From an uncultured Candidatus Saccharibacteria bacterium (lineage in GTDB: Bacteria > Patescibacteriota > Minisyncoccia > GCA-002772825): a DNA stretch of 41,766 nt. The notes under the pieces are model-generated. The model searched no databases. It was not told the DNA's origin and saw only the letters and a program-made list of their open reading frames with translations. A program made the translations under genes and the position numbers. Location of the stretch: positions 1-41,766 of the forward strand of contig CAZLLR010000002.1 in the NCBI GenBank assembly GCA_964560655.1, given 5' to 3'. Shown here one piece after another: positions 1-41,766 of the stretch (position 1 is the stretch's first letter; every line of letters starts with the position of its first letter).

Positions 1-184
1 CATCTATAATCCATTCTTTATCTACATCAGTGAGTTTATTGTCAAAAGATAAGTTATAGAATTCCACTATCTCATCCGTAAGAGCCGGATGGGTAGTCAG
101 GTTGTCATATGCAACAACAGGACTGAATACAAACAGCCCCGTTAAAGCCAATACGCTGATCTTCAAAACATTCTTAAATTTCAT
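1..184 (-). CDS. hypothetical secreted protein, N-terminal part only (runs off the window start)
   Basis: An ATG at about 182-184 overlaps the end of the upstream ORF (ATGAAATTTAA overlap). It reads MKFKNVLKISVLALTGLFVFSPVVAYDNLTTHPALTDEIVEFYNLSFDNKLTDVDKEWIID, a basic N-terminus plus hydrophobic core that looks like a signal peptide. The frame is open to position 1. It is missing from the ORF track because it is truncated. Confidence 0.4.
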   Translation of the reverse strand, partial: MKFKNVLKISVLALTGLFVFSPVVAYDNLTTHPALTDEIVEFYNLSFDNKLTDVDKEWIID

Positions 185-638
185 TTATCTTCCAAAAACC
201 TTGTGGATAAAGGAGAAATTCTACAAAAACAGGGTTGTGGACAATGTATGTATCTTTATCTTCCGAATATTCGCCTTTTGAATTCTGGGTGTCTTTAATC
301 GGCTGTAGAAATACATCAAACTTATCACTCTCTTCTATATTTAATAAAGATTCCTCCCACTCTTTTTGCTTCTCTACCACAAAATACTTACTCGCAAGTT
401 CATAATCCCCTTTTTCTACCGCATCGATAAACATCTGTAAAGTTTCTTGCGGGGTCACACCTCCATAAGTATCCTCAAGATATGGCTTATTTATCTCTTC
501 AGTCAGCTTTTTTATCTCTCTATCAAACTTCCAATCCTGATACTTTGGATAGCCATATGAAACAATAGCTAAAAAGGCAACAATCAATACTCCAATAATA
601 AACTTTTTTGACTTAATAATATTTAATATCTTTTTCAT
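174..638 (-). CDS. hypothetical membrane-anchored protein, tandem paralog 1
   Basis: ORF-track ORF of 154 aa. It has an N-terminal TM helix (FIIGVLIVAFLAIVSYGY) and the shared core DTYGGVTPQETLQMFIDAVEKGDYELASKYFVVE, and ends in WKINEI like the neighbouring ORF. I recognise no enzymatic motif. Confidence 0.6.
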   Translation of the reverse strand: MKKILNIIKSKKFIIGVLIVAFLAIVSYGYPKYQDWKFDREIKKLTEEINKPYLEDTYGGVTPQETLQMFIDAVEKGDYELASKYFVVEKQKEWEESLLNIEESDKFDVFLQPIKDTQNSKGEYSEDKDTYIVHNPVFVEFLLYPQGFWKINEI

Positions 639-674
639 ATTGTTTTTTAATATTCATTAATTTTCAAAACATTC

Positions 675-1133
675 TTAAATTTCATTTATCTTCCAAAGGT
701 CAGATGGGTATTTAATAAATTCTACAAATACTGGTTTTTCCTTAGTGTATATATTTTTATCTTTAGAAAAATACCCATCTGAGTTATATACTTTTCTCAT
801 AGTATCTAACAAAAAATCTATATTCTCAGTTGTTGATAGCTTCTTTATCCACTCCCCTTGGCTCTCTACCACAAAATACTTACTCGCAAGTTCATAATCG
901 CCTTTTTCTACCGCATCGATAAACATCTGTAAAGTTTCTTGCGGGGTCACACCCCCATAAGTATCTGCCTCTATAAGCGCTTTAACCCTACTCTGCTCTG
1001 CATTAAACTTATCCGCCTCCTTCCTCATCTCCCTCAACCAAGCAAAATCACTATATTTCCCATAGCCATACCAGCCACCAACACCGATAACCAAAATTAT
1101 TAAAATTAGAAAAATTATTTTTTTAGTATTCAT
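675..1133 (-). CDS. hypothetical membrane-anchored protein, tandem paralog 2
   Basis: ORF of 152 aa with an N-terminal TM helix (IIFLILIILVIGVGGWYGYG). It has the same core and the same WKINEI C-terminus as 174..638. Confidence 0.6.
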   Translation of the reverse strand: MNTKKIIFLILIILVIGVGGWYGYGKYSDFAWLREMRKEADKFNAEQSRVKALIEADTYGGVTPQETLQMFIDAVEKGDYELASKYFVVESQGEWIKKLSTTENIDFLLDTMRKVYNSDGYFSKDKNIYTKEKPVFVEFIKYPSDLWKINEI

Positions 1134-1176
1134 AATATATTTATCCTACCCCAAACTATCCTAATACTCAACTACA

Positions 1177-1203
1177 CAATCTCAAGGACTGTCCTTGAGA
1201 TTG
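1177..1203. repeat. REP-like palindrome P1 (caatCTCAAGGAC t GTCCTTGAGattg)
   Basis: Perfect 13-bp arms with a 1-nt centre, read directly. It overlaps the last codons and the TGA stop of the RAYT gene. Confidence 0.8.
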
Positions 1204-1856
1204 TGATTCTGGTAAGTCAGCCACTCATTAATAAAATCATCAAATTCTTTAAAATCAGCAAAATACTCTGGGAAAGCACTTTTATTAAGAACTACCGACT
1301 CTTCCCTGTTTCGCCCAATATAATCCTGATAACTTGAATATTTATAGCTATTTAACTGTTCTTTTGTCTTTTCTACATCAGAAATACCTTTTTCCTTCCA
1401 CTCTGGATCAATCAATTTGACGGGGTTTAGGTGGATATAAGCGAATAGATACTTCAAATACTCATCGTTATCCACATGAGTAGCTTTAAATACCCCTTCA
1501 AAAAGCTTCCCCGTTCTTTCGTTTTTCTTATTAAAATACATCGAGTACCCTGTGGATAACTTTTTCATAAACATCGGTATTCCTCCTTCAGTTTTCTCTC
1601 TAACCAATAGATGAAAATGGTTAGGCATTAAACAATAAACCCCAATATCTACTAAATTTTCATCATTCTTTAAATTCCGCAAGGTGACACCTAGAGAAAG
1701 GTCTGCTATTTTAACGGGTTTTAAACTATTACAAAGGATTAATAATTTTATAAACCTTTTTTTGTCATTATTATCTAAAAATATAGACCTCTTATCGTTT
1801 CCTCTATTATAAATATGATAAAATTCACCTATTGAAAAATTAAACTTACGATTCAT
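1182..1856 (-). CDS. IS200/IS605-like HUH Y1 transposase (REP-associated tyrosine transposase, RAYT-like)
   Basis: ORF of 224 aa. FYHIYNRGNDKRSIF N-terminal block, HUH motif in CLMPNHFHLLV, and the catalytic-Tyr helix FAYIHLNPVK. This pattern matches the Y1_Tnp/COG1943 family. The gene is surrounded by palindromic REP-like hairpins. Confidence 0.8.
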   Translation of the reverse strand: MNRKFNFSIGEFYHIYNRGNDKRSIFLDNNDKKRFIKLLILCNSLKPVKIADLSLGVTLRNLKNDENLVDIGVYCLMPNHFHLLVREKTEGGIPMFMKKLSTGYSMYFNKKNERTGKLFEGVFKATHVDNDEYLKYLFAYIHLNPVKLIDPEWKEKGISDVEKTKEQLNSYKYSSYQDYIGRNREESVVLNKSAFPEYFADFKEFDDFINEWLTYQNHNLKDSP

Positions 1857-1872
1857 AATTATAATTATATTC

Positions 1873-1890
1873 CTCTAGGTGTCACCTTGC
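1873..1890. repeat. REP-like hairpin P3 (ctctAGGTGtCACCTTgc), exact reverse complement of 1679..1696
   Basis: The 18-mer at 1873..1890 is the perfect reverse complement of gcaaggtgacacctagag at 1679..1696, which lies inside the RAYT CDS. The core is AGGTG-n-CACCT. Confidence 0.75.
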
Positions 1891-1915
1891 GATAAGTTAT
1901 GTGGATAAGTATTTC

Positions 1916-1956
1916 CCCCCCCTCTTCTCTAGGTGACACCTAGAGAAGAGGGGGGG
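1916..1956. repeat. REP-like palindrome P4, 20-bp perfect stem (ccccccctcttctctaggtg a cacctagagaagaggggggg)
   Basis: Read directly. It has C7/G7 clamps and the same AGGTGACACCT core as 1679..1696. It lies about 60-100 nt upstream of the RAYT start. Confidence 0.8.
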
Positions 1957-1990
1957 TTAGTTTAGTTTAGTCTAGTCTAGTTTAGTTTAG
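1957..1990. repeat. pentanucleotide microsatellite (TTTAG/TCTAG) x7
   Basis: ttag tttag tttag tctag tctag tttag tttag, read directly, between palindrome P4 and the stop of the TPR gene. Confidence 0.85.
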
Positions 1991-2017
1991 AAGTTGTTAT
2001 GAGGAGAGGTTGGTGGG

Positions 2018-2674
2018 TTAGAAGTTGTTGGAAAGGAGGGATTGGAGGTCGTCTGAGGTGTCTGGGTTAGCTGCTATACCCTCTTCTAAGACGGCCTTTG
2101 CCTTAGCCATATCTTTGGTACCGTACTTATAAAGCTCAAAGAAATTAGTATAAATATAGACTTTATTAGGATCATTAGATAAAGCCTTCTTAAAATTTGC
2201 CTCTGCTTTTACATAATCTTTTAGCTCATATGTATATAGATTACCTAAATTAGCAAAAGATGTTGAATTTAAAGGCCTTAATACTCCTGCATACTGCCAC
2301 ATCTCTTCCGCCCCGCTGTAATCCCCTATCGCCTTCAAATAAACGCCTAAAACAAGCCAATTATCTATAAAGTCAGAGCTTTTTCTAATATCTTCTATAA
2401 TACTGTTTATCTTTGATAAATAGATCTCCTTAACATCGGATGGCAAATTATCATCAAAATGAAATTCTCTATCAATGTCTGGCATCTTATCGTTAATTTG
2501 ACCCAAGTCTTCATTATTTATTTGTTTATCAAAATCTTTATTACTATCTCCTGAGCTCAAATCGTTATTTTCAATAGTAATTGGTGTTAATTTACTTAAA
2601 TCGTTCCGAATGTATAAACCAATACCAGCTACGATGATTAAGATAATGGCTATAAATATATACTTATTTTTCAT
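2018..2674 (-). CDS. membrane-anchored TPR-repeat protein
   Basis: ORF of 218 aa with an N-terminal TM helix (YIFIAIILIIVAGIGLYI). The C-terminal half has TPR-like repeats (GDYSGAEEMWQYAGVLRPLNSTSFANLGNLYTYELKDYVKAEANFKKALSNDPN). Confidence 0.65.
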   Translation of the reverse strand: MKNKYIFIAIILIIVAGIGLYIRNDLSKLTPITIENNDLSSGDSNKDFDKQINNEDLGQINDKMPDIDREFHFDDNLPSDVKEIYLSKINSIIEDIRKSSDFIDNWLVLGVYLKAIGDYSGAEEMWQYAGVLRPLNSTSFANLGNLYTYELKDYVKAEANFKKALSNDPNKVYIYTNFFELYKYGTKDMAKAKAVLEEGIAANPDTSDDLQSLLSNNF

Positions 2675-2700
2675 ACTGTTATATTTTCTATTTTTTCTCC

Positions 2701-2725
2701 AATATCAAGGTGGCACCTTGATATT
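2701..2725. repeat. REP-like palindrome P5 (aatatCAAGGTG g CACCTTGatatt)
   Basis: Perfect 12-bp arms, read directly, in the leader of the TPR gene. Confidence 0.8.
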
Positions 2726-2823
2726 AGGACGTTATTATAATGCTTTTATTTTAGCAAAATATAGCTAAAATTACAAAATTTTATAATTCTAGCTAATAAT
2801 CTTTATATTTCCTATTTTAACCT

Positions 2824-2850
2824 CTATATCAAGGTGCCACCTTGATATAG
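2824..2850. repeat. REP-like palindrome P6 (ctatatCAAGGTG c CACCTTGatatag), inverted relative to P5
   Basis: Perfect 13-bp arms. The central base is C here and G in P5, so the core is the reverse complement of P5. The two palindromes bracket a roughly 98-nt stretch that is almost pure AT. Confidence 0.8.
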
Positions 2851-2875
2851 AATAGAGGTGGATATATAAATAAAA

Positions 2876-2916
2876 AGCAAAAACCCCCTATTCTCTTTCG
2901 AGAAAGGGGGTTTTTG
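2876..2916 (-). terminator. rho-independent terminator of the surface-protein gene
   Basis: On the minus strand: aaaaaCCCCCTTTCTCgaaaGAGAAtAGGGGGtttttgcttttt. This is a GC-rich stem followed by a T-run, about 40 nt after the stop at 2955. Confidence 0.75.
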
Positions 2917-2954
2917 ACTAACCATGAGCACAAGGCTCATCACAAGAGGTTAGA

Positions 2955-5900
2955 TTATTGCGACAATACTTCTGCAGTTAAGTTCACTCCTGGAAGACCG
3001 CTTACACTGTAACCGTTTGTCCAGTCTGCGTGAGCATTAGCTGAAGTTGTAGTTGCGTTTGGTGACCAGATAAAGTCATCATTTGAACCAGCATCATTGT
3101 CAACTTGAGTGACATTACCCATGAATCCTGCAAGTTGAGGATATGCGGCGTCACCTTGTAGTTGAGTTGATACTGATGCTCCTGCTGCAGAACTTGCAAC
3201 AGTTGCAGTTACTTCAAAGTACCTTGTCTGTCCTGCTGGAACCTGAAGGTTCGTAGCTGTACCTGCATTATCTATGATGATATTTACATCAGCAGATGTA
3301 GGAACAGTAGCAGTATCTGAGTTCATTAACTTACCTCCGGCATTAACACCTGAAACTGGATTCGAGAATGCAGCATCAGAATAACCGTAAGCATTTAAGT
3401 TAGTGACAACAGCTGTTGTTGTAGATAGTTGTAAAGTAAATTTATACAAACCTATATCACCAGCTGAATCAGCAGTAACTTTGAATCGTAGAAGTGTCTT
3501 TGTGCCATTACTTAGAGTATTTGTAGGAACAGATACTTTAGCAACAGTAGGAACAGATTTGAACAATCTTAAGCCTTTAACAGCTGTATCAGCTGTAGAG
3601 CTTGTGTTGATTGTAGAACCTGAGTTCACTCCTGTACCTCTTGTACCTGTAGAATCACCACCATCATAATCAACTGTTACTAAGTGACCTTGTGTTGCAA
3701 GACCTGTAGTACCAATTGTTGCAAGATCAGCTTTAATTGTCATGTACTTGTCAGAATCTTTTGGAATTCTGAAAGCGCTTGTCAATGTAGATGTTGCATT
3801 ATTGGCAGTCGTGAATAGTGCTGTACCAACCTGTGCACCTGAATCGTAGTCATGCAATGTAACTCTTACAATGTCATTTCTAGATGTTGAAGCAGATGTG
3901 ATCTGCAAAGCAACTCTTGAAAGATCTATTGCTTCGTTTGTAGCATGGAACTTCAAGACACCGATAGTGTTACCTGTTGAACCAGCTACTGCTGCAGACT
4001 TAGATGAAGGACTCTTACCAGTATCAAGTGTTACTGTGAATGTTCCACCTGAAGCCAATGTTATTAGCTGACCATTTGAATCTGTAGCTGTTGGAGTAAC
4101 AGATTGATTAGATGTAAGACCAGTACCTGAGAATGTAGCTGCTGAATCAATACCCCATAGGTATTTACCTGAAGCATTTCCAGCGACGTCACATTTCAAG
4201 CCTATAGTCTTAACTGTTCCCTTAGGAACTACTAATCCTGCCCCATCAATAGTAAATGCTGTAGATGAAGCGACCGCTGAAGGATTAACAACATTTGAAC
4301 CTGTTGTTATCTGAGTAGCGCCGTCATATAAAGCACAACTTGTAAGGTTGGTAGCTGTACCATCACCTGATACACCGTAAGCTAGAGGGATTGTTGACAT
4401 CTTGATGTCTTCTCCTGAAGCTGTAGCGTCAAAGTAGTAGTTAGCGAAAGCAAATGTACCTCCGGCAACAACTGTCTGAGCAGCTGGGTCTGGGGATACT
4501 GAGATCGCTAGAGCAGCTGACTTAACAGTCATTGTGTTAGCAGAAATTGCTGATGTAGGTGTAGGCGTAATACTGTTTCCAGTAATCTGACCAGTAACAG
4601 TAGTCCAGTTTGTTGAAGGTGTAGTAGAAGCCTGAATTGTATCGTTGTTTACGAAATCAGTTCCAACTTTACCTTTCAATTGGTAAAGATGTTTACCAAC
4701 TGGGAATGTAACTGTGTCAGTGAAGGTAGCTGTACCACCTGTACCTGTACCTGCTCCATCAACTGGGCCTGCAACCACGCTACCGTTCTCATCAACTATT
4801 GTGATGTTAGTAATGTCGTTTACACCCTGTGATGTTCCTGATGATCTTACTATCAAGAAGTTGAATACTAGGCTAGCGACAGAAACCTCTTCACCTTTAG
4901 CCTCTACTAAGAAACCGCCTAATGGTTGGTTAGTAACGTTCTCTGCAACATTTTGAGCTGCAACTGTTGTAGCTTTCTGAACGTTAAGAGTACCAGCTGA
5001 TACAGTTACTTTAGAACCATCATACCATGGTGTTCCTGTAGTGAACTGTGATGAAGCGTCAGTTGCTGAAGCAGTAGACTCTCCTGAAGGAGTAATACCA
5101 TAACTGTATGTCTCTCCTGTAAGGTTCAAGTCTGTGTTCTTGTAGATATCAAAGATTATAGTTCTTCCTGAACCACCTATGATATCACCTTTAATAGAGA
5201 TCTCTTTTGAACCACCTTTATCAATAACGATACCTGAACCGAAGTTTGTAGTGTAGTACTGTCCATTTGCGCTTGCGACTACATCGTAAGCTGTACCGTC
5301 AACATAAGTCTTCAAGTTTTCAAGATCAGTAGTTCCTACTGAACCTGACTGATTCCATCTGATAGAATTCAAACGAATTTTCTCTTGTGAACCAGATGTA
5401 ACTTTAACAGAAGCGAATGTGAAACCTGTAGTACCGATCTCTTTACTGTTACTTGTGTTAGGGTCAAGTCCTCCTATTGCAGGAGTAGCTGAACCGATAG
5501 CAAGATTCATGTTTATCGTATGTCCAGCTCCTGTAATAGGAAGTGCTCCTGATACATTAGCTGAAGTGTTTACCTTTACCACTGAAAGGAAAGCGACCTG
5601 ACCTGCATAAGAACTAAGATCTGCAATCATATTACCAGCGATAGTTATTGTCTTTGTAGTTCCCGCCTTAACAACAAAAGGATCTCCTACTGTTGCTTGG
5701 TGGTTTGAGTTCAAAGTCTTAGCGATACCGATCTGGTTTCCGTTCTCGTCTAAAATGACGATTCCACCAAATACAGCGTCTTGTGCCAAACCTGTTCTCT
5801 CAACAAGGATTGAATTTACAGTAATGTCTCCGTCTGCTGAAGCTGTCAAAGCAACTTTAGTAAATGGAAGTCTTGCTGCGCTCTCAACTGCAAGTGATGC

Positions 5901-6554
5901 AACTGGCTGAGCTACAGAAGATACTGTAAGTCCTGTACCAACTGTTGGTGTTGTTGGTGTAGTTGGTGTAGTTGGTGTAGTCGGTGTAGTCGGTGTAGTT
6001 GGTGTAGTAGGTGTAGTACCTGTACATGTTCCAAAGAGAGAATTTAATTTAGCTCTTGTGGAAGGACCAACGTAACCTGTTCCTGCTGTTAGACCAACCG
6101 GGGTCAAAACATCAGAAGCATATTTCTCCTGGAATTTTATAGCAGCTGACTTTGTCAAAGAACCAAAATAACTTGATTCGTTTCCTGCTGAGCCAATTCC
6201 GCTTGAAGCAACCTGTGTAGCAGAATCTGAGTTAAGAACCTTCTGAAGGTTCATAGCGTCAGTTCCTGTATCACCTTTCTTCAAGTTCGAACCGAATGTG
6301 TATCCGCAAACTGCGCCTGTTGCAGGAGTTCCGCCTGTAACCCCAGACATCTGGGCTTGCAAAGCTGTAATCTGCGCAAGCAATGTTGCGATCTGTGTCT
6401 GAAGTTCTTCAACTGTTGCTGCACTTGCTGGAGAAACTAATACTCCACCAAACATCATAACAGCAGTCGTAAGACCTAAAGTTACAGATATTATTTTACT
6501 TAATCTAGATTTCTTAAATCTACTCATAAATTTGTTTCTAATTAATAATCTCAT
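2955..6554 (-). CDS. large cell-surface protein: signal peptide, coiled-coil, peptidoglycan-binding domain, (TTP)n linker, at least 6 divergent beta-sandwich-like modules
   Basis: ORF of 1199 aa, with an alternative start at MSRFKK (6527). Signal/anchor sequence IISVTLGLTTAVMMFGGVLVSPASA. Heptad-like stretch VEELQTQIATLLAQITALQAQM. PG_binding_1-like block GDTGTDAMNLQKVLN...GSLTKSAAIKFQEKY...GPSTRAKLN. A TPTTPTTPTTP linker follows, then about 1000 aa rich in T/S/G/A/V with recurring modules of about 130-150 aa. Confidence 0.7.
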   Translation of the reverse strand: MRLLIRNKFMSRFKKSRLSKIISVTLGLTTAVMMFGGVLVSPASAATVEELQTQIATLLAQITALQAQMSGVTGGTPATGAVCGYTFGSNLKKGDTGTDAMNLQKVLNSDSATQVASSGIGSAGNESSYFGSLTKSAAIKFQEKYASDVLTPVGLTAGTGYVGPSTRAKLNSLFGTCTGTTPTTPTTPTTPTTPTTPTTPTTPTVGTGLTVSSVAQPVASLAVESAARLPFTKVALTASADGDITVNSILVERTGLAQDAVFGGIVILDENGNQIGIAKTLNSNHQATVGDPFVVKAGTTKTITIAGNMIADLSSYAGQVAFLSVVKVNTSANVSGALPITGAGHTINMNLAIGSATPAIGGLDPNTSNSKEIGTTGFTFASVKVTSGSQEKIRLNSIRWNQSGSVGTTDLENLKTYVDGTAYDVVASANGQYYTTNFGSGIVIDKGGSKEISIKGDIIGGSGRTIIFDIYKNTDLNLTGETYSYGITPSGESTASATDASSQFTTGTPWYDGSKVTVSAGTLNVQKATTVAAQNVAENVTNQPLGGFLVEAKGEEVSVASLVFNFLIVRSSGTSQGVNDITNITIVDENGSVVAGPVDGAGTGTGGTATFTDTVTFPVGKHLYQLKGKVGTDFVNNDTIQASTTPSTNWTTVTGQITGNSITPTPTSAISANTMTVKSAALAISVSPDPAAQTVVAGGTFAFANYYFDATASGEDIKMSTIPLAYGVSGDGTATNLTSCALYDGATQITTGSNVVNPSAVASSTAFTIDGAGLVVPKGTVKTIGLKCDVAGNASGKYLWGIDSAATFSGTGLTSNQSVTPTATDSNGQLITLASGGTFTVTLDTGKSPSSKSAAVAGSTGNTIGVLKFHATNEAIDLSRVALQITSASTSRNDIVRVTLHDYDSGAQVGTALFTTANNATSTLTSAFRIPKDSDKYMTIKADLATIGTTGLATQGHLVTVDYDGGDSTGTRGTGVNSGSTINTSSTADTAVKGLRLFKSVPTVAKVSVPTNTLSNGTKTLLRFKVTADSAGDIGLYKFTLQLSTTTAVVTNLNAYGYSDAAFSNPVSGVNAGGKLMNSDTATVPTSADVNIIIDNAGTATNLQVPAGQTRYFEVTATVASSAAGASVSTQLQGDAAYPQLAGFMGNVTQVDNDAGSNDDFIWSPNATTTSANAHADWTNGYSVSGLPGVNLTAEVLSQ
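5947..6018. repeat. 9-bp tandem repeat x8 (ggtgtagtt variants) encoding the (TTP)n linker
   Basis: Read directly: ggtgttgtt ggtgtagtt ggtgtagtt ggtgtagtc ggtgtagtc ggtgtagtt ggtgtagta ggtgtagta. Confidence 0.9.
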
Positions 6555-6913
6555 TGTATTTTATCTCGTCGCGCTTCGCTCCACCTTACAGCGGATTAAC
6601 GAATGTGCGTGAGTCAATAAAACATTCACAAGATTATCGTAAGCATAAAGAAATTTAAGTTCGACAGTTCCTAAATAATTTTATGCAACTACTAATAATT
6701 ACTAATTTAATTAACCCTCATACTCCTCCATCTTTATAGACGGGAAAGCACAAGAAGAAATTACAATAAAATAAACTTTTTTCACTGACCTGAATTTCAA
6801 TCTTTTCATCCGTAAATATTTTGTTTTCAATGTGCCCTCTTTCGCTCTGCTTTACTAAGACGATACTGCAATAAAAAGACGTCCAGCCAAATCAACATAT
6901 CTAACTTAAACAC

Positions 6914-6941
6914 ATTATAAGTCGTCAAGTATCTCTTTCAA
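6914..6941 (-). promoter_or_regulatory. candidate sigma-70 promoter for the surface-protein gene (TTGAAA-16-TATAAT)
   Basis: The minus strand reads ttgaaa gagatacttgacgact tataat. It would give a leader of about 350 nt. A second candidate, TTGACT-16-TATATA, lies at 7024..7051. In AT-rich DNA such matches can arise by chance. Confidence 0.3.
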
Positions 6942-7085
6942 AATTATAATGTGGATAACTCTAGCCCTTATACTAAATAAGCCGGGTCAACGACCCAAAG
7001 CCTATATGATAAGGTCTTTAAAGTATATATTTTCACACCCCCTAAAGTCAACAAAAATACAGATAATGACACATATTATAAGGAT

Positions 7086-7127
7086 GTAAACCCGCACACT
7101 AAGCTTGCTTAGTGTGCGGGTAAACCC
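7086..7127. repeat. structured repeat element, copy A (short form)
   Basis: gtaaa CCCGCACACTAAGC tt GCTTAGTGTGCGGG taaaccc. It has a 14-bp perfect stem and shares the CACACTAAG/CTTAGTGTG arms and the gtaaaccc/gggtaaaccc flanks with copies at 8101..8160 and 14396..14459. Confidence 0.75.
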
Positions 7128-7257
7128 ACTATATTATAACCCATAAAGTAGTCCTCAATCAGGAGATAAAAAGTATCATTTTCCTAAGCCAAATACAGAG
7201 GGGAATTCTTCCAAAACAACACTTTCTATCTCTTTTTATCTTCTTTCTTCCTACTAT

Positions 7258-8070
7258 CTACTTACTAACAAAATACCTTCTCCACCTTTTATCACCCTCT
7301 TTCTCTAAGAGTCCAATATCTACCACATGGAGTAATCTACGCTGAATAGTCTTTTGACTCATCTTTGGAAAACGAGAAGAAATGTCCTTTATAGTGACAT
7401 GTCCATTCTTCTTAATAAAGTCTATAATCTCTCTTACTTGACTGTCCTTTTGAGCATTTAATACCTGATTTTTACTTAAGTCTTTTTTATTAGTATTAAC
7501 TATATCTTTATTACCAGAGTCTAAACGGTAGTTACCCCGAACAGAACTAGATCTATCATCATAGTTGCTTCTAATGGACATATTCTGCCCTTGTCCTTTA
7601 CCAAGTTGTCCTTTATGTATTGATTGTCCTTTACGCTGTCCATTACCCGTATCTGCCTGTCCTTTACCAAAAGGATTGTCCTTATGGACACTATCGGACA
7701 GCTCAGGGAATAGTTTGTCTGAAAATAATACCTCTTCTCTTTTATCGCTTTCTATAAGCTCGCTTATTTTTTCATATTCTCTCTTTAGTATCTCAAAATT
7801 TAAACCAGCGATAAAACCGCTAAGACTGGCTAAATCTAACATAGAAATCACCTTGTTTAAGGAGTCAAGTATCTCCATAAAAGAGGTTGTCTTATCTTGA
7901 GAAGTTTTATCCTTGAGAGAAACGACGTTTATTAGGATATTAACTGAAGCTTCTCTTAGTAGCCATTTAAGAGGTTCTTTGTCAGGTAAAAAATCCGTCA
8001 CCTTATATAAGGCATTTGTGATCTTCCCCACCCTTTCTGTTAAAAAAATATAACTTTCCTCATTTGCCAT
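7258..8070 (-). CDS. putative DNA-binding protein: N-terminal four-helix-bundle-like domain, KGQ-rich low-complexity linker, C-terminal winged-helix HTH
   Basis: ORF of 270 aa. The N-terminus (KITNALYKVTDFLPDKEPLKWLLREASVNILINV) resembles the pattern of 23S-rRNA-IVS/four-helix-bundle proteins. The linker is FGKGQADTGNGQRKGQSIHKGQLGKGQGQN. The C-terminus VREIIDFIKKNGHVTIKDISSRFPKMSQKTIQRRLLHVVDIGLLEKEG is wHTH-like (DeoR/MarR style). Confidence 0.55.
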   Translation of the reverse strand: MANEESYIFLTERVGKITNALYKVTDFLPDKEPLKWLLREASVNILINVVSLKDKTSQDKTTSFMEILDSLNKVISMLDLASLSGFIAGLNFEILKREYEKISELIESDKREEVLFSDKLFPELSDSVHKDNPFGKGQADTGNGQRKGQSIHKGQLGKGQGQNMSIRSNYDDRSSSVRGNYRLDSGNKDIVNTNKKDLSKNQVLNAQKDSQVREIIDFIKKNGHVTIKDISSRFPKMSQKTIQRRLLHVVDIGLLEKEGDKRWRRYFVSK

Positions 8071-8100
8071 AGCTTAAACTTAAAACTTAAACAAAGAAAA

Positions 8101-8160
8101 GTAAACCCTCCCTTCGCTTTAGCGAAGGTCACACTAAATTTTAGTGTGAGGGTAAACCCC
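8101..8160. repeat. structured repeat element, copy B (long form with nested hairpin)
   Basis: gtaaa CCCTC [CCTTCGC ttta GCGAAGG tc] ACACTAA att TTAGTGT GAGGG taaacccc. It sits in the divergent spacer between the wHTH gene and ftsK. Confidence 0.75.
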
Positions 8161-8181
8161 GCCGAGAGGGGTAAAGTTTTC

Positions 8182-8213
8182 CGCTTCCCGCTTTTCGCTT
8201 TTCGCTTTATAAT
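8182..8213 (+). promoter_or_regulatory. four tandem CGCTTTT-type heptamers running into a TATAAT box 6 nt upstream of the ftsK ATG
   Basis: cgcttcc cgctttt cgctttt cgcttta-taat, with TATAAT at 8208..8213 and the ATG at 8220. This geometry suggests a leaderless or near-leaderless ftsK mRNA. The -35 region is poor. Confidence 0.3.
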
Positions 8214-8219
8214 GTCACC

Positions 8220-10445
8220 ATGGCAAAAAAAGGTAAAAAGAATAATAGTAAAGTTAAGTGGCACTCTGGAGTAAAAGAAGAGACTAGGCATTCTATCCTT
8301 GCTGTAATCTCATTTGTTCTTGCACTCTTTTTCACACTCTCAGCAGTAGGTAGAGCCGGCATAGTTGGTGACTCAATATTTAAATTTTTTGAATTTCTTT
8401 TTGGAGGAGGATTTTTTCTTCTGCCCGTATCCTTTTTCTTGATCGGGGTCTCTTTTTTATCTTCGTTTCGACCGAACTTTATGTTAACGACATTTGTCAG
8501 TGGTATATTCTTTTTCATCTCAAGCCTGGGTCTTACTGACATCATACTTAAAGATGGAAAGTCTGGTGGCTTTATAGGGAAAGCAATTTCTTTTCCACTT
8601 CTAAAACTCTTTGATTTCTGGGTTAGCTTGATAATTCTTTTCGCAATTCTCGTGATCTCACTTCTCTTGATGTTTAACATGAGGCTTAAGTTGATCAAAC
8701 CAAGTTTCTTAAAGTGGCCAATCTTGAGCAAAAAAAATAACGTCAATTCTCCAGCAACTAATGACGAAGAAGATGAGTACGAGTCAGAAGAAGAGGAGGA
8801 ATATGATGATGAGGAAGAACCTCAAGAAAACTTGAAAGGTAAATTAAAAGGAGCCGTAAGTGCTATGAAAGAAAAAATTACTCCTAAGAAGAATTCCTTA
8901 GATGAAGGGTCGGAACTCATAATATCTTCAAGTACTCACTCGGGGGTAGTGTTCTCTCCTCCGCCTATGTCACTACTTGAACATGACAGGGGTAAACCAG
9001 CAGTCGGAGACACTAAAGCAAACTCCAATATCATAAAAAGAACTCTTCAAAACTTCGGCATAGAAACGGAGATGGGAGAAATATCGATAGGTCCATCTGT
9101 GACACAATACACACTCAAGCCGGCTGAGGGGGTGAAACTCTCTAAGATTATCGCCCTACAAAATGACCTTTCTTTATCTCTTGCTGCCTATCCTATCCGT
9201 ATAGAAGCTCCAATACCCGGAAAATCACTTGTCGGTATAGAGATACCAAATACAGTTAAAGCAATCGTCGGACTAGCTTCACTCTTGGGCGACGATGAGT
9301 ACAAGAATTCTCCTTACCCTCTTCTCTTTGCATTAGGAAGAGGCGTCTCAGGAAAAACATTTTTCTCAAACTTGGCAAAGATGCCTCACATACTTATAGC
9401 CGGCGCAACCGGGGCAGGTAAGTCAGTGATGATACACTCTCTCATAACTTCTCTTCTTTACAGAAATTCTCCAGAAAATCTTAAACTTATCTTAGTAGAC
9501 CCTAAGAGAGTCGAACTTACGCTCTATAACAATATACCTCACCTTCTTACACCAGTGGTCACAGATGCAAAGAAAGCCATCTTAGCTCTAAGGTGGGCAG
9601 CCAGAGAGATGGATAGACGATATGATATATTAGAGAAATATGGTGTCCGTGATGTTCAATCTTACCATAAGAATATACTCGCTCCTTATGTAAAAAAACA
9701 GCAAAAAAATGGTGCAGTAGAAGAAGATGAGAATGAAGGACCAGAAACCCTACCCTATATAGTAGTAGTGGTAGATGAGCTAGCTGATATTATGACAAGC
9801 TACCCCCGAGAACTTGAGTCAGCTATAGTAAGACTCGCTCAGATGTCTCGAGCAGTAGGAATACACCTTGTAATATCAACCCAAAGGCCTTCCGTAGAAG
9901 TTATCACAGGGCTTATTAAAGCGAATATCCCTTCTCGTATAGCCTTGCAAGTAGCTTCACAGATTGATTCTAGAACTATCCTTGATATGTCTGGAGCGGA
10001 GAAACTCTTAGGGTGCGGGGATATGCTGTATCTTGCAAGCGATATGTCCAAACCAAGGCGTATACAATCTCCTTTTATCTCAGAGAACGAAGTAAAGAAA
10101 GTTGTGAAATTCCTAAGAGATACTTATGAGGATTATCCGCCAGCTGATGGACCTAACGACATAAACCTCTTTGAAGCTGGAAATGATCAAGGCTCTATTT
10201 TTAGCCAAAAGTTTGATGACCCAAGTGCCTCAAGTGATGATGATGAACTGTATGAAGAAGCCAGAGAGACTGTAATAAAAGCCGGAAAAGCCTCTTCATC
10301 ATACTTACAGAGAAAGCTAAAAGTTGGCTATGCTAGAGCAGCACGACTACTTGATATGCTTGAAGAGCGTGGGGTCGTGGGGCCTGCCGACGGCTCAAAG
10401 CCGAGAGAAATATACGAAGAACCCTTAGATAATGACGAGTCCTAA
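8220..10445 (+). CDS. ftsK: DNA translocase FtsK/SpoIIIE
   Basis: ORF of 741 aa. N-terminal TM helices, an acidic linker, Walker A GATGAGKS, Walker B VVVVDELAD, and a gamma-domain wHTH SSSYLQRKLKVGYARAARLLDMLEERGVVGP. Confidence 0.92.
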   Translation: MAKKGKKNNSKVKWHSGVKEETRHSILAVISFVLALFFTLSAVGRAGIVGDSIFKFFEFLFGGGFFLLPVSFFLIGVSFLSSFRPNFMLTTFVSGIFFFISSLGLTDIILKDGKSGGFIGKAISFPLLKLFDFWVSLIILFAILVISLLLMFNMRLKLIKPSFLKWPILSKKNNVNSPATNDEEDEYESEEEEEYDDEEEPQENLKGKLKGAVSAMKEKITPKKNSLDEGSELIISSSTHSGVVFSPPPMSLLEHDRGKPAVGDTKANSNIIKRTLQNFGIETEMGEISIGPSVTQYTLKPAEGVKLSKIIALQNDLSLSLAAYPIRIEAPIPGKSLVGIEIPNTVKAIVGLASLLGDDEYKNSPYPLLFALGRGVSGKTFFSNLAKMPHILIAGATGAGKSVMIHSLITSLLYRNSPENLKLILVDPKRVELTLYNNIPHLLTPVVTDAKKAILALRWAAREMDRRYDILEKYGVRDVQSYHKNILAPYVKKQQKNGAVEEDENEGPETLPYIVVVVDELADIMTSYPRELESAIVRLAQMSRAVGIHLVISTQRPSVEVITGLIKANIPSRIALQVASQIDSRTILDMSGAEKLLGCGDMLYLASDMSKPRRIQSPFISENEVKKVVKFLRDTYEDYPPADGPNDINLFEAGNDQGSIFSQKFDDPSASSDDDELYEEARETVIKAGKASSSYLQRKLKVGYARAARLLDMLEERGVVGPADGSKPREIYEEPLDNDES

Positions 10446-10472
10446 CAGCATCCTCTATAAAACATACAAAAA

Positions 10473-10820
10473 ATGTTCAACAAAGATAAAATAATCATAA
10501 AAATTATAATAGGCTCTATTTTGTTTGTAATAGTCGCTGGTTATTCATATTATGAGATCAAAGACTTCCTTGCTGGGCCAAAAGTAGAGATAACTTCGCC
10601 CCAAGATGGTGATATCACACACCAGTCTCTCCTGAAGATACAAGGCACTACAAAAAATATCTCAAAATTACTCCTAAATGATAAACAAATTTTTACAGAT
10701 GAAGAAGGTATATTTAATGAGGAATTGCTCTTGTCTCTCGGTTATAATATAATAGAAGTTAAAGTTCGAGATAGATTTGAAAGAGAAACGAAAAAGACTT
10801 TAAAAGTAATATATAAATAA
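10473..10820 (+). CDS. hypothetical membrane-anchored protein with a small Ig-like domain
   Basis: ORF of 115 aa with an N-terminal TM helix and then a beta-rich segment (GPKVEITSPQDGDITHQSLLKIQGTT...YNIIEVKVRD). It sits between ftsK and recA on the same strand. Confidence 0.5.
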   Translation: MFNKDKIIIKIIIGSILFVIVAGYSYYEIKDFLAGPKVEITSPQDGDITHQSLLKIQGTTKNISKLLLNDKQIFTDEEGIFNEELLLSLGYNIIEVKVRDRFERETKKTLKVIYK

Positions 10821-10829
10821 ATACACACT

Positions 10830-11837
10830 ATGGCAAAAGCAAAGCCAAGAGTACACTTAGACAAAGACAGCAGTATAGAAGACACACTAAACTTAATAAG
10901 GACAAAATACGGAGAGGGTTCCATAATGAAACTGGGAGATACTCCGAAGGTTGATATAGATGTCATACCATCTGGTTCTATCGGGCTTGATGAAGCTCTG
11001 GGAGTAGGAGGAATACCATTAGGAAGGATTATCGAGATATTCGGACCTGAATCTTCAGGAAAGACGACGTTATCACTTCTTATGGTAGCTCAAGCTCAGA
11101 AGAAAGGTGGATTATGCGCATTTATAGATGCAGAACACGCTATGGACCCAGAATACGCAAAGAAATTAGGCGTCAAAATAGATGATCTTCTTATCTCTCA
11201 GCCTGACACAGGAGAACAAGCGCTTGAGATAACCGAGAGTCTTGTACGTTCTTGTAAACTAGACCTTATCGTTATAGATTCTGTAGCTGCTCTTACTCCG
11301 AGAGACGAGATAGAAGGAGAAATGGGAGCATATCACGTAGGTAAACAAGCAAGACTTATGTCTCAAGCTCTTCGTAAGCTCACAGCCATAGGGGCAAAGA
11401 GTAAGACTTCAGTAATCTTTATAAATCAGATCCGCATGCAGATAGGAGTGATGTTTGGTAACCCGGAAACAACGCCGGGAGGAAAAGCTCTTAAGTTTTA
11501 TTCATCTGTAAGGATTGACGTAAGGCGTATCGCTCAGATCAAAAAAGGAGAAGAAGTAATAGGTAACCGTATTCGCGCTAAAGTGGTTAAAAACAAAGTG
11601 GCTCCCCCTTTCAAAAAAGCAGAGTTTGACCTTATCTTCTCAGAAGGAATTTCAAGAGAAGGAGAACTCTTGGCCTTAGGGGAAGTTCATGAGATAGTAA
11701 CAAAAAGTGGCTCTTCTTATAGCTACGGTGAAGAAAAACTCGGAAGAGGATATGATGCCTCTCGCCTATTCCTTAAAGAAAATCCTAAAATATCAAAAGA
11801 GATAGAAAAAAAGATCAAAGAAGCCTTGAAAAAATAA
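10830..11837 (+). CDS. recA: recombinase RecA
   Basis: ORF of 335 aa. Walker [10 protein letters not shown], plus IDAEHALDP-like [25 protein letters not shown] and [22 protein letters not shown]. Confidence 0.95.
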
Positions 11838-11858
11838 AGCTTAATTTACGGGCAAAAT

Positions 11859-11891
11859 AAAAAGACCAGTCATCGTAAGACTGGTCTTTTT
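11859..11891. terminator. bidirectional rho-independent terminator (recA versus the convergent membrane-protein gene)
   Basis: aaaaaGACCAGTC atcgtaa GACTGGTCttttt, with A/T runs on both sides, between convergent genes. Confidence 0.8.
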
Positions 11892-11919
11892 ATAAATATA
11901 AACATGATACTTAAGCCTA

Positions 11920-12264
11920 TTAATTAAAACGACCTTTTATCCTCATGGGTATATTAAAATTAAATATGCCACGAAAAGCGTCCTTCAACAATAAGGATGT
12001 AAGAACTGCGATAAATACTAAGAATAACTTAACCATAATCTCTGTATGGATGAAAGCACTTAACACAAATCCGTAAACTGAAGTGATATTCAGAGCTGAC
12101 GGTAGATTCTTAAAAACACTACCAAAAGATATATAGAGTGTTATCTGCCAAGCTACGAGAGCAAATAAGCCTGTCCTTAAGTTAAAAGTCTTCCTAAAAA
12201 GCCAGATAGCATAGACTCTCCTCATAACCCCTCTTTTAAATTGTATATTTTCTTTATAATTCAT
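11920..12264 (-). CDS. small integral membrane protein, possible anti-sigma partner of the upstream ECF sigma factor
   Basis: ORF of 114 aa with 3 predicted TM segments. It starts 4 nt after the sigma-factor stop. The function is inferred from position only. Confidence 0.4.
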   Translation of the reverse strand: MNYKENIQFKRGVMRRVYAIWLFRKTFNLRTGLFALVAWQITLYISFGSVFKNLPSALNITSVYGFVLSAFIHTEIMVKLFLVFIAVLTSLLLKDAFRGIFNFNIPMRIKGRFN

Positions 12265-12267
12265 ACC

Positions 12268-12828
12268 CTACATAACTTCTATGCAGATCCGCTTAAGTTC
12301 CTTTTTAGCGCGGTGCACCCTCGTCTTCACCGCCTGAAGAGAGATTCCTTCGATCTTGGCTATTTCCTTTTGAGGTCTATCTTCTAAGAAGAATAAAGAC
12401 AAAATATGACTTAGTCTCTTTGGCATCTTAGACAATATAGAGATTACGAAGTCTTCAGTTTCACTTCTCTTGATATAATCGACTTTGTCGGGGATATTTT
12501 CATAAAAATCCACTTCTTCGTCAACAAACCATCTTTTTTCTTTCTGTTTCCTTCTATAAAAGGAAAAACTTGTATTTAAAACAATCCTATATGCCCACGC
12601 TTTAAAACTCCCCTCGTCTATCTCCCTAAACCTGCGAGCGTTAAAATAAATCTTCATAAAAGATTCTTGGACAATGTCTCTGGCAAGCTCTTCATCATGA
12701 ATAATGTCTTTTGCCTTGCGTAAAAAAGCATTTTGATACCTGTTAACTATTATTTCAAAAAGTGAGGGCTGGCTTAAGGATAAAGCTATGATCTCCTCGT
12801 CGCTTTTTGTTTTATCTTCAAAATCCAT
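12268..12828 (-). CDS. RNA polymerase sigma factor, ECF (sigma-70 group 4) family
   Basis: ORF of 186 aa. Region 2 is DIVQESFMKIY...AWAYRIVLN. Region 4 HTH is QKEIAKIEGISLQAVKTRVHRAKKELK. Confidence 0.8.
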   Translation of the reverse strand: MDFEDKTKSDEEIIALSLSQPSLFEIIVNRYQNAFLRKAKDIIHDEELARDIVQESFMKIYFNARRFREIDEGSFKAWAYRIVLNTSFSFYRRKQKEKRWFVDEEVDFYENIPDKVDYIKRSETEDFVISILSKMPKRLSHILSLFFLEDRPQKEIAKIEGISLQAVKTRVHRAKKELKRICIEVM

Positions 12829-12985
12829 TTTATTAAGCTAGAATCTACAATTGTCTCTACATATATTATAACATCGTAGAGCTAAAAAAGGTTACATTAG
12901 GACCAAATCAATCGTTTGCGCCCCACACCATTATACGAATTATAGATTGGACTTATCGCTTAAAATCTTATAAAATAAGGCTTAT

Positions 12986-13564
12986 ATGGCAATACTAGAA
13001 TATAATGAGATAAAAGAAAGGAAGTACATAATCTTTGATAATGAACCATACGAAGTTATAACCTCTCATGTCTTTCGCAAGCAAAAAAGAAAGCCCGTAA
13101 ACCAAACTAAGCTTAAAAACATGATCTCTGGCAGAATTGTCGAACATTCTTTCCATCAGAGCGACAAAGCGGTAGAAGCAAACATGGAGATTAAACATGT
13201 AAAATACTTATACTCAAATCCTAAGAAGAACGAAATATGGTTCTCTCAGGAAGACAACGCCGGAGGACGATTCTCTTTAGGTGAAGAAGTCATTGGTCCA
13301 GCTATAAAATTCCTTAAAGAAAATACAGTAGTAAATGCTCTGACGTTTGATGATAAAATTATAGGAATAAAACTCCCTATAAAAGTGGAGCTTAAGGTAA
13401 CAGAAGCGCCTCCCTCTATAAAAGGTAATACTGCCCAAGGAGGTAATAAGCAAGTGACTCTTGAGACTGGTGCAAATGTAAACACACCTCTCTTTATAAA
13501 CGAGGGGGATATTATAATGGTAAATACTGATACCGGAGAATATACGGAGAGAGTGAGTAAATAA
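12986..13564 (+). CDS. efp: elongation factor P (atypical beta3-beta4 loop)
   Basis: ORF of 192 aa, colinear with EF-P. Domain III carries KVTEAPPSIKGNTAQGGNKQVTLETGANVNTPLFINEGDIIMVNT. The loop region reads HVFRKQKRKPVNQTKLKN instead of the usual HVKPGKGxAxVRxKLKN. Confidence 0.85.
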   Translation: MAILEYNEIKERKYIIFDNEPYEVITSHVFRKQKRKPVNQTKLKNMISGRIVEHSFHQSDKAVEANMEIKHVKYLYSNPKKNEIWFSQEDNAGGRFSLGEEVIGPAIKFLKENTVVNALTFDDKIIGIKLPIKVELKVTEAPPSIKGNTAQGGNKQVTLETGANVNTPLFINEGDIIMVNTDTGEYTERVSK

Positions 13565-13590
13565 TTCTTCTCCTTAATATAAGTTAAACA

Positions 13591-13617
13591 AAAAAATCGC
13601 CAATTAGGCGATTTTTT
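13591..13617 (+). terminator. efp rho-independent terminator
   Basis: aaaaaaTCGCC aatta GGCGAtttttt, 27 nt after the efp stop. Confidence 0.75.
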
Positions 13618-13623
13618 AATGAC

Positions 13624-13667
13624 TTTTGAACGACTCAATCCGCCACAGCGGATTGAGTCGTTCAAAA
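13624..13667. repeat. 20-bp perfect-stem palindrome between convergent efp and rpsR (terminator-like or REP-like)
   Basis: ttttgaacgactcaatccgc caca gcggattgagtcgttcaaaa, read directly. Confidence 0.8.
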
Positions 13668-13686
13668 TATTCTTATATTAGTTAAA

Positions 13687-13890
13687 TTATCTACCAATAA
13701 AAGGCAAAAGAGCTAAGAAACGAGCACGCTTTATAGCAATGGCAAGTTTTCTCTGGTGTTTTGCGCAGGCACCGCTCTTTCTTCTCAATAATATGCGCGC
13801 CAAAGGATCAATAAATTTCTTTAAAGATTCAGTGTCTTTATAGTCGATTGACTTTATATTATTTATGCAAAAATAGCATTGTTTCGTCAT
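13687..13890 (-). CDS. rpsR: 30S ribosomal protein S18
   Basis: ORF of 67 aa. CYFC...IDYKD...LKKFI...RILLRRKSGACAKHQRKLAIAIKRARFLALLPF, in the conserved rpsF-ssb-rpsR order. Confidence 0.93.
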   Translation of the reverse strand: MTKQCYFCINNIKSIDYKDTESLKKFIDPLARILLRRKSGACAKHQRKLAIAIKRARFLALLPFIGR

Positions 13891-13915
13891 AATAGTTTTA
13901 TCAATTAATTCTTAA

Positions 13916-14374
13916 TTAAAATGGTATCTCATCAGGATTAACATCGTCTTCAGGATATTCTATAGTGTCAAGATTCTCGTTTTTATCGCCTTCTTTCTGT
14001 GCTCCACTTTCTTGAGTTGGTGCCGAAGGTTGTCCACTACCATCAGTTTTCCTTGGTCCAAATTGTACTCTCTCAGACACAATTTCTGTCCTGTAACGCT
14101 TGTTACCATCAGGTCCGTCCCAGCTTCTATTCTGAATCCTTCCTTCAATTAGAGCAGAGCTCCCCTTCTTAAGATACTGTGCCACAATCTCAGCTTGCTT
14201 ACCGAAAACTACAATATTATGAAACTGAGTATCATCCTTACGCTGACCACTCTGATCCTTCCAGACTCTGTTTGTAGCAATTGAAAATGAAGCCACTTGA
14301 GCACCAGAAGGAAGACTCCTTAACTCGGGGTCTCTTGTCAAATTACCTATAAGCAATACTTTATTTAAATTCAT
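13916..14374 (-). CDS. ssb: single-stranded DNA-binding protein
   Basis: ORF of 152 aa. OB-fold start MNLNKVLLIGNLTRDPELR, a Gly/Gln/Pro-rich tail and an acidic tip ending DEIPF. Confidence 0.93.
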   Translation of the reverse strand: MNLNKVLLIGNLTRDPELRSLPSGAQVASFSIATNRVWKDQSGQRKDDTQFHNIVVFGKQAEIVAQYLKKGSSALIEGRIQNRSWDGPDGNKRYRTEIVSERVQFGPRKTDGSGQPSAPTQESGAQKEGDKNENLDTIEYPEDDVNPDEIPF

Positions 14375-14395
14375 ATATGTTACTTTATATTATAA

Positions 14396-14459
14396 TATAC
14401 ACCCACCCTTTGCTTTTTGCAAAGGTCACACTAAGATTTCTTAGTGTGTGGGTATACCC
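14396..14459. repeat. structured repeat element, copy C (long form), overlapping the rpsF stop codon
   Basis: tatac a CCCAC [CCTTTGC ttttt GCAAAGG tc] ACACTAAG atttc CTTAGTGT GTGGG tataccc. It has the same architecture as copy B, with compensatory changes in two stems. Confidence 0.75.
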
Positions 14460-14953
14460 GCAATTTCTTCTAATTTTTTATCAATCTCTTCTTCTTTTAT
14501 CTCTTCCTTAGGCTCGTCAGTAGGTTGCGCTCCTACACCCTTTGCTTTTACTACCCGAACTTGCTTCTGAGAAACTACCTCTTGGGCATTTAATATAAGA
14601 AATCGTAAGAGATTAGCGTTGCTGTCAAAACTCTTCTTAAGGTTTTCTAAGGTGCCTGGTCTTGCCATAAATCTAATCCATCCAAAAGAGGCTGTAGTAA
14701 ACTTCTTTATCTCATAAGCAAGTGGCTTACTCTTAGGCGACTCTTCTCCCACAACCAAGCCTTTCTCTTTTTCTATAGCAGATCTGATCAAATTCACCTC
14801 ATCTGCAAGCTTGTCTGCAGGGATTAAAGGCGTCAAAAGATACCCTATTTCATATAATTTAGGGTCGGCTTCTATATTTTCTTCAGTTGCATCTTTAATT
14901 TCTTCCTTTTCTTCCATAGGCGCTATATTAGCAAATATATCTATATATTGCAA
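14441..14953 (-). CDS. rpsF: 30S ribosomal protein S6 (with N- and C-terminal extensions)
   Basis: ORF of 170 aa. The S6 core is YEIGYLLTPLIP...PLAYEIKKFTTASFGWIRFMARPGTLENLKKSFDSNANLLRFLIL. An alternative start is Met13 (14917). The last 6 codons and the stop lie inside repeat copy C. Confidence 0.85.
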   Translation of the reverse strand: MQYIDIFANIAPMEEKEEIKDATEENIEADPKLYEIGYLLTPLIPADKLADEVNLIRSAIEKEKGLVVGEESPKSKPLAYEIKKFTTASFGWIRFMARPGTLENLKKSFDSNANLLRFLILNAQEVVSQKQVRVVKAKGVGAQPTDEPKEEIKEEEIDKKLEEIAGIPTH

Positions 14954-15745
14954 CTAGTTATTACAAAACACTCTCAAGGCGTTGTCAGTGGTAGCTTCTG
15001 CCACTTCATCATAAGAAATACCCCTTATTTCAGCAATCTTTTTAGCTATTTCTTTCACATATAGTGGTTCATTCCGTTTGCCTCTGTAAGGGAAAGGCGC
15101 TACAAACGGACTGTCAGTCTCAATCATTATTCTTTCAAGAGGAGATTTTAGTAAAACATCATCATATTCTCTAGCAAAAGTGATTACCCCAGAAAAAGAT
15201 ATCGTAAAACCAAGCGCAAAATATTTTTGAGCTATATTCCAATCCCCTGAGAAGAAGTGTATATTACCACGCAACTTAGAGCCATATATAAGAGAATACG
15301 AACTAAGGATCTTTACTACTTCACTGTGCGCTTCCCTGCAATGGATCATCAAAGGCTTATCTACTTCCACGGCTAACTCAACGTGCTTACGAAACAGATT
15401 TTCTTGCCTCTTTATATCACTCTTATCCCGACGAAACAAATCTATACCACACTCACCTATCGCGACAACCTTAGGTTGCCTTGCTAAACCTTTATAATAT
15501 TCATAGTCCCAGTCCGATTCTAATCCGCCTTGGGTGGATTTATCAGTAGGGTGCAAACCTACTGATGCAAATATATTTTCATTAATATCTGCGATTTCCT
15601 TAGCGGACTTAGATGTCTCCTTGTTTACTCCTACAGTAATCGTGAAAATACCTTCATCTCGCATCTTTTTAATAATATTTTCCCTATCATCGTCAAAATC
15701 AGGAAAGTTTAAATGAGAGTGAATATCAAAAAGTTTAGGTTTCAT
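14954..15745 (-). CDS. tatD: TatD-family metal-dependent hydrolase/DNase
   Basis: ORF of 263 aa. FDIHSHLNF, GECGIDLFR, HCREAH, IETDSPF. The start overlaps the metG stop by 1 nt (TAATG). Confidence 0.85.
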   Translation of the reverse strand: MKPKLFDIHSHLNFPDFDDDRENIIKKMRDEGIFTITVGVNKETSKSAKEIADINENIFASVGLHPTDKSTQGGLESDWDYEYYKGLARQPKVVAIGECGIDLFRRDKSDIKRQENLFRKHVELAVEVDKPLMIHCREAHSEVVKILSSYSLIYGSKLRGNIHFFSGDWNIAQKYFALGFTISFSGVITFAREYDDVLLKSPLERIMIETDSPFVAPFPYRGKRNEPLYVKEIAKKIAEIRGISYDEVAEATTDNALRVFCNN

Positions 15746-17208
15746 TATTCTTTCCTTAAAAATAATGGCTCTGGCATCTGGTTTGTCTCTATAGCTTCTT
15801 TTATCTTTTGTGAAGTTTCCGGCATAAACGGAGTAAGTAAGTTAGCTATACTCCAAAGTTCATTAGCTAAACTTATAACTTCATCGATAGCTTTATCTTT
15901 ATCTATCTTTATAAGTTTAAAAGGTTCAGTCTCTTGTATGCGTCTATCCATCTTTCCTATCTTTGCCCAGATAAAATCCATTGCTTTACCGAATTCAAAA
16001 GATTCCATCATTTCTCTATACTCCTTATAACTTTCTCCTTTTACCACTCTTTCAAAAGACCTGAGATTACTAAAAATAAATTTTTCTTTATTTTCCGCCA
16101 CTTCATAAGAAACAAACATTTTCATAACTCTCGATACTAAGTTACCAAGACCATTTGCTAAATTCGCATTATAAGCTTCCTTGAATTTTTCTTCAGTGAA
16201 GTCACTGTCCTCAAAAGTAGAAACTTCACGCAAAAGATAGTACCGTAAGGCATCTGCTCCATAACTCTCTACTATGTCAAAAGGGTTTATAACATTACCT
16301 AAGGTTTTCGACATTTTCTGACCATCGCTTGTTATAAATCCATGGATTATGATTTGTGTCGTGTTTGGCAACCCTACAGACATAAGCATTGCTTGCCACA
16401 TAACAGCCTGCTGGCGGAGGTTATCTTTACCTGCTATCTGAAATCCAGGCCAAAATGCTTGGAACTTTTTTTCATTACTAGGCCAACCGAGTGTGGATAT
16501 ATAATTCACTAGAGCGTCAAACCAAACATACATCACATGGTCTGTGTCGTCTGGCACGGGTACCCCCCAAGGCATCTTATCCTTTAAGCGAGATATGCTG
16601 AAATCTTGAATATCTCCTTCTACAAATTTCTTTGCCTCGTTAAACCTTTTCTCAGGCAAAACAAAAGTGGGGTGTTTCTTATAAAAATCAATTAACTTAT
16701 CTTTATATTTAGAAAATCGGAAAAAATAATTTTCTTCTTCTATTGTCTCCACTTCTAAGCTAGGGTGTTCTGGACACTTACCGTCTGTGAGGTCGGAGTC
16801 CGTCTTTTCTAGTTCACAACCAACGCAATACTTTATCTTATAATTTTTCTTATAGATATCGCCAGAGAGAAGTGAGCGTCGCCAAAATTCCTGCGCAGCC
16901 TCTTTATGGTGGTCATCTGTAGTACGAATAAAAGCGTCATTACTTAAGTTAAGAGCCGATTTCAACTTCCTAAAGTTTTTCGCGCAAGTATCACAATAGT
17001 TTTGTACTATCTGTCCCTTCTCTTTTGCCTTGCGGTAAACCTTAAGCCCGTGTTCATCTGTGCCTGTATTGAAAAATACTTCCTCGCCCAAACCTCTATG
17101 GAAACGCGCTACAACATCAGCCTCCACCAACTCCAAAGCATGCCCGAGGTGAGGGTCGGCATTAACATATGGCAAAGTCGTTGTTATATAAAATTTACCT
17201 TTTTCCAT
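15745..17208 (-). CDS. metG: methionine--tRNA ligase (short form, no C-terminal tRNA-binding domain)
   Basis: The ORF track gives 15745..17253. I prefer the Met at 17208 (MEKGKFYITTTLPYVNADPHLGHALE), which removes the overlap with the upstream gene. The HIGH-type motif is HLGH. There is a Zn knuckle CVGCE...CPEH, and KMSKT is present. Confidence 0.9.
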   Translation of the reverse strand: MEKGKFYITTTLPYVNADPHLGHALELVEADVVARFHRGLGEEVFFNTGTDEHGLKVYRKAKEKGQIVQNYCDTCAKNFRKLKSALNLSNDAFIRTTDDHHKEAAQEFWRRSLLSGDIYKKNYKIKYCVGCELEKTDSDLTDGKCPEHPSLEVETIEEENYFFRFSKYKDKLIDFYKKHPTFVLPEKRFNEAKKFVEGDIQDFSISRLKDKMPWGVPVPDDTDHVMYVWFDALVNYISTLGWPSNEKKFQAFWPGFQIAGKDNLRQQAVMWQAMLMSVGLPNTTQIIIHGFITSDGQKMSKTLGNVINPFDIVESYGADALRYYLLREVSTFEDSDFTEEKFKEAYNANLANGLGNLVSRVMKMFVSYEVAENKEKFIFSNLRSFERVVKGESYKEYREMMESFEFGKAMDFIWAKIGKMDRRIQETEPFKLIKIDKDKAIDEVISLANELWSIANLLTPFMPETSQKIKEAIETNQMPEPLFLRKE

Positions 17209-17215
17209 TACAGAA

Positions 17216-18271
17216 TTATATCTTCTTTTCAAAAATATGCTTTCTCTCGGCAATATCTCTTGAAAGTTCCATTAATACAGTCGCCACTGGGATAGCCAGA
17301 AGCACCCCAAAAAAACCAGCCAGTTCGCCACCTATCAGCAAAGACAATATTACAAGTATAGGGGGTATCCCTATAATCTTCTTCACAACAAGAGGATAGA
17401 TTAGATGATTCTCAAATTGCTGAATAACAAGATAAAGACCGATAACCATAAGCCCCAATGTAGGAGATTGCAGAAAAGCTACTCCTATTGCCGGTATGGA
17501 CGCCATAATAGGACCAAAGATAGGTATGAGCTCAAAGAGTGCTGCAATAATAGCAAAGACAAGAGCGTATTTTACACCTAAGATGGTAAGTCCTAAGTAA
17601 ACTAAAATACCAATTAGTACTCCCAAGAGGATCTGGCCTTGGAGCCATAAACCTATCTTCTTCTCTGCCCTCTTCCACAATTGGATGACATATTGTTCTT
17701 CGCTGTCAGGGGTGATAACCCTTAAAAAATTCTCCAGACCACCCTTCTGCACAGAAAGATAAAAAGAGATAACAATAATCAATACAAATGAAAGGGCACC
17801 ACCAAAGACAGCTGCTGCTGCCTGGAAGAATCCAGAGGTTATAGTACCAGTTGAAGCTTCAAGCACTTTAGTGAGGTCTGATATAGCGACAGATAGAGAT
17901 TCTGGAATACTAGTTATAAACGAAGAGAAAGTAGCTGACTCAAACGGCTTATTCAAATAACTTGGAATTGTCTCCGTGAATCCTGACAAGTCACTAAATA
18001 CAGGAGGTAAGATAAAGACGAAGACTGCTCCTATTAGTAAAAAAGATACCAAGTAGACGAATAAGACACCAAAGACTCTAGGAACACGACGGTTCTCAAA
18101 CCATCTCGCTGCCGGCTCAACAGCCGAAGCGATGACAATAGAAGCCAATATCACCGCCACTGTGTCACGCAACATATATAAGAACCAAGCGACAATAGCA
18201 AAAATTGCCACCTTAATGATGGTTCCGCTCGTAATACTTATCATTATATTTCTTTCTTTTTTTGTTTCCAT
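17216..18271 (-). CDS. AI-2E family (PerM/UPF0118) membrane transporter
   Basis: ORF of 351 aa with multiple TM helices. Family-typical block ELIPIFGPIMASIPAIGVAFLQSP...VIQQFENHLIYPLVVKKIIGIPP...GGELAGFFGVLLAIPVA. Confidence 0.75.
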   Translation of the reverse strand: METKKERNIMISITSGTIIKVAIFAIVAWFLYMLRDTVAVILASIVIASAVEPAARWFENRRVPRVFGVLFVYLVSFLLIGAVFVFILPPVFSDLSGFTETIPSYLNKPFESATFSSFITSIPESLSVAISDLTKVLEASTGTITSGFFQAAAAVFGGALSFVLIIVISFYLSVQKGGLENFLRVITPDSEEQYVIQLWKRAEKKIGLWLQGQILLGVLIGILVYLGLTILGVKYALVFAIIAALFELIPIFGPIMASIPAIGVAFLQSPTLGLMVIGLYLVIQQFENHLIYPLVVKKIIGIPPILVILSLLIGGELAGFFGVLLAIPVATVLMELSRDIAERKHIFEKKI

Positions 18272-18281
18272 TTTATTTTTC

Positions 18282-19562
18282 TTATTTTAGAAATATTTTT
18301 CTTATTTTTCCAGAATCTATGTCTTTGCCGTCTTCCGGTATGATACCAGCTATACTTATATTCTCAGGGACGAACAATTCTTTCGCTACTTTCATAATAT
18401 CATTTGCAGTAACTTTTTCAATCTTTTTAATATATTCTTCTGGTGTGAGTATTTTACCTCCGAATAGCTCCTGCTCTCCATAGAAATCCGCCACGTATTC
18501 AGTATGCTCAAAATCCAACGCCGTTTTGCCTCTTATGTATTCTTTAGCAGAGTAAAGTTCTTCTTTTGTAACCTTACGAGTCTTAAAATCATTTAATAAT
18601 TTAGAAATTACCTGGGAGGCAGTATAGATCTTATCTTTTGGAACACCGACACGTATGCGTAAGTACCCTGAATCTTCATACTCTATATTAATAGCGCCAA
18701 CATAATAAGTCAGACCTCTTTTCTCCCTCAACTCAAAAAAGAGTCGTGAAGACATATTGCCACCTAGGATAGTCGATAGCACCTCAAGTATATATTTTTT
18801 CTTATCTACTGTGCTATATGCTCGCACACCAATAGCTATATGAGATTGATCACATTTTTTATTTTTTATCGATATTTTTATATCTTTCTGTCTTACTTTA
18901 GGGGAAGGAGTTTTATTTACTTTTTTATTTTTTAATTTATTAAAAACTTTTTCAATATTTTTTAACGTTTTTTTCTCTTCAATATTCCCAGCGACAACTA
19001 CTATCATATTATTAGGGGTATATCTTACTTGTCTGTACTTCACAATATCATTTCGTGAGATATTATTAACACTTTCTTTGGTGCCTAAAACTCGCATGCT
19101 ATGGGGATTATTTCCATAAATCATACTATCAAGATCCCTAGCAACCAGACTAGAAGGTTGGTCTTCATATGTTGAGATTTCTTGCAAAATTACACCCCTT
19201 TCTTTTTCTATCTCCTTAGCGTTAAAAATTGGATTCAAGACCATATCAGAAACAACATCAAGTCCGATATCAAAATCCTTTGAGGCTGACTTCACCCAAA
19301 AGCCAGTAATCTCTTTACTAGTGAAAGCATTATTGTCTGCACCTATCCTATCAAGCTCCTTACTTATTGTTCCTGGCTTAGGACGCTTCTTAGTACCTTT
19401 AAATACTAAATGTTCTAAGAAATGAGAAATACCATTAAGTCTCTTATCTTCATCTTTGGCACCTGTCTTTACAAGAACTTGAAAAATAACCGCTCCCGTA
19501 TTCTTCATCGGGACGATAACGACCCGCAAGCCATTTTTTAGAGTATGTTTTTCGAACTGCAT
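18282..19562 (-). CDS. M16-family (pitrilysin/insulinase-like) zinc peptidase
   Basis: ORF of 426 aa with the inverted zincin motif HFLEHLVFKGT (HxxEH) and a downstream E in the NAFTSKE region. Confidence 0.85.
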   Translation of the reverse strand: MQFEKHTLKNGLRVVIVPMKNTGAVIFQVLVKTGAKDEDKRLNGISHFLEHLVFKGTKKRPKPGTISKELDRIGADNNAFTSKEITGFWVKSASKDFDIGLDVVSDMVLNPIFNAKEIEKERGVILQEISTYEDQPSSLVARDLDSMIYGNNPHSMRVLGTKESVNNISRNDIVKYRQVRYTPNNMIVVVAGNIEEKKTLKNIEKVFNKLKNKKVNKTPSPKVRQKDIKISIKNKKCDQSHIAIGVRAYSTVDKKKYILEVLSTILGGNMSSRLFFELREKRGLTYYVGAINIEYEDSGYLRIRVGVPKDKIYTASQVISKLLNDFKTRKVTKEELYSAKEYIRGKTALDFEHTEYVADFYGEQELFGGKILTPEEYIKKIEKVTANDIMKVAKELFVPENISIAGIIPEDGKDIDSGKIRKIFLK

Positions 19563-19591
19563 AAATTAAATTTTAACATATATCTTTAAAT

Positions 19592-19628
19592 AAAAACACC
19601 GCTAGTTTATTAAGCTAGCGGTGTTTTT
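19592..19628 (-). terminator. rho-independent terminator after glyQS
   Basis: aaaaaCACCGCTAG tttattaag CTAGCGGTGttttt. It is symmetric, starts 10 nt after the glyQS stop, and has a T-run on the minus strand. Confidence 0.8.
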
Positions 19629-19637
19629 ATAGTCTAT

Positions 19638-21020
19638 CTATTTACTTAAACTATCTTTTATTATGTCTACTAATTTACTAATCTCTACTCTCTCCTGCTT
19701 ACCGGTATCTCTATCTCTTAGAGTGGCTGTGCCATCTTCTAATGTATCGAAGTCTACGGTGATACAAAAGGGTGTTCCTATCTCGTCTTGCCTCCTATAC
19801 CTCTTGCCTATGTTACCGTTAGTATCAAACATTATCTGAGGAATATCTTTTTTAATCATGTCATAGACCTCACGCGCTTTATTTACAAGGTCGGGCTTGT
19901 TCTTAAGAAGAGGAAATACCGCCGCCTTAACAGGCGCTATAGACGGCTTAAGTTTAAGGAAAACGCGAATTTCTCCTTCCATCTCATCTTCGGAATATGC
20001 ATCTAACAACACAGCAAAAACTAACCTGCCAACACCACCGGAAGATTCAATAATATGTGGGATAAATCTTTCACCTGTCTCTTGATCTAGATAATCAAGC
20101 CTTTTACCACAACCTTTTGAATGTTGTGTTAAGTCATAATCCCCACGCGCATGTATCCCTTCAATTTCATCGAATCCCCAAGGGAATTTATATTCAATAT
20201 CATAAGCCTCTTTAGCATAGAAGACTAAATTTTCATGCTTCTTCCATCTTAAATTTTCATTATTAATACCAATTTCTAAAATAGAATTCCATCTATATTC
20301 TCTTAATTTTTCATATTCTTTCATTTCATCATCTGGCCTTACAAAATATTGCATTTCCATCTGTTCAAATTCTCTTCCACGAAAAATAAACTGCCGAGGC
20401 GAGATTTCATTTCTAAATGCTTTACCAATCTGCGCAATACCAAAAGACAATTTTAAGTGCATCGAATCTGAGACATTTTTATAGTTCACATAAATACCCT
20501 GACATGTCTCACCTCTTAGGTACGCGGGCTCAGAATTATCACCTGTAAAATCGCCTAAATTACTCTTAACCAAGAGATTAAATTTCCTTATTTTTGTAAA
20601 ATTTTGCTTACCACATTTTGGGCATTTTAATTTATCTTTATTCTCTGAAAAAATCTTATTAATCTCTTCTTCGCTCATCTTTTCATCTGCGGAGACACCA
20701 ATCTCCTCCAGCATCTTATCTGCACGACTTCTAGTATTGCATTCTCGGCATTCTACCAGCGGGTCTGAAAAACCTTTTACATGCCCGCTGGCTTCCCAAA
20801 TCTTAGGACTCATAAAAATACTCGAATCTAATCCAACAATATCCTCCCTATCATAAACCATTTTTTTCCACCATTGTGCTTTTAGATTATTTTCAAGTTC
20901 GACTCCAAATGGACCGAAGTCATAAACACCTGCAAAACCACCATAAATTTCTGACGACGGGTATATAAAACCACGGCGTTTTGCTAAAGATACAATTTTT
21001 TCCATTTTTGATGTTTCCAT
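19638..21020 (-). CDS. glyQS: glycine--tRNA ligase (dimeric class II, GlyQS type)
   Basis: ORF of 460 aa. SSEIYGGFAGVYDFGPFGVELENNLKAQWWK, FRNEISPRQFIFRGREFEQMEMQYF, and a C-terminal anticodon-binding domain. Confidence 0.92.
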   Translation of the reverse strand: METSKMEKIVSLAKRRGFIYPSSEIYGGFAGVYDFGPFGVELENNLKAQWWKKMVYDREDIVGLDSSIFMSPKIWEASGHVKGFSDPLVECRECNTRSRADKMLEEIGVSADEKMSEEEINKIFSENKDKLKCPKCGKQNFTKIRKFNLLVKSNLGDFTGDNSEPAYLRGETCQGIYVNYKNVSDSMHLKLSFGIAQIGKAFRNEISPRQFIFRGREFEQMEMQYFVRPDDEMKEYEKLREYRWNSILEIGINNENLRWKKHENLVFYAKEAYDIEYKFPWGFDEIEGIHARGDYDLTQHSKGCGKRLDYLDQETGERFIPHIIESSGGVGRLVFAVLLDAYSEDEMEGEIRVFLKLKPSIAPVKAAVFPLLKNKPDLVNKAREVYDMIKKDIPQIMFDTNGNIGKRYRRQDEIGTPFCITVDFDTLEDGTATLRDRDTGKQERVEISKLVDIIKDSLSK

Positions 21021-21033
21021 ATTTAATATTATA

Positions 21034-22947
21034 TTATTGAACTACTTTTTCTTGTCCTGACTTAAACTTAGGATCATTATCAAGTCTTGTACTTAATACC
21101 CCTTTAACCTTCCTAACTTCCGCATTAACAAAAGAATCTTTTCCTTCAATGACAACTTCCGACACAAGGTTAGGTGCCGAGCCAACTTGAGAAAGCGAAG
21201 GAAGAAGTCCTATCTGAAAAGATATATCCCTTGCCGGGCTCAGTATGCCCGTCCCAGCTAAAAGAGTACCTGCCTTCCACACGACCTCTCCTGTATTCTT
21301 ATCATAAGATATCAGAGCATCTTGAGGGGAGATAGCTCCGGCCCAATCAACATAAGAAGGCAGGAAGGCTCTTACTGTAGCATTTTCAATGTCATTTGTA
21401 GAATTAGTAAGTGACCATACTATAGTATAAGTTGTCTTCTCCCCAGCCTTAGGTGGCAACAAACCAGTATTAGCGAAAGCTCCTTCATAATAAAGTGCCT
21501 GTGATGCAAACTGAAGATTAGAAGCTATCTTTATATCTTTCTTAGTTGTACTCCTTACGTCAGTATCTCCTGCACCACCCACTGCCTTTTTACCAAACAT
21601 AGTCGTATCTAAAGACACTATAAAATTTTTATCATTTACACTTTTTTGAATTAGGCTATCAAGCATAGAAAATGTAAAACTAACCTTACCCTCTTCCCCT
21701 GGCTCTATAAATCTAAACTCTGGCACTGACGAAGCGTTCCAGACTAGAGCCTGATCTGATGTCCTAAAAAAGCCATTTACTGGAGAGATGGTCTGAAAAT
21801 TAGCAGCTTGACCGATTATCTTAGTCTCAATAGTGCCATTCTCTATTCTGACAGGTAAATTATTCCTCCAAAATATATCCACTCTCATAATATCACCCAA
21901 AGAAGAAACGTTATCCTTGTCGTCATTTCCATTTATAAATACAGCAAGGTCTAAAAGCATCTTCTTGAGGACAACACTATCTGAAGCTTCACCGTATACA
22001 TCAAGCTCATTGTTGCTATTGATAACTCCTATTTGAGCTAGGAAGCCTTTCTCGTCTAAGTCCCTGCCATCAACAATTCCTTTAATCTTTACGACTCGCT
22101 TTTTCCCGGGTTCTAAAGTCCCTATGTTCCACATATTATCCTTACCGGAAGATGTCTTCGGATTACTTTCTTTAAATTGGAACCCTGGTGGATACTCCAC
22201 TTGCAAGACAAGGCCATCAATAATACTTTCTGAATTAGAAACATATTCCACCTCAATGTCCATCTCTTGCCTAGCATTTGCCTCTAATGGAAGCTTCACA
22301 GTAACTTCTATTGGCGACTCAAAGATTGTAATAATTTTCTTCTCTTCTTTAGTAAAAATAGCGTTAGAACCAGTGAGTCTATATTCCAAAGTGGCGGTTA
22401 TAACCTTCTCACTTAACGTGCTACCAAACAAAACTATATCAATATTCTCAACAGCCTTACCTCCTGGTTCTATCTGCCCTAGCGGATATCTATGCTTCAA
22501 AGAATTGTCTTTACCTTCTAGCACGCGAGTACCTGATGGATATTCTAAGATAAGGTCAGCATACTCAAGAGGAGCATTATTGTTATTGCCTACTATTATC
22601 CTCCAACTGTTAAGTTCTCCTCCTGAGATACTCTCTGGCCCCTCAAAAACAATCTCAATATCGCCAGAAGAAACGAAGTTAAAACCCTTATCCCAAAGAT
22701 AGGCTGTAGCAAGAAGAGAAACGGCAAAAAATATCCCCGCAAAAAGAAGAGTTAACCGCATCATCTTAGAAATAAAAGTTTTTTTCTTTGCCATTTTTAA
22801 AGGAGGATTCCACTTCGTCTTACCAGTATCCACTTCGGGTTTAAGTTTCAAGCCTAGGGCTGGACGCTTTGTTCTCTTCTTAAAAGAAGCTCCTTTCTTA
22901 TAGAGCCTCATCTTTAATTTTTCTATATTATTATCTTCTCCTGACAT
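21034..22947 (-). CDS. hypothetical membrane-anchored protein with several Ig/CARDB-like beta-sandwich segments
   Basis: ORF of 637 aa. It has a basic cytoplasmic N-terminus, one TM helix (LTLLFAGIFFAVSLLATAYLW) and a long beta-rich ectodomain with repeated G-x-E-x-G motif blocks. I recognise no catalytic motif. Confidence 0.55.
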   Translation of the reverse strand: MSGEDNNIEKLKMRLYKKGASFKKRTKRPALGLKLKPEVDTGKTKWNPPLKMAKKKTFISKMMRLTLLFAGIFFAVSLLATAYLWDKGFNFVSSGDIEIVFEGPESISGGELNSWRIIVGNNNNAPLEYADLILEYPSGTRVLEGKDNSLKHRYPLGQIEPGGKAVENIDIVLFGSTLSEKVITATLEYRLTGSNAIFTKEEKKIITIFESPIEVTVKLPLEANARQEMDIEVEYVSNSESIIDGLVLQVEYPPGFQFKESNPKTSSGKDNMWNIGTLEPGKKRVVKIKGIVDGRDLDEKGFLAQIGVINSNNELDVYGEASDSVVLKKMLLDLAVFINGNDDKDNVSSLGDIMRVDIFWRNNLPVRIENGTIETKIIGQAANFQTISPVNGFFRTSDQALVWNASSVPEFRFIEPGEEGKVSFTFSMLDSLIQKSVNDKNFIVSLDTTMFGKKAVGGAGDTDVRSTTKKDIKIASNLQFASQALYYEGAFANTGLLPPKAGEKTTYTIVWSLTNSTNDIENATVRAFLPSYVDWAGAISPQDALISYDKNTGEVVWKAGTLLAGTGILSPARDISFQIGLLPSLSQVGSAPNLVSEVVIEGKDSFVNAEVRKVKGVLSTRLDNDPKFKSGQEKVVQ

Positions 22948-22998
22948 TTTCTGATTATATCACAAAATATAATCTAATCGAACAGCTTTCGATTAAAT

Positions 22999-23583
22999 CT
23001 ATAATTGACTCTCTTTTAACCCATTTTTTATCCTCTCTGTTGCCTCCTTTTTGAAACTGGCTATTTCGTCGACAATCTCCAAAGAAAGTTCTCCCTTAAA
23101 GAATTCCTCTAAACTATCCGCCTCACCAACATAGCCAAGATTATCTAACATCCTAAGTGCCATAATAATCTCAAAATTAACTAAGGATTTCTTATCAAAA
23201 GAATTTTTATCTAAGAAGAGTATACCCTCCTCAACAACAGACCAAAGCTTGTCATTCCTCTCTTCTCCTTGGACTAATCGAGAAAGCAGTCTTGTAATTT
23301 TATTTAATGATACGTACTTGCTGTTATCTTTCCTTAAATTAAGCCCTGGAATTTCTTTGGCGTCTATTATCCTCCATGACTCTTTTCCACGGATAAATGA
23401 AAAATTCGCGTAAGATAAGTCGTCAAGACTGTATCTGAGTTTTGATTTTAGGAGCCTGACTCCATTTGCTGATGCCCTCAAGCCACCAAGACCAGCAGTA
23501 TAAAAACTGATAAACTGATCCGCTTCACCAAAATTTTTCTTATCAAGGACAATTCCGTCCGTCTGATATATATAATGAGACAT
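22999..23583 (-). CDS. recO: DNA repair protein RecO (short form)
   Basis: ORF of 194 aa. The N-terminal OB pattern GIVLDKKNFGEADQFISFYTAGLGGLRASANGVRLLKSKL is typical of RecO. No Zn-finger cysteines are seen. Confidence 0.65.
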   Translation of the reverse strand: MSHYIYQTDGIVLDKKNFGEADQFISFYTAGLGGLRASANGVRLLKSKLRYSLDDLSYANFSFIRGKESWRIIDAKEIPGLNLRKDNSKYVSLNKITRLLSRLVQGEERNDKLWSVVEEGILFLDKNSFDKKSLVNFEIIMALRMLDNLGYVGEADSLEEFFKGELSLEIVDEIASFKKEATERIKNGLKESQL

Positions 23584-24591
23584 CTATTTATATTTTTCAT
23601 TTATAATTTTTTTTGCTGCTTCCCAAAACTCAGGTCTATTATGTTTCTCTTTCATCCAATACCACCACTCTGTACCCCATAAATAAATCTCTTTAAACCC
23701 GGTCTTCTTAGCGTACTCTATATTGCTATAAAACTGATCTATATTCATAGATATATCTTGCTCAGAAAGAGGTGTCTCGTAGATCATCTTAGGGCCCCAC
23801 GGCTCCGCCTGAAGTTCACTTATTATGACTGGTTTGTCAGAATAAAATAAATGGAGAAGATTTGTCTTCATCCAGAAAAAATTAGGTGGAATTGGATATT
23901 TAAAATAACCAAAGTATTTATTCCAAATCACTCTATAGACACTAGTGCCAAATATATCGGCTCTCCTTGCAGTAGAAAACCAAGTGCCGAGTTCTCCGCT
24001 ATCTGTCATTATAATGGGGTGTTTAGGGTCAAGAGATCGAACTACCTTAATCTCTTCATCTAAGAAACCTCTATCAAACCTGTCGCATTCGCCAAAGTGC
24101 AAGAAAGGTTCATTTTCAACTTGCCAAGCATAGATGTTGTCAAAATTCTTATATCTCCTGACTATCTTATCTATAAGATGTGTAATCTCGTCCTTCTTTT
24201 TATCTCTACTTAATGGGTCTACCCACTCTGGAATCCGGCACTCAGGCCAGCGAGGCAACTTCTGACCTATGGCTAACACTAACCTAACATTCTTTTCCCT
24301 AGCCATCTCTATCATCCAGTCATAATCTTCAAAATTATAGACATTCTCCTCTGGCTCTATATCGTCCCAATACAACGGGATCCTTACCACATCAGGCTTT
24401 AATTCTTCTATCATCGCGCTGTAAACTTCTCTAAAATCCAAGCCCATATCTTTACTAAAAGATATGGAAAAAGTCACACCCCAAACATAATCAGTGCTAT
24501 CAACTACGACAGGGGTAAAAAATAAAACAGTAAAAACCCCTAATATCAAAAATAAGATTACAACTAAAGTTATGATTATTTTCTTTACCAT
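23584..24591 (-). CDS. membrane-anchored clan GH-A (TIM-barrel) glycoside hydrolase, GH5/GH42-like
   Basis: ORF of 335 aa with an N-terminal TM helix. VRIPLYWDDIEPEENVYNFEDYDWMIEMAREKNVRLVL, acid/base motif AWQVENEP, and candidate nucleophile ISELQAEPWG. Confidence 0.65.
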   Translation of the reverse strand: MVKKIIITLVVILFLILGVFTVLFFTPVVVDSTDYVWGVTFSISFSKDMGLDFREVYSAMIEELKPDVVRIPLYWDDIEPEENVYNFEDYDWMIEMAREKNVRLVLAIGQKLPRWPECRIPEWVDPLSRDKKKDEITHLIDKIVRRYKNFDNIYAWQVENEPFLHFGECDRFDRGFLDEEIKVVRSLDPKHPIIMTDSGELGTWFSTARRADIFGTSVYRVIWNKYFGYFKYPIPPNFFWMKTNLLHLFYSDKPVIISELQAEPWGPKMIYETPLSEQDISMNIDQFYSNIEYAKKTGFKEIYLWGTEWWYWMKEKHNRPEFWEAAKKIINEKYK

Positions 24592-24595
24592 TAGA

Positions 24596-25516
24596 TCAGA
24601 AGGCTAAGACCATTAAACCTATACCTATTAAAAATACTGCGACAACTTTCTGTAAAAAACATTTCCAATGATGAACTTCTTCTTTTATCGCGCCGGGTGA
24701 TACTCTGACAACAGCCCCGGCTATTATAAGAATCGCCACATATTGGATACCTTGCAAAGCATTTACTAAAGTGACACTACCAAGAGATATAGCATAATTT
24801 AAAAGCAAGAAACCTATACCAGCCAAAAGCTTATTGAAGATAAATAAGCTCCCTCCTTTTGCTCCAACGTTCTTCGTGGTGTGAAAAATTGCCCTTCTAA
24901 AGCCCTTAGGGATTATAAGAAGAAATGCGGCAAGAAAACTTCCTACTCTAGTCCAAACAAAAGTCGAAACAAATGGCTGATTTGAAAAAACAAATTTCGT
25001 TAATACATAAAAGATGGCGAACAAAAGAGCCGCCAGGATTGAAATCTCAATCTTCTTCCAAGTGTATTTCTTAAATGCCGAATCATTATGGAGGTGATGC
25101 TCTTTTCTCCTGGCTAAGATGAGGATCCCTCCTGCAAAGAGAAGAAAAAAAGCTATCACCTGATGCCAAAATAATCTCTCTCCTAAAAATAAGAAAGAAA
25201 GCAAAAATACAAAAATAGGAATAAAAGCGCCAACGATAGGAGCAATACGAGACACCTCATCTTTACTCAGAGCGATAAAGAATGCCAGAAGTGCACAGAG
25301 AAAAACTAATCCGACAAGGAAGCTCAAGAAAAGCTGCCCTAAACCGGGCCATACTAAACTAAAAGGAGCAAAGGCTAAGGCAAATATACTAAAGAGACCC
25401 ACATAAAATGTGTAGGCTATCGGGTTCGGAATATTCTTATCCAAAAGGAGTTTATCAATAACCGAATTAACGGCATTTATTATATAAGCTACAAAAGCAA
25501 CGAAAACCCAAGTCAT
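24596..25516 (-). CDS. EamA/DMT-superfamily membrane transporter
   Basis: The ORF track gives 24596..25558. The probable start is MTWVFVAFVAYIINAVN (25516). There are about 9-10 TM helices with two-fold internal EamA-like symmetry. Confidence 0.6.
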   Translation of the reverse strand: MTWVFVAFVAYIINAVNSVIDKLLLDKNIPNPIAYTFYVGLFSIFALAFAPFSLVWPGLGQLFLSFLVGLVFLCALLAFFIALSKDEVSRIAPIVGAFIPIFVFLLSFLFLGERLFWHQVIAFFLLFAGGILILARRKEHHLHNDSAFKKYTWKKIEISILAALLFAIFYVLTKFVFSNQPFVSTFVWTRVGSFLAAFLLIIPKGFRRAIFHTTKNVGAKGGSLFIFNKLLAGIGFLLLNYAISLGSVTLVNALQGIQYVAILIIAGAVVRVSPGAIKEEVHHWKCFLQKVVAVFLIGIGLMVLAF

Positions 25517-25554
25517 ATTTATATCATTATACCTTAATTCAAAATCTAGGTAAA

Positions 25555-25584
25555 ACAAAAGGCGAGATTTTTAAAAATCCCGCC
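25555..25584 (-). terminator. rho-independent terminator after ORF 25597..26040
   Basis: On the minus strand: GGCGGGATTTttaaAAATCTCGCC followed by ttttgtttt. Confidence 0.6.
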
Positions 25585-25596
25585 TCCGAAAAACTG

Positions 25597-26040
25597 TTAG
25601 TAAAGCTTTATATCACCATGGACATAGCCAGCAATACTTAGCTCTACTTCCTTATCGGCCACTATAAAAAAGTGGCAATCTTCAGGGCCCATCCTCATAG
25701 AGAAAGGTCCGCCAGAAACATGTCTAGTCGCGGAAGAAACTTTACAAACTCCAAATCTCTTACTCCAGAATCCAACATGAAACTCTATATCCTCCGTTGA
25801 TATACCCCTATCAATAATAGTAGGTCTGAGAACTATATACTTCTTCCATGTAAAATACTTTATGAGCCAATTTATTGGCCCGAACATGAAAGATTGTGAT
25901 GGGCTCAAAATTTGATCTCCTTTCCCTAAGACAAGGTCTGACCAAAAACCAAAGTCCTTGTCGAGCACATCATCATGGTAAGAGCCTTCTCTATATACCA
26001 CATCCCTCCACCACTGCAAAAAAATCGTCTTCATTTGCAA
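25597..26040 (-). CDS. hypothetical soluble protein, no recognisable family
   Basis: ORF of 147 aa, Trp/Phe-rich, with no TM helix or signal peptide. It has its own terminator and lies between GH1 and the DMT transporter. Confidence 0.5.
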   Translation of the reverse strand: MQMKTIFLQWWRDVVYREGSYHDDVLDKDFGFWSDLVLGKGDQILSPSQSFMFGPINWLIKYFTWKKYIVLRPTIIDRGISTEDIEFHVGFWSKRFGVCKVSSATRHVSGGPFSMRMGPEDCHFFIVADKEVELSIAGYVHGDIKLY

Positions 26041-26111
26041 TCCTCCCTTTTTATTATTTTAAAGAATTTTTATCTTTTTAAATTATATCACGATTATATT
26101 AGACAGTCAAA

Positions 26112-27359
26112 TCAAATCTCAACCTCATTAGCTTCACAGGTTTTTGCATACTCATACGCGCTTGGGCGGATTTTTCTCTCGAGTGTCTTATAATCTATCT
26201 CCACGAGTCCAAACCTCGGCCAGAAGCCTTTGTCCCACTCGAAGTTATCAAGTAAAGACCAGTAAAGATACCCTCTAACATCCAGCCCTTCTTCTGTCGC
26301 CATGGCAATACTCTTGATATTTTCCTCTATAAACCATGCTCTGTATTTATCTCCCCTGTCAGCTAAACCATTCTCCGTTATATAGACTGGCTTATGATAC
26401 TTCTTTATATCTAATAATCCATAATACAAAGCACTTGGGTAAAGCTCCCAACCCATATCAGACAATCTCTCATCATCATTTTTATTAAAGCCGTAATTTA
26501 TCCTGTTGTGGTGATAATTGTTAAGACCAATAAAATCTTGATATTCATCTATGAAACTGAAGAAGGAGAAGTTCCACACCCAGTCAACTATTTTTTTAAG
26601 TAATTTATTTATATATCTTCCTTTATATGCTTCAAAATAAACATTATGTTTGGATATGCCAACTTGAGCTTCTCTGTTTGTTTCTTTGATTACATTAAAA
26701 GCTCTCTTGTGGGCTTTAACCAAGTTCCAAAATACTAAAATAAAATATATAGGATTCCTCTTTTGAGGAGGCCAGGCACCCTTCAAGTAAGAATGAGTAG
26801 CATAAACCAGTGGCTCATTAAGAGTAATCCAGAACTTTACATCATCTCCAAAAGCCTCAGCCATCTTCTTTGTATATCTATCAAAATAATCCACCACTTC
26901 TCCAGAGCGCCAACCTCCTTTATCTTTAAGCCATACTGGAATAGGCCAATGCCAAAGAGTAACAAATGGCTCAATATTACGGGAGAGTAAGGCCTTTACT
27001 ACATTTTTATAATGCTCTATCTCTTTATCATCAAACCTTCCTTCTTCTGGCTCTATGCGTGACCATTCTATAGAGAGACGGAAAGAGTTTTGCCCAAGAG
27101 ACTTCACTATGTCAAAGTCTTCTTCGTATCTGTTGTAATGATCGCAAGCTCTACCGGAGATATAGTTCTCCGGATTCTCCGCTTCATCTTTTATACTCTC
27201 CCATATAGGCAAATGACCGAAACTCTTCTTGGCTTTTTTGGCTAGTCTCTCAGCGTTCTTCTTCTCCCAGAGGGACCAATCATTCACATTACCACCTTCT
27301 ACCTGATGACTTGCTGTCGCACTCCCCCATAAGAATCCTTCTGGAAATTTAAATTTCAT
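26112..27359 (-). CDS. GH1 beta-glucosidase/beta-galactosidase
   Basis: ORF of 415 aa. FPEGFLWGSATASHQVEGG, acid/base TLNEP, nucleophile ITENG, and WSLLDNFEW. Confidence 0.92.
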   Translation of the reverse strand: MKFKFPEGFLWGSATASHQVEGGNVNDWSLWEKKNAERLAKKAKKSFGHLPIWESIKDEAENPENYISGRACDHYNRYEEDFDIVKSLGQNSFRLSIEWSRIEPEEGRFDDKEIEHYKNVVKALLSRNIEPFVTLWHWPIPVWLKDKGGWRSGEVVDYFDRYTKKMAEAFGDDVKFWITLNEPLVYATHSYLKGAWPPQKRNPIYFILVFWNLVKAHKRAFNVIKETNREAQVGISKHNVYFEAYKGRYINKLLKKIVDWVWNFSFFSFIDEYQDFIGLNNYHHNRINYGFNKNDDERLSDMGWELYPSALYYGLLDIKKYHKPVYITENGLADRGDKYRAWFIEENIKSIAMATEEGLDVRGYLYWSLLDNFEWDKGFWPRFGLVEIDYKTLERKIRPSAYEYAKTCEANEVEI

Positions 27360-27433
27360 ATTATTATAAGAAAAATTTAAGAGTTATTTTCTGTAGGATG
27401 CCCCTCTATGGCCGTCCTTAAAGAAAATATACT

Positions 27434-30400
27434 CTAAAAATTTTCTGTTACAATTATTATCGTAAATTCTAAACTATCCAACTTTAACACTTCTCCGTTT
27501 TCCAAATCTTTAAACTCGACGGCACGAGCATTAACTATCTTTTTAAATTCACTCTCAAATTTCTTTACCAAATTTTCTCCTGAAGAATTAGTCTTCACAG
27601 ATACAGATATTTTATCATCTGGAGTTAGTCCAGCCTTTTTCCTTAAGTTTTGGACGAACCTTACTATATCCCTAAATTGCCCTTCAGCTATAAGCTCTGG
27701 ATTTAATTCTAGATCTAATTTTACATCATTCTTAATGCTAGAGCTAAAGATAATATCTTTAACATTTACCTCATCTTTTACAAGCTCAAGTAAACCATCT
27801 TTTCCCTTTAGCTTTTCATTTTTAACAGTCAGTTTCTGCAAAGGTTGTCTTACTTTCACCCCCGCTTCTGCACGCGCCTCAAGCCCAAGAGAGACAATCT
27901 TTCGTATCTCTTTCATATCGTATAGAATATCAGCATCTTTCGAAGATTTATCCATACCAAATGCCTCGAGCACTTTCTTTACTAAAGAATCTTTAGCAGG
28001 CCACTCATCTAAATGAACGCTCTCTTTGTTGCCACCTAGTAATTTATATAGTCTATCTGATATAAACGGCATAAAAGGCGCTATAACTTTAGAAAACTCC
28101 AACAATACAAACCTTGTAGTATAAATAGCGCTATCCTTGTTTTCTCCTTGGTCTTTAAACCTATCTCTTGAGCGTCTAATATACCAAGTAGAAAGATCAT
28201 CTACAAAATTAATAATGGGTCTTGTTGCTTTATCTAATTCATACTTCTCAAGACTTAACGTTACTTCTTGTGTTAATTCATTAAGTCTAGAAATAATCCA
28301 CTTATCTAAAACATTTGTATTTTTATCAATTTTATTTATCATCTCACTTTGGATAGTTTTTTTAAGATGACTCCCTGAGTCCGCATACATGTCATAGAAA
28401 CTATAAACATTCCACATTCGTAAAATTACTTTCTTATATATTTCATCAACTCCTTTTTCTGAAAAATTAAGACTTTCTGCGCGTACCACAGGTGAAGATA
28501 AAAGATAAAGTCGAAGTGCGTCAGCACCATGCTTATGGATAATCTCTACAGGGTCAACATAGTTCTTAAGACGCTTGCTCATTTTTTGACCATCTTCCGC
28601 TAAGATTATCCCGTTTACAATCACATTTTTATAAGCAGGCTTATCAAAGAGAGCCGTAGACAAAACAAGCAGTGTATAAAACCAACCACGCGTCTGATCT
28701 AATCCTTCCGCTATAAACTCTGCTGGGAGATTTTTCTCCACCTCTTCCTTATTCTCAAAAGGATAATGTGCTTGCCCGTAAGGCATAGAGCCAGATTCAA
28801 ACCAACAATCAAACACATGGACAACTCGCTTCATCTTCCCTCCGCAAGGGCAATCAAATGCGACATTGTCTATATAAGGTCTATGCAAATCAACTTCATA
28901 ATTCTCATTATGAGGAAGTGGTGAAAAAGAAAGATTTATCACCTCCCCTGTCTCTATATAATCATCTCCTTTTTCCTCCTTCATTTTTACCGACTTTTCC
29001 ACATCTGAACCAAGCGCACCAGCAAATAAAAGCCATAGGGGGTATTCGTGACTTATTATCAAGATATTCTTACCTTGATATTTCTCTTCAATATCATACA
29101 AGAACTCTGACATTCTATTTTTAAGTTCAATCAAATTCTCTCCTTCAGGTGGAGCCTTTATGAATTTTTCTTCCATAGAAGAAAAGAATTCATGATAATC
29201 ACTTGGTTTCTTTCCATCAAAAGTTCCGGTGTTTAATTCTCTAATACGCTTATCAAAAATTATTTTTTCTTTATCATATCCTATTTCATTTGCTACAATC
29301 TCAGCCGTCTCGCGTGTCCTTACAAAGTCAGAAGAAAAGATAATGTCGATATTTTTATTTTTTATTTGTTGAGCGACTTCTTTCACCTCAACTCTCCCTT
29401 TCTCTGTAAGATGATGTGGGTTATCTACCTTAGAGCTTATGATATTTTTTTTATTATGTTCTGAGTCGCCATGACGCATTGCAAAATATTTATTGCCAGA
29501 TGTTTTAACATTCCTCCTAATATCTTCTACTGAACCTATAACCTTCAAATCATCGCACTTCTCACACTTCCACACAGGAAGTGACGCTCCCCAAAAACGA
29601 GTCCGAGATATTGCCCAATCCCTAGCACCTTCTAACCATTTACCAAAACGCCCTCCTTTTATATGAGCTGGCACCCAATCAATCTTCTCGTTATTTTTGA
29701 GAAGTTTATCTTTTATAGCTGTAACCCTGAGAAACCAAGAAGAAGATGCGTAGTTTAATAAAGGAGTATCACATCTCCAACAATGCGGATAAGAGTGAAT
29801 TATTTTTTTCTTAGCATATAGATTACCCCTGTGAGCCAAATATTTTATTATCTCAATATCAGCTTCTTGATGATTCTCCTTCGGTTTTACAAACTTACCG
29901 GCAAAGTCCTTCACTTCACTCTTAAATCTCCCGTCTCCTGTGACATGTTGGACAAAAGGAAGCGCGTATTCTAGCGAGGTATTCATATCATCCTCTCCAA
30001 AGGCGGGCGCTATATGCACTATTCCAGTCCCCTCGTCTGTTGTTACAAAGTCCGCAGAATAAATTTTCCATCCATTTTCTCTATTCTCCAAATCTTCTTT
30101 CTCCGAGTAATAATCAAAAAGTGGTTTGTAACTTTTACCAGCTAAGGCAAAACCTTTGAAAGTTTCTACTATCTTATTCTCTCCCTCTATCTCACCAAGG
30201 CGTTCTTTTGCTAGGATCAATTTCTCACCGTCTTTCTCAATCTTCACATATTCAACATCAGGGTTCACCGCTAAGGCAACGTTACCGGGCAGTGTCCATG
30301 GGGTAGTCGTCCAAGCAAGAATGAAGGTTCCTGGTTCTTCAGTAATTTCGAATTTAGCCGTCACTGAAATATCAGTAATATCCTTATACCCTTGAGATAC

Positions 30401-31012
30401 TTCAAAGTTTGCAAGAGTCGTCTCACAACGCGGACAAAGATGCATCGGCTTGTATCCTTCATACATAAGCCCTTTGTCGTAGAGTGTTTTAAAGACCCAC
30501 CATACAGACTCCATATAGTCGGCCCCCATGGTCTTATAACTAGCCTCCATATCAACGAAGCGACCCATCCTAGGAATTATTTTTTTCCATTCGTCTGTAT
30601 CACGGACTACCACATTTTTTGCGGCACTATTAAACTTATCCAGACCTAAATCTTCGATGTCTTTCTTTGCCTTAAGTCCGAGTTCTTTCTCAACTACATT
30701 TTCAACTGGGAGACCGTGGCAATCCCAACCCCAACGACGAGGAACCCGATATCCTCGCATCGTCTTATAACGTGGAATAGCGTCTTTGATAGTGCTAGCT
30801 AAGATATGTCCATAATGAGGTGGCCCATTAGCAAAGGGTGGTCCATCATAGAAAATAAATTCACCTAAAGGGGCGTCCTTTTCAATAGATTTCTTGAAAA
30901 TATTATTATCTTGCCAAAACTTCAATATATCCCTTTCTGCCTCAGCTGGACTTTTGTCTTTTAGATTATCATCCATTCTTAAGATAATACTATTATAAAC
31001 ACTAAAATTCAA
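27434..31012 (-). CDS. ileS: isoleucine--tRNA ligase with an inserted histidine-phosphatase (PGAM-like) domain
   Basis: ORF of 1192 aa. The probable start is MDDNLKDK at 30976. The HIGH motif is PHYGH. Also present: editing-domain TTPWTLPGN, WAISRTRFWG and KMSKR. About 200 aa at nt 28901..29512 read YFAMRHGDSEHN...SSDFVRTRETAE...RELNTGTFDG...IISHE. Confidence 0.9.
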   Translation of the reverse strand: MNFSVYNSIILRMDDNLKDKSPAEAERDILKFWQDNNIFKKSIEKDAPLGEFIFYDGPPFANGPPHYGHILASTIKDAIPRYKTMRGYRVPRRWGWDCHGLPVENVVEKELGLKAKKDIEDLGLDKFNSAAKNVVVRDTDEWKKIIPRMGRFVDMEASYKTMGADYMESVWWVFKTLYDKGLMYEGYKPMHLCPRCETTLANFEVSQGYKDITDISVTAKFEITEEPGTFILAWTTTPWTLPGNVALAVNPDVEYVKIEKDGEKLILAKERLGEIEGENKIVETFKGFALAGKSYKPLFDYYSEKEDLENRENGWKIYSADFVTTDEGTGIVHIAPAFGEDDMNTSLEYALPFVQHVTGDGRFKSEVKDFAGKFVKPKENHQEADIEIIKYLAHRGNLYAKKKIIHSYPHCWRCDTPLLNYASSSWFLRVTAIKDKLLKNNEKIDWVPAHIKGGRFGKWLEGARDWAISRTRFWGASLPVWKCEKCDDLKVIGSVEDIRRNVKTSGNKYFAMRHGDSEHNKKNIISSKVDNPHHLTEKGRVEVKEVAQQIKNKNIDIIFSSDFVRTRETAEIVANEIGYDKEKIIFDKRIRELNTGTFDGKKPSDYHEFFSSMEEKFIKAPPEGENLIELKNRMSEFLYDIEEKYQGKNILIISHEYPLWLLFAGALGSDVEKSVKMKEEKGDDYIETGEVINLSFSPLPHNENYEVDLHRPYIDNVAFDCPCGGKMKRVVHVFDCWFESGSMPYGQAHYPFENKEEVEKNLPAEFIAEGLDQTRGWFYTLLVLSTALFDKPAYKNVIVNGIILAEDGQKMSKRLKNYVDPVEIIHKHGADALRLYLLSSPVVRAESLNFSEKGVDEIYKKVILRMWNVYSFYDMYADSGSHLKKTIQSEMINKIDKNTNVLDKWIISRLNELTQEVTLSLEKYELDKATRPIINFVDDLSTWYIRRSRDRFKDQGENKDSAIYTTRFVLLEFSKVIAPFMPFISDRLYKLLGGNKESVHLDEWPAKDSLVKKVLEAFGMDKSSKDADILYDMKEIRKIVSLGLEARAEAGVKVRQPLQKLTVKNEKLKGKDGLLELVKDEVNVKDIIFSSSIKNDVKLDLELNPELIAEGQFRDIVRFVQNLRKKAGLTPDDKISVSVKTNSSGENLVKKFESEFKKIVNARAVEFKDLENGEVLKLDSLEFTIIIVTENF

Positions 31013-31017
31013 ATATT

Positions 31018-31060
31018 AAAAAGAAAAACCCCCAGAAACCACTTACGCGATTTCTGGGGG
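31018..31060 (-). terminator. rho-independent terminator overlapping the end of the ThyA-like gene
   Basis: On the minus strand: CCCCCAGAAA tcgcgtaagtgg TTTCTGGGGG tttttcttttt. The 5' arm encodes the final PPEI residues. Confidence 0.8.
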
Positions 31061-32446
31061 TTTGGTTGATAAAAGAATTTCTGCTTTTTGTAGTTCTCTA
31101 CCTACATAAAGAGCATTCTGAGAATCAGAGATAAAGAAAGAAACTTCTTTACTAAGTTTCTCAGCCTTATCTCCATAAAATATCTGGAGAAGCTCTCCTC
31201 CAGGAGAAAAATGTCTTACAACTATTTTCTCTTTTTCTACCCTAATCTCAAAATTACCTTTTGAGTCAGGATAAAATTTCCCTGGGCGAACTTTACTTAA
31301 GAGGCTATCTATTTTTACCCAATCTCTCTCATAAACATGTGCCGAACCAGAGGTGATAGAAAGTTCTCCTAGCTGAATTCCAGGTTTTCCAAGACTTACC
31401 CTTACCTCTTCTAAAAGCTTGGCTTGAAAATAACGCAGAGCAGCTACATTTAACGGCCACCCTCCGAACATATCATTAGTCCTGATATAAGCCCACTGGT
31501 GTAAAGCTCCCCCAGTAAGCCTTAAGTGGATGGTTACTATACAAGGAGGATCCTCCATATTAACGGACCCTCCATATACATAAGGAGCCCATAAAGAGAT
31601 AATGGCGCGAAATGTCTCATTCTTCTTTTTAAGCGCGTCAACTATTATCTTTATTTGATTACCAAACCCATGACGGATAATGTGACCATAACGATAAGAA
31701 AGGTCTTCTGGCTCATCACCCATCCAGAAAGCCTCCCAGTATTCTTTTATATACCCACCATCATATTCAGGATGAGGGATAGAATCAAAATCATAAGGAT
31801 CCTGCCCAGTTATTACCATCGTAAGCTGCCATAATTCCTGCCTTCTATGCCCCTCTGAATCTGCACCTGTGATGTGTCCAAAGAGGCGAATTTCTTTCAG
31901 AAGTTTATGATACCCCTCCTTAATTGTCCTAGCTCTTATTAAATGCCCAGAAAAAGAAGAAGGGAAGATCTCATTTTTTGGCTCAGGTAATGAAACAAAT
32001 ATAGGTTTTAATTTATCTCCACCTTTCAAAGCTTCTTTGAAGCTCCCCTCATCAATTTTTCCTCTTATATCCATAGGATTTGAAAAGATGATTTTTACTT
32101 GAAGGAGAAACCTATCAATATGCTCCTTTTTTAGAGATATTTTTTCATAGAGAGACTCATCAGATAAAAGACTGGAGATAGCTACTTTTGATTTACCTAA
32201 CTCTGTTCCGCTAACTATCAAGTATCTTAAAGTTGGATTTGAAAGATAATTTCTTATCAATATCCCTAGACCATATACAGAATAAAGGTTACCAACAACA
32301 GCGACTTTATCCATCAAGTTCGCTAAATATTTCTTTGCAAAGGTCTCTCGTGGAGACCACAGGGTACAAACTCCGATATCGGCTTCAAGATTGCCTATCA
32401 CGAGTTCCTTCTTTGAAAAGACCGGCCAATCTTTTTTCATCTTCAT
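31043..32446 (-). CDS. thymidylate-synthase (ThyA-fold) protein with an MtrA-like N-terminal domain and an extra C-terminal domain
   Basis: ORF of 467 aa. The ThyA core is at about aa 165-385: FRAIISLWAP, nucleophile PPC, IRTNDMFGGWPLN, GSAHVYERD. The N-terminal roughly 160 aa (DIGVCTLWS...KVAVVGNLYSVYGLGILIRNYLSNPTLRYLIVSGTELGKS) resemble the MtrA family. The C-terminal roughly 75 aa end in NALYVGRELQKAEILL. Confidence 0.7.
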   Translation of the reverse strand: MKMKKDWPVFSKKELVIGNLEADIGVCTLWSPRETFAKKYLANLMDKVAVVGNLYSVYGLGILIRNYLSNPTLRYLIVSGTELGKSKVAISSLLSDESLYEKISLKKEHIDRFLLQVKIIFSNPMDIRGKIDEGSFKEALKGGDKLKPIFVSLPEPKNEIFPSSFSGHLIRARTIKEGYHKLLKEIRLFGHITGADSEGHRRQELWQLTMVITGQDPYDFDSIPHPEYDGGYIKEYWEAFWMGDEPEDLSYRYGHIIRHGFGNQIKIIVDALKKKNETFRAIISLWAPYVYGGSVNMEDPPCIVTIHLRLTGGALHQWAYIRTNDMFGGWPLNVAALRYFQAKLLEEVRVSLGKPGIQLGELSITSGSAHVYERDWVKIDSLLSKVRPGKFYPDSKGNFEIRVEKEKIVVRHFSPGGELLQIFYGDKAEKLSKEVSFFISDSQNALYVGRELQKAEILLSTKPPEIA

Positions 32447-32462
32447 TTACCTCCATTCCAAA

Positions 32463-33065
32463 TTAAAGTTTAAATTTATAGTTAGTTCTATCTCCAACTT
32501 CATAGGCCATATACTTAGCTATCTCCATTATCCTTTTAGGAGTTAACTGGATAAAACTTAACGAGATACCAGCCTCGAGAAGTTTTCTCTCGCTAGCCCT
32601 CTTCTCATCAATAGTTAAGGCGGTATTTTCAAGATAACCTTTCCAAACCTTAACAGCATACACCTTATTCGTGACTAACATATCCTGAGTACACTTTGGA
32701 CAAGGCATATTGGTCAGATAGATGATAGAATCTTTAACCCCGTCAGGAAAACAAGGGGCATGAGCATTAGTTTCCGCATGAACAGCCTGGCAATACATTT
32801 TAAACCTTTCTTTCATCGACTCTATATTGCCACCGTTTTTCTCCACTTCTTCGGTTGCTAAATACTCATAGTAACAGTACCCTAGTTCTCTGCAGCTTTT
32901 TATGTCTCTTGCTGCTCCATTATATCCAGAGCCAACTATTCTATGGTCTTTAACAATTAAACAGCCAACTCCTCTTTTTAAGCAAGAGTGCCGCGTACCA
33001 CAACTTATAGCCTGAAACATAAAGATTTCATCCCAGCTTGGCCTATTTTTCATATCAACCTCCAT
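32463..33065 (-). CDS. dCMP deaminase (cytidine/deoxycytidylate deaminase family)
   Basis: ORF of 200 aa, with an alternative start at 33053. The zinc motifs are HAETNA and PCPKC. It has the WDEIFM N-terminal block typical of ComEB/dCMP deaminases. Confidence 0.8.
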   Translation of the reverse strand: MEVDMKNRPSWDEIFMFQAISCGTRHSCLKRGVGCLIVKDHRIVGSGYNGAARDIKSCRELGYCYYEYLATEEVEKNGGNIESMKERFKMYCQAVHAETNAHAPCFPDGVKDSIIYLTNMPCPKCTQDMLVTNKVYAVKVWKGYLENTALTIDEKRASERKLLEAGISLSFIQLTPKRIMEIAKYMAYEVGDRTNYKFKL

Positions 33066-33223
33066 AAAATTGATTATTTTTATGTTAAAAAACCTTTTAG
33101 CCTGTTATGACAAACTATTTATTCTATCTACATTCTTACCGCAAAGAAGGTTCCTAGTCAAACTAGACAAATCTGTATTTTATTACATATTTAAATATCT
33201 CCGAAGGGTTGCTTTTGAGAGTT

Positions 33224-33907
33224 TTACTCTAAGACGAAAATTTTCTCTGTGCCATAATAATCTTCCCAATTGTTGTTATAGTGTTCAAACATTCGCGCGA
33301 GTCTTCCTTGGTCAAGTTCCTGAGCCTCCATTCTCTCCATAAGCTCATATATCTTTTTCTTAGCACTTTCGACTTCATTAGTGTCTTGAAGCACAGCTTC
33401 AAATTCTGCCAAGTAACCGTATCCGGCATTCTTATCCAAGCAAATATTTATATCATCAACCTTATACTCTTCCCTCTCCCTAGACCACTTAGCCTGATAA
33501 GAAAATCCAGAGTCAAACAATACCTGATCGAGCTCACTAATACTCAAGTGAGGCATCTTATGTTCAAACTCAAGTCTAGAGATCCCGTTGTCACTTGTAG
33601 TATCATCTATAGAGGACTTTATAACGAAGATTAGATCCTCGTCAGCCAGTCGCACCCTTATAGAATGATTTTTCCCATCAACAATAATTTTTCTCAGGTT
33701 CTCATGTTTCTCTTGTGAAATATACTCTAAAATATTCTTATAGAGTAGATTAATATCACCATCTATAAAATAATGATTGATCTGCTTATGCCGAGAGATA
33801 AATTCTGTGTTTGGATTAATTTCAAGCATCTTCTCTCTAAAAGCTTGAGCCTGAGACTCATCGCCTAAGAGACTTTTTATCTCTATCTCGTATTGTTGTG
33901 TAGACAT
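33224..33907 (-). CDS. CYTH-domain protein (triphosphate tunnel metalloenzyme / class IV adenylate cyclase-like)
   Basis: ORF of 227 aa. It has an ExExK signature at the N-terminus (YEIEIKSLL) and alternating charged beta-strands (IRVRL, FEHK, REREEYKV). Confidence 0.6.
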   Translation of the reverse strand: MSTQQYEIEIKSLLGDESQAQAFREKMLEINPNTEFISRHKQINHYFIDGDINLLYKNILEYISQEKHENLRKIIVDGKNHSIRVRLADEDLIFVIKSSIDDTTSDNGISRLEFEHKMPHLSISELDQVLFDSGFSYQAKWSREREEYKVDDINICLDKNAGYGYLAEFEAVLQDTNEVESAKKKIYELMERMEAQELDQGRLARMFEHYNNNWEDYYGTEKIFVLE

Positions 33908-33934
33908 ATTACTATTATATCACATTTTTAAACT

Positions 33935-33966
33935 AAAAATCCCAACCCGCCTAAGCGAATTGGGAG
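33935..33966 (-). terminator. rho-independent terminator directly after rplK
   Basis: On the minus strand: CTCCCAA ttcgcttaggcgg gTTGGGA ttttt, 17 nt after the rplK stop. Confidence 0.6.
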
Positions 33967-33982
33967 CTTTATAAATAATAGA

Positions 33983-34408
33983 TTACGCTGTAACTTCTAG
34001 CCCCATAGAGCGAGCACTTCCCTCTATAATCTTCATTGCCGCCTCCACATTATTTGCGTTTAAGTCCTCCATCTTCCTCTCGGCAATCTCGCGAACTTGA
34101 GCCTTAGTCACTTTTCCAACCTTGACCGTAAGATTCTTACCAGAACCTTTTTCTACTCCAGCCGCTTTTCTAAGCAAGTCTGAAGCTGGCGGAGTCTTCA
34201 TTTTGAAGTCAAAACTCCTGTCGTCGTATACATATATCTCCACAGGGATAATATCCCCTACTTTATCCTTACTTGCTTCGTTAAACTTATTAACAAAATC
34301 ACCAATATTCACACCATGCTGACCCAAAGCAGGCCCAACAGGAGGTGCAGGATTAGCCTTACCAGCTGGTATTTGAAGCTTTATGATTGATTTAATTACT
34401 TTTGCCAT
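33983..34408 (-). CDS. rplK: 50S ribosomal protein L11
   Basis: ORF of 141 aa. [35 protein letters not shown]. Confidence 0.95.
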
Positions 34409-34585
34409 ATGATTAATTTTTTTAACGAGTACAATGAGTTTTTAAAAATCATCGCCACGCACATAAATTTATAATATATAAGGTATAACCTTTTTTAACA
34501 TTTATTTCAATAGCTCTACTTTTTTACCTATTATATGCTTTATGTGCGTGGGTTGTGAAATTATAGACGATTCTCATCTTAATTT

Positions 34586-35131
34586 CTACAACTTCCTAAT
34601 CTGTAAAAAGTCCAGCTCTACTGGTGTCTCTCTACCAAAGATAGAGACGAGCACCTTCACCTTGCCGCGGGAGTCATCTACTTCCGATACTTTTCCTTCG
34701 AAATTTTTAAAAGGACCGTCGTTTACTTGTACGATCTCACCTATCGCAACATCTATCTTATGCTTTGCATCTGTGCCTTCCATCTTCTTGAAGAGCATTT
34801 CTATTTCACTTGAATCAAGAGGGGTAGGTGTAGTACCTGCGCCCACGAAGCCTGTAACCCTAGGAGTATTTCTTACCACATACCATGAATTATCCGTCAC
34901 AATCATTTCTACAAGCACATAACCAGGGTAAATTTTTTCTTCTATAACCTTCCTTTTTCCGGCTTTAATCTTTATTTTCTTTTCAGTAGGGACGACTACG
35001 TTAAAAATCTTATCCTCCATACCAAGAGACTCTATTCTCTGCCTTAAGTTACGAGAGACAGCGTCTTCATATCCGGCATAAGTATGTATAGCATACCAAT
35101 TTCTTTCTGTTTGTAATTCTTGTTTTGCCAT
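34586..35131 (-). CDS. nusG: transcription termination/antitermination factor NusG
   Basis: ORF of 181 aa. The NGN domain begins WYAIHTYAGYEDAV. The KOW motif is GEIVQVNDGPFKNFEGKVSEVD. Confidence 0.93.
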   Translation of the reverse strand: MAKQELQTERNWYAIHTYAGYEDAVSRNLRQRIESLGMEDKIFNVVVPTEKKIKIKAGKRKVIEEKIYPGYVLVEMIVTDNSWYVVRNTPRVTGFVGAGTTPTPLDSSEIEMLFKKMEGTDAKHKIDVAIGEIVQVNDGPFKNFEGKVSEVDDSRGKVKVLVSIFGRETPVELDFLQIRKL

Positions 35132-35184
35132 ATTTTTTAAAAAAATTAAAGTTTATGAATAATCCGCATCAACGAAAACCATAT

Positions 35185-35364
35185 TTAAACAATCACCTTA
35201 TCTATAATGTAGCCAAATATAAAATCAAAAAAACCTAAGTAAAGTGCGACAAAAATTGATATCGCTATAACAATAATAGTAAATCGAATAGTCTCCTTCC
35301 TAGAAGGCCATTTTACATGCTTTAATTCTCCCTTAGTATCTCTTAAATAATCTATTAATTTCAT
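35185..35364 (-). CDS. secE: preprotein translocase subunit SecE
   Basis: Found by hand because, at 59 aa, it is below the ORF-track cutoff. MKLIDYLRDTKGELKHVKWPSRKETIRFTIIVIAISIFVALYLGFFDFIFGYIIDKVIV. It has the ELKKV-WPSRKE signature and one TM helix, and sits in the canonical position upstream of nusG. Confidence 0.85.
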   Translation of the reverse strand: MKLIDYLRDTKGELKHVKWPSRKETIRFTIIVIAISIFVALYLGFFDFIFGYIIDKVIV

Positions 35365-35402
35365 AAATCCTAATTTAAAACGCCCTCTCAGGCGCTACAA
35401 AC

Positions 35403-35430
35403 ATAATACTCTCTTCAGGTATTATGTCAA
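35403..35430 (-). promoter_or_regulatory. candidate sigma-70 promoter of secE-nusG-rplK (TTGACA-16-TATTAT)
   Basis: The minus strand reads ttgaca taatacctgaagagag tattat. A small hairpin, GCGCCugagaGGCGUuuu, follows in the leader before the secE ATG. Confidence 0.45.
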
Positions 35431-35500
35431 CTAGAGCAACGTCTGCCTACTGGTAGGTATGGTCAAACGGCTCTATTATTATACTTTTAAACACATTCAT

Positions 35501-35875
35501 CTAAAATCCGAAAATACCCCAAAACCAACTTTTACTCTTTACTGGATTAGTCTCTTCATTATTGTTTCTCGCATCATCAACGATGATGAGCACTTCTTCC
35601 CCAGGCTTAGCTATCTGGAATTTATCTCTAAGTTCCTCTTCTATTCCGGCGTTTGTCTTTAGGCGCGCCACCTCCGAGTCAAAATAATCTTTCTTTGCCC
35701 TAAGTTTATCAAGCTTACTTTTAACCTCATCGTTCTTCTGGGCTGCTTCCCTGCTCTTTCTATATACTCCGACAGTGGAAAAAACAATAGAGATAAAAAC
35801 AATAAATAACAACAAAATAGAAAATTTTGAATAGAAAAGACGACGCCACATTCTCCTTTGTTGAAATTCTCTCAT
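35501..35875 (-). CDS. septum formation initiator (FtsB/DivIC-like)
   Basis: The ORF track gives 35501..35929. The likely start is MREFQQRR (35875). It has one TM helix and then a coiled coil, EVKSKLDKLRAKKDYFDSEVARLKTNAGIEEELRDKFQIAKPGEEVLIIV. Confidence 0.65.
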   Translation of the reverse strand: MREFQQRRMWRRLFYSKFSILLLFIVFISIVFSTVGVYRKSREAAQKNDEVKSKLDKLRAKKDYFDSEVARLKTNAGIEEELRDKFQIAKPGEEVLIIVDDARNNNEETNPVKSKSWFWGIFGF

Positions 35876-35997
35876 CGTTACTGTATTATAGCAATAATGC
35901 ACACTAAAAAACAAAAGAAGCGCCACCAAGTCATCTGGATAACTATATCCCTATTGGCTGTAATAGGTATGGTGCTCTTTACAATAGCGCCACTCCT

Positions 35998-37785
35998 CTA
36001 GCTTTTCATCATCTTCAGAAAGACTTCTTGAGGTATATTTACTTTTGCAAAGGCCCCTCGCCTTTTCTTACCTTTTTTCTGTTTTTCCCAGAGCTTCTTT
36101 TTCCTAGAGATATCTCCTCCATAAAGATAGCCTGCAACATCTTTCTTCATAGCAGATATTGTCCGAGAAGATACTATTCTCCCCAGAGCCTTGGCTTGGA
36201 TCTTAATAGCGAAGAGCTGGCGAGGCAAGATCTTACGTAACTTTTCAACCGCTTCTTCAGATTCTATCTCTACCCTTCTCCTTGAGATAATCTTAGTAAG
36301 AGCCATCACCGGCTCTTCCGCCACGAGGATATCAAGCTTCACTACATCAGCTTCTTTTATATCGCCCATCTTATAAGAAATAGAGGCGTAACCTGACGAC
36401 ACACTCTTTAATCTGTCGAAGAACCCCCTCATGAGTTCACGTAGGGGCATCTCTCCTCCCAAGGAGAATCTTTCTTTACCAAATTGTTTTGTGTCAGATA
36501 CTTTCGCTTCATGTTCATAACAAAGCTTCATAATGTCCCCCACATTTTCTGCAGTGGTGATAATTTCAAAAGTGACCCATGGTTCAAAAATCTTTTTTAT
36601 CAAATGAGGCTCAGGAAAAAGTATCGGGGACCGGAATGTCTCTTTTTTGCCTGATACAAGCTCTACCTCGTAAGAAATAGTCGGCGAAGCAGTAATAAGC
36701 TCCAGAGAGAATTCTCTCTTCAATCGCTCAATTATTATCTCCAAGTGGAGCATCCCTAAAAAGCCACAACGGAAGCCTCTACCTAGCGCCCCTTGCGACT
36801 CTTCTTCAAACTCAAGCGACGAGTCAGAAAGATGCAATTTCATAAGAGCCTGCTTTAGGTCATCAAAGTCATCTTTACCTTCAGGATAAACACTAGCCCA
36901 GACAACAGGACTCGGCTTGAAGTACCCAGGGAGGGCAGGGAGAGGTTTCTTGAAGAAAGTGACAGTGTCACCCACCACAGCAACATTAGGCTTCTTAATA
37001 TTTGTAACTATATAACCTGTCTCCCCTCTATTTAATACGGCGACTTCTTTACGCTCGGGAGTGAAGATCCCCACTTCTCCAGCGATAAATTTCTCCTTAC
37101 CGGCAACTAATACAAGTTCGTCTCCCTTCTTAAACGAGCCATCTATCACTCTTGCATATACAATAACTCCCTGATGATTAGAATATTCAAAGTCAAAGAT
37201 AAGCGCTCGTGACCCATCGTCAAAAGTATGTAGAGGCGGGGGTATACGCTTTATAATCTCTGCTATAAGTTCATCTACTCCTTCTCCGGTCTTTGCAGAA
37301 ACCTTGAGCACCTCTTGCTCCTCGCAACCCAACAGGTCCACTACTTCTTTTAACACAGCGTCAACTCTAGCCGCTGGCATGTCTATCTTATTTAAAACAG
37401 GGATTATGACGAGTCCGCTCTCTTTTGCCATCTCAAGGGTAGAGAAGGTCTGCGCTTGCACACCCTGTGTAGCATCTACAAGAAGGATTGTCCCCTCTAC
37501 AGCCTTAAGTGCTCTTGATACTTCATAAGAGAAGTCTATGTGTCCAGGAGTGTCTATGAGGTTGAGTTCGTAATCCTCGCCATCAAGATTATAAGCCATC
37601 CTTACAGGCTGCATCTTTATAGTGATACCTCTTTCACGTTCAAGCTCCATAACGTCAAGCACTTGAGCCCTCATCTTTCTCTTCTCCACAGCATTAGTCT
37701 TGTCGATAAGACGGTCGGCAAGTGTGGATTTACCATGGTCAATATGAGCGATAATACTGAAATTTCTTATATTCTTAGTTTCCAT
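35998..37785 (-). CDS. lepA: translation elongation factor 4 (LepA)
   Basis: ORF of 595 aa. IRNFSIIAHIDHGKSTLADRL, DTPGHIDF, NKID, and the LepA-specific C-terminal domain. Confidence 0.95.
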   Translation of the reverse strand: METKNIRNFSIIAHIDHGKSTLADRLIDKTNAVEKRKMRAQVLDVMELERERGITIKMQPVRMAYNLDGEDYELNLIDTPGHIDFSYEVSRALKAVEGTILLVDATQGVQAQTFSTLEMAKESGLVIIPVLNKIDMPAARVDAVLKEVVDLLGCEEQEVLKVSAKTGEGVDELIAEIIKRIPPPLHTFDDGSRALIFDFEYSNHQGVIVYARVIDGSFKKGDELVLVAGKEKFIAGEVGIFTPERKEVAVLNRGETGYIVTNIKKPNVAVVGDTVTFFKKPLPALPGYFKPSPVVWASVYPEGKDDFDDLKQALMKLHLSDSSLEFEEESQGALGRGFRCGFLGMLHLEIIIERLKREFSLELITASPTISYEVELVSGKKETFRSPILFPEPHLIKKIFEPWVTFEIITTAENVGDIMKLCYEHEAKVSDTKQFGKERFSLGGEMPLRELMRGFFDRLKSVSSGYASISYKMGDIKEADVVKLDILVAEEPVMALTKIISRRRVEIESEEAVEKLRKILPRQLFAIKIQAKALGRIVSSRTISAMKKDVAGYLYGGDISRKKKLWEKQKKGKKRRGAFAKVNIPQEVFLKMMKS

Positions 37786-37828
37786 TTACTATATCCTACA
37801 TTAAAACGACCTTAATTTCTAGAGAATT

Positions 37829-37861
37829 AAAAATCCCCAAGGTGGGACCTTGGGGATTTTT
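37829..37861 (-). terminator. rho-independent terminator after the desulfoferrodoxin gene
   Basis: aaaaaTCCCCAAGG tggga CCTTGGGGAttttt. It is symmetric and lies 3 nt after the stop. Confidence 0.85.
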
Positions 37862-37863
37862 AA

Positions 37864-38238
37864 TTAAGACTTCCACAGTCCGTGGAGGTTGCAATAGGCT
37901 CGAGCTTCGACAGCCTCAGCATCAATCTTAAACTCTGCTTCTGCCGCGTCACCTGGGTTAAGGAATTTTCTATAAGCTTTATCGCCGGCTATAATTTCAA
38001 TCCACTCTATATAATGAGCATCTTCCATGGGGTGAGCTATAGAGCCTACTTTTACCAAAAATCCGCCCTCTACCTTTTCTATTACTGGCACATGCTTCTC
38101 TTTTGCCGCCTCTACAGTATTTTCCTTTTGCCTCTCCATTGGGTGCCCACAACAAACGAGACTCCCTCCGCCAGCATGGATAGCTTCTACAATATTTCCA
38201 CATTCACTACATTTATAGACTTCTTTTTGTTTTATCAT
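37864..38238 (-). CDS. dfx: desulfoferrodoxin (2Fe superoxide reductase)
   Basis: ORF of 124 aa. The desulforedoxin-type N-domain is [11 protein letters not shown]...LVCCGHPM. The SOR centre is EKHVPV...[13 protein letters not shown]...YCNLHGLW. Confidence 0.9.
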
Positions 38239-38278
38239 AAATATTATTCTAGTTTTTAAGTAATTTTATTTTACCTAC

Positions 38279-38845
38279 TTATATCTTCCCGACCAAATCC
38301 AGCCCCGGCTTTAAAGTATCTTTGCCAGGCTCCCAGCTTGCTGGGCAGACATTACCAGCATGTTCCGCCACAAACTTTGCCGCTTGAAGCTTACGTAAGA
38401 GTTCTTTAGCGCTCCTACCTACACTGTTGTCGTGTATCTCATAAGCCTTCACTAAGCCCTCAGGGCTGATTAAGAAGCTTCCCCTAAGAGATAAGCCCTC
38501 TTCTTCTATATAAGTTCCAAACTCCCTAGAGAGTTTACCTGTAGGGTCAGCCGCCATTGGGTACTTGATCTTCTTTATGGCCGGTGAAGTATCGTGCCAC
38601 GCTTTATGAACGAAGACCGTATCTGTGCTTACAGATATAACTTCTGCACCTTCTTTCTTAAATTCTTCATAACTATTAGCAAGCTCCTCAAGCTCAGTAG
38701 GACAAACGAAAGTGAAGTCCGCTGGATAAAAGACCAAGGCCACCCACTTGCCTTTATAGTCTGATAATTTTATCTTCTTAGTATCTTCGTCTTGATACAC
38801 TTCAAACTCAACATCTGTCACTTTCTTATTGATTAGATTCTCCAT
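38279..38845 (-). CDS. peroxiredoxin (typical 2-Cys AhpC/Prx1 type)
   Basis: ORF of 188 aa. The peroxidatic-Cys motif is FYPADFTFVCPTE and the resolving Cys is in GNVCPASW. Confidence 0.92.
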   Translation of the reverse strand: MENLINKKVTDVEFEVYQDEDTKKIKLSDYKGKWVALVFYPADFTFVCPTELEELANSYEEFKKEGAEVISVSTDTVFVHKAWHDTSPAIKKIKYPMAADPTGKLSREFGTYIEEEGLSLRGSFLISPEGLVKAYEIHDNSVGRSAKELLRKLQAAKFVAEHAGNVCPASWEPGKDTLKPGLDLVGKI

Positions 38846-38891
38846 AATTTTATCTGTTATAGTTTATAAAAATGACAACCTTTATTGTTAG

Positions 38892-39173
38892 TTATTTTAA
38901 TTCTTTCTCTACTTCTTTCTTTCCAGCTTCAAGCTCTTTCACTTGTTCCTCATCTATAGCGAGAAGTAAAGTCTGGAATTCGCCCACATGAGTCTTCTCT
39001 TCTTTTGCCACATCTAGTAAGACTTTCTTGATATCCTCGCTTTGGGCATTGGCGGCAAGCTGTTCATATAAACTTACAGCATCAAGCTCGGCAATCATTG
39101 CCACCCTAAGTATCTCTTTGTCTATATCTTCTTTTTTAACTTCATCTAGGTTCGCAGGTATATTTGATAACAT
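38892..39173 (-). CDS. small ferritin-like (EncFtn/rubrerythrin-like) protein
   Basis: ORF of 93 aa. IAELDAVSLYEQ ... AKEEKTHVGEF matches the E...Y...ExxH di-iron half-site pattern of encapsulated-ferritin-type proteins. I see no obvious C-terminal encapsulin-targeting peptide. Confidence 0.6.
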   Translation of the reverse strand: MLSNIPANLDEVKKEDIDKEILRVAMIAELDAVSLYEQLAANAQSEDIKKVLLDVAKEEKTHVGEFQTLLLAIDEEQVKELEAGKKEVEKELK

Positions 39174-39225
39174 TTTTTATTAGTTAATATCTATAATTAT
39201 CTATTATCTTACTTTTTAGTAATTT

Positions 39226-40923
39226 TTACAACTCCTCAGGCTGTGGAGCGATAGGCTTAGTCCTCCAAAACTTATGCCGGAAAGATACTACTATCTCATC
39301 TAACTCTCTATTCTTTAACACGACGAGTACACTAACTCCAGTCACAATACCTATGACCCCAGAGAGTAACCCTTGGAATAATATGCCTAAGAATGTATTT
39401 ATATCAAAAACATTATTAAAGATAGCCAAAGAAATATAAGCGACAACGCCCATAACGATAGCTGAAGTAAGTGACTGCCAACTTACCCTCCTCAGTCCAG
39501 ACAACCTGCCAAAGTCCCTTTCAAAAATTCTCCATAAGATGATACCGTTTAAGAGCATGCCAAACGAATAAGCAATAGGGAGGGCCAACACAGTTGAGCC
39601 AACTACTCCCTCTACTCTCAAAAGATCTTCAACGAAAATCCGAACAGATGGCAACAAATCAAATATTTTTATAAAGACAAATGCTGAGATGATTATAATA
39701 ACCGAAGATATAATATTAATTACGATAGGCTTCCTAGTCTCACCTGAGGCATAATAACCGCGGACAAACAATAGGACCAAGCTCTGAGAAACAAGAGAGA
39801 ATATAAAGACGGCCAAAGCCGCAGCCACAAGCCTAGTATCCGTCCAGTCGAAAGAGCCAGTCCCCAGTATCACTCTCACTATCTGAGCTCTAAGTACGAT
39901 AAAGAGCCCCGTTAAAGGCACAGACCAGAAGATAATGTGCCTACCGGCTATCAGTATGTGGTTTAGAAATTCCTCTCGCCTATTCTCTGTAAAGAAACGC
40001 GCTAAAGTCGGGAAAGCAGCTACCGAATAACTGGCTCCTATCACAGCAAGGGAGACAGACTGTAGGTTAAAAGCAAAAGTTAAAATAGTAATACTGCCTA
40101 TACTTATACTAGAGGCCAAAGCTACAAAGATAGTAAACACAAACTGAGTCACTGAAAGGCCCAACGCGCGAGGGAGAGAAAGGTAAAAAACTTTTCTTAT
40201 ATCAGAGAAATTTCTTACAATCTCAAACTTAGGTAAGAAACCAATCTTATAGACAATGGGAATTTGTATCGCAAAATGAAGAAAAGCCCCAAGTAAAACT
40301 CCAAGAGCTAAGCCATTTAAGCCGAAGGCTGGGTATAGAAATATTATCCCAAAGATTATTCCTATGTTATAAAATATCGGCGCTAGTGCATAGATAAAGA
40401 ACTTATTAAAAGACTGAACGATGCTTGAGAATATACCCGATAGACCTAAAAAGACTGGGGAGAGAAGAAGTATCCTTGTGAGAGTGATGAGTTTTTCGGC
40501 CTCATTCTCACCAAAGCCCGGTGCTATAAATTTTACCAAATAAGGGATTGCGAAAAACAAAATTACAGACAAGGAAAGTATAAGGATAGCGAAAATACTA
40601 AAAACTGAATTTATAAACCTAGAGGCTTCTTCCTTCCTTTGTGCATCCGTGTTCTTCTTATCTGAAAGTTTACCTAAAAAAATCGGTATCAAGACGGAGA
40701 CTGAGACAACTAAAGAAACAGCAAAAACATATACAAGATCTGGTATCCTAAAAGATGCATAATATATATCAAGATCCAGTCCTGCACCGAATTTACCAGC
40801 AAGGAGCCTGTCTCGGAACAAAGCTAAGACTTGCGAACCCAGTGAAGAGAGGGCAAGAAGAAGCGCTGCTTCATGCAAACCATCAAATCCTTTATAAACA
40901 AAATTTAATATCCTTTTTACCAT
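39226..40923 (-). CDS. murJ: lipid II flippase MurJ
   Basis: ORF of 565 aa with about 14 TM helices. The N-terminal pattern SSLGSQVLALFRDRLLAGKFGAGLDLDIYYASFRIPDLVY is typical of MurJ/MviN. Confidence 0.85.
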   Translation of the reverse strand: MVKRILNFVYKGFDGLHEAALLLALSSLGSQVLALFRDRLLAGKFGAGLDLDIYYASFRIPDLVYVFAVSLVVSVSVLIPIFLGKLSDKKNTDAQRKEEASRFINSVFSIFAILILSLSVILFFAIPYLVKFIAPGFGENEAEKLITLTRILLLSPVFLGLSGIFSSIVQSFNKFFIYALAPIFYNIGIIFGIIFLYPAFGLNGLALGVLLGAFLHFAIQIPIVYKIGFLPKFEIVRNFSDIRKVFYLSLPRALGLSVTQFVFTIFVALASSISIGSITILTFAFNLQSVSLAVIGASYSVAAFPTLARFFTENRREEFLNHILIAGRHIIFWSVPLTGLFIVLRAQIVRVILGTGSFDWTDTRLVAAALAVFIFSLVSQSLVLLFVRGYYASGETRKPIVINIISSVIIIISAFVFIKIFDLLPSVRIFVEDLLRVEGVVGSTVLALPIAYSFGMLLNGIILWRIFERDFGRLSGLRRVSWQSLTSAIVMGVVAYISLAIFNNVFDINTFLGILFQGLLSGVIGIVTGVSVLVVLKNRELDEIVVSFRHKFWRTKPIAPQPEEL

Positions 40924-40973
40924 TTAAACAAAAGCACTTCAAAAACGGATAAAACTATTATACGATATAATAC

Positions 40974-41201
40974 ATGAAAAGACGCATGGGGATAAAGTAT
41001 CTTACTACTAAAGAAGCTGCCCTTATCTTAGGGGTGTCCCCTGCTACCCTAAGGATATGGGACGAGAATGGAAAATTCAAAGCGGAAAGAGACCCTAAAA
41101 ATAATTACCGCATCTATAGGATACCTGAAATAGAGTCCTTTATGAAAGATCATAACTTAAAGCACCAGACAAACAAAAGACTCGTTGACGAGGATGAATA
41201 A
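40974..41201 (+). CDS. small MerR/excisionase-type HTH DNA-binding protein
   Basis: ORF of 75 aa. YLTTKEAALILGVSPATLRIWDENGKFKAERDPKNNYRIY is a MerR-superfamily (HTH_17-like) DNA-binding domain with no effector domain. Confidence 0.65.
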   Translation: MKRRMGIKYLTTKEAALILGVSPATLRIWDENGKFKAERDPKNNYRIYRIPEIESFMKDHNLKHQTNKRLVDEDE

Positions 41202-41203
41202 AA

Positions 41204-41240
41204 TAAAAAAACCGCTCGCCATGTGACGAACGGTTTTTTA
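41204..41240. terminator. bidirectional terminator shared by the HTH gene (+) and rnpB (-)
   Basis: aaaaaaaCCGCTCGcc atgtgaCGAACGGtttttta. The stem includes G-U pairs and has A/T runs on both sides. Confidence 0.65.
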
Positions 41241-41247
41241 TTTGTTT

Positions 41248-41712
41248 GCTTACGCTTATAAGCCGAATTCTGTACTGAACTTACCCGAGAGCAAGGACAG
41301 CGATAATCATTTATCTGTTCCATCTGTTACCAAACGGAATCAAGCGGCACTCCAGCACTAGGCTGACACGGCCTTGCACCAAACAGGGTTTACCACTTAT
41401 AACCGTTGCCGATTATAACTCTAGAGTAGCCTTACGACATCTCTAGTCTTTTCACCTTTCTCCTTAGATAAACCAAGGATAGTATTGTCTCTGTGGCACT
41501 TTCCCTACTCCGACATCACTGCCGAAGCGGAGGGTATTACCCTCTGCTTACTTCTGCCAAAATTGTTTGAATGAAGTGAAATTACAATTTTGAGTATCCG
41601 CCTAGGGTGGACTTTCAAATTCATATTCACCTCAAACAAACAAAATCAACAGGGTGTTCGGACTTTCCTCCCTGTACTTTTAAAAAAGACAGAGCGATTA
41701 TCCAGCGTAAGC
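41248..41712 (-). ncRNA. rnpB: RNase P RNA (bacterial type), about 465 nt
   Basis: The minus strand reads GCUUACGCUGGAUAAUCGCU...ACAGGGAGGAAAGUCCGAACACC (universal P4 5' strand GAGGAAAGUCCG) ... AGGGAAAGUGCCACAGAGA ... GGUGCAAGGCC ... GGUAAGUUCAGUACAGAAUUCGGCUUAUAAGCGUAAGC (P4 3' strand ACAGAAnnCGGCUUA). The 5' GCUUACGCU pairs with the 3' AGCGUAAGC (P1), and GAUAAUC pairs with GAUUAUC (P2). Confidence 0.9.
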
Positions 41713-41719
41713 TATATAT

Positions 41720-41748
41720 ATTATAACACTATATTACCTAAAATGCAA
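41720..41748 (-). promoter_or_regulatory. rnpB promoter (TTGCAT-17-TATAAT)
   Basis: The minus strand reads ttgcat tttaggtaatatagtgt tataat atatata G. The -10 is perfect, the spacer is 17 nt, and the predicted start is 7 nt downstream, exactly at the first base of the P1 stem. Confidence 0.6.
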
Positions 41749-41766
41749 GCATGAAACTCTCTATAT

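Follow-up and report, generated by a model that had tools for sequence, protein, structure and literature searches.

Three short hairpins whose stems differ in sequence and yet stay complementary lie within the 41,766-nt stretch of DNA analysed here (the window), and the question they raise is what kind of entity would keep such pairing while its letters change. The first-pass annotation had described them as a three-copy element selected for its fold, either as RNA or as single-stranded DNA, and had suggested a relationship to REP sequences. Our analyses of the host genome, its relatives and metagenomic data lead us to regard the three hairpins (copies A, B and C) as probable non-autonomous miniatures of a small, palindromic mobile element that belongs to the CPR/Patescibacteria and has a GIY-YIG nuclease parent. 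Each would consist of the two element ends only, or of the ends and a short insert.

Palindromes in the window and across the genome

Re-reading of the sequence found the three hairpins where they had been placed and with the arms ascribed to them. The cap helix varies and remains complementary in each copy (CCCGC/GCGGG in A, CCCTC/GAGGG in B and CCCAC/GTGGG in C), and the nested hairpin likewise pairs despite its change (CCTTCGC/GCGAAGG versus CCTTTGC/GCAAAGG). Copies B and C are indeed Y-shaped forms, which differ from A by an extra hairpin of 18–19 nt that separates the cap helix, 5 bp long, from the ACACTAA helix, and the relatedness of all three was borne out. Three matches to the pattern ACACTAA-N(1-8)-TTAGTGT lie in the window, and 100 dinucleotide-preserving shuffles put the expected number at 0.00. 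Folded as single-stranded DNA, A, B and C reach -16 to -18 kcal/mol on either strand, with z-scores of -5.9 to -7.6.

The count of three, by contrast, proved far too low. A genome-wide search of the host (G000; 652 kb, 37% G+C, 33 contigs, 97.7% complete) retrieved at least 13 clear copies. By contig, these were assigned to the window (three), C8 (four) and C4, C6, C9, C20 and C21 (one each); a GTCCG-capped variant was found in C4 and C29, and half-sites in C5 and C22. Family copies have perfect arms of 13–18 nt, a total length of 30–130 nt and a non-coding body, the interiors of the G000 copies ranging from a 4-nt loop up to about 105 nt. Among the 41 genomes searched, the arm CCCNCACACTAA had 19 matches in G000 and 15 in G010, which belongs to another family of the same class; seven genomes had one to three matches and 32 had none, the three congeners having 0 or 1. 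At least 120 metagenome contigs carry a short ACACTAA hairpin, and the viral contigs searched gave one weak match only, without the cap helix. The Y-shaped subfamily comprises B, C, the copies in C20 and C21 and one copy in the congener G002, that is, at least five sites in two species.

We assembled 12 distinct arm pairs from G000 and its relatives as a covariation set. Two stem positions, the variable cap position and one adjacent to the loop, showed all four Watson-Crick pairs, and 92.9% of the cells pair. The covariation score was 0.177 compared with 0.047 in shuffles, 0 of 500 of which reached 0.177, and it collapsed when the partners were slid. Of the 55 metagenomic copies among the matches listed, 54 have a Watson-Crick pair at the variable cap position, and in the Y-shaped subfamily the cap, the nested hairpin and the main helix are all kept with differing sequences. 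The compensatory changes on which the first-pass annotation had based its case for selection on the fold were thus upheld by the covariation test. Of the two forms it had allowed, the single-stranded DNA fold is the best reading and an RNA family found no counterpart in Rfam: at gathering and permissive thresholds, no family matched the hairpins, RNase P was the only match in the window, and the best score on the copies was that of a miRNA model (22 bits versus a gathering score of 101). Moreover, the right end of the Y form is split by a hairpin, which is awkward for a double-stranded terminal repeat and natural for a folded single strand. The G-T wobbles conflict as to the folding strand, two cases favouring one strand and one the other, so we draw no conclusion from them. 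Selection need not account for the complementarity of the arms, which fold-back synthesis during copying could also produce.

Insertion sites and the duplicated target

The orthologous sites were compared in the same-genus genomes G001, G002 and G003 (the congeners). The rpsF-ssb spacer that holds copy C is without the hairpin in all three, where it reads ..GCCGGTATATGA.., ..GCAGGTTTATAA.. or ..GCCGGACTATAA.. in place of the GCGGGTATA-(CCCAC...GTGGG)-TGTATATTATAA of G000. The site of copy A is empty in G002 (TCTTTACAACATTATAAT) and is filled in G003 by an unrelated hairpin between the same flanks, GGGTTTA-(TCCCGTCGCTC..GAGCGACGGGA)-TTTACA. At the site of copy B, G003 has GCTTTACA alone, with no hairpin, and G002 (CCCCCGTCGCTC..) and G001 (CCCCTCACCAG..) have unrelated GC-capped hairpins between the same CTTTA and TTTAC flanks. 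Comparison with the congeners shows copies A, B and C to be insertions relative to these genomes, and since the A and B sites are empty or otherwise filled there, both act as repeatedly used targets.

Copy B stands in tandem with a mini-hairpin, apparently a further GC-capped insertion, unrelated to the first, that entered the target once it had been regenerated. At this position G002 has instead a different CCCCC..GGGGG hairpin, CCCCCGTCGCTC...GAGCGACGGGGG, and the hairpin of G003 at the copy A site belongs to that same family.

The flanks themselves also had to be reinterpreted. On the minus strand the window copies read GGGTTTA-core-TTTAC, and the GTAAA and TAAACCC segments that had been taken as conserved flanks of the structure are duplicated target and not part of the fold. 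Of the 12 CCC-capped copies of G000, eight have TTTA beside the core, one has TATA and one TCTA, and most G000 copies show an exact 4-nt direct repeat. Among the matches listed from metagenomes, 37 of 55 distinct copies have an exact 4-nt direct repeat just outside the CCC...GGG palindrome (TATA in 13, TTTA in 11, TAAA in 6, TTGA in 2, CTTG in 2 and three others once each), and the base preceding the repeat is mostly G and the one following it mostly C in these 55. Judged from these flanks, the target is G-TWWA-C, of which TWWA is duplicated; comparison of the copies shows a dispersed family flanked by a 4-nt duplication at this hexamer. G000 contains 346 GTWWAC hexamers in all. The duplication of copy C is imperfect, with TATA on one side and TATA plus CA on the other.

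Table 1. Positions of the palindromic elements and associated features. Unprefixed coordinates refer to the window and prefixed ones to other contigs of the host genome.
Feature	Position	Strand	Description
Copy A, core	7091-7120	-	Minimal 30-nt perfect palindrome, CCCGCACACTAAGC-tt-GCTTAGTGTGCGGG, two arms back to back; minus-strand reading CCCGC-ACACTAAG-caag-CTTAGTGT-GCGGG
Copy A, first TAAA of target duplication	7087-7090		TTTA on the minus strand; with g7086, GTTTA-C
Copy A, second TAAA of target duplication	7121-7124
Copy B, core	8106-8152	-	Y-shaped
Copy B, cap helix	8106-8110/8148-8152
Copy B, nested hairpin	8111-8128
Copy B, ACACTAA/TTAGTGT helix	8131-8147
Copy B, gene-proximal TAAA	8102-8105		TTTAC on the minus strand, running into the conserved leader of the 7258-8070 gene
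TAAA between copy B and mini-hairpin	8153-8156
Mini-hairpin in tandem with copy B	8157-8171	-	CCCCGCCGAGAGGGG
Mini-hairpin with third TAAA	8157-8175	-	CCCCgccgagaGGGG plus TAAA (8172-8175)
Copy C, core	14402-14452	-	Y-shaped, in the rpsF-ssb spacer
Copy C, cap helix	14402-14406/14448-14452
Copy C, nested hairpin	14407-14425
Copy C, main helix	14428-14447
TATA beside copy C	14453-14456		Original rpsF codons (..GGT ATA); G003 has GCCGGTATATGA
Copy C, second duplication copy	14396-14401		Imperfect: TATA, then CA
rpsF stop codon	14441-14443	-	Inside the copy C arm
Empty target			..GGGTTTACC..
Palindromes associated with Y1 genes	1175-1205, 1916-1956, 2701-2725, 2823-2851; C9:5480-8734; C20:9215-11714
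Second family, coding-free copies	C1:16720-16826, C4:5293-5354, C6:29383-29459, C8:7778-7884, C9:17047-17153, C10:21805-21881, C11:5229-5305, C12:6737-6813, C25:3043-3119		CCCGTTAGA...TCTAACGGG
Second family, copy with gene	C21:1089-1366		CCCGTTAGA...TCTAACGGG

Copies A and B enclose the gene at 7258-8070 (minus strand), which is conserved and keeps its synteny in the three congeners. Its 270-aa product has a weak N-terminal match to the four-helix-bundle family of 23S rRNA intervening sequences (E = 4.8e-4, below cut-off). We rejected an integron-cassette reading, with A and B as attC sites on either side of this gene, since the congeners have the gene in synteny but neither A nor B. Nothing favours the idea, raised by the first-pass annotation, that the adjacent wHTH protein binds the hairpins: its gene is conserved and syntenic in hairpin-free congeners.

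Two further observations concern this part of the window. Between the four-helix-bundle/wHTH gene and a gene for a 1199-aa product (2955-6554) lies a non-coding stretch of about 530 nt (~6555-7085), which is very highly conserved across the four genus genomes, above the neighbouring spacers, contains a promoter-like TTGACT-18-TATACT pair and has no Rfam match; this may be the site of a long leader or of an RNA that annotation has missed. On the other side, a TATAAT (8208-8213) stands 6 nt ahead of the ftsK ATG (8220) in all four genomes, an arrangement that suggests a leaderless ftsK mRNA, and the divergent 7258-8070 gene may likewise start 6 nt past a TAAGTT box.

Copies within and in front of genes

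Insertions are found near gene starts, at one gene end and in frame within pilin and cell-wall genes. As the element ends in GGG and TWWA is duplicated, ..GGGTTTAC.. is rebuilt at the downstream edge. An interrupted signal would then keep working, whether it consists of the Gly-Phe-Thr codons of a prepilin, a Shine-Dalgarno sequence with its ATG or a -35-like TTTACA, and this rebuilding of the downstream signal would allow copies to persist beside and inside essential genes.

The clearest cases are in coding sequence, where GGGTTTAC doubles as the Gly-Phe-Thr codons of the prepilin cleavage motif G/FTLIE. In four tandem pilin-like genes of contig C8, a 95-nt copy and its 4-nt duplication add up to 99 nt, or 33 codons, in frame, giving the product ..KGFT-HTLSLALRSFLGKFTSPFFKTRKKIPNLVC-GFTLIE... 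A PBP1A-like gene in C4 has a diverged 99-nt in-frame copy at KGF/T in its N-terminal tail. Orthologues are free of the insert (PBP1A of G002, MLHKKIMKDKGFISIKG; pilin of G003, ..GRQGFTILEM), and among 5.8 billion proteins only the four pilin-like proteins of G000 itself matched the insert peptide. In the two diverged copies, those of pilin and PBP1A, the GFT frame alone is open and the codon differences are eight synonymous and six non-synonymous, which suggests that the insert is translated and tolerated. The 33 residues presumably act as a longer leader that would be cut off at the regenerated G/FT.

Two other explanations of the pilin insert were rejected. A conserved pilin leader domain does not agree with a peptide unique to G000 and orthologues without it, and translational bypassing, considered for the identical take-off and landing codons, is needless since the insert is open in frame. 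In the four tandem genes (C8:11808-14450), the 5' region is near-identical from part of the upstream spacer through the leader (MNNKFKIINK..) and the element, and the mature parts have diverged, a pattern suggesting that the 5' module was subject to gene conversion or was duplicated repeatedly.

Copies outside coding sequence also abut expression signals. The Y-shaped copy in C20 lies directly before the start of the adenylate kinase gene, and its end rebuilds GAGGG-TTT-ATG. Promoter and terminator scans gave only weak consensus matches, among them one at the edge of copy A, a -35-like TTTACA, and one at copy C, which forms a TTGCAA-17-TATATT pair upstream of ssb. At the rpsF end, the insertion of copy C brings in a new stop codon, so that ribosomal protein S6 ends in ..AGIPTH rather than in the ..AG(I/L) of its relatives.

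The probable GIY-YIG parent and the proposed means of movement

A class-wide pattern search for ACACTAA arms spaced 230–360 nt apart retrieved elements of about 290 bp in three other Patescibacteria (G108, G122 and G118), the sole ORF of which encodes a GIY-YIG protein of 85–86 aa, with one stop in G118. ORFs of 84–86 aa with a Pfam GIY-YIG domain lie between ACACTAA arms in G108, G122, L065 and L075. The full-length form is about 290 bp long, with 20-nt perfect inverted ends, CCCC-CACACTAAT.., and one gene of 84–86 codons. A compensated arm variant, CCCCAACACTAAT/ATTAGTGTTGGGG, surrounds a GIY-YIG gene in G006, and in the congener G001 CCCGCACACTAA precedes 31 codons for a GIY-YIG N-terminus (in an open frame of 35 aa), the right arm having decayed.

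We also compared arms across 80 genomic loci at which a relative of the G108 protein is encoded; the records of related loci carry the label Patescibacteria. The four closest homologues (73–100% identity) all have CCCCCACACTAATTAAGG arms, those at 64–65% identity have arms CCCCGG(A/T)ACTAATTAGG, and more distant ones have other perfect arms of about 20 nt, often at the 5' ends of tRNAs. Across these loci, arms and nuclease are shown to diverge together. The nearest PDB chains to the GIY-YIG proteins are the UPF0213 proteins 1zg2 (E = 1.9e-9) and 1ywl, and NCBIfam gave weak sub-threshold matches only. The G000 assembly (97.7% complete, 33 contigs) contains no intact GIY-YIG gene with ACACTAA arms, and of its two small GIY-YIG genes one belongs to another palindrome family and the other to an insertion at tRNA-Val. 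With no intact cognate nuclease gene in this assembly, the window copies are probably orphans or mobilised in trans.

The first of these two genes belongs to a second family, CCCGTTAGA...TCTAACGGG, that parallels the ACACTAA family: one 278-bp copy has an intact GIY-YIG gene of 86 aa, and nine copies of 62–107 nt are coding-free (Table 1). All ten lie exactly on the ATGAA start codon of an ORF and duplicate ATGAA (..ATGAAT-element-ATGAA-ORF), and the arms and the target are also present in G010. The other gene (C7:17600-18400) has a complete tRNA-Val(TAC) gene on one side and, upstream, a partial duplicate of the 5' part of this tRNA on the other, and on this arrangement is a nuclease element lodged in a tRNA gene. 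Another dispersed family is CCCAACGGCTACCGAG.., and the palindrome families of G000 number at least five.

The literature searched offered no specific account of such elements in CPR bacteria. By analogy, the closest known mechanism is that of the Ssn nucleases and their NTS repeats. Ssn proteins are single-domain GIY-YIG enzymes that bind hairpin repeats and cut single-stranded DNA only; ssn genes are flanked by NTS repeats, and NTS-ssnA-NTS resembles an insertion sequence according to the authors (Chenal et al., 2025, PMC11893778). The SRM/NTS consensus consists of a CGTC tag and an ATTCCC-N8-GGGAAT core, and the repeats are enriched in small-genome symbionts and rarely lie inside genes (PMC11893778). 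The CPR proteins, known from sequence alone, share with Ssn a single GIY-YIG domain (about 85–95 aa), a gene bracketed by repeats and the scattering of the same hairpin genome-wide, a likeness of architecture that does not imply membership of clade cd10448. In contrast to the CGTC-tagged ATTCCC..GGGAAT, the CPR arms are CCCxCACACTAA / TTAGTGTGxGGG and have no CGTC tag; unlike NTS, the CPR element has long perfect inverted ends, 4-nt target duplications and in-frame intragenic copies.

By the same analogy, we infer that the nuclease recognises its ends as a folded hairpin of single-stranded DNA, as Ssn nucleases do NTS hairpins, and that it drives copying into new sites. Recognition of this kind would explain why the cap helix and the nested hairpin preserve pairing and not sequence. 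A bolder proposal, which we offer tentatively and hold to be somewhat doubtful, is that a nuclease of about 85 residues and its own folded ends form a complete, undescribed transposon. At about 290 bp it would be the smallest autonomous bacterial mobile element known, inserting at G-TWWA-C with a 4-nt duplication and having ends evolved to rebuild the interrupted signal, be it prepilin cleavage-site codons, a ribosome-binding site and start codon, a -35-like hexamer or a tRNA 5' end.

The main rival to a nuclease-driven element is a classical MITE moved in trans by a DDE-type transposase, with the GIY-YIG gene as cargo or as a hitch-hiking homing nuclease, since a staggered double-strand cut fits the duplication equally well. 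Terminal inverted repeats with a 4-nt duplication at a near-palindromic hexamer are what such a cut leaves in the textbook case, the symmetric duplication needs no single-strand hairpin by itself, and we know of no strand-transfer catalysis by GIY-YIG nucleases. We nevertheless think this unlikely, given that the GIY-YIG gene is the only ORF within the ~290 bp of every full-length element found, that the arms change along with the GIY-YIG protein, and that the right end of the Y-shaped subfamily is split by its extra hairpin of 18–20 nt and yet occurs at multiple sites in both species. Bacterial MITEs, such as the Correia elements of Neisseria, are small and non-coding, end in inverted repeats, duplicate their target, exist in many copies and affect the genes beside them. 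The CPR family resembles them in its inverted repeats, small non-coding body, fixed 4-nt duplication, many copies and influence on adjacent genes, and differs in that its coding relative has a GIY-YIG nuclease and not a known transposase, and that the structure of the ends (including three-way junction variants) is conserved over their sequence.

The family may also be compared with the Rickettsia palindromic elements, which are reportedly short palindromic selfish DNA of a reduced genome, found between genes and in frame within them, where they are said to add a tolerated peptide. Both are intergenic as well as in frame in protein genes that are left open; however, there is no sequence relation, and the CPR family has a hexamer target with a 4-nt duplication, a protein-coding parent and copies down to 30 nt.

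It is very improbable that the hairpins are REP/REPIN-type repeats spread by the RAYT-like Y1 (HUH) transposases of G000, the relationship suggested by the first-pass annotation. G000 does have three Y1_Tnp genes, one of them in the window (1182-1856), HUH transposases recognise hairpins in single-stranded DNA, and IS608 inserts after TTAC, which resembles TTTAC. However, each of these genes is accompanied by its own different palindrome (CAAGGTG.CACCTTG; CACTTGGAGGCT.AGCCTCCAAGTG; ATGTTAGACATC; sites in Table 1) without ACACTAA arms or CCC..GGG caps, whereas it is a small GIY-YIG nuclease that accompanies the ACACTAA arms. IS200/IS605-type insertion, moreover, leaves no target duplication, as against the duplications of variable sequence in 37 of the 55 metagenomic copies among the matches listed. 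There is no GTAG or CGTC tag, and the likeness to the palindrome at 1679-1696 is short and falls within transposase coding sequence. Like REP/REPIN-RAYT and IS200/IS605 systems, the CPR family has a hairpin that is presumably recognised as single-stranded DNA, and its target is short and specific; it is set apart from them, PATE included, by the lack of a Y1 association and by duplications as varied as TATA, TTTA, TAAA, TTGA and CTTG.

We can give hardly any credence to a structured cis-acting RNA (a processing site, stabiliser, terminator or regulatory hairpin) under selection for its RNA fold, for although two helices covary, the folds are stable and 11 of 12 copies are co-oriented with the surrounding genes by flank polarity (eight of nine counting the four C8 copies once), the hairpins are not conserved at orthologous sites, where congener spacers are empty or hold unrelated hairpins, copies also occur within a divergent promoter region and within coding sequence as well as before start codons, they have neither a U-tract nor an Rfam match, and target duplications mark them as insertions. 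The copies may have secondary effects on transcripts.

The genomes of CPR/Patescibacteria rank among the smallest and most streamlined of any cells, and little mobile DNA is usually ascribed to them. In this genome, tiny palindromes have settled near gene starts, rewritten the C-terminus of S6 and lengthened both pilin leaders and a penicillin-binding protein by 33 residues. In annotation, such copies account for odd N-terminal extensions and false start codons, and for intergenic structures that seem to covary and might pass for RNA genes. Should the small GIY-YIG enzyme really move the copies, this would be a new and minimal transposition chemistry, and the family would be a source of hairpin-specific nucleases for single-stranded DNA with diverse specificities, a practical interest already raised for Ssn. 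Were nuclease and ends indeed a complete transposon that restores the signals it interrupts, the tolerance of streamlined CPR genomes for dozens of copies, essential genes included, would be accounted for.

Follow-up and report, generated by a model that had tools for sequence, protein, structure and literature searches.

The ileS gene in the 41,766-nt stretch of DNA analyzed here (the window) encodes one polypeptide with two separate predicted catalytic centers, i.e., a type-2 isoleucyl-tRNA synthetase (IleRS) and, nested in frame within it, a histidine phosphatase (HP) domain that, judged from its residues and fold, is complete and apparently active. We are nearly certain of the architecture, the authenticity, and the conservation of this fusion. 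Because hundreds of related genomes pair both enzymes, either as an inserted domain or as a gene just upstream, the synthetase and phosphatase activities are probably linked. A real functional coupling of the HP to the synthetase appears fairly likely, and we lean, slightly less firmly, toward the full reading in which the nested phosphatase is both active and functionally coupled. The host enzyme is essential, the organism is a tiny-genome CPR/Patescibacteria bacterium, and the phosphatase sits in a zinc-binding loop of the catalytic core. The Patescibacteria origin, which had been proposed from the sequence, is borne out by relatives in the genome scan and the database.

The window ileS encodes a type-2 IleRS with an intact body

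The open reading frame (ORF) at 27434..31012 on the minus strand is uninterrupted and comprises 1192 aa counted from a TTG at 31012. Met13 is likely the real start, and the 1180-aa form that begins there is identical to a database protein (P0121). The gene and its synthetase signatures are as follows, with conservation given here and below for a set of 52 full-length fused homologs.

27434..30976, minus strand: ileS, type-2 (eukaryote-like) IleRS with nested phosphatase, 1180 aa from Met13
30806..30820, minus strand: PHYGH (HIGH-type signature), from translation; conserved across the 52 homologs
30281..30307, minus strand: TTPWTLPGN (CP1 editing motif), from translation
28571..28585, minus strand: KMSKR signature loop, from translation; K810 and K813 in 52/52 homologs

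The original prediction described a colinear class I IleRS with PHYGH, TTPWTLPGN, WAISRTRFWG, and KMSKR, and all four motifs were found by translation; T236, T237, W239, T240, L241, and N244 of the editing motif are each present in 52/52 homologs. A Pfam search of the product gave tRNA-synt_1 split by His_Phos_1, as had been expected, followed by Anticodon_1 and DUF5915. The NCBIfam ileS equivalog TIGR00392 scored 887.6 bits against a cut-off of 621.4, the insert notwithstanding, while the MupA and MupB models gave about 760 bits on the window protein against a cut-off of 1900. Using phmmer, type-2/eukaryotic IleRSs matched at E-values of 1e-211 to 1e-235 and type-1 enzymes at only about 1e-68 to 1e-92. 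IleRS2 was also the top match in Foldseek, and the C-terminus is of the DUF5915 type, instead of which type-1 bacterial IleRSs have a zinc-binding C-terminal domain.

AlphaFold modeled the full-length protein with a pLDDT of 88.6 and a pTM of 0.83; the blocks that span the insert and its two junctions reached 89-96. The best folds for this model were P. megaterium IleRS2 (8c8v; TMt 0.81) and 1ile (TMt 0.90); the fold thus matches type-2 IleRS, and the insertion point maps to the CP3 loop. With the HIGH, KMSKR, CP1 editing, anticodon-binding, and C-terminal domains intact, the synthetase body looks working. No second ileS was found within the 41.8-kb window.

The insert separates the two zinc half-sites of CP3

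Based on alignments to human IleRS (9w01) and to insert-less CPR IleRSs, we mapped the insert to aa 499-707. Residue 499 of the query corresponds to chain residue 489 of 9w01 and residue 708 to chain residue 498, and insert-less CPR IleRSs read 'IGSIKEL-EKLSGKKIK-DLHRP.ID' at the insertion point.

28892..29518, minus strand: inserted segment, aa 499-707 (209 aa), from alignment to insert-less CPR IleRS and human IleRS 9w01
29555..29566, minus strand: first zinc half-site, C483-E-K-C486 (CP3); Cys in 41/52 homologs
28844..28852, minus strand: second zinc half-site, C721-P-C723 (CP3); Cys in 41/52 and 38/52 homologs
28892..28936, minus strand: C-terminal linker NLSFSPLPHNENYEV, consensus P-[LI]-P-H-N-x-N-[YF]-E-L, in the fused form only, from the homolog alignment

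These boundaries lie ≤3 residues from those first proposed (28901-29512; about aa 500-704). Nesting inside the zinc knuckle was likewise recovered, with the insert in CP3 between CEKC and CPC. The half-sites are 235 residues apart in the window protein versus about 35 in insert-less relatives, in agreement with the few tens of residues stated to be normal, and neither a stop nor a frameshift interrupts the continuous ORF at the junctions. In 11/52 homologs, the zinc cysteines are gone and the insert is kept.

The segment consists of a short variable N-linker, the HP domain, and a conserved C-linker. The C-linker has the highest mean pairwise identity of eight regions compared (0.73; phosphatase domain/insert, 0.51; anticodon-binding domain, 0.56; C-terminus, 0.43), with P700 in 52/52, H701 in 50/52, N702 in 48/52, and E706 in 51/52 homologs, and it is confidently modeled (pLDDT blocks of 92-93 in the full-length AlphaFold model).

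The nested domain has an invariant predicted phosphatase active site

The features of the phosphatase domain are as follows.

28991..29482, minus strand: His_Phos_1 (PF00300) match, aa 511-674, from Pfam
29471..29476, minus strand: Arg513-His514 of the RHG motif; 52/52 fused homologs and all 84 alignment rows
29318..29320, minus strand: Arg565, predicted second phosphate-binding arginine; 52/52
29237..29239, minus strand: Glu592, predicted general acid; 52/52 fused proteins
29048..29050, minus strand: His655, distal histidine of the predicted phosphate pocket; 52/52

The His_Phos_1 match had an E-value of 4.6e-33 when the entire protein was searched and 1.4e-34 when only the insert was (115-120 bits; cut-off, 21.7), and the insert belongs to branch 1 (PF00300) by this score, its catalytic core, and its alpha/beta fold. 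His514, which we take from established knowledge of branch-1 histidine phosphatases to be the phospho-accepting nucleophile, is unchanged together with R513, R565, E592, and H655 also across an alignment of 84 sequences with 57-82% identity to the window protein. N520 is retained in 49/52 full-length fused homologs, and the position equivalent to Glu592 is Asp or Glu in free-standing homologs. The initial claims that all catalytic residues are retained and that the module is live held up: because these residues are invariant in the homologs, the insert would, as far as can be read from sequence, be a live rather than a decaying module.

Modeled alone, the insert had a pLDDT of 91.6. Its best Foldseek matches were 4ij6/4ij5 (PspA), 9mmh (HFP), and 1h2e (PhoE), with TM of 0.71-0.76, and the fold also matches structures of CobC, TIGAR, and dPGM (TM 0.70-0.76 over the set). 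In a tree, the phosphatases of this insert form their own clade apart from the ordinary 176-aa bacterial HPs. None of the NCBIfam equivalog cut-offs was reached by the phosphatase insert. PspA (70.8-75.3 versus 350) and CobC (74-79 versus 162.9) were rejected as identities, the likeness being one of fold only, as was SixA (39.4 versus 74.5); the GpmB cut-off was missed as well (72-77 versus 261). For dPGM, dPGM_arch scored 88-91 versus 225, and the other dPGM models scored 21-54 versus 305-421. Mutase-specific substrate residues comprise Arg90/Tyr92 and Arg116/Arg117 of the E. coli enzyme and the Asn after the distal His. In the insert, Glu592 is followed by L/V/I-N-T (variable) and not by R-H-Y, H655 is followed by E-Y and not by G-N, and 'F..K.PP' stands where dPGM has 'RRSYD.PP'. 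Because the dPGM-defining residues are not conserved and all mutase cut-offs were missed, the insert is predicted to be a phosphatase rather than a mutase.

The superfamily includes the protein phosphatases SixA, PGAM5, and Sts, and kinase toxins target the signature loops of aminoacyl-tRNA synthetases (aaRSs). Together with the presence of Ser812 of KMSKR in 47/52 homologs, this is consistent with a protein phosphatase whose target is another phosphoprotein or the synthetase itself, where it might, e.g., undo HipA-type phosphorylation of the KMSKS-loop serine. We consider such a function highly improbable: the SixA model scores far below its cut-off, the nearest folds are small-molecule enzymes, the HP is still kept in the 5/52 homologs with Ala812, and neither multiple HP copies nor a Sua5 fusion (see below) fits well with it. 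We give even less credence to a catalytically dead spacer (pseudo-enzyme) or a selfish element, e.g., an intein. Large insertions are frequent in CPR proteins, some IleRSs contain IS200-type and DUF559 endonuclease-like segments, and the conserved His-Asn in the C-linker superficially resembles the end of an intein; against this, the catalytic residues are invariant (52/52 and 84/84), and the whole protein is modeled as one integrated structure. An intein was rejected specifically, as the His-Asn is followed by E, D, R, K, or Q and never by the required Cys, Ser, or Thr, the N-junction has no nucleophile (Cys/Ser), and the fold is that of a histidine phosphatase and not HINT.

The fusion is authentic and widespread among relatives

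The fusion is not an assembly artifact. The search of related genomes that the original prediction had proposed recovered it with the same in-frame junction in 80/80 loci fetched, from at least 584 relatives (species-representative genomes). Among these loci are one from a single-cell genome (L017) and one from a record with the title 'chromosome: 1' (L061, OY970290.1), and PF00300 is present in all of the best 120 full-length database matches. Fragmented ileS calls in some public contigs (L173 and L174) could be taken to indicate a chimera or a frameshift artifact that joins two genes; however, the neighboring genes on these contigs are broken too, which points to sequencing indels, and what looks like a break in L172 is a scaffold gap filled with N. 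With the same junctions in independent assemblies, this explanation is effectively refuted.

We found no description or test of an IleRS-phosphatase fusion in the literature searched. The statement that no described fusion of this kind was known therefore stands for the literature but not for the databases, in which the architecture is neither rare nor new. Wolfebacteria entries, e.g., KKR88577.1, have already been deposited and are named simply 'Isoleucine-tRNA ligase', and automatic JGI names, e.g., 'isoleucyl-tRNA synthetase/phosphohistidine phosphatase SixA/...', already flag the architecture. No HP was found in the nearest non-CPR IleRS2 relatives. In Paceibacteria/Parcubacteria, we infer an old fusion that has been passed on vertically.

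Free-standing homologs are encoded directly upstream of insert-less ileS

The closest free-standing HP homologs are encoded directly upstream of insert-less ileS in the order argS-HP-ileS-recO. Each of the five free-standing homologs that were looked up is flanked by argS and an insert-less ileS. Among 56 metagenome loci with a free-standing HP and enough downstream DNA, ileS starts ≤45 nt from the HP in 47; it lies 104-1400 nt downstream in seven further loci, of which two have a second tandem HP in between. The HP occurs in one of two states, as a free gene next to ileS or nested in it, and the two were never combined in 54 fused loci, none of which has a second HP copy within about 6 kb. 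argS is located upstream within ≤2.7 kb in 26/47 fused loci, and in one locus (L177), the HP remains with argS while ileS is elsewhere. The window retains part of this neighborhood.

22999..23583, minus strand: recO, remnant of the conserved argS-(HP)-ileS-x-recO neighborhood

In the window, recO is parted from ileS by GH1, a 147-aa ORF, EamA, and a glycosidase-like gene. The nested HP appears to be the fused counterpart of the free-standing gene immediately upstream of insert-less ileS; tree support is weak, with bootstrap values of 30-54% for the fused and free HP clades, and the tree of the IleRS body does not separate the two forms. Adjacency alone is no proof of interaction because genes in compact CPR genomes often overlap tightly. 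The main rival to a functional coupling, which we regard as possible at well below even chances, is that the HP is a housekeeping small-molecule phosphatase, acting for example on phosphoserine, a sugar phosphate, or a cofactor intermediate, that is coexpressed in a translation operon and was fused by proximity or streamlining, with no link to aminoacylation. The arrangement in L177 is consistent with such an enzyme, as is the fact that the closest structures are those of the metabolic phosphatases PspA, riboflavin-pathway HFP, PhoE, Rv2419c, and CobC.

The phosphatase clade is joined repeatedly to tRNA enzymes

Among the best 150 cluster representatives, a recognized second domain is always an aaRS or Sua5 (110 IleRS/ValRS-like proteins, one Sua5-HP, and one ArgRS-HP). 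Elsewhere in CPR, the same phosphatase clade occurs at three other IleRS sites, in a ValRS-like protein, at the ArgRS C-terminus, and with Sua5/TsaC. Site B and site C are occupied by an HP in P0366 and P0367, whose CP3 is intact, P0351 carries it at sites A', B, and C together, and a ValRS-like protein has four HP domains. The site-C form is commonest among the Gracilibacteria-, Peregrinibacteria-, and Peribacteria-labeled relatives of P0366. The IleRS P0452 has no HP and contains two tandem HAD domains at site B; these HAD phosphatases occupy a site where relatives bear the HP. The phosphatase activity appears to have been recruited repeatedly to adenylate-forming tRNA enzymes, and the repeated joining together with the HAD swap suggests that it was selected for production with, and closeness to, these enzymes.

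These observations bear on the housekeeping alternative in both directions. In its favor, simple read-through between neighboring genes accounts for the ArgRS-HP fusion, and the varying insertion sites and the free form indicate that a fixed geometry is not needed. Moreover, GNAT, P-loop kinase, DUF559, IS200-type transposase, and alpha/beta hydrolase domains are also nested in CPR IleRSs, which may simply tolerate insertions. On the other hand, the recognized partners in the 150 closest representatives are all adenylate-forming tRNA enzymes, including the ValRS-like proteins and Sua5; an HP on the IleRS N-terminus, the easiest proximity fusion, was found in 0/110 fused representatives, in which nested insertions at four or more sites occur instead; a nonhomologous HAD phosphatase occupies the same site in one lineage; and few parts of the protein are as conserved as the C-linker.

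The GNAT, P-loop kinase, Ser-hydrolase, and HAD domains nested in CPR IleRSs could also be viewed, with the HP, as a detoxification or self-protection toolkit that modifies an inhibitor or mimic of the IleRS active site. GNAT enzymes such as MccE and RimL detoxify aminoacyl-adenylate mimics in other systems, and NCBIfam has curated a family of IleRSs with GNAT (ileS_w_GNAT). We find this explanation improbable: we know of no IleRS inhibitor with a removable phosphate, the HP is the sole such domain in the window protein, and it is near-universal where the other nested domains are sporadic.

A possible role as a third catalytic step beside aminoacylation

IleRS converts Ile and ATP to Ile-AMP and PPi; Ile is then transferred to tRNA-Ile with release of AMP, and Val is edited. 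By analogy to its family, the HP would hydrolyze a terminal phosphoryl group via a phospho-His514 intermediate, with Arg513, Arg565, and His655 holding the phosphate and Glu592 acting as the acid. In the model that we propose, the HP would locally hydrolyze a phosphate-bearing product common to all partner enzymes, with PPi as the most likely product and AMP as the alternative, and its removal would drive adenylation forward in organisms whose metabolism is minimal. More generally, the HP may add a true third catalytic step to an aminoacylation machine specific to CPR and act beside the synthetase on a product or ligand, for which PPi, AMP, or a phosphorylated tRNA 3' end are candidates; it would be an ancient module, free-standing or nested, that is occasionally swapped for a HAD phosphatase. 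We put forward this third step tentatively, and the assignment of PPi or AMP as the substrate is, if anything, more tentative. If true, IleRS turnover in these minimal cells would depend on the HP, which would represent an accessory activity, so far unrecognized, of a class I aaRS.

Histidine phosphatases are classically phosphomonoesterases; PPi hydrolysis would be chemically plausible for a branch-1 member and is conjectural for this clade. Using tblastn, we found no canonical pyrophosphatase in 1.46 Mb, in which about two are expected, too few for the result to be informative. Many anaerobes conserve PPi through PPi-dependent enzymes, which would speak against wasting it. Long retention of the HP is not evidence of coupling because an essential phosphatase nested in an essential gene is trapped. 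The varied insertion sites and the free-standing forms imply that no precise geometry is required, which fits a diffusible substrate but fits the lack of coupling equally well.

Alternatively, the HP could be a tRNA/RNA-end phosphatase that strips a 2'/3'-phosphate or (pyro)phosphate, or heals broken tRNA, and in this way enables charging of tRNA-Ile. The host enzyme binds tRNA; a P-loop kinase (AAA_33/Zeta type) lies beside the phosphatase in two proteins (P0363 and P0468), and kinase-phosphatase pairs recall end-healing enzymes; and toxins that pyrophosphorylate the CCA end exist. Nevertheless, we judge this function unlikely, as the fusion partner Sua5/TsaC, from what is known of its family, does not bind tRNA, three or four HP copies at varied sites are hard to square with a single tRNA end, the structural neighbors are small-molecule enzymes, and a repair or antitoxin function would hardly take the form of a constitutive feature found across the lineage.

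Comparison with known systems

Across its whole body, the window protein is colinear with type-2 IleRSs, which are of the mupirocin-resistant type (Priestia megaterium IleRS2, 8C8V; T. thermophilus, 1ILE; yeast/human cytosolic enzymes), with which it shares the Rossmann fold, CP core, CP1 editing, CP2, CP3, anticodon-binding, and DUF5915-type C-terminal domains. The CP3 subdomain of T. thermophilus IleRS bears a Cys4 zinc motif (PMC7191050), as does that of the window protein. Unlike the known type-2 enzymes, the window protein replaces a ~9-residue CP3 loop with ~209 residues that contain a second enzyme.

The insert has the same fold as PspA/iPSP (4IJ5), PhoE (1H2E/1EBB), CobC, HFP (9MMH), and Rv2419c at about 25% identity, the full RHG...R...E...H catalytic set of the small branch-1 phosphatases, and the PhoE-like motifs 'RE.N.G.F.GK' and 'P.GE[NS]'. 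Unlike these small phosphatases, it is not a free protein and belongs to a clade that lies inside aaRS genes or has a genetic tie to them.

A precedent for an IleRS with an added enzyme domain is the NCBIfam family ileS_w_GNAT (NF040702), and GNAT and HP are combined in two CPR relatives (P0179 and P0392). The window protein itself does not belong to this family (326 versus a cut-off of 1999, and no GNAT match); its nested enzyme is the CP3 phosphatase. Bifunctional proteins with a histidine-phosphatase domain include PFK-2/FBPase-2, TFIIIC tau55, and an RNase H/acid phosphatase of the Rv2228c type (NF005567), to which the insert has one of its best NCBIfam matches (78-82 bits versus a cut-off of 326). 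All three combine an HP with a nucleic-acid- or nucleotide-handling partner, as the window protein does; however, these fusions are end-to-end, whereas the HP described here is nested in a catalytic domain and its partner is an aaRS. A parallel in design is the CP1 editing domain of IleRS, ValRS, and LeuRS, which is also a hydrolytic domain in a connective peptide of the catalytic fold. CP1 hydrolyzes aminoacyl esters and is universal, while the HP is unrelated in fold and chemistry and, in this analysis, turned up in CPR and CPR-like relatives alone.

Domain architecture of the window ileS product

The ileS gene of the window is a single open reading frame (ORF), and translation placed the isoleucyl-tRNA synthetase (IleRS) motifs PHYGH, TTPWTLPGN, WAISRTRFWG, and KMSKR where the original prediction had put them. 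Residue numbers follow the 1192-aa ORF, as in that prediction.

Features of the ileS gene
27434..31012, minus strand: ileS, a single ORF of 1192 aa from TTG
30976, minus strand: probable ileS start (Met13); the resulting 1180-aa product is identical to database protein P0121
28892-29518, minus strand: insert of ~209 residues (aa 499-707) in place of ~9, by comparison with human and insert-less CPR (Patescibacteriota) IleRS

Pfam divides tRNA-synt_1 into two pieces around a match to His_Phos_1 (PF00300; aa 511-674; E 4.6e-33), with Anticodon_1 and DUF5915 following, and the product scores 887.6 bits against the NCBIfam ileS equivalog (cut-off, 621.4). The insert boundaries come from two alignments, on which the exchange of ~209 for ~9 residues is based: query residues 499 and 708 align with positions 489 and 498 of human cytosolic IleRS, and insert-less CPR IleRS read 'IGSIKEL-EKLSGKKIK-DLHRP.ID' at this point. 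The insert is flanked by C483-x2-C486 and C721-x-C723, so that the two cysteine pairs are spaced 235 residues apart in the window versus ~35 in relatives. On the published IleRS domain map, this place is the CP3 subdomain, which holds a zinc motif in Thermus thermophilus IleRS (PMC7191050). These results confirm the predicted nesting of a branch-1 histidine phosphatase (HP) within the zinc knuckle of IleRS. The synthetase body is a type-2 IleRS, with all membership features that we examined present.

The fusion in related genomes

A genome scan covering one genome per GTDB species, with a 6-sequence alignment of the insert and junction as query, matched at least 584 relatives. The same junction was present in all 80 of the loci kept, each of which matches across its IleRS side, and 52 of the 80 are full-length single ORFs of 1100-1350 aa. 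Fused homologues derive from Wolfe-, Nomura-, Campbell-, Vogel-, and Taylorbacteria, from metagenome-assembled genomes labelled 'Paceibacterota' and 'Minisyncoccia', from a single-cell genome (L017), and from a record titled 'chromosome: 1' (L061). The best 120 matches in a full-length protein search were 56-82% identical, and PF00300 was found in all 120. An assembly artefact, a lesser alternative in which a chimera or frameshift joined two genes, is rejected because the junction recurs in the 80 loci kept and in these best 120 database proteins. We conclude that the fusion is ancient and conserved. Given this age, the small difference in GC content between the insert (0.335) and the remainder of ileS (0.380) was not counted as a sign of recent transfer.

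Some database entries depart from the intact form. Short proteins combining PF00133 and PF00300 on long contigs (P0006 and P0033) are broken gene calls, and neighbouring genes on their contigs are also split. At loci L173 (3942-7016) and L174 (3448-7074), the fused ileS is spread over 3-5 gene calls and the neighbouring IF3 and SIS genes are split too, which points to assembly indel errors and not to truly split synthetases. A Nealsonbacteria fused copy (P0013, locus L172) was rejected as a KMSKS-less pseudogene, as its gap is a run of N with KMSKS after it.

Conservation and modelled structure of the insert

R513, H514, R565, E592, and H655 are present in 52/52 fused full-length homologues and are all invariant in an 84-row alignment; T536, G539, S561, and E625 are likewise present in 52/52, and N520 in 49/52. 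As in other members of the family, His514 is predicted to accept a terminal phosphoryl group, which would then pass to water, with Arg513, Arg565, and His655 binding phosphate and Glu592 protonating the leaving group. Mean pairwise identity is 0.51 for the insert, 0.68 and 0.72 for the Rossmann halves, 0.56 for the anticodon-binding domain, and 0.43 for the C-terminus. Conservation of the insert is therefore below that of the Rossmann halves, similar to that of the anticodon-binding domain, and above that of the C-terminus. The most conserved of the eight regions compared (identity, 0.73), above the HP domain itself, is a stretch that connects the HP's C-terminal end with IleRS (C-linker; 28892-28936, minus strand) with the pattern P-[LI]-P-H-N-x-N-[YF]-E-L. 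The C-linker is specific to the fused form, being absent from free-standing HPs and from insert-less IleRS; it may serve in rigid docking or contribute to a pocket. In 11 of the 52 fused homologues, the four zinc cysteines of CP3, at the positions corresponding to window 28844-28852 and 29555-29566, have been lost as a set, and the phosphatase insert is retained.

A full-length AlphaFold2 model built from 84 sequences reached a pLDDT of 88.6 and a pTM of 0.83, with values of 89-96 for blocks across the insert and both junctions, and its IleRS body superposes on Priestia megaterium IleRS2 and 1ILE. The insert modelled alone (pLDDT, 91.6) superposes on PspA/iPSP, HFP, PhoE, TIGAR, Rv2419c, and CobC with TM scores of 0.70-0.76 at ~25% identity. 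The conserved catalytic residues and this model support the earlier reading of the insert as a probably live module rather than a decaying one, and the chain carries two apparently intact catalytic modules. A dead spacer or an intein is a lesser alternative; the intein reading, which the conserved His-Asn might suggest, was rejected based on residue conservation among homologues and the fold matches of the insert.

The insert scored below every NCBIfam equivalog cut-off, including those for dPGM_arch (88-91 versus 225), CobC (74-79 versus 162.9), GpmB (72-77 versus 261), PspA (71-75 versus 350), and SixA (39 versus 74.5). Membership in dPGM, PspA, CobC, and SixA was rejected, as cut-offs were missed and the residues are unlike. 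Based on homologue alignments, the mutase-defining residues of dPGM are not conserved and the motifs are PhoE-like. The insert is a PF00300 branch 1 member outside every characterised subfamily and, on sequence criteria, is best described as a putative PhoE/PspA/CobC-like phosphatase.

Free-standing homologues and the ileS neighbourhood

The closest free-standing HP homologues are proteins of ~190-200 aa with 40-48% identity. At all five loci looked up, argS precedes the HP gene and an insert-less ileS (919-956 aa) comes after it, with a small gene and then recO further on; one of the five has two tandem HP genes. A metagenome scan with aligned free-standing HPs as query yielded 80 loci, 9 of which were fused IleRS. 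Where at least 300 nt of downstream sequence was available (56 free-standing loci), ileS starts no more than 45 nt from the HP stop codon in 47, often with a 1-4 nt overlap, and 104-1400 nt further on in 7; in 2 of the 56 none was found. A second HP within ~6 kb was found at 0 of 54 fused loci, and argS lies upstream within 2.7 kb at 26 of 47. These observations show that the HP is tied genetically to ileS, either as a free gene or as a nested domain.

In the window, argS has been lost from the position adjacent to ileS, and neither argS nor a second phosphatase copy was found elsewhere in it; recO is kept downstream, behind four inserted genes. The interval between ileS and recO (23584-27359, minus strand) encodes a GH1 beta-glucosidase, a 147-aa ORF without a Pfam match, an EamA transporter, and a glycosidase-like gene, where relatives have one small gene; it looks like a local insertion into a conserved array. 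Directly upstream of ileS, the gene at 31043-32446 (minus strand) encodes an unusual three-part protein with an MtrA-like N-terminus, a thymidylate-synthase domain, and PterinBD-DUF4346, and a dCMP deaminase gene comes next (32463-33065). Further away, a 1199-aa ORF without a Pfam match at E <= 0.001 (2955-6554, minus strand) occupies the highest-G+C stretch of the first part of the window (0.41-0.43 versus ~0.36), and a full-length bacterial class A RNase P RNA (138.8 bits; 471 nt versus a 367-position model) lies at 41243-41713 (minus strand). No tRNA genes were found in the 41.8-kb window.

In a neighbour-joining tree of HP domains, fused (53/53) and free (65/65) sequences form separate clades with low bootstrap values (30-54%); in the tree of IleRS bodies, the two types are interleaved. 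The Nealsonbacteria copy P0013 suggests a possible second independent insertion at the CP3 site (site A). Its insert is closer to the free-standing P0053 (52%) than to the nearest fused insert (43%), but its C-linker resembles that of the main fused clade.

Other hosts and insertion sites

An exhaustive profile-free search of 1.84 billion cluster representatives gave 128 matches at E <= 1e-30. The best 150 cluster representatives comprise 110 IleRS or ValRS-like proteins, 37 free-standing HPs, one Sua5/YrdC-HP protein (P0051), one ArgRS-HP protein (P0315), and one 289-aa protein with HP as the sole recognised domain. An HP at the IleRS N-terminus was found in none of these 150, though this would be the simplest fusion for an upstream gene.

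Phosphatase domains in synthetases (protein; host; position)
Window clade, 104 HP copies; IleRS; site A (CP3, between the zinc half-sites)
P0366, P0367; IleRS with CP3 intact; HP at site B (after 'CWFESGSMPYA') and site C (start of the anticodon-binding domain)
P0351; IleRS; HP at site A' (after the second Cys pair), site B, and site C
P0400, P0450; IleRS with uninterrupted catalytic domain; one HP at site C
P0256; ValRS-like; four HP domains at two sites
P0452; IleRS; two tandem HAD phosphatase domains at site B, without HP

Of the 120 best relatives of P0366, ~107 carry PF00300; the cluster of P0366 was seen on six contigs of up to 1.06 Mb. P0366, P0367, and P0351, with 2-3 HPs at sites other than that of the window protein, have Gracilibacteria or Peregrinibacteria as named relatives. 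One locus of this group, L178 (8001-12260), is found on a 1.06-Mb contig that also encodes DAHP synthase, PurA, POR, and an SLH protein of 1476 aa. The single site-C HP is the commonest form among relatives labelled Gracilibacteria, Peregrinibacteria, or Peribacteria. No HP was found in the nearest non-CPR IleRS2, e.g., one labelled Verrucomicrobia. In P0452, the HAD motifs 'FFDFDGVL' and 'FFDNDGVL' lie between 'CWFESGAMPYA' and 'ADFIAEGLDQ', and therefore a non-homologous phosphatase occupies the place of the HP in relatives.

P0256 (L175/L176, 366-3851), for which valS is the best NCBIfam match, has one HP after 'SPQWFIMV' and a tandem of three after 'IPVWYDK', a count to be read with caution as the 3.9-kb contigs have low coverage; the ORF ends within the fourth domain. 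In P0315 (L177, 6001-8070), the HP is on the C-terminus of ArgRS, and recO follows directly with no ileS between; the region downstream is syntenic with window 17216-23583 (recO, DUF11, class-II aminoacyl-tRNA synthetase, M16 peptidase, and AI-2E). In P0051 (L082, 977-2140), an HP of the same clade takes the C-terminal place usual for the SUA5 domain, behind the Sua5/YrdC domain of TC-AMP synthase (t6A pathway). Taken together, these cases show that HPs have repeatedly been recruited to adenylate-forming tRNA enzymes.

Proposed function

Three observations suggest, as the simplest common explanation, that the HP would hydrolyse, locally, a diffusible phosphate-bearing product, with PPi as the first and AMP as the second candidate. 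First, the partners IleRS, ValRS, ArgRS, and TsaC/Sua5 share only the reaction ATP -> X-AMP + PPi and the subsequent release of AMP. Second, HP position is flexible and copy number reaches up to four. Third, a non-homologous phosphatase can substitute for the HP. Functional coupling of the HP to the synthetase is probably real; PPi or AMP as the actual substrate is a tentative proposal that we regard as rather doubtful. A tblastn search for a pyrophosphatase, with Escherichia coli Ppa as query, against 1.46 Mb of loci gave no match, where only ~2 were expected.

The main rival explanation is that genome streamlining welded a housekeeping metabolic phosphatase to its neighbours in the operon. 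In its favour are the metabolic enzymes that are the structural neighbours of the HP, and the fact that CPR IleRS evidently tolerate nested domains of unrelated kinds. In such IleRS (P0179, P0392, P0363, P0468, P0301, and P0442, some of the multi-domain forms being 1750-1860 aa), the domains seen within CP1 are GNAT, an endonuclease-like DUF559 domain, and an IS200-type Y1 transposase domain. GNAT also occurs behind the HP, a P-loop kinase (AAA_33/AAA_18/Zeta_toxin) occupies site B or site C, and a Ser-hydrolase (alpha/beta hydrolase) occupies site B. We consider this explanation unlikely, if a serious one, and favour local product hydrolysis coupled to the synthetase. Lesser alternatives are repair of tRNA ends, dephosphorylation of proteins, and detoxification of an inhibitor.

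Significance and known precedents

Few enzymes have been studied as well as the aminoacyl-tRNA synthetases. A complete second enzyme within the catalytic core of one of them, conserved over much of a major bacterial radiation, would be striking as a feature not described before. The wider pattern makes this synthetase with an accessory catalytic domain of putative function more interesting than one odd fusion. The HP as operon partner or nested domain, at least four independent insertion sites, the ValRS, ArgRS, and Sua5 partners, and the HAD substitute turn a curiosity into a testable hypothesis, namely, that in CPR bacteria a phosphatase activity has a functional link to adenylate-forming tRNA enzymes. 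If this coupling is true, it would represent a new accessory step of translation in organisms with minimal metabolism; if not, the fusions would make a clean case study of genome streamlining welding neighbours into nested proteins. The fusion would also provide a lineage marker and possibly a selective target, and it is a natural case of domain insertion into an essential enzyme, of use to protein engineers.

In line with the earlier remark that no described fusion of this kind was known, we found no description of an IleRS-phosphatase fusion in open-access papers. Fused sequences have been public for years, e.g., KKR88577.1 of Wolfebacteria under the name 'Isoleucine-tRNA ligase', and automatic JGI names flag extra domains. 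Among the nearest architectural precedents are the GNAT-bearing IleRS of NCBIfam NF040702 and RNase H-CobC, in which an HP is fused end to end. In terms of design, the nested HP resembles the CP1 editing hydrolase, which is nested in the same connective peptide.
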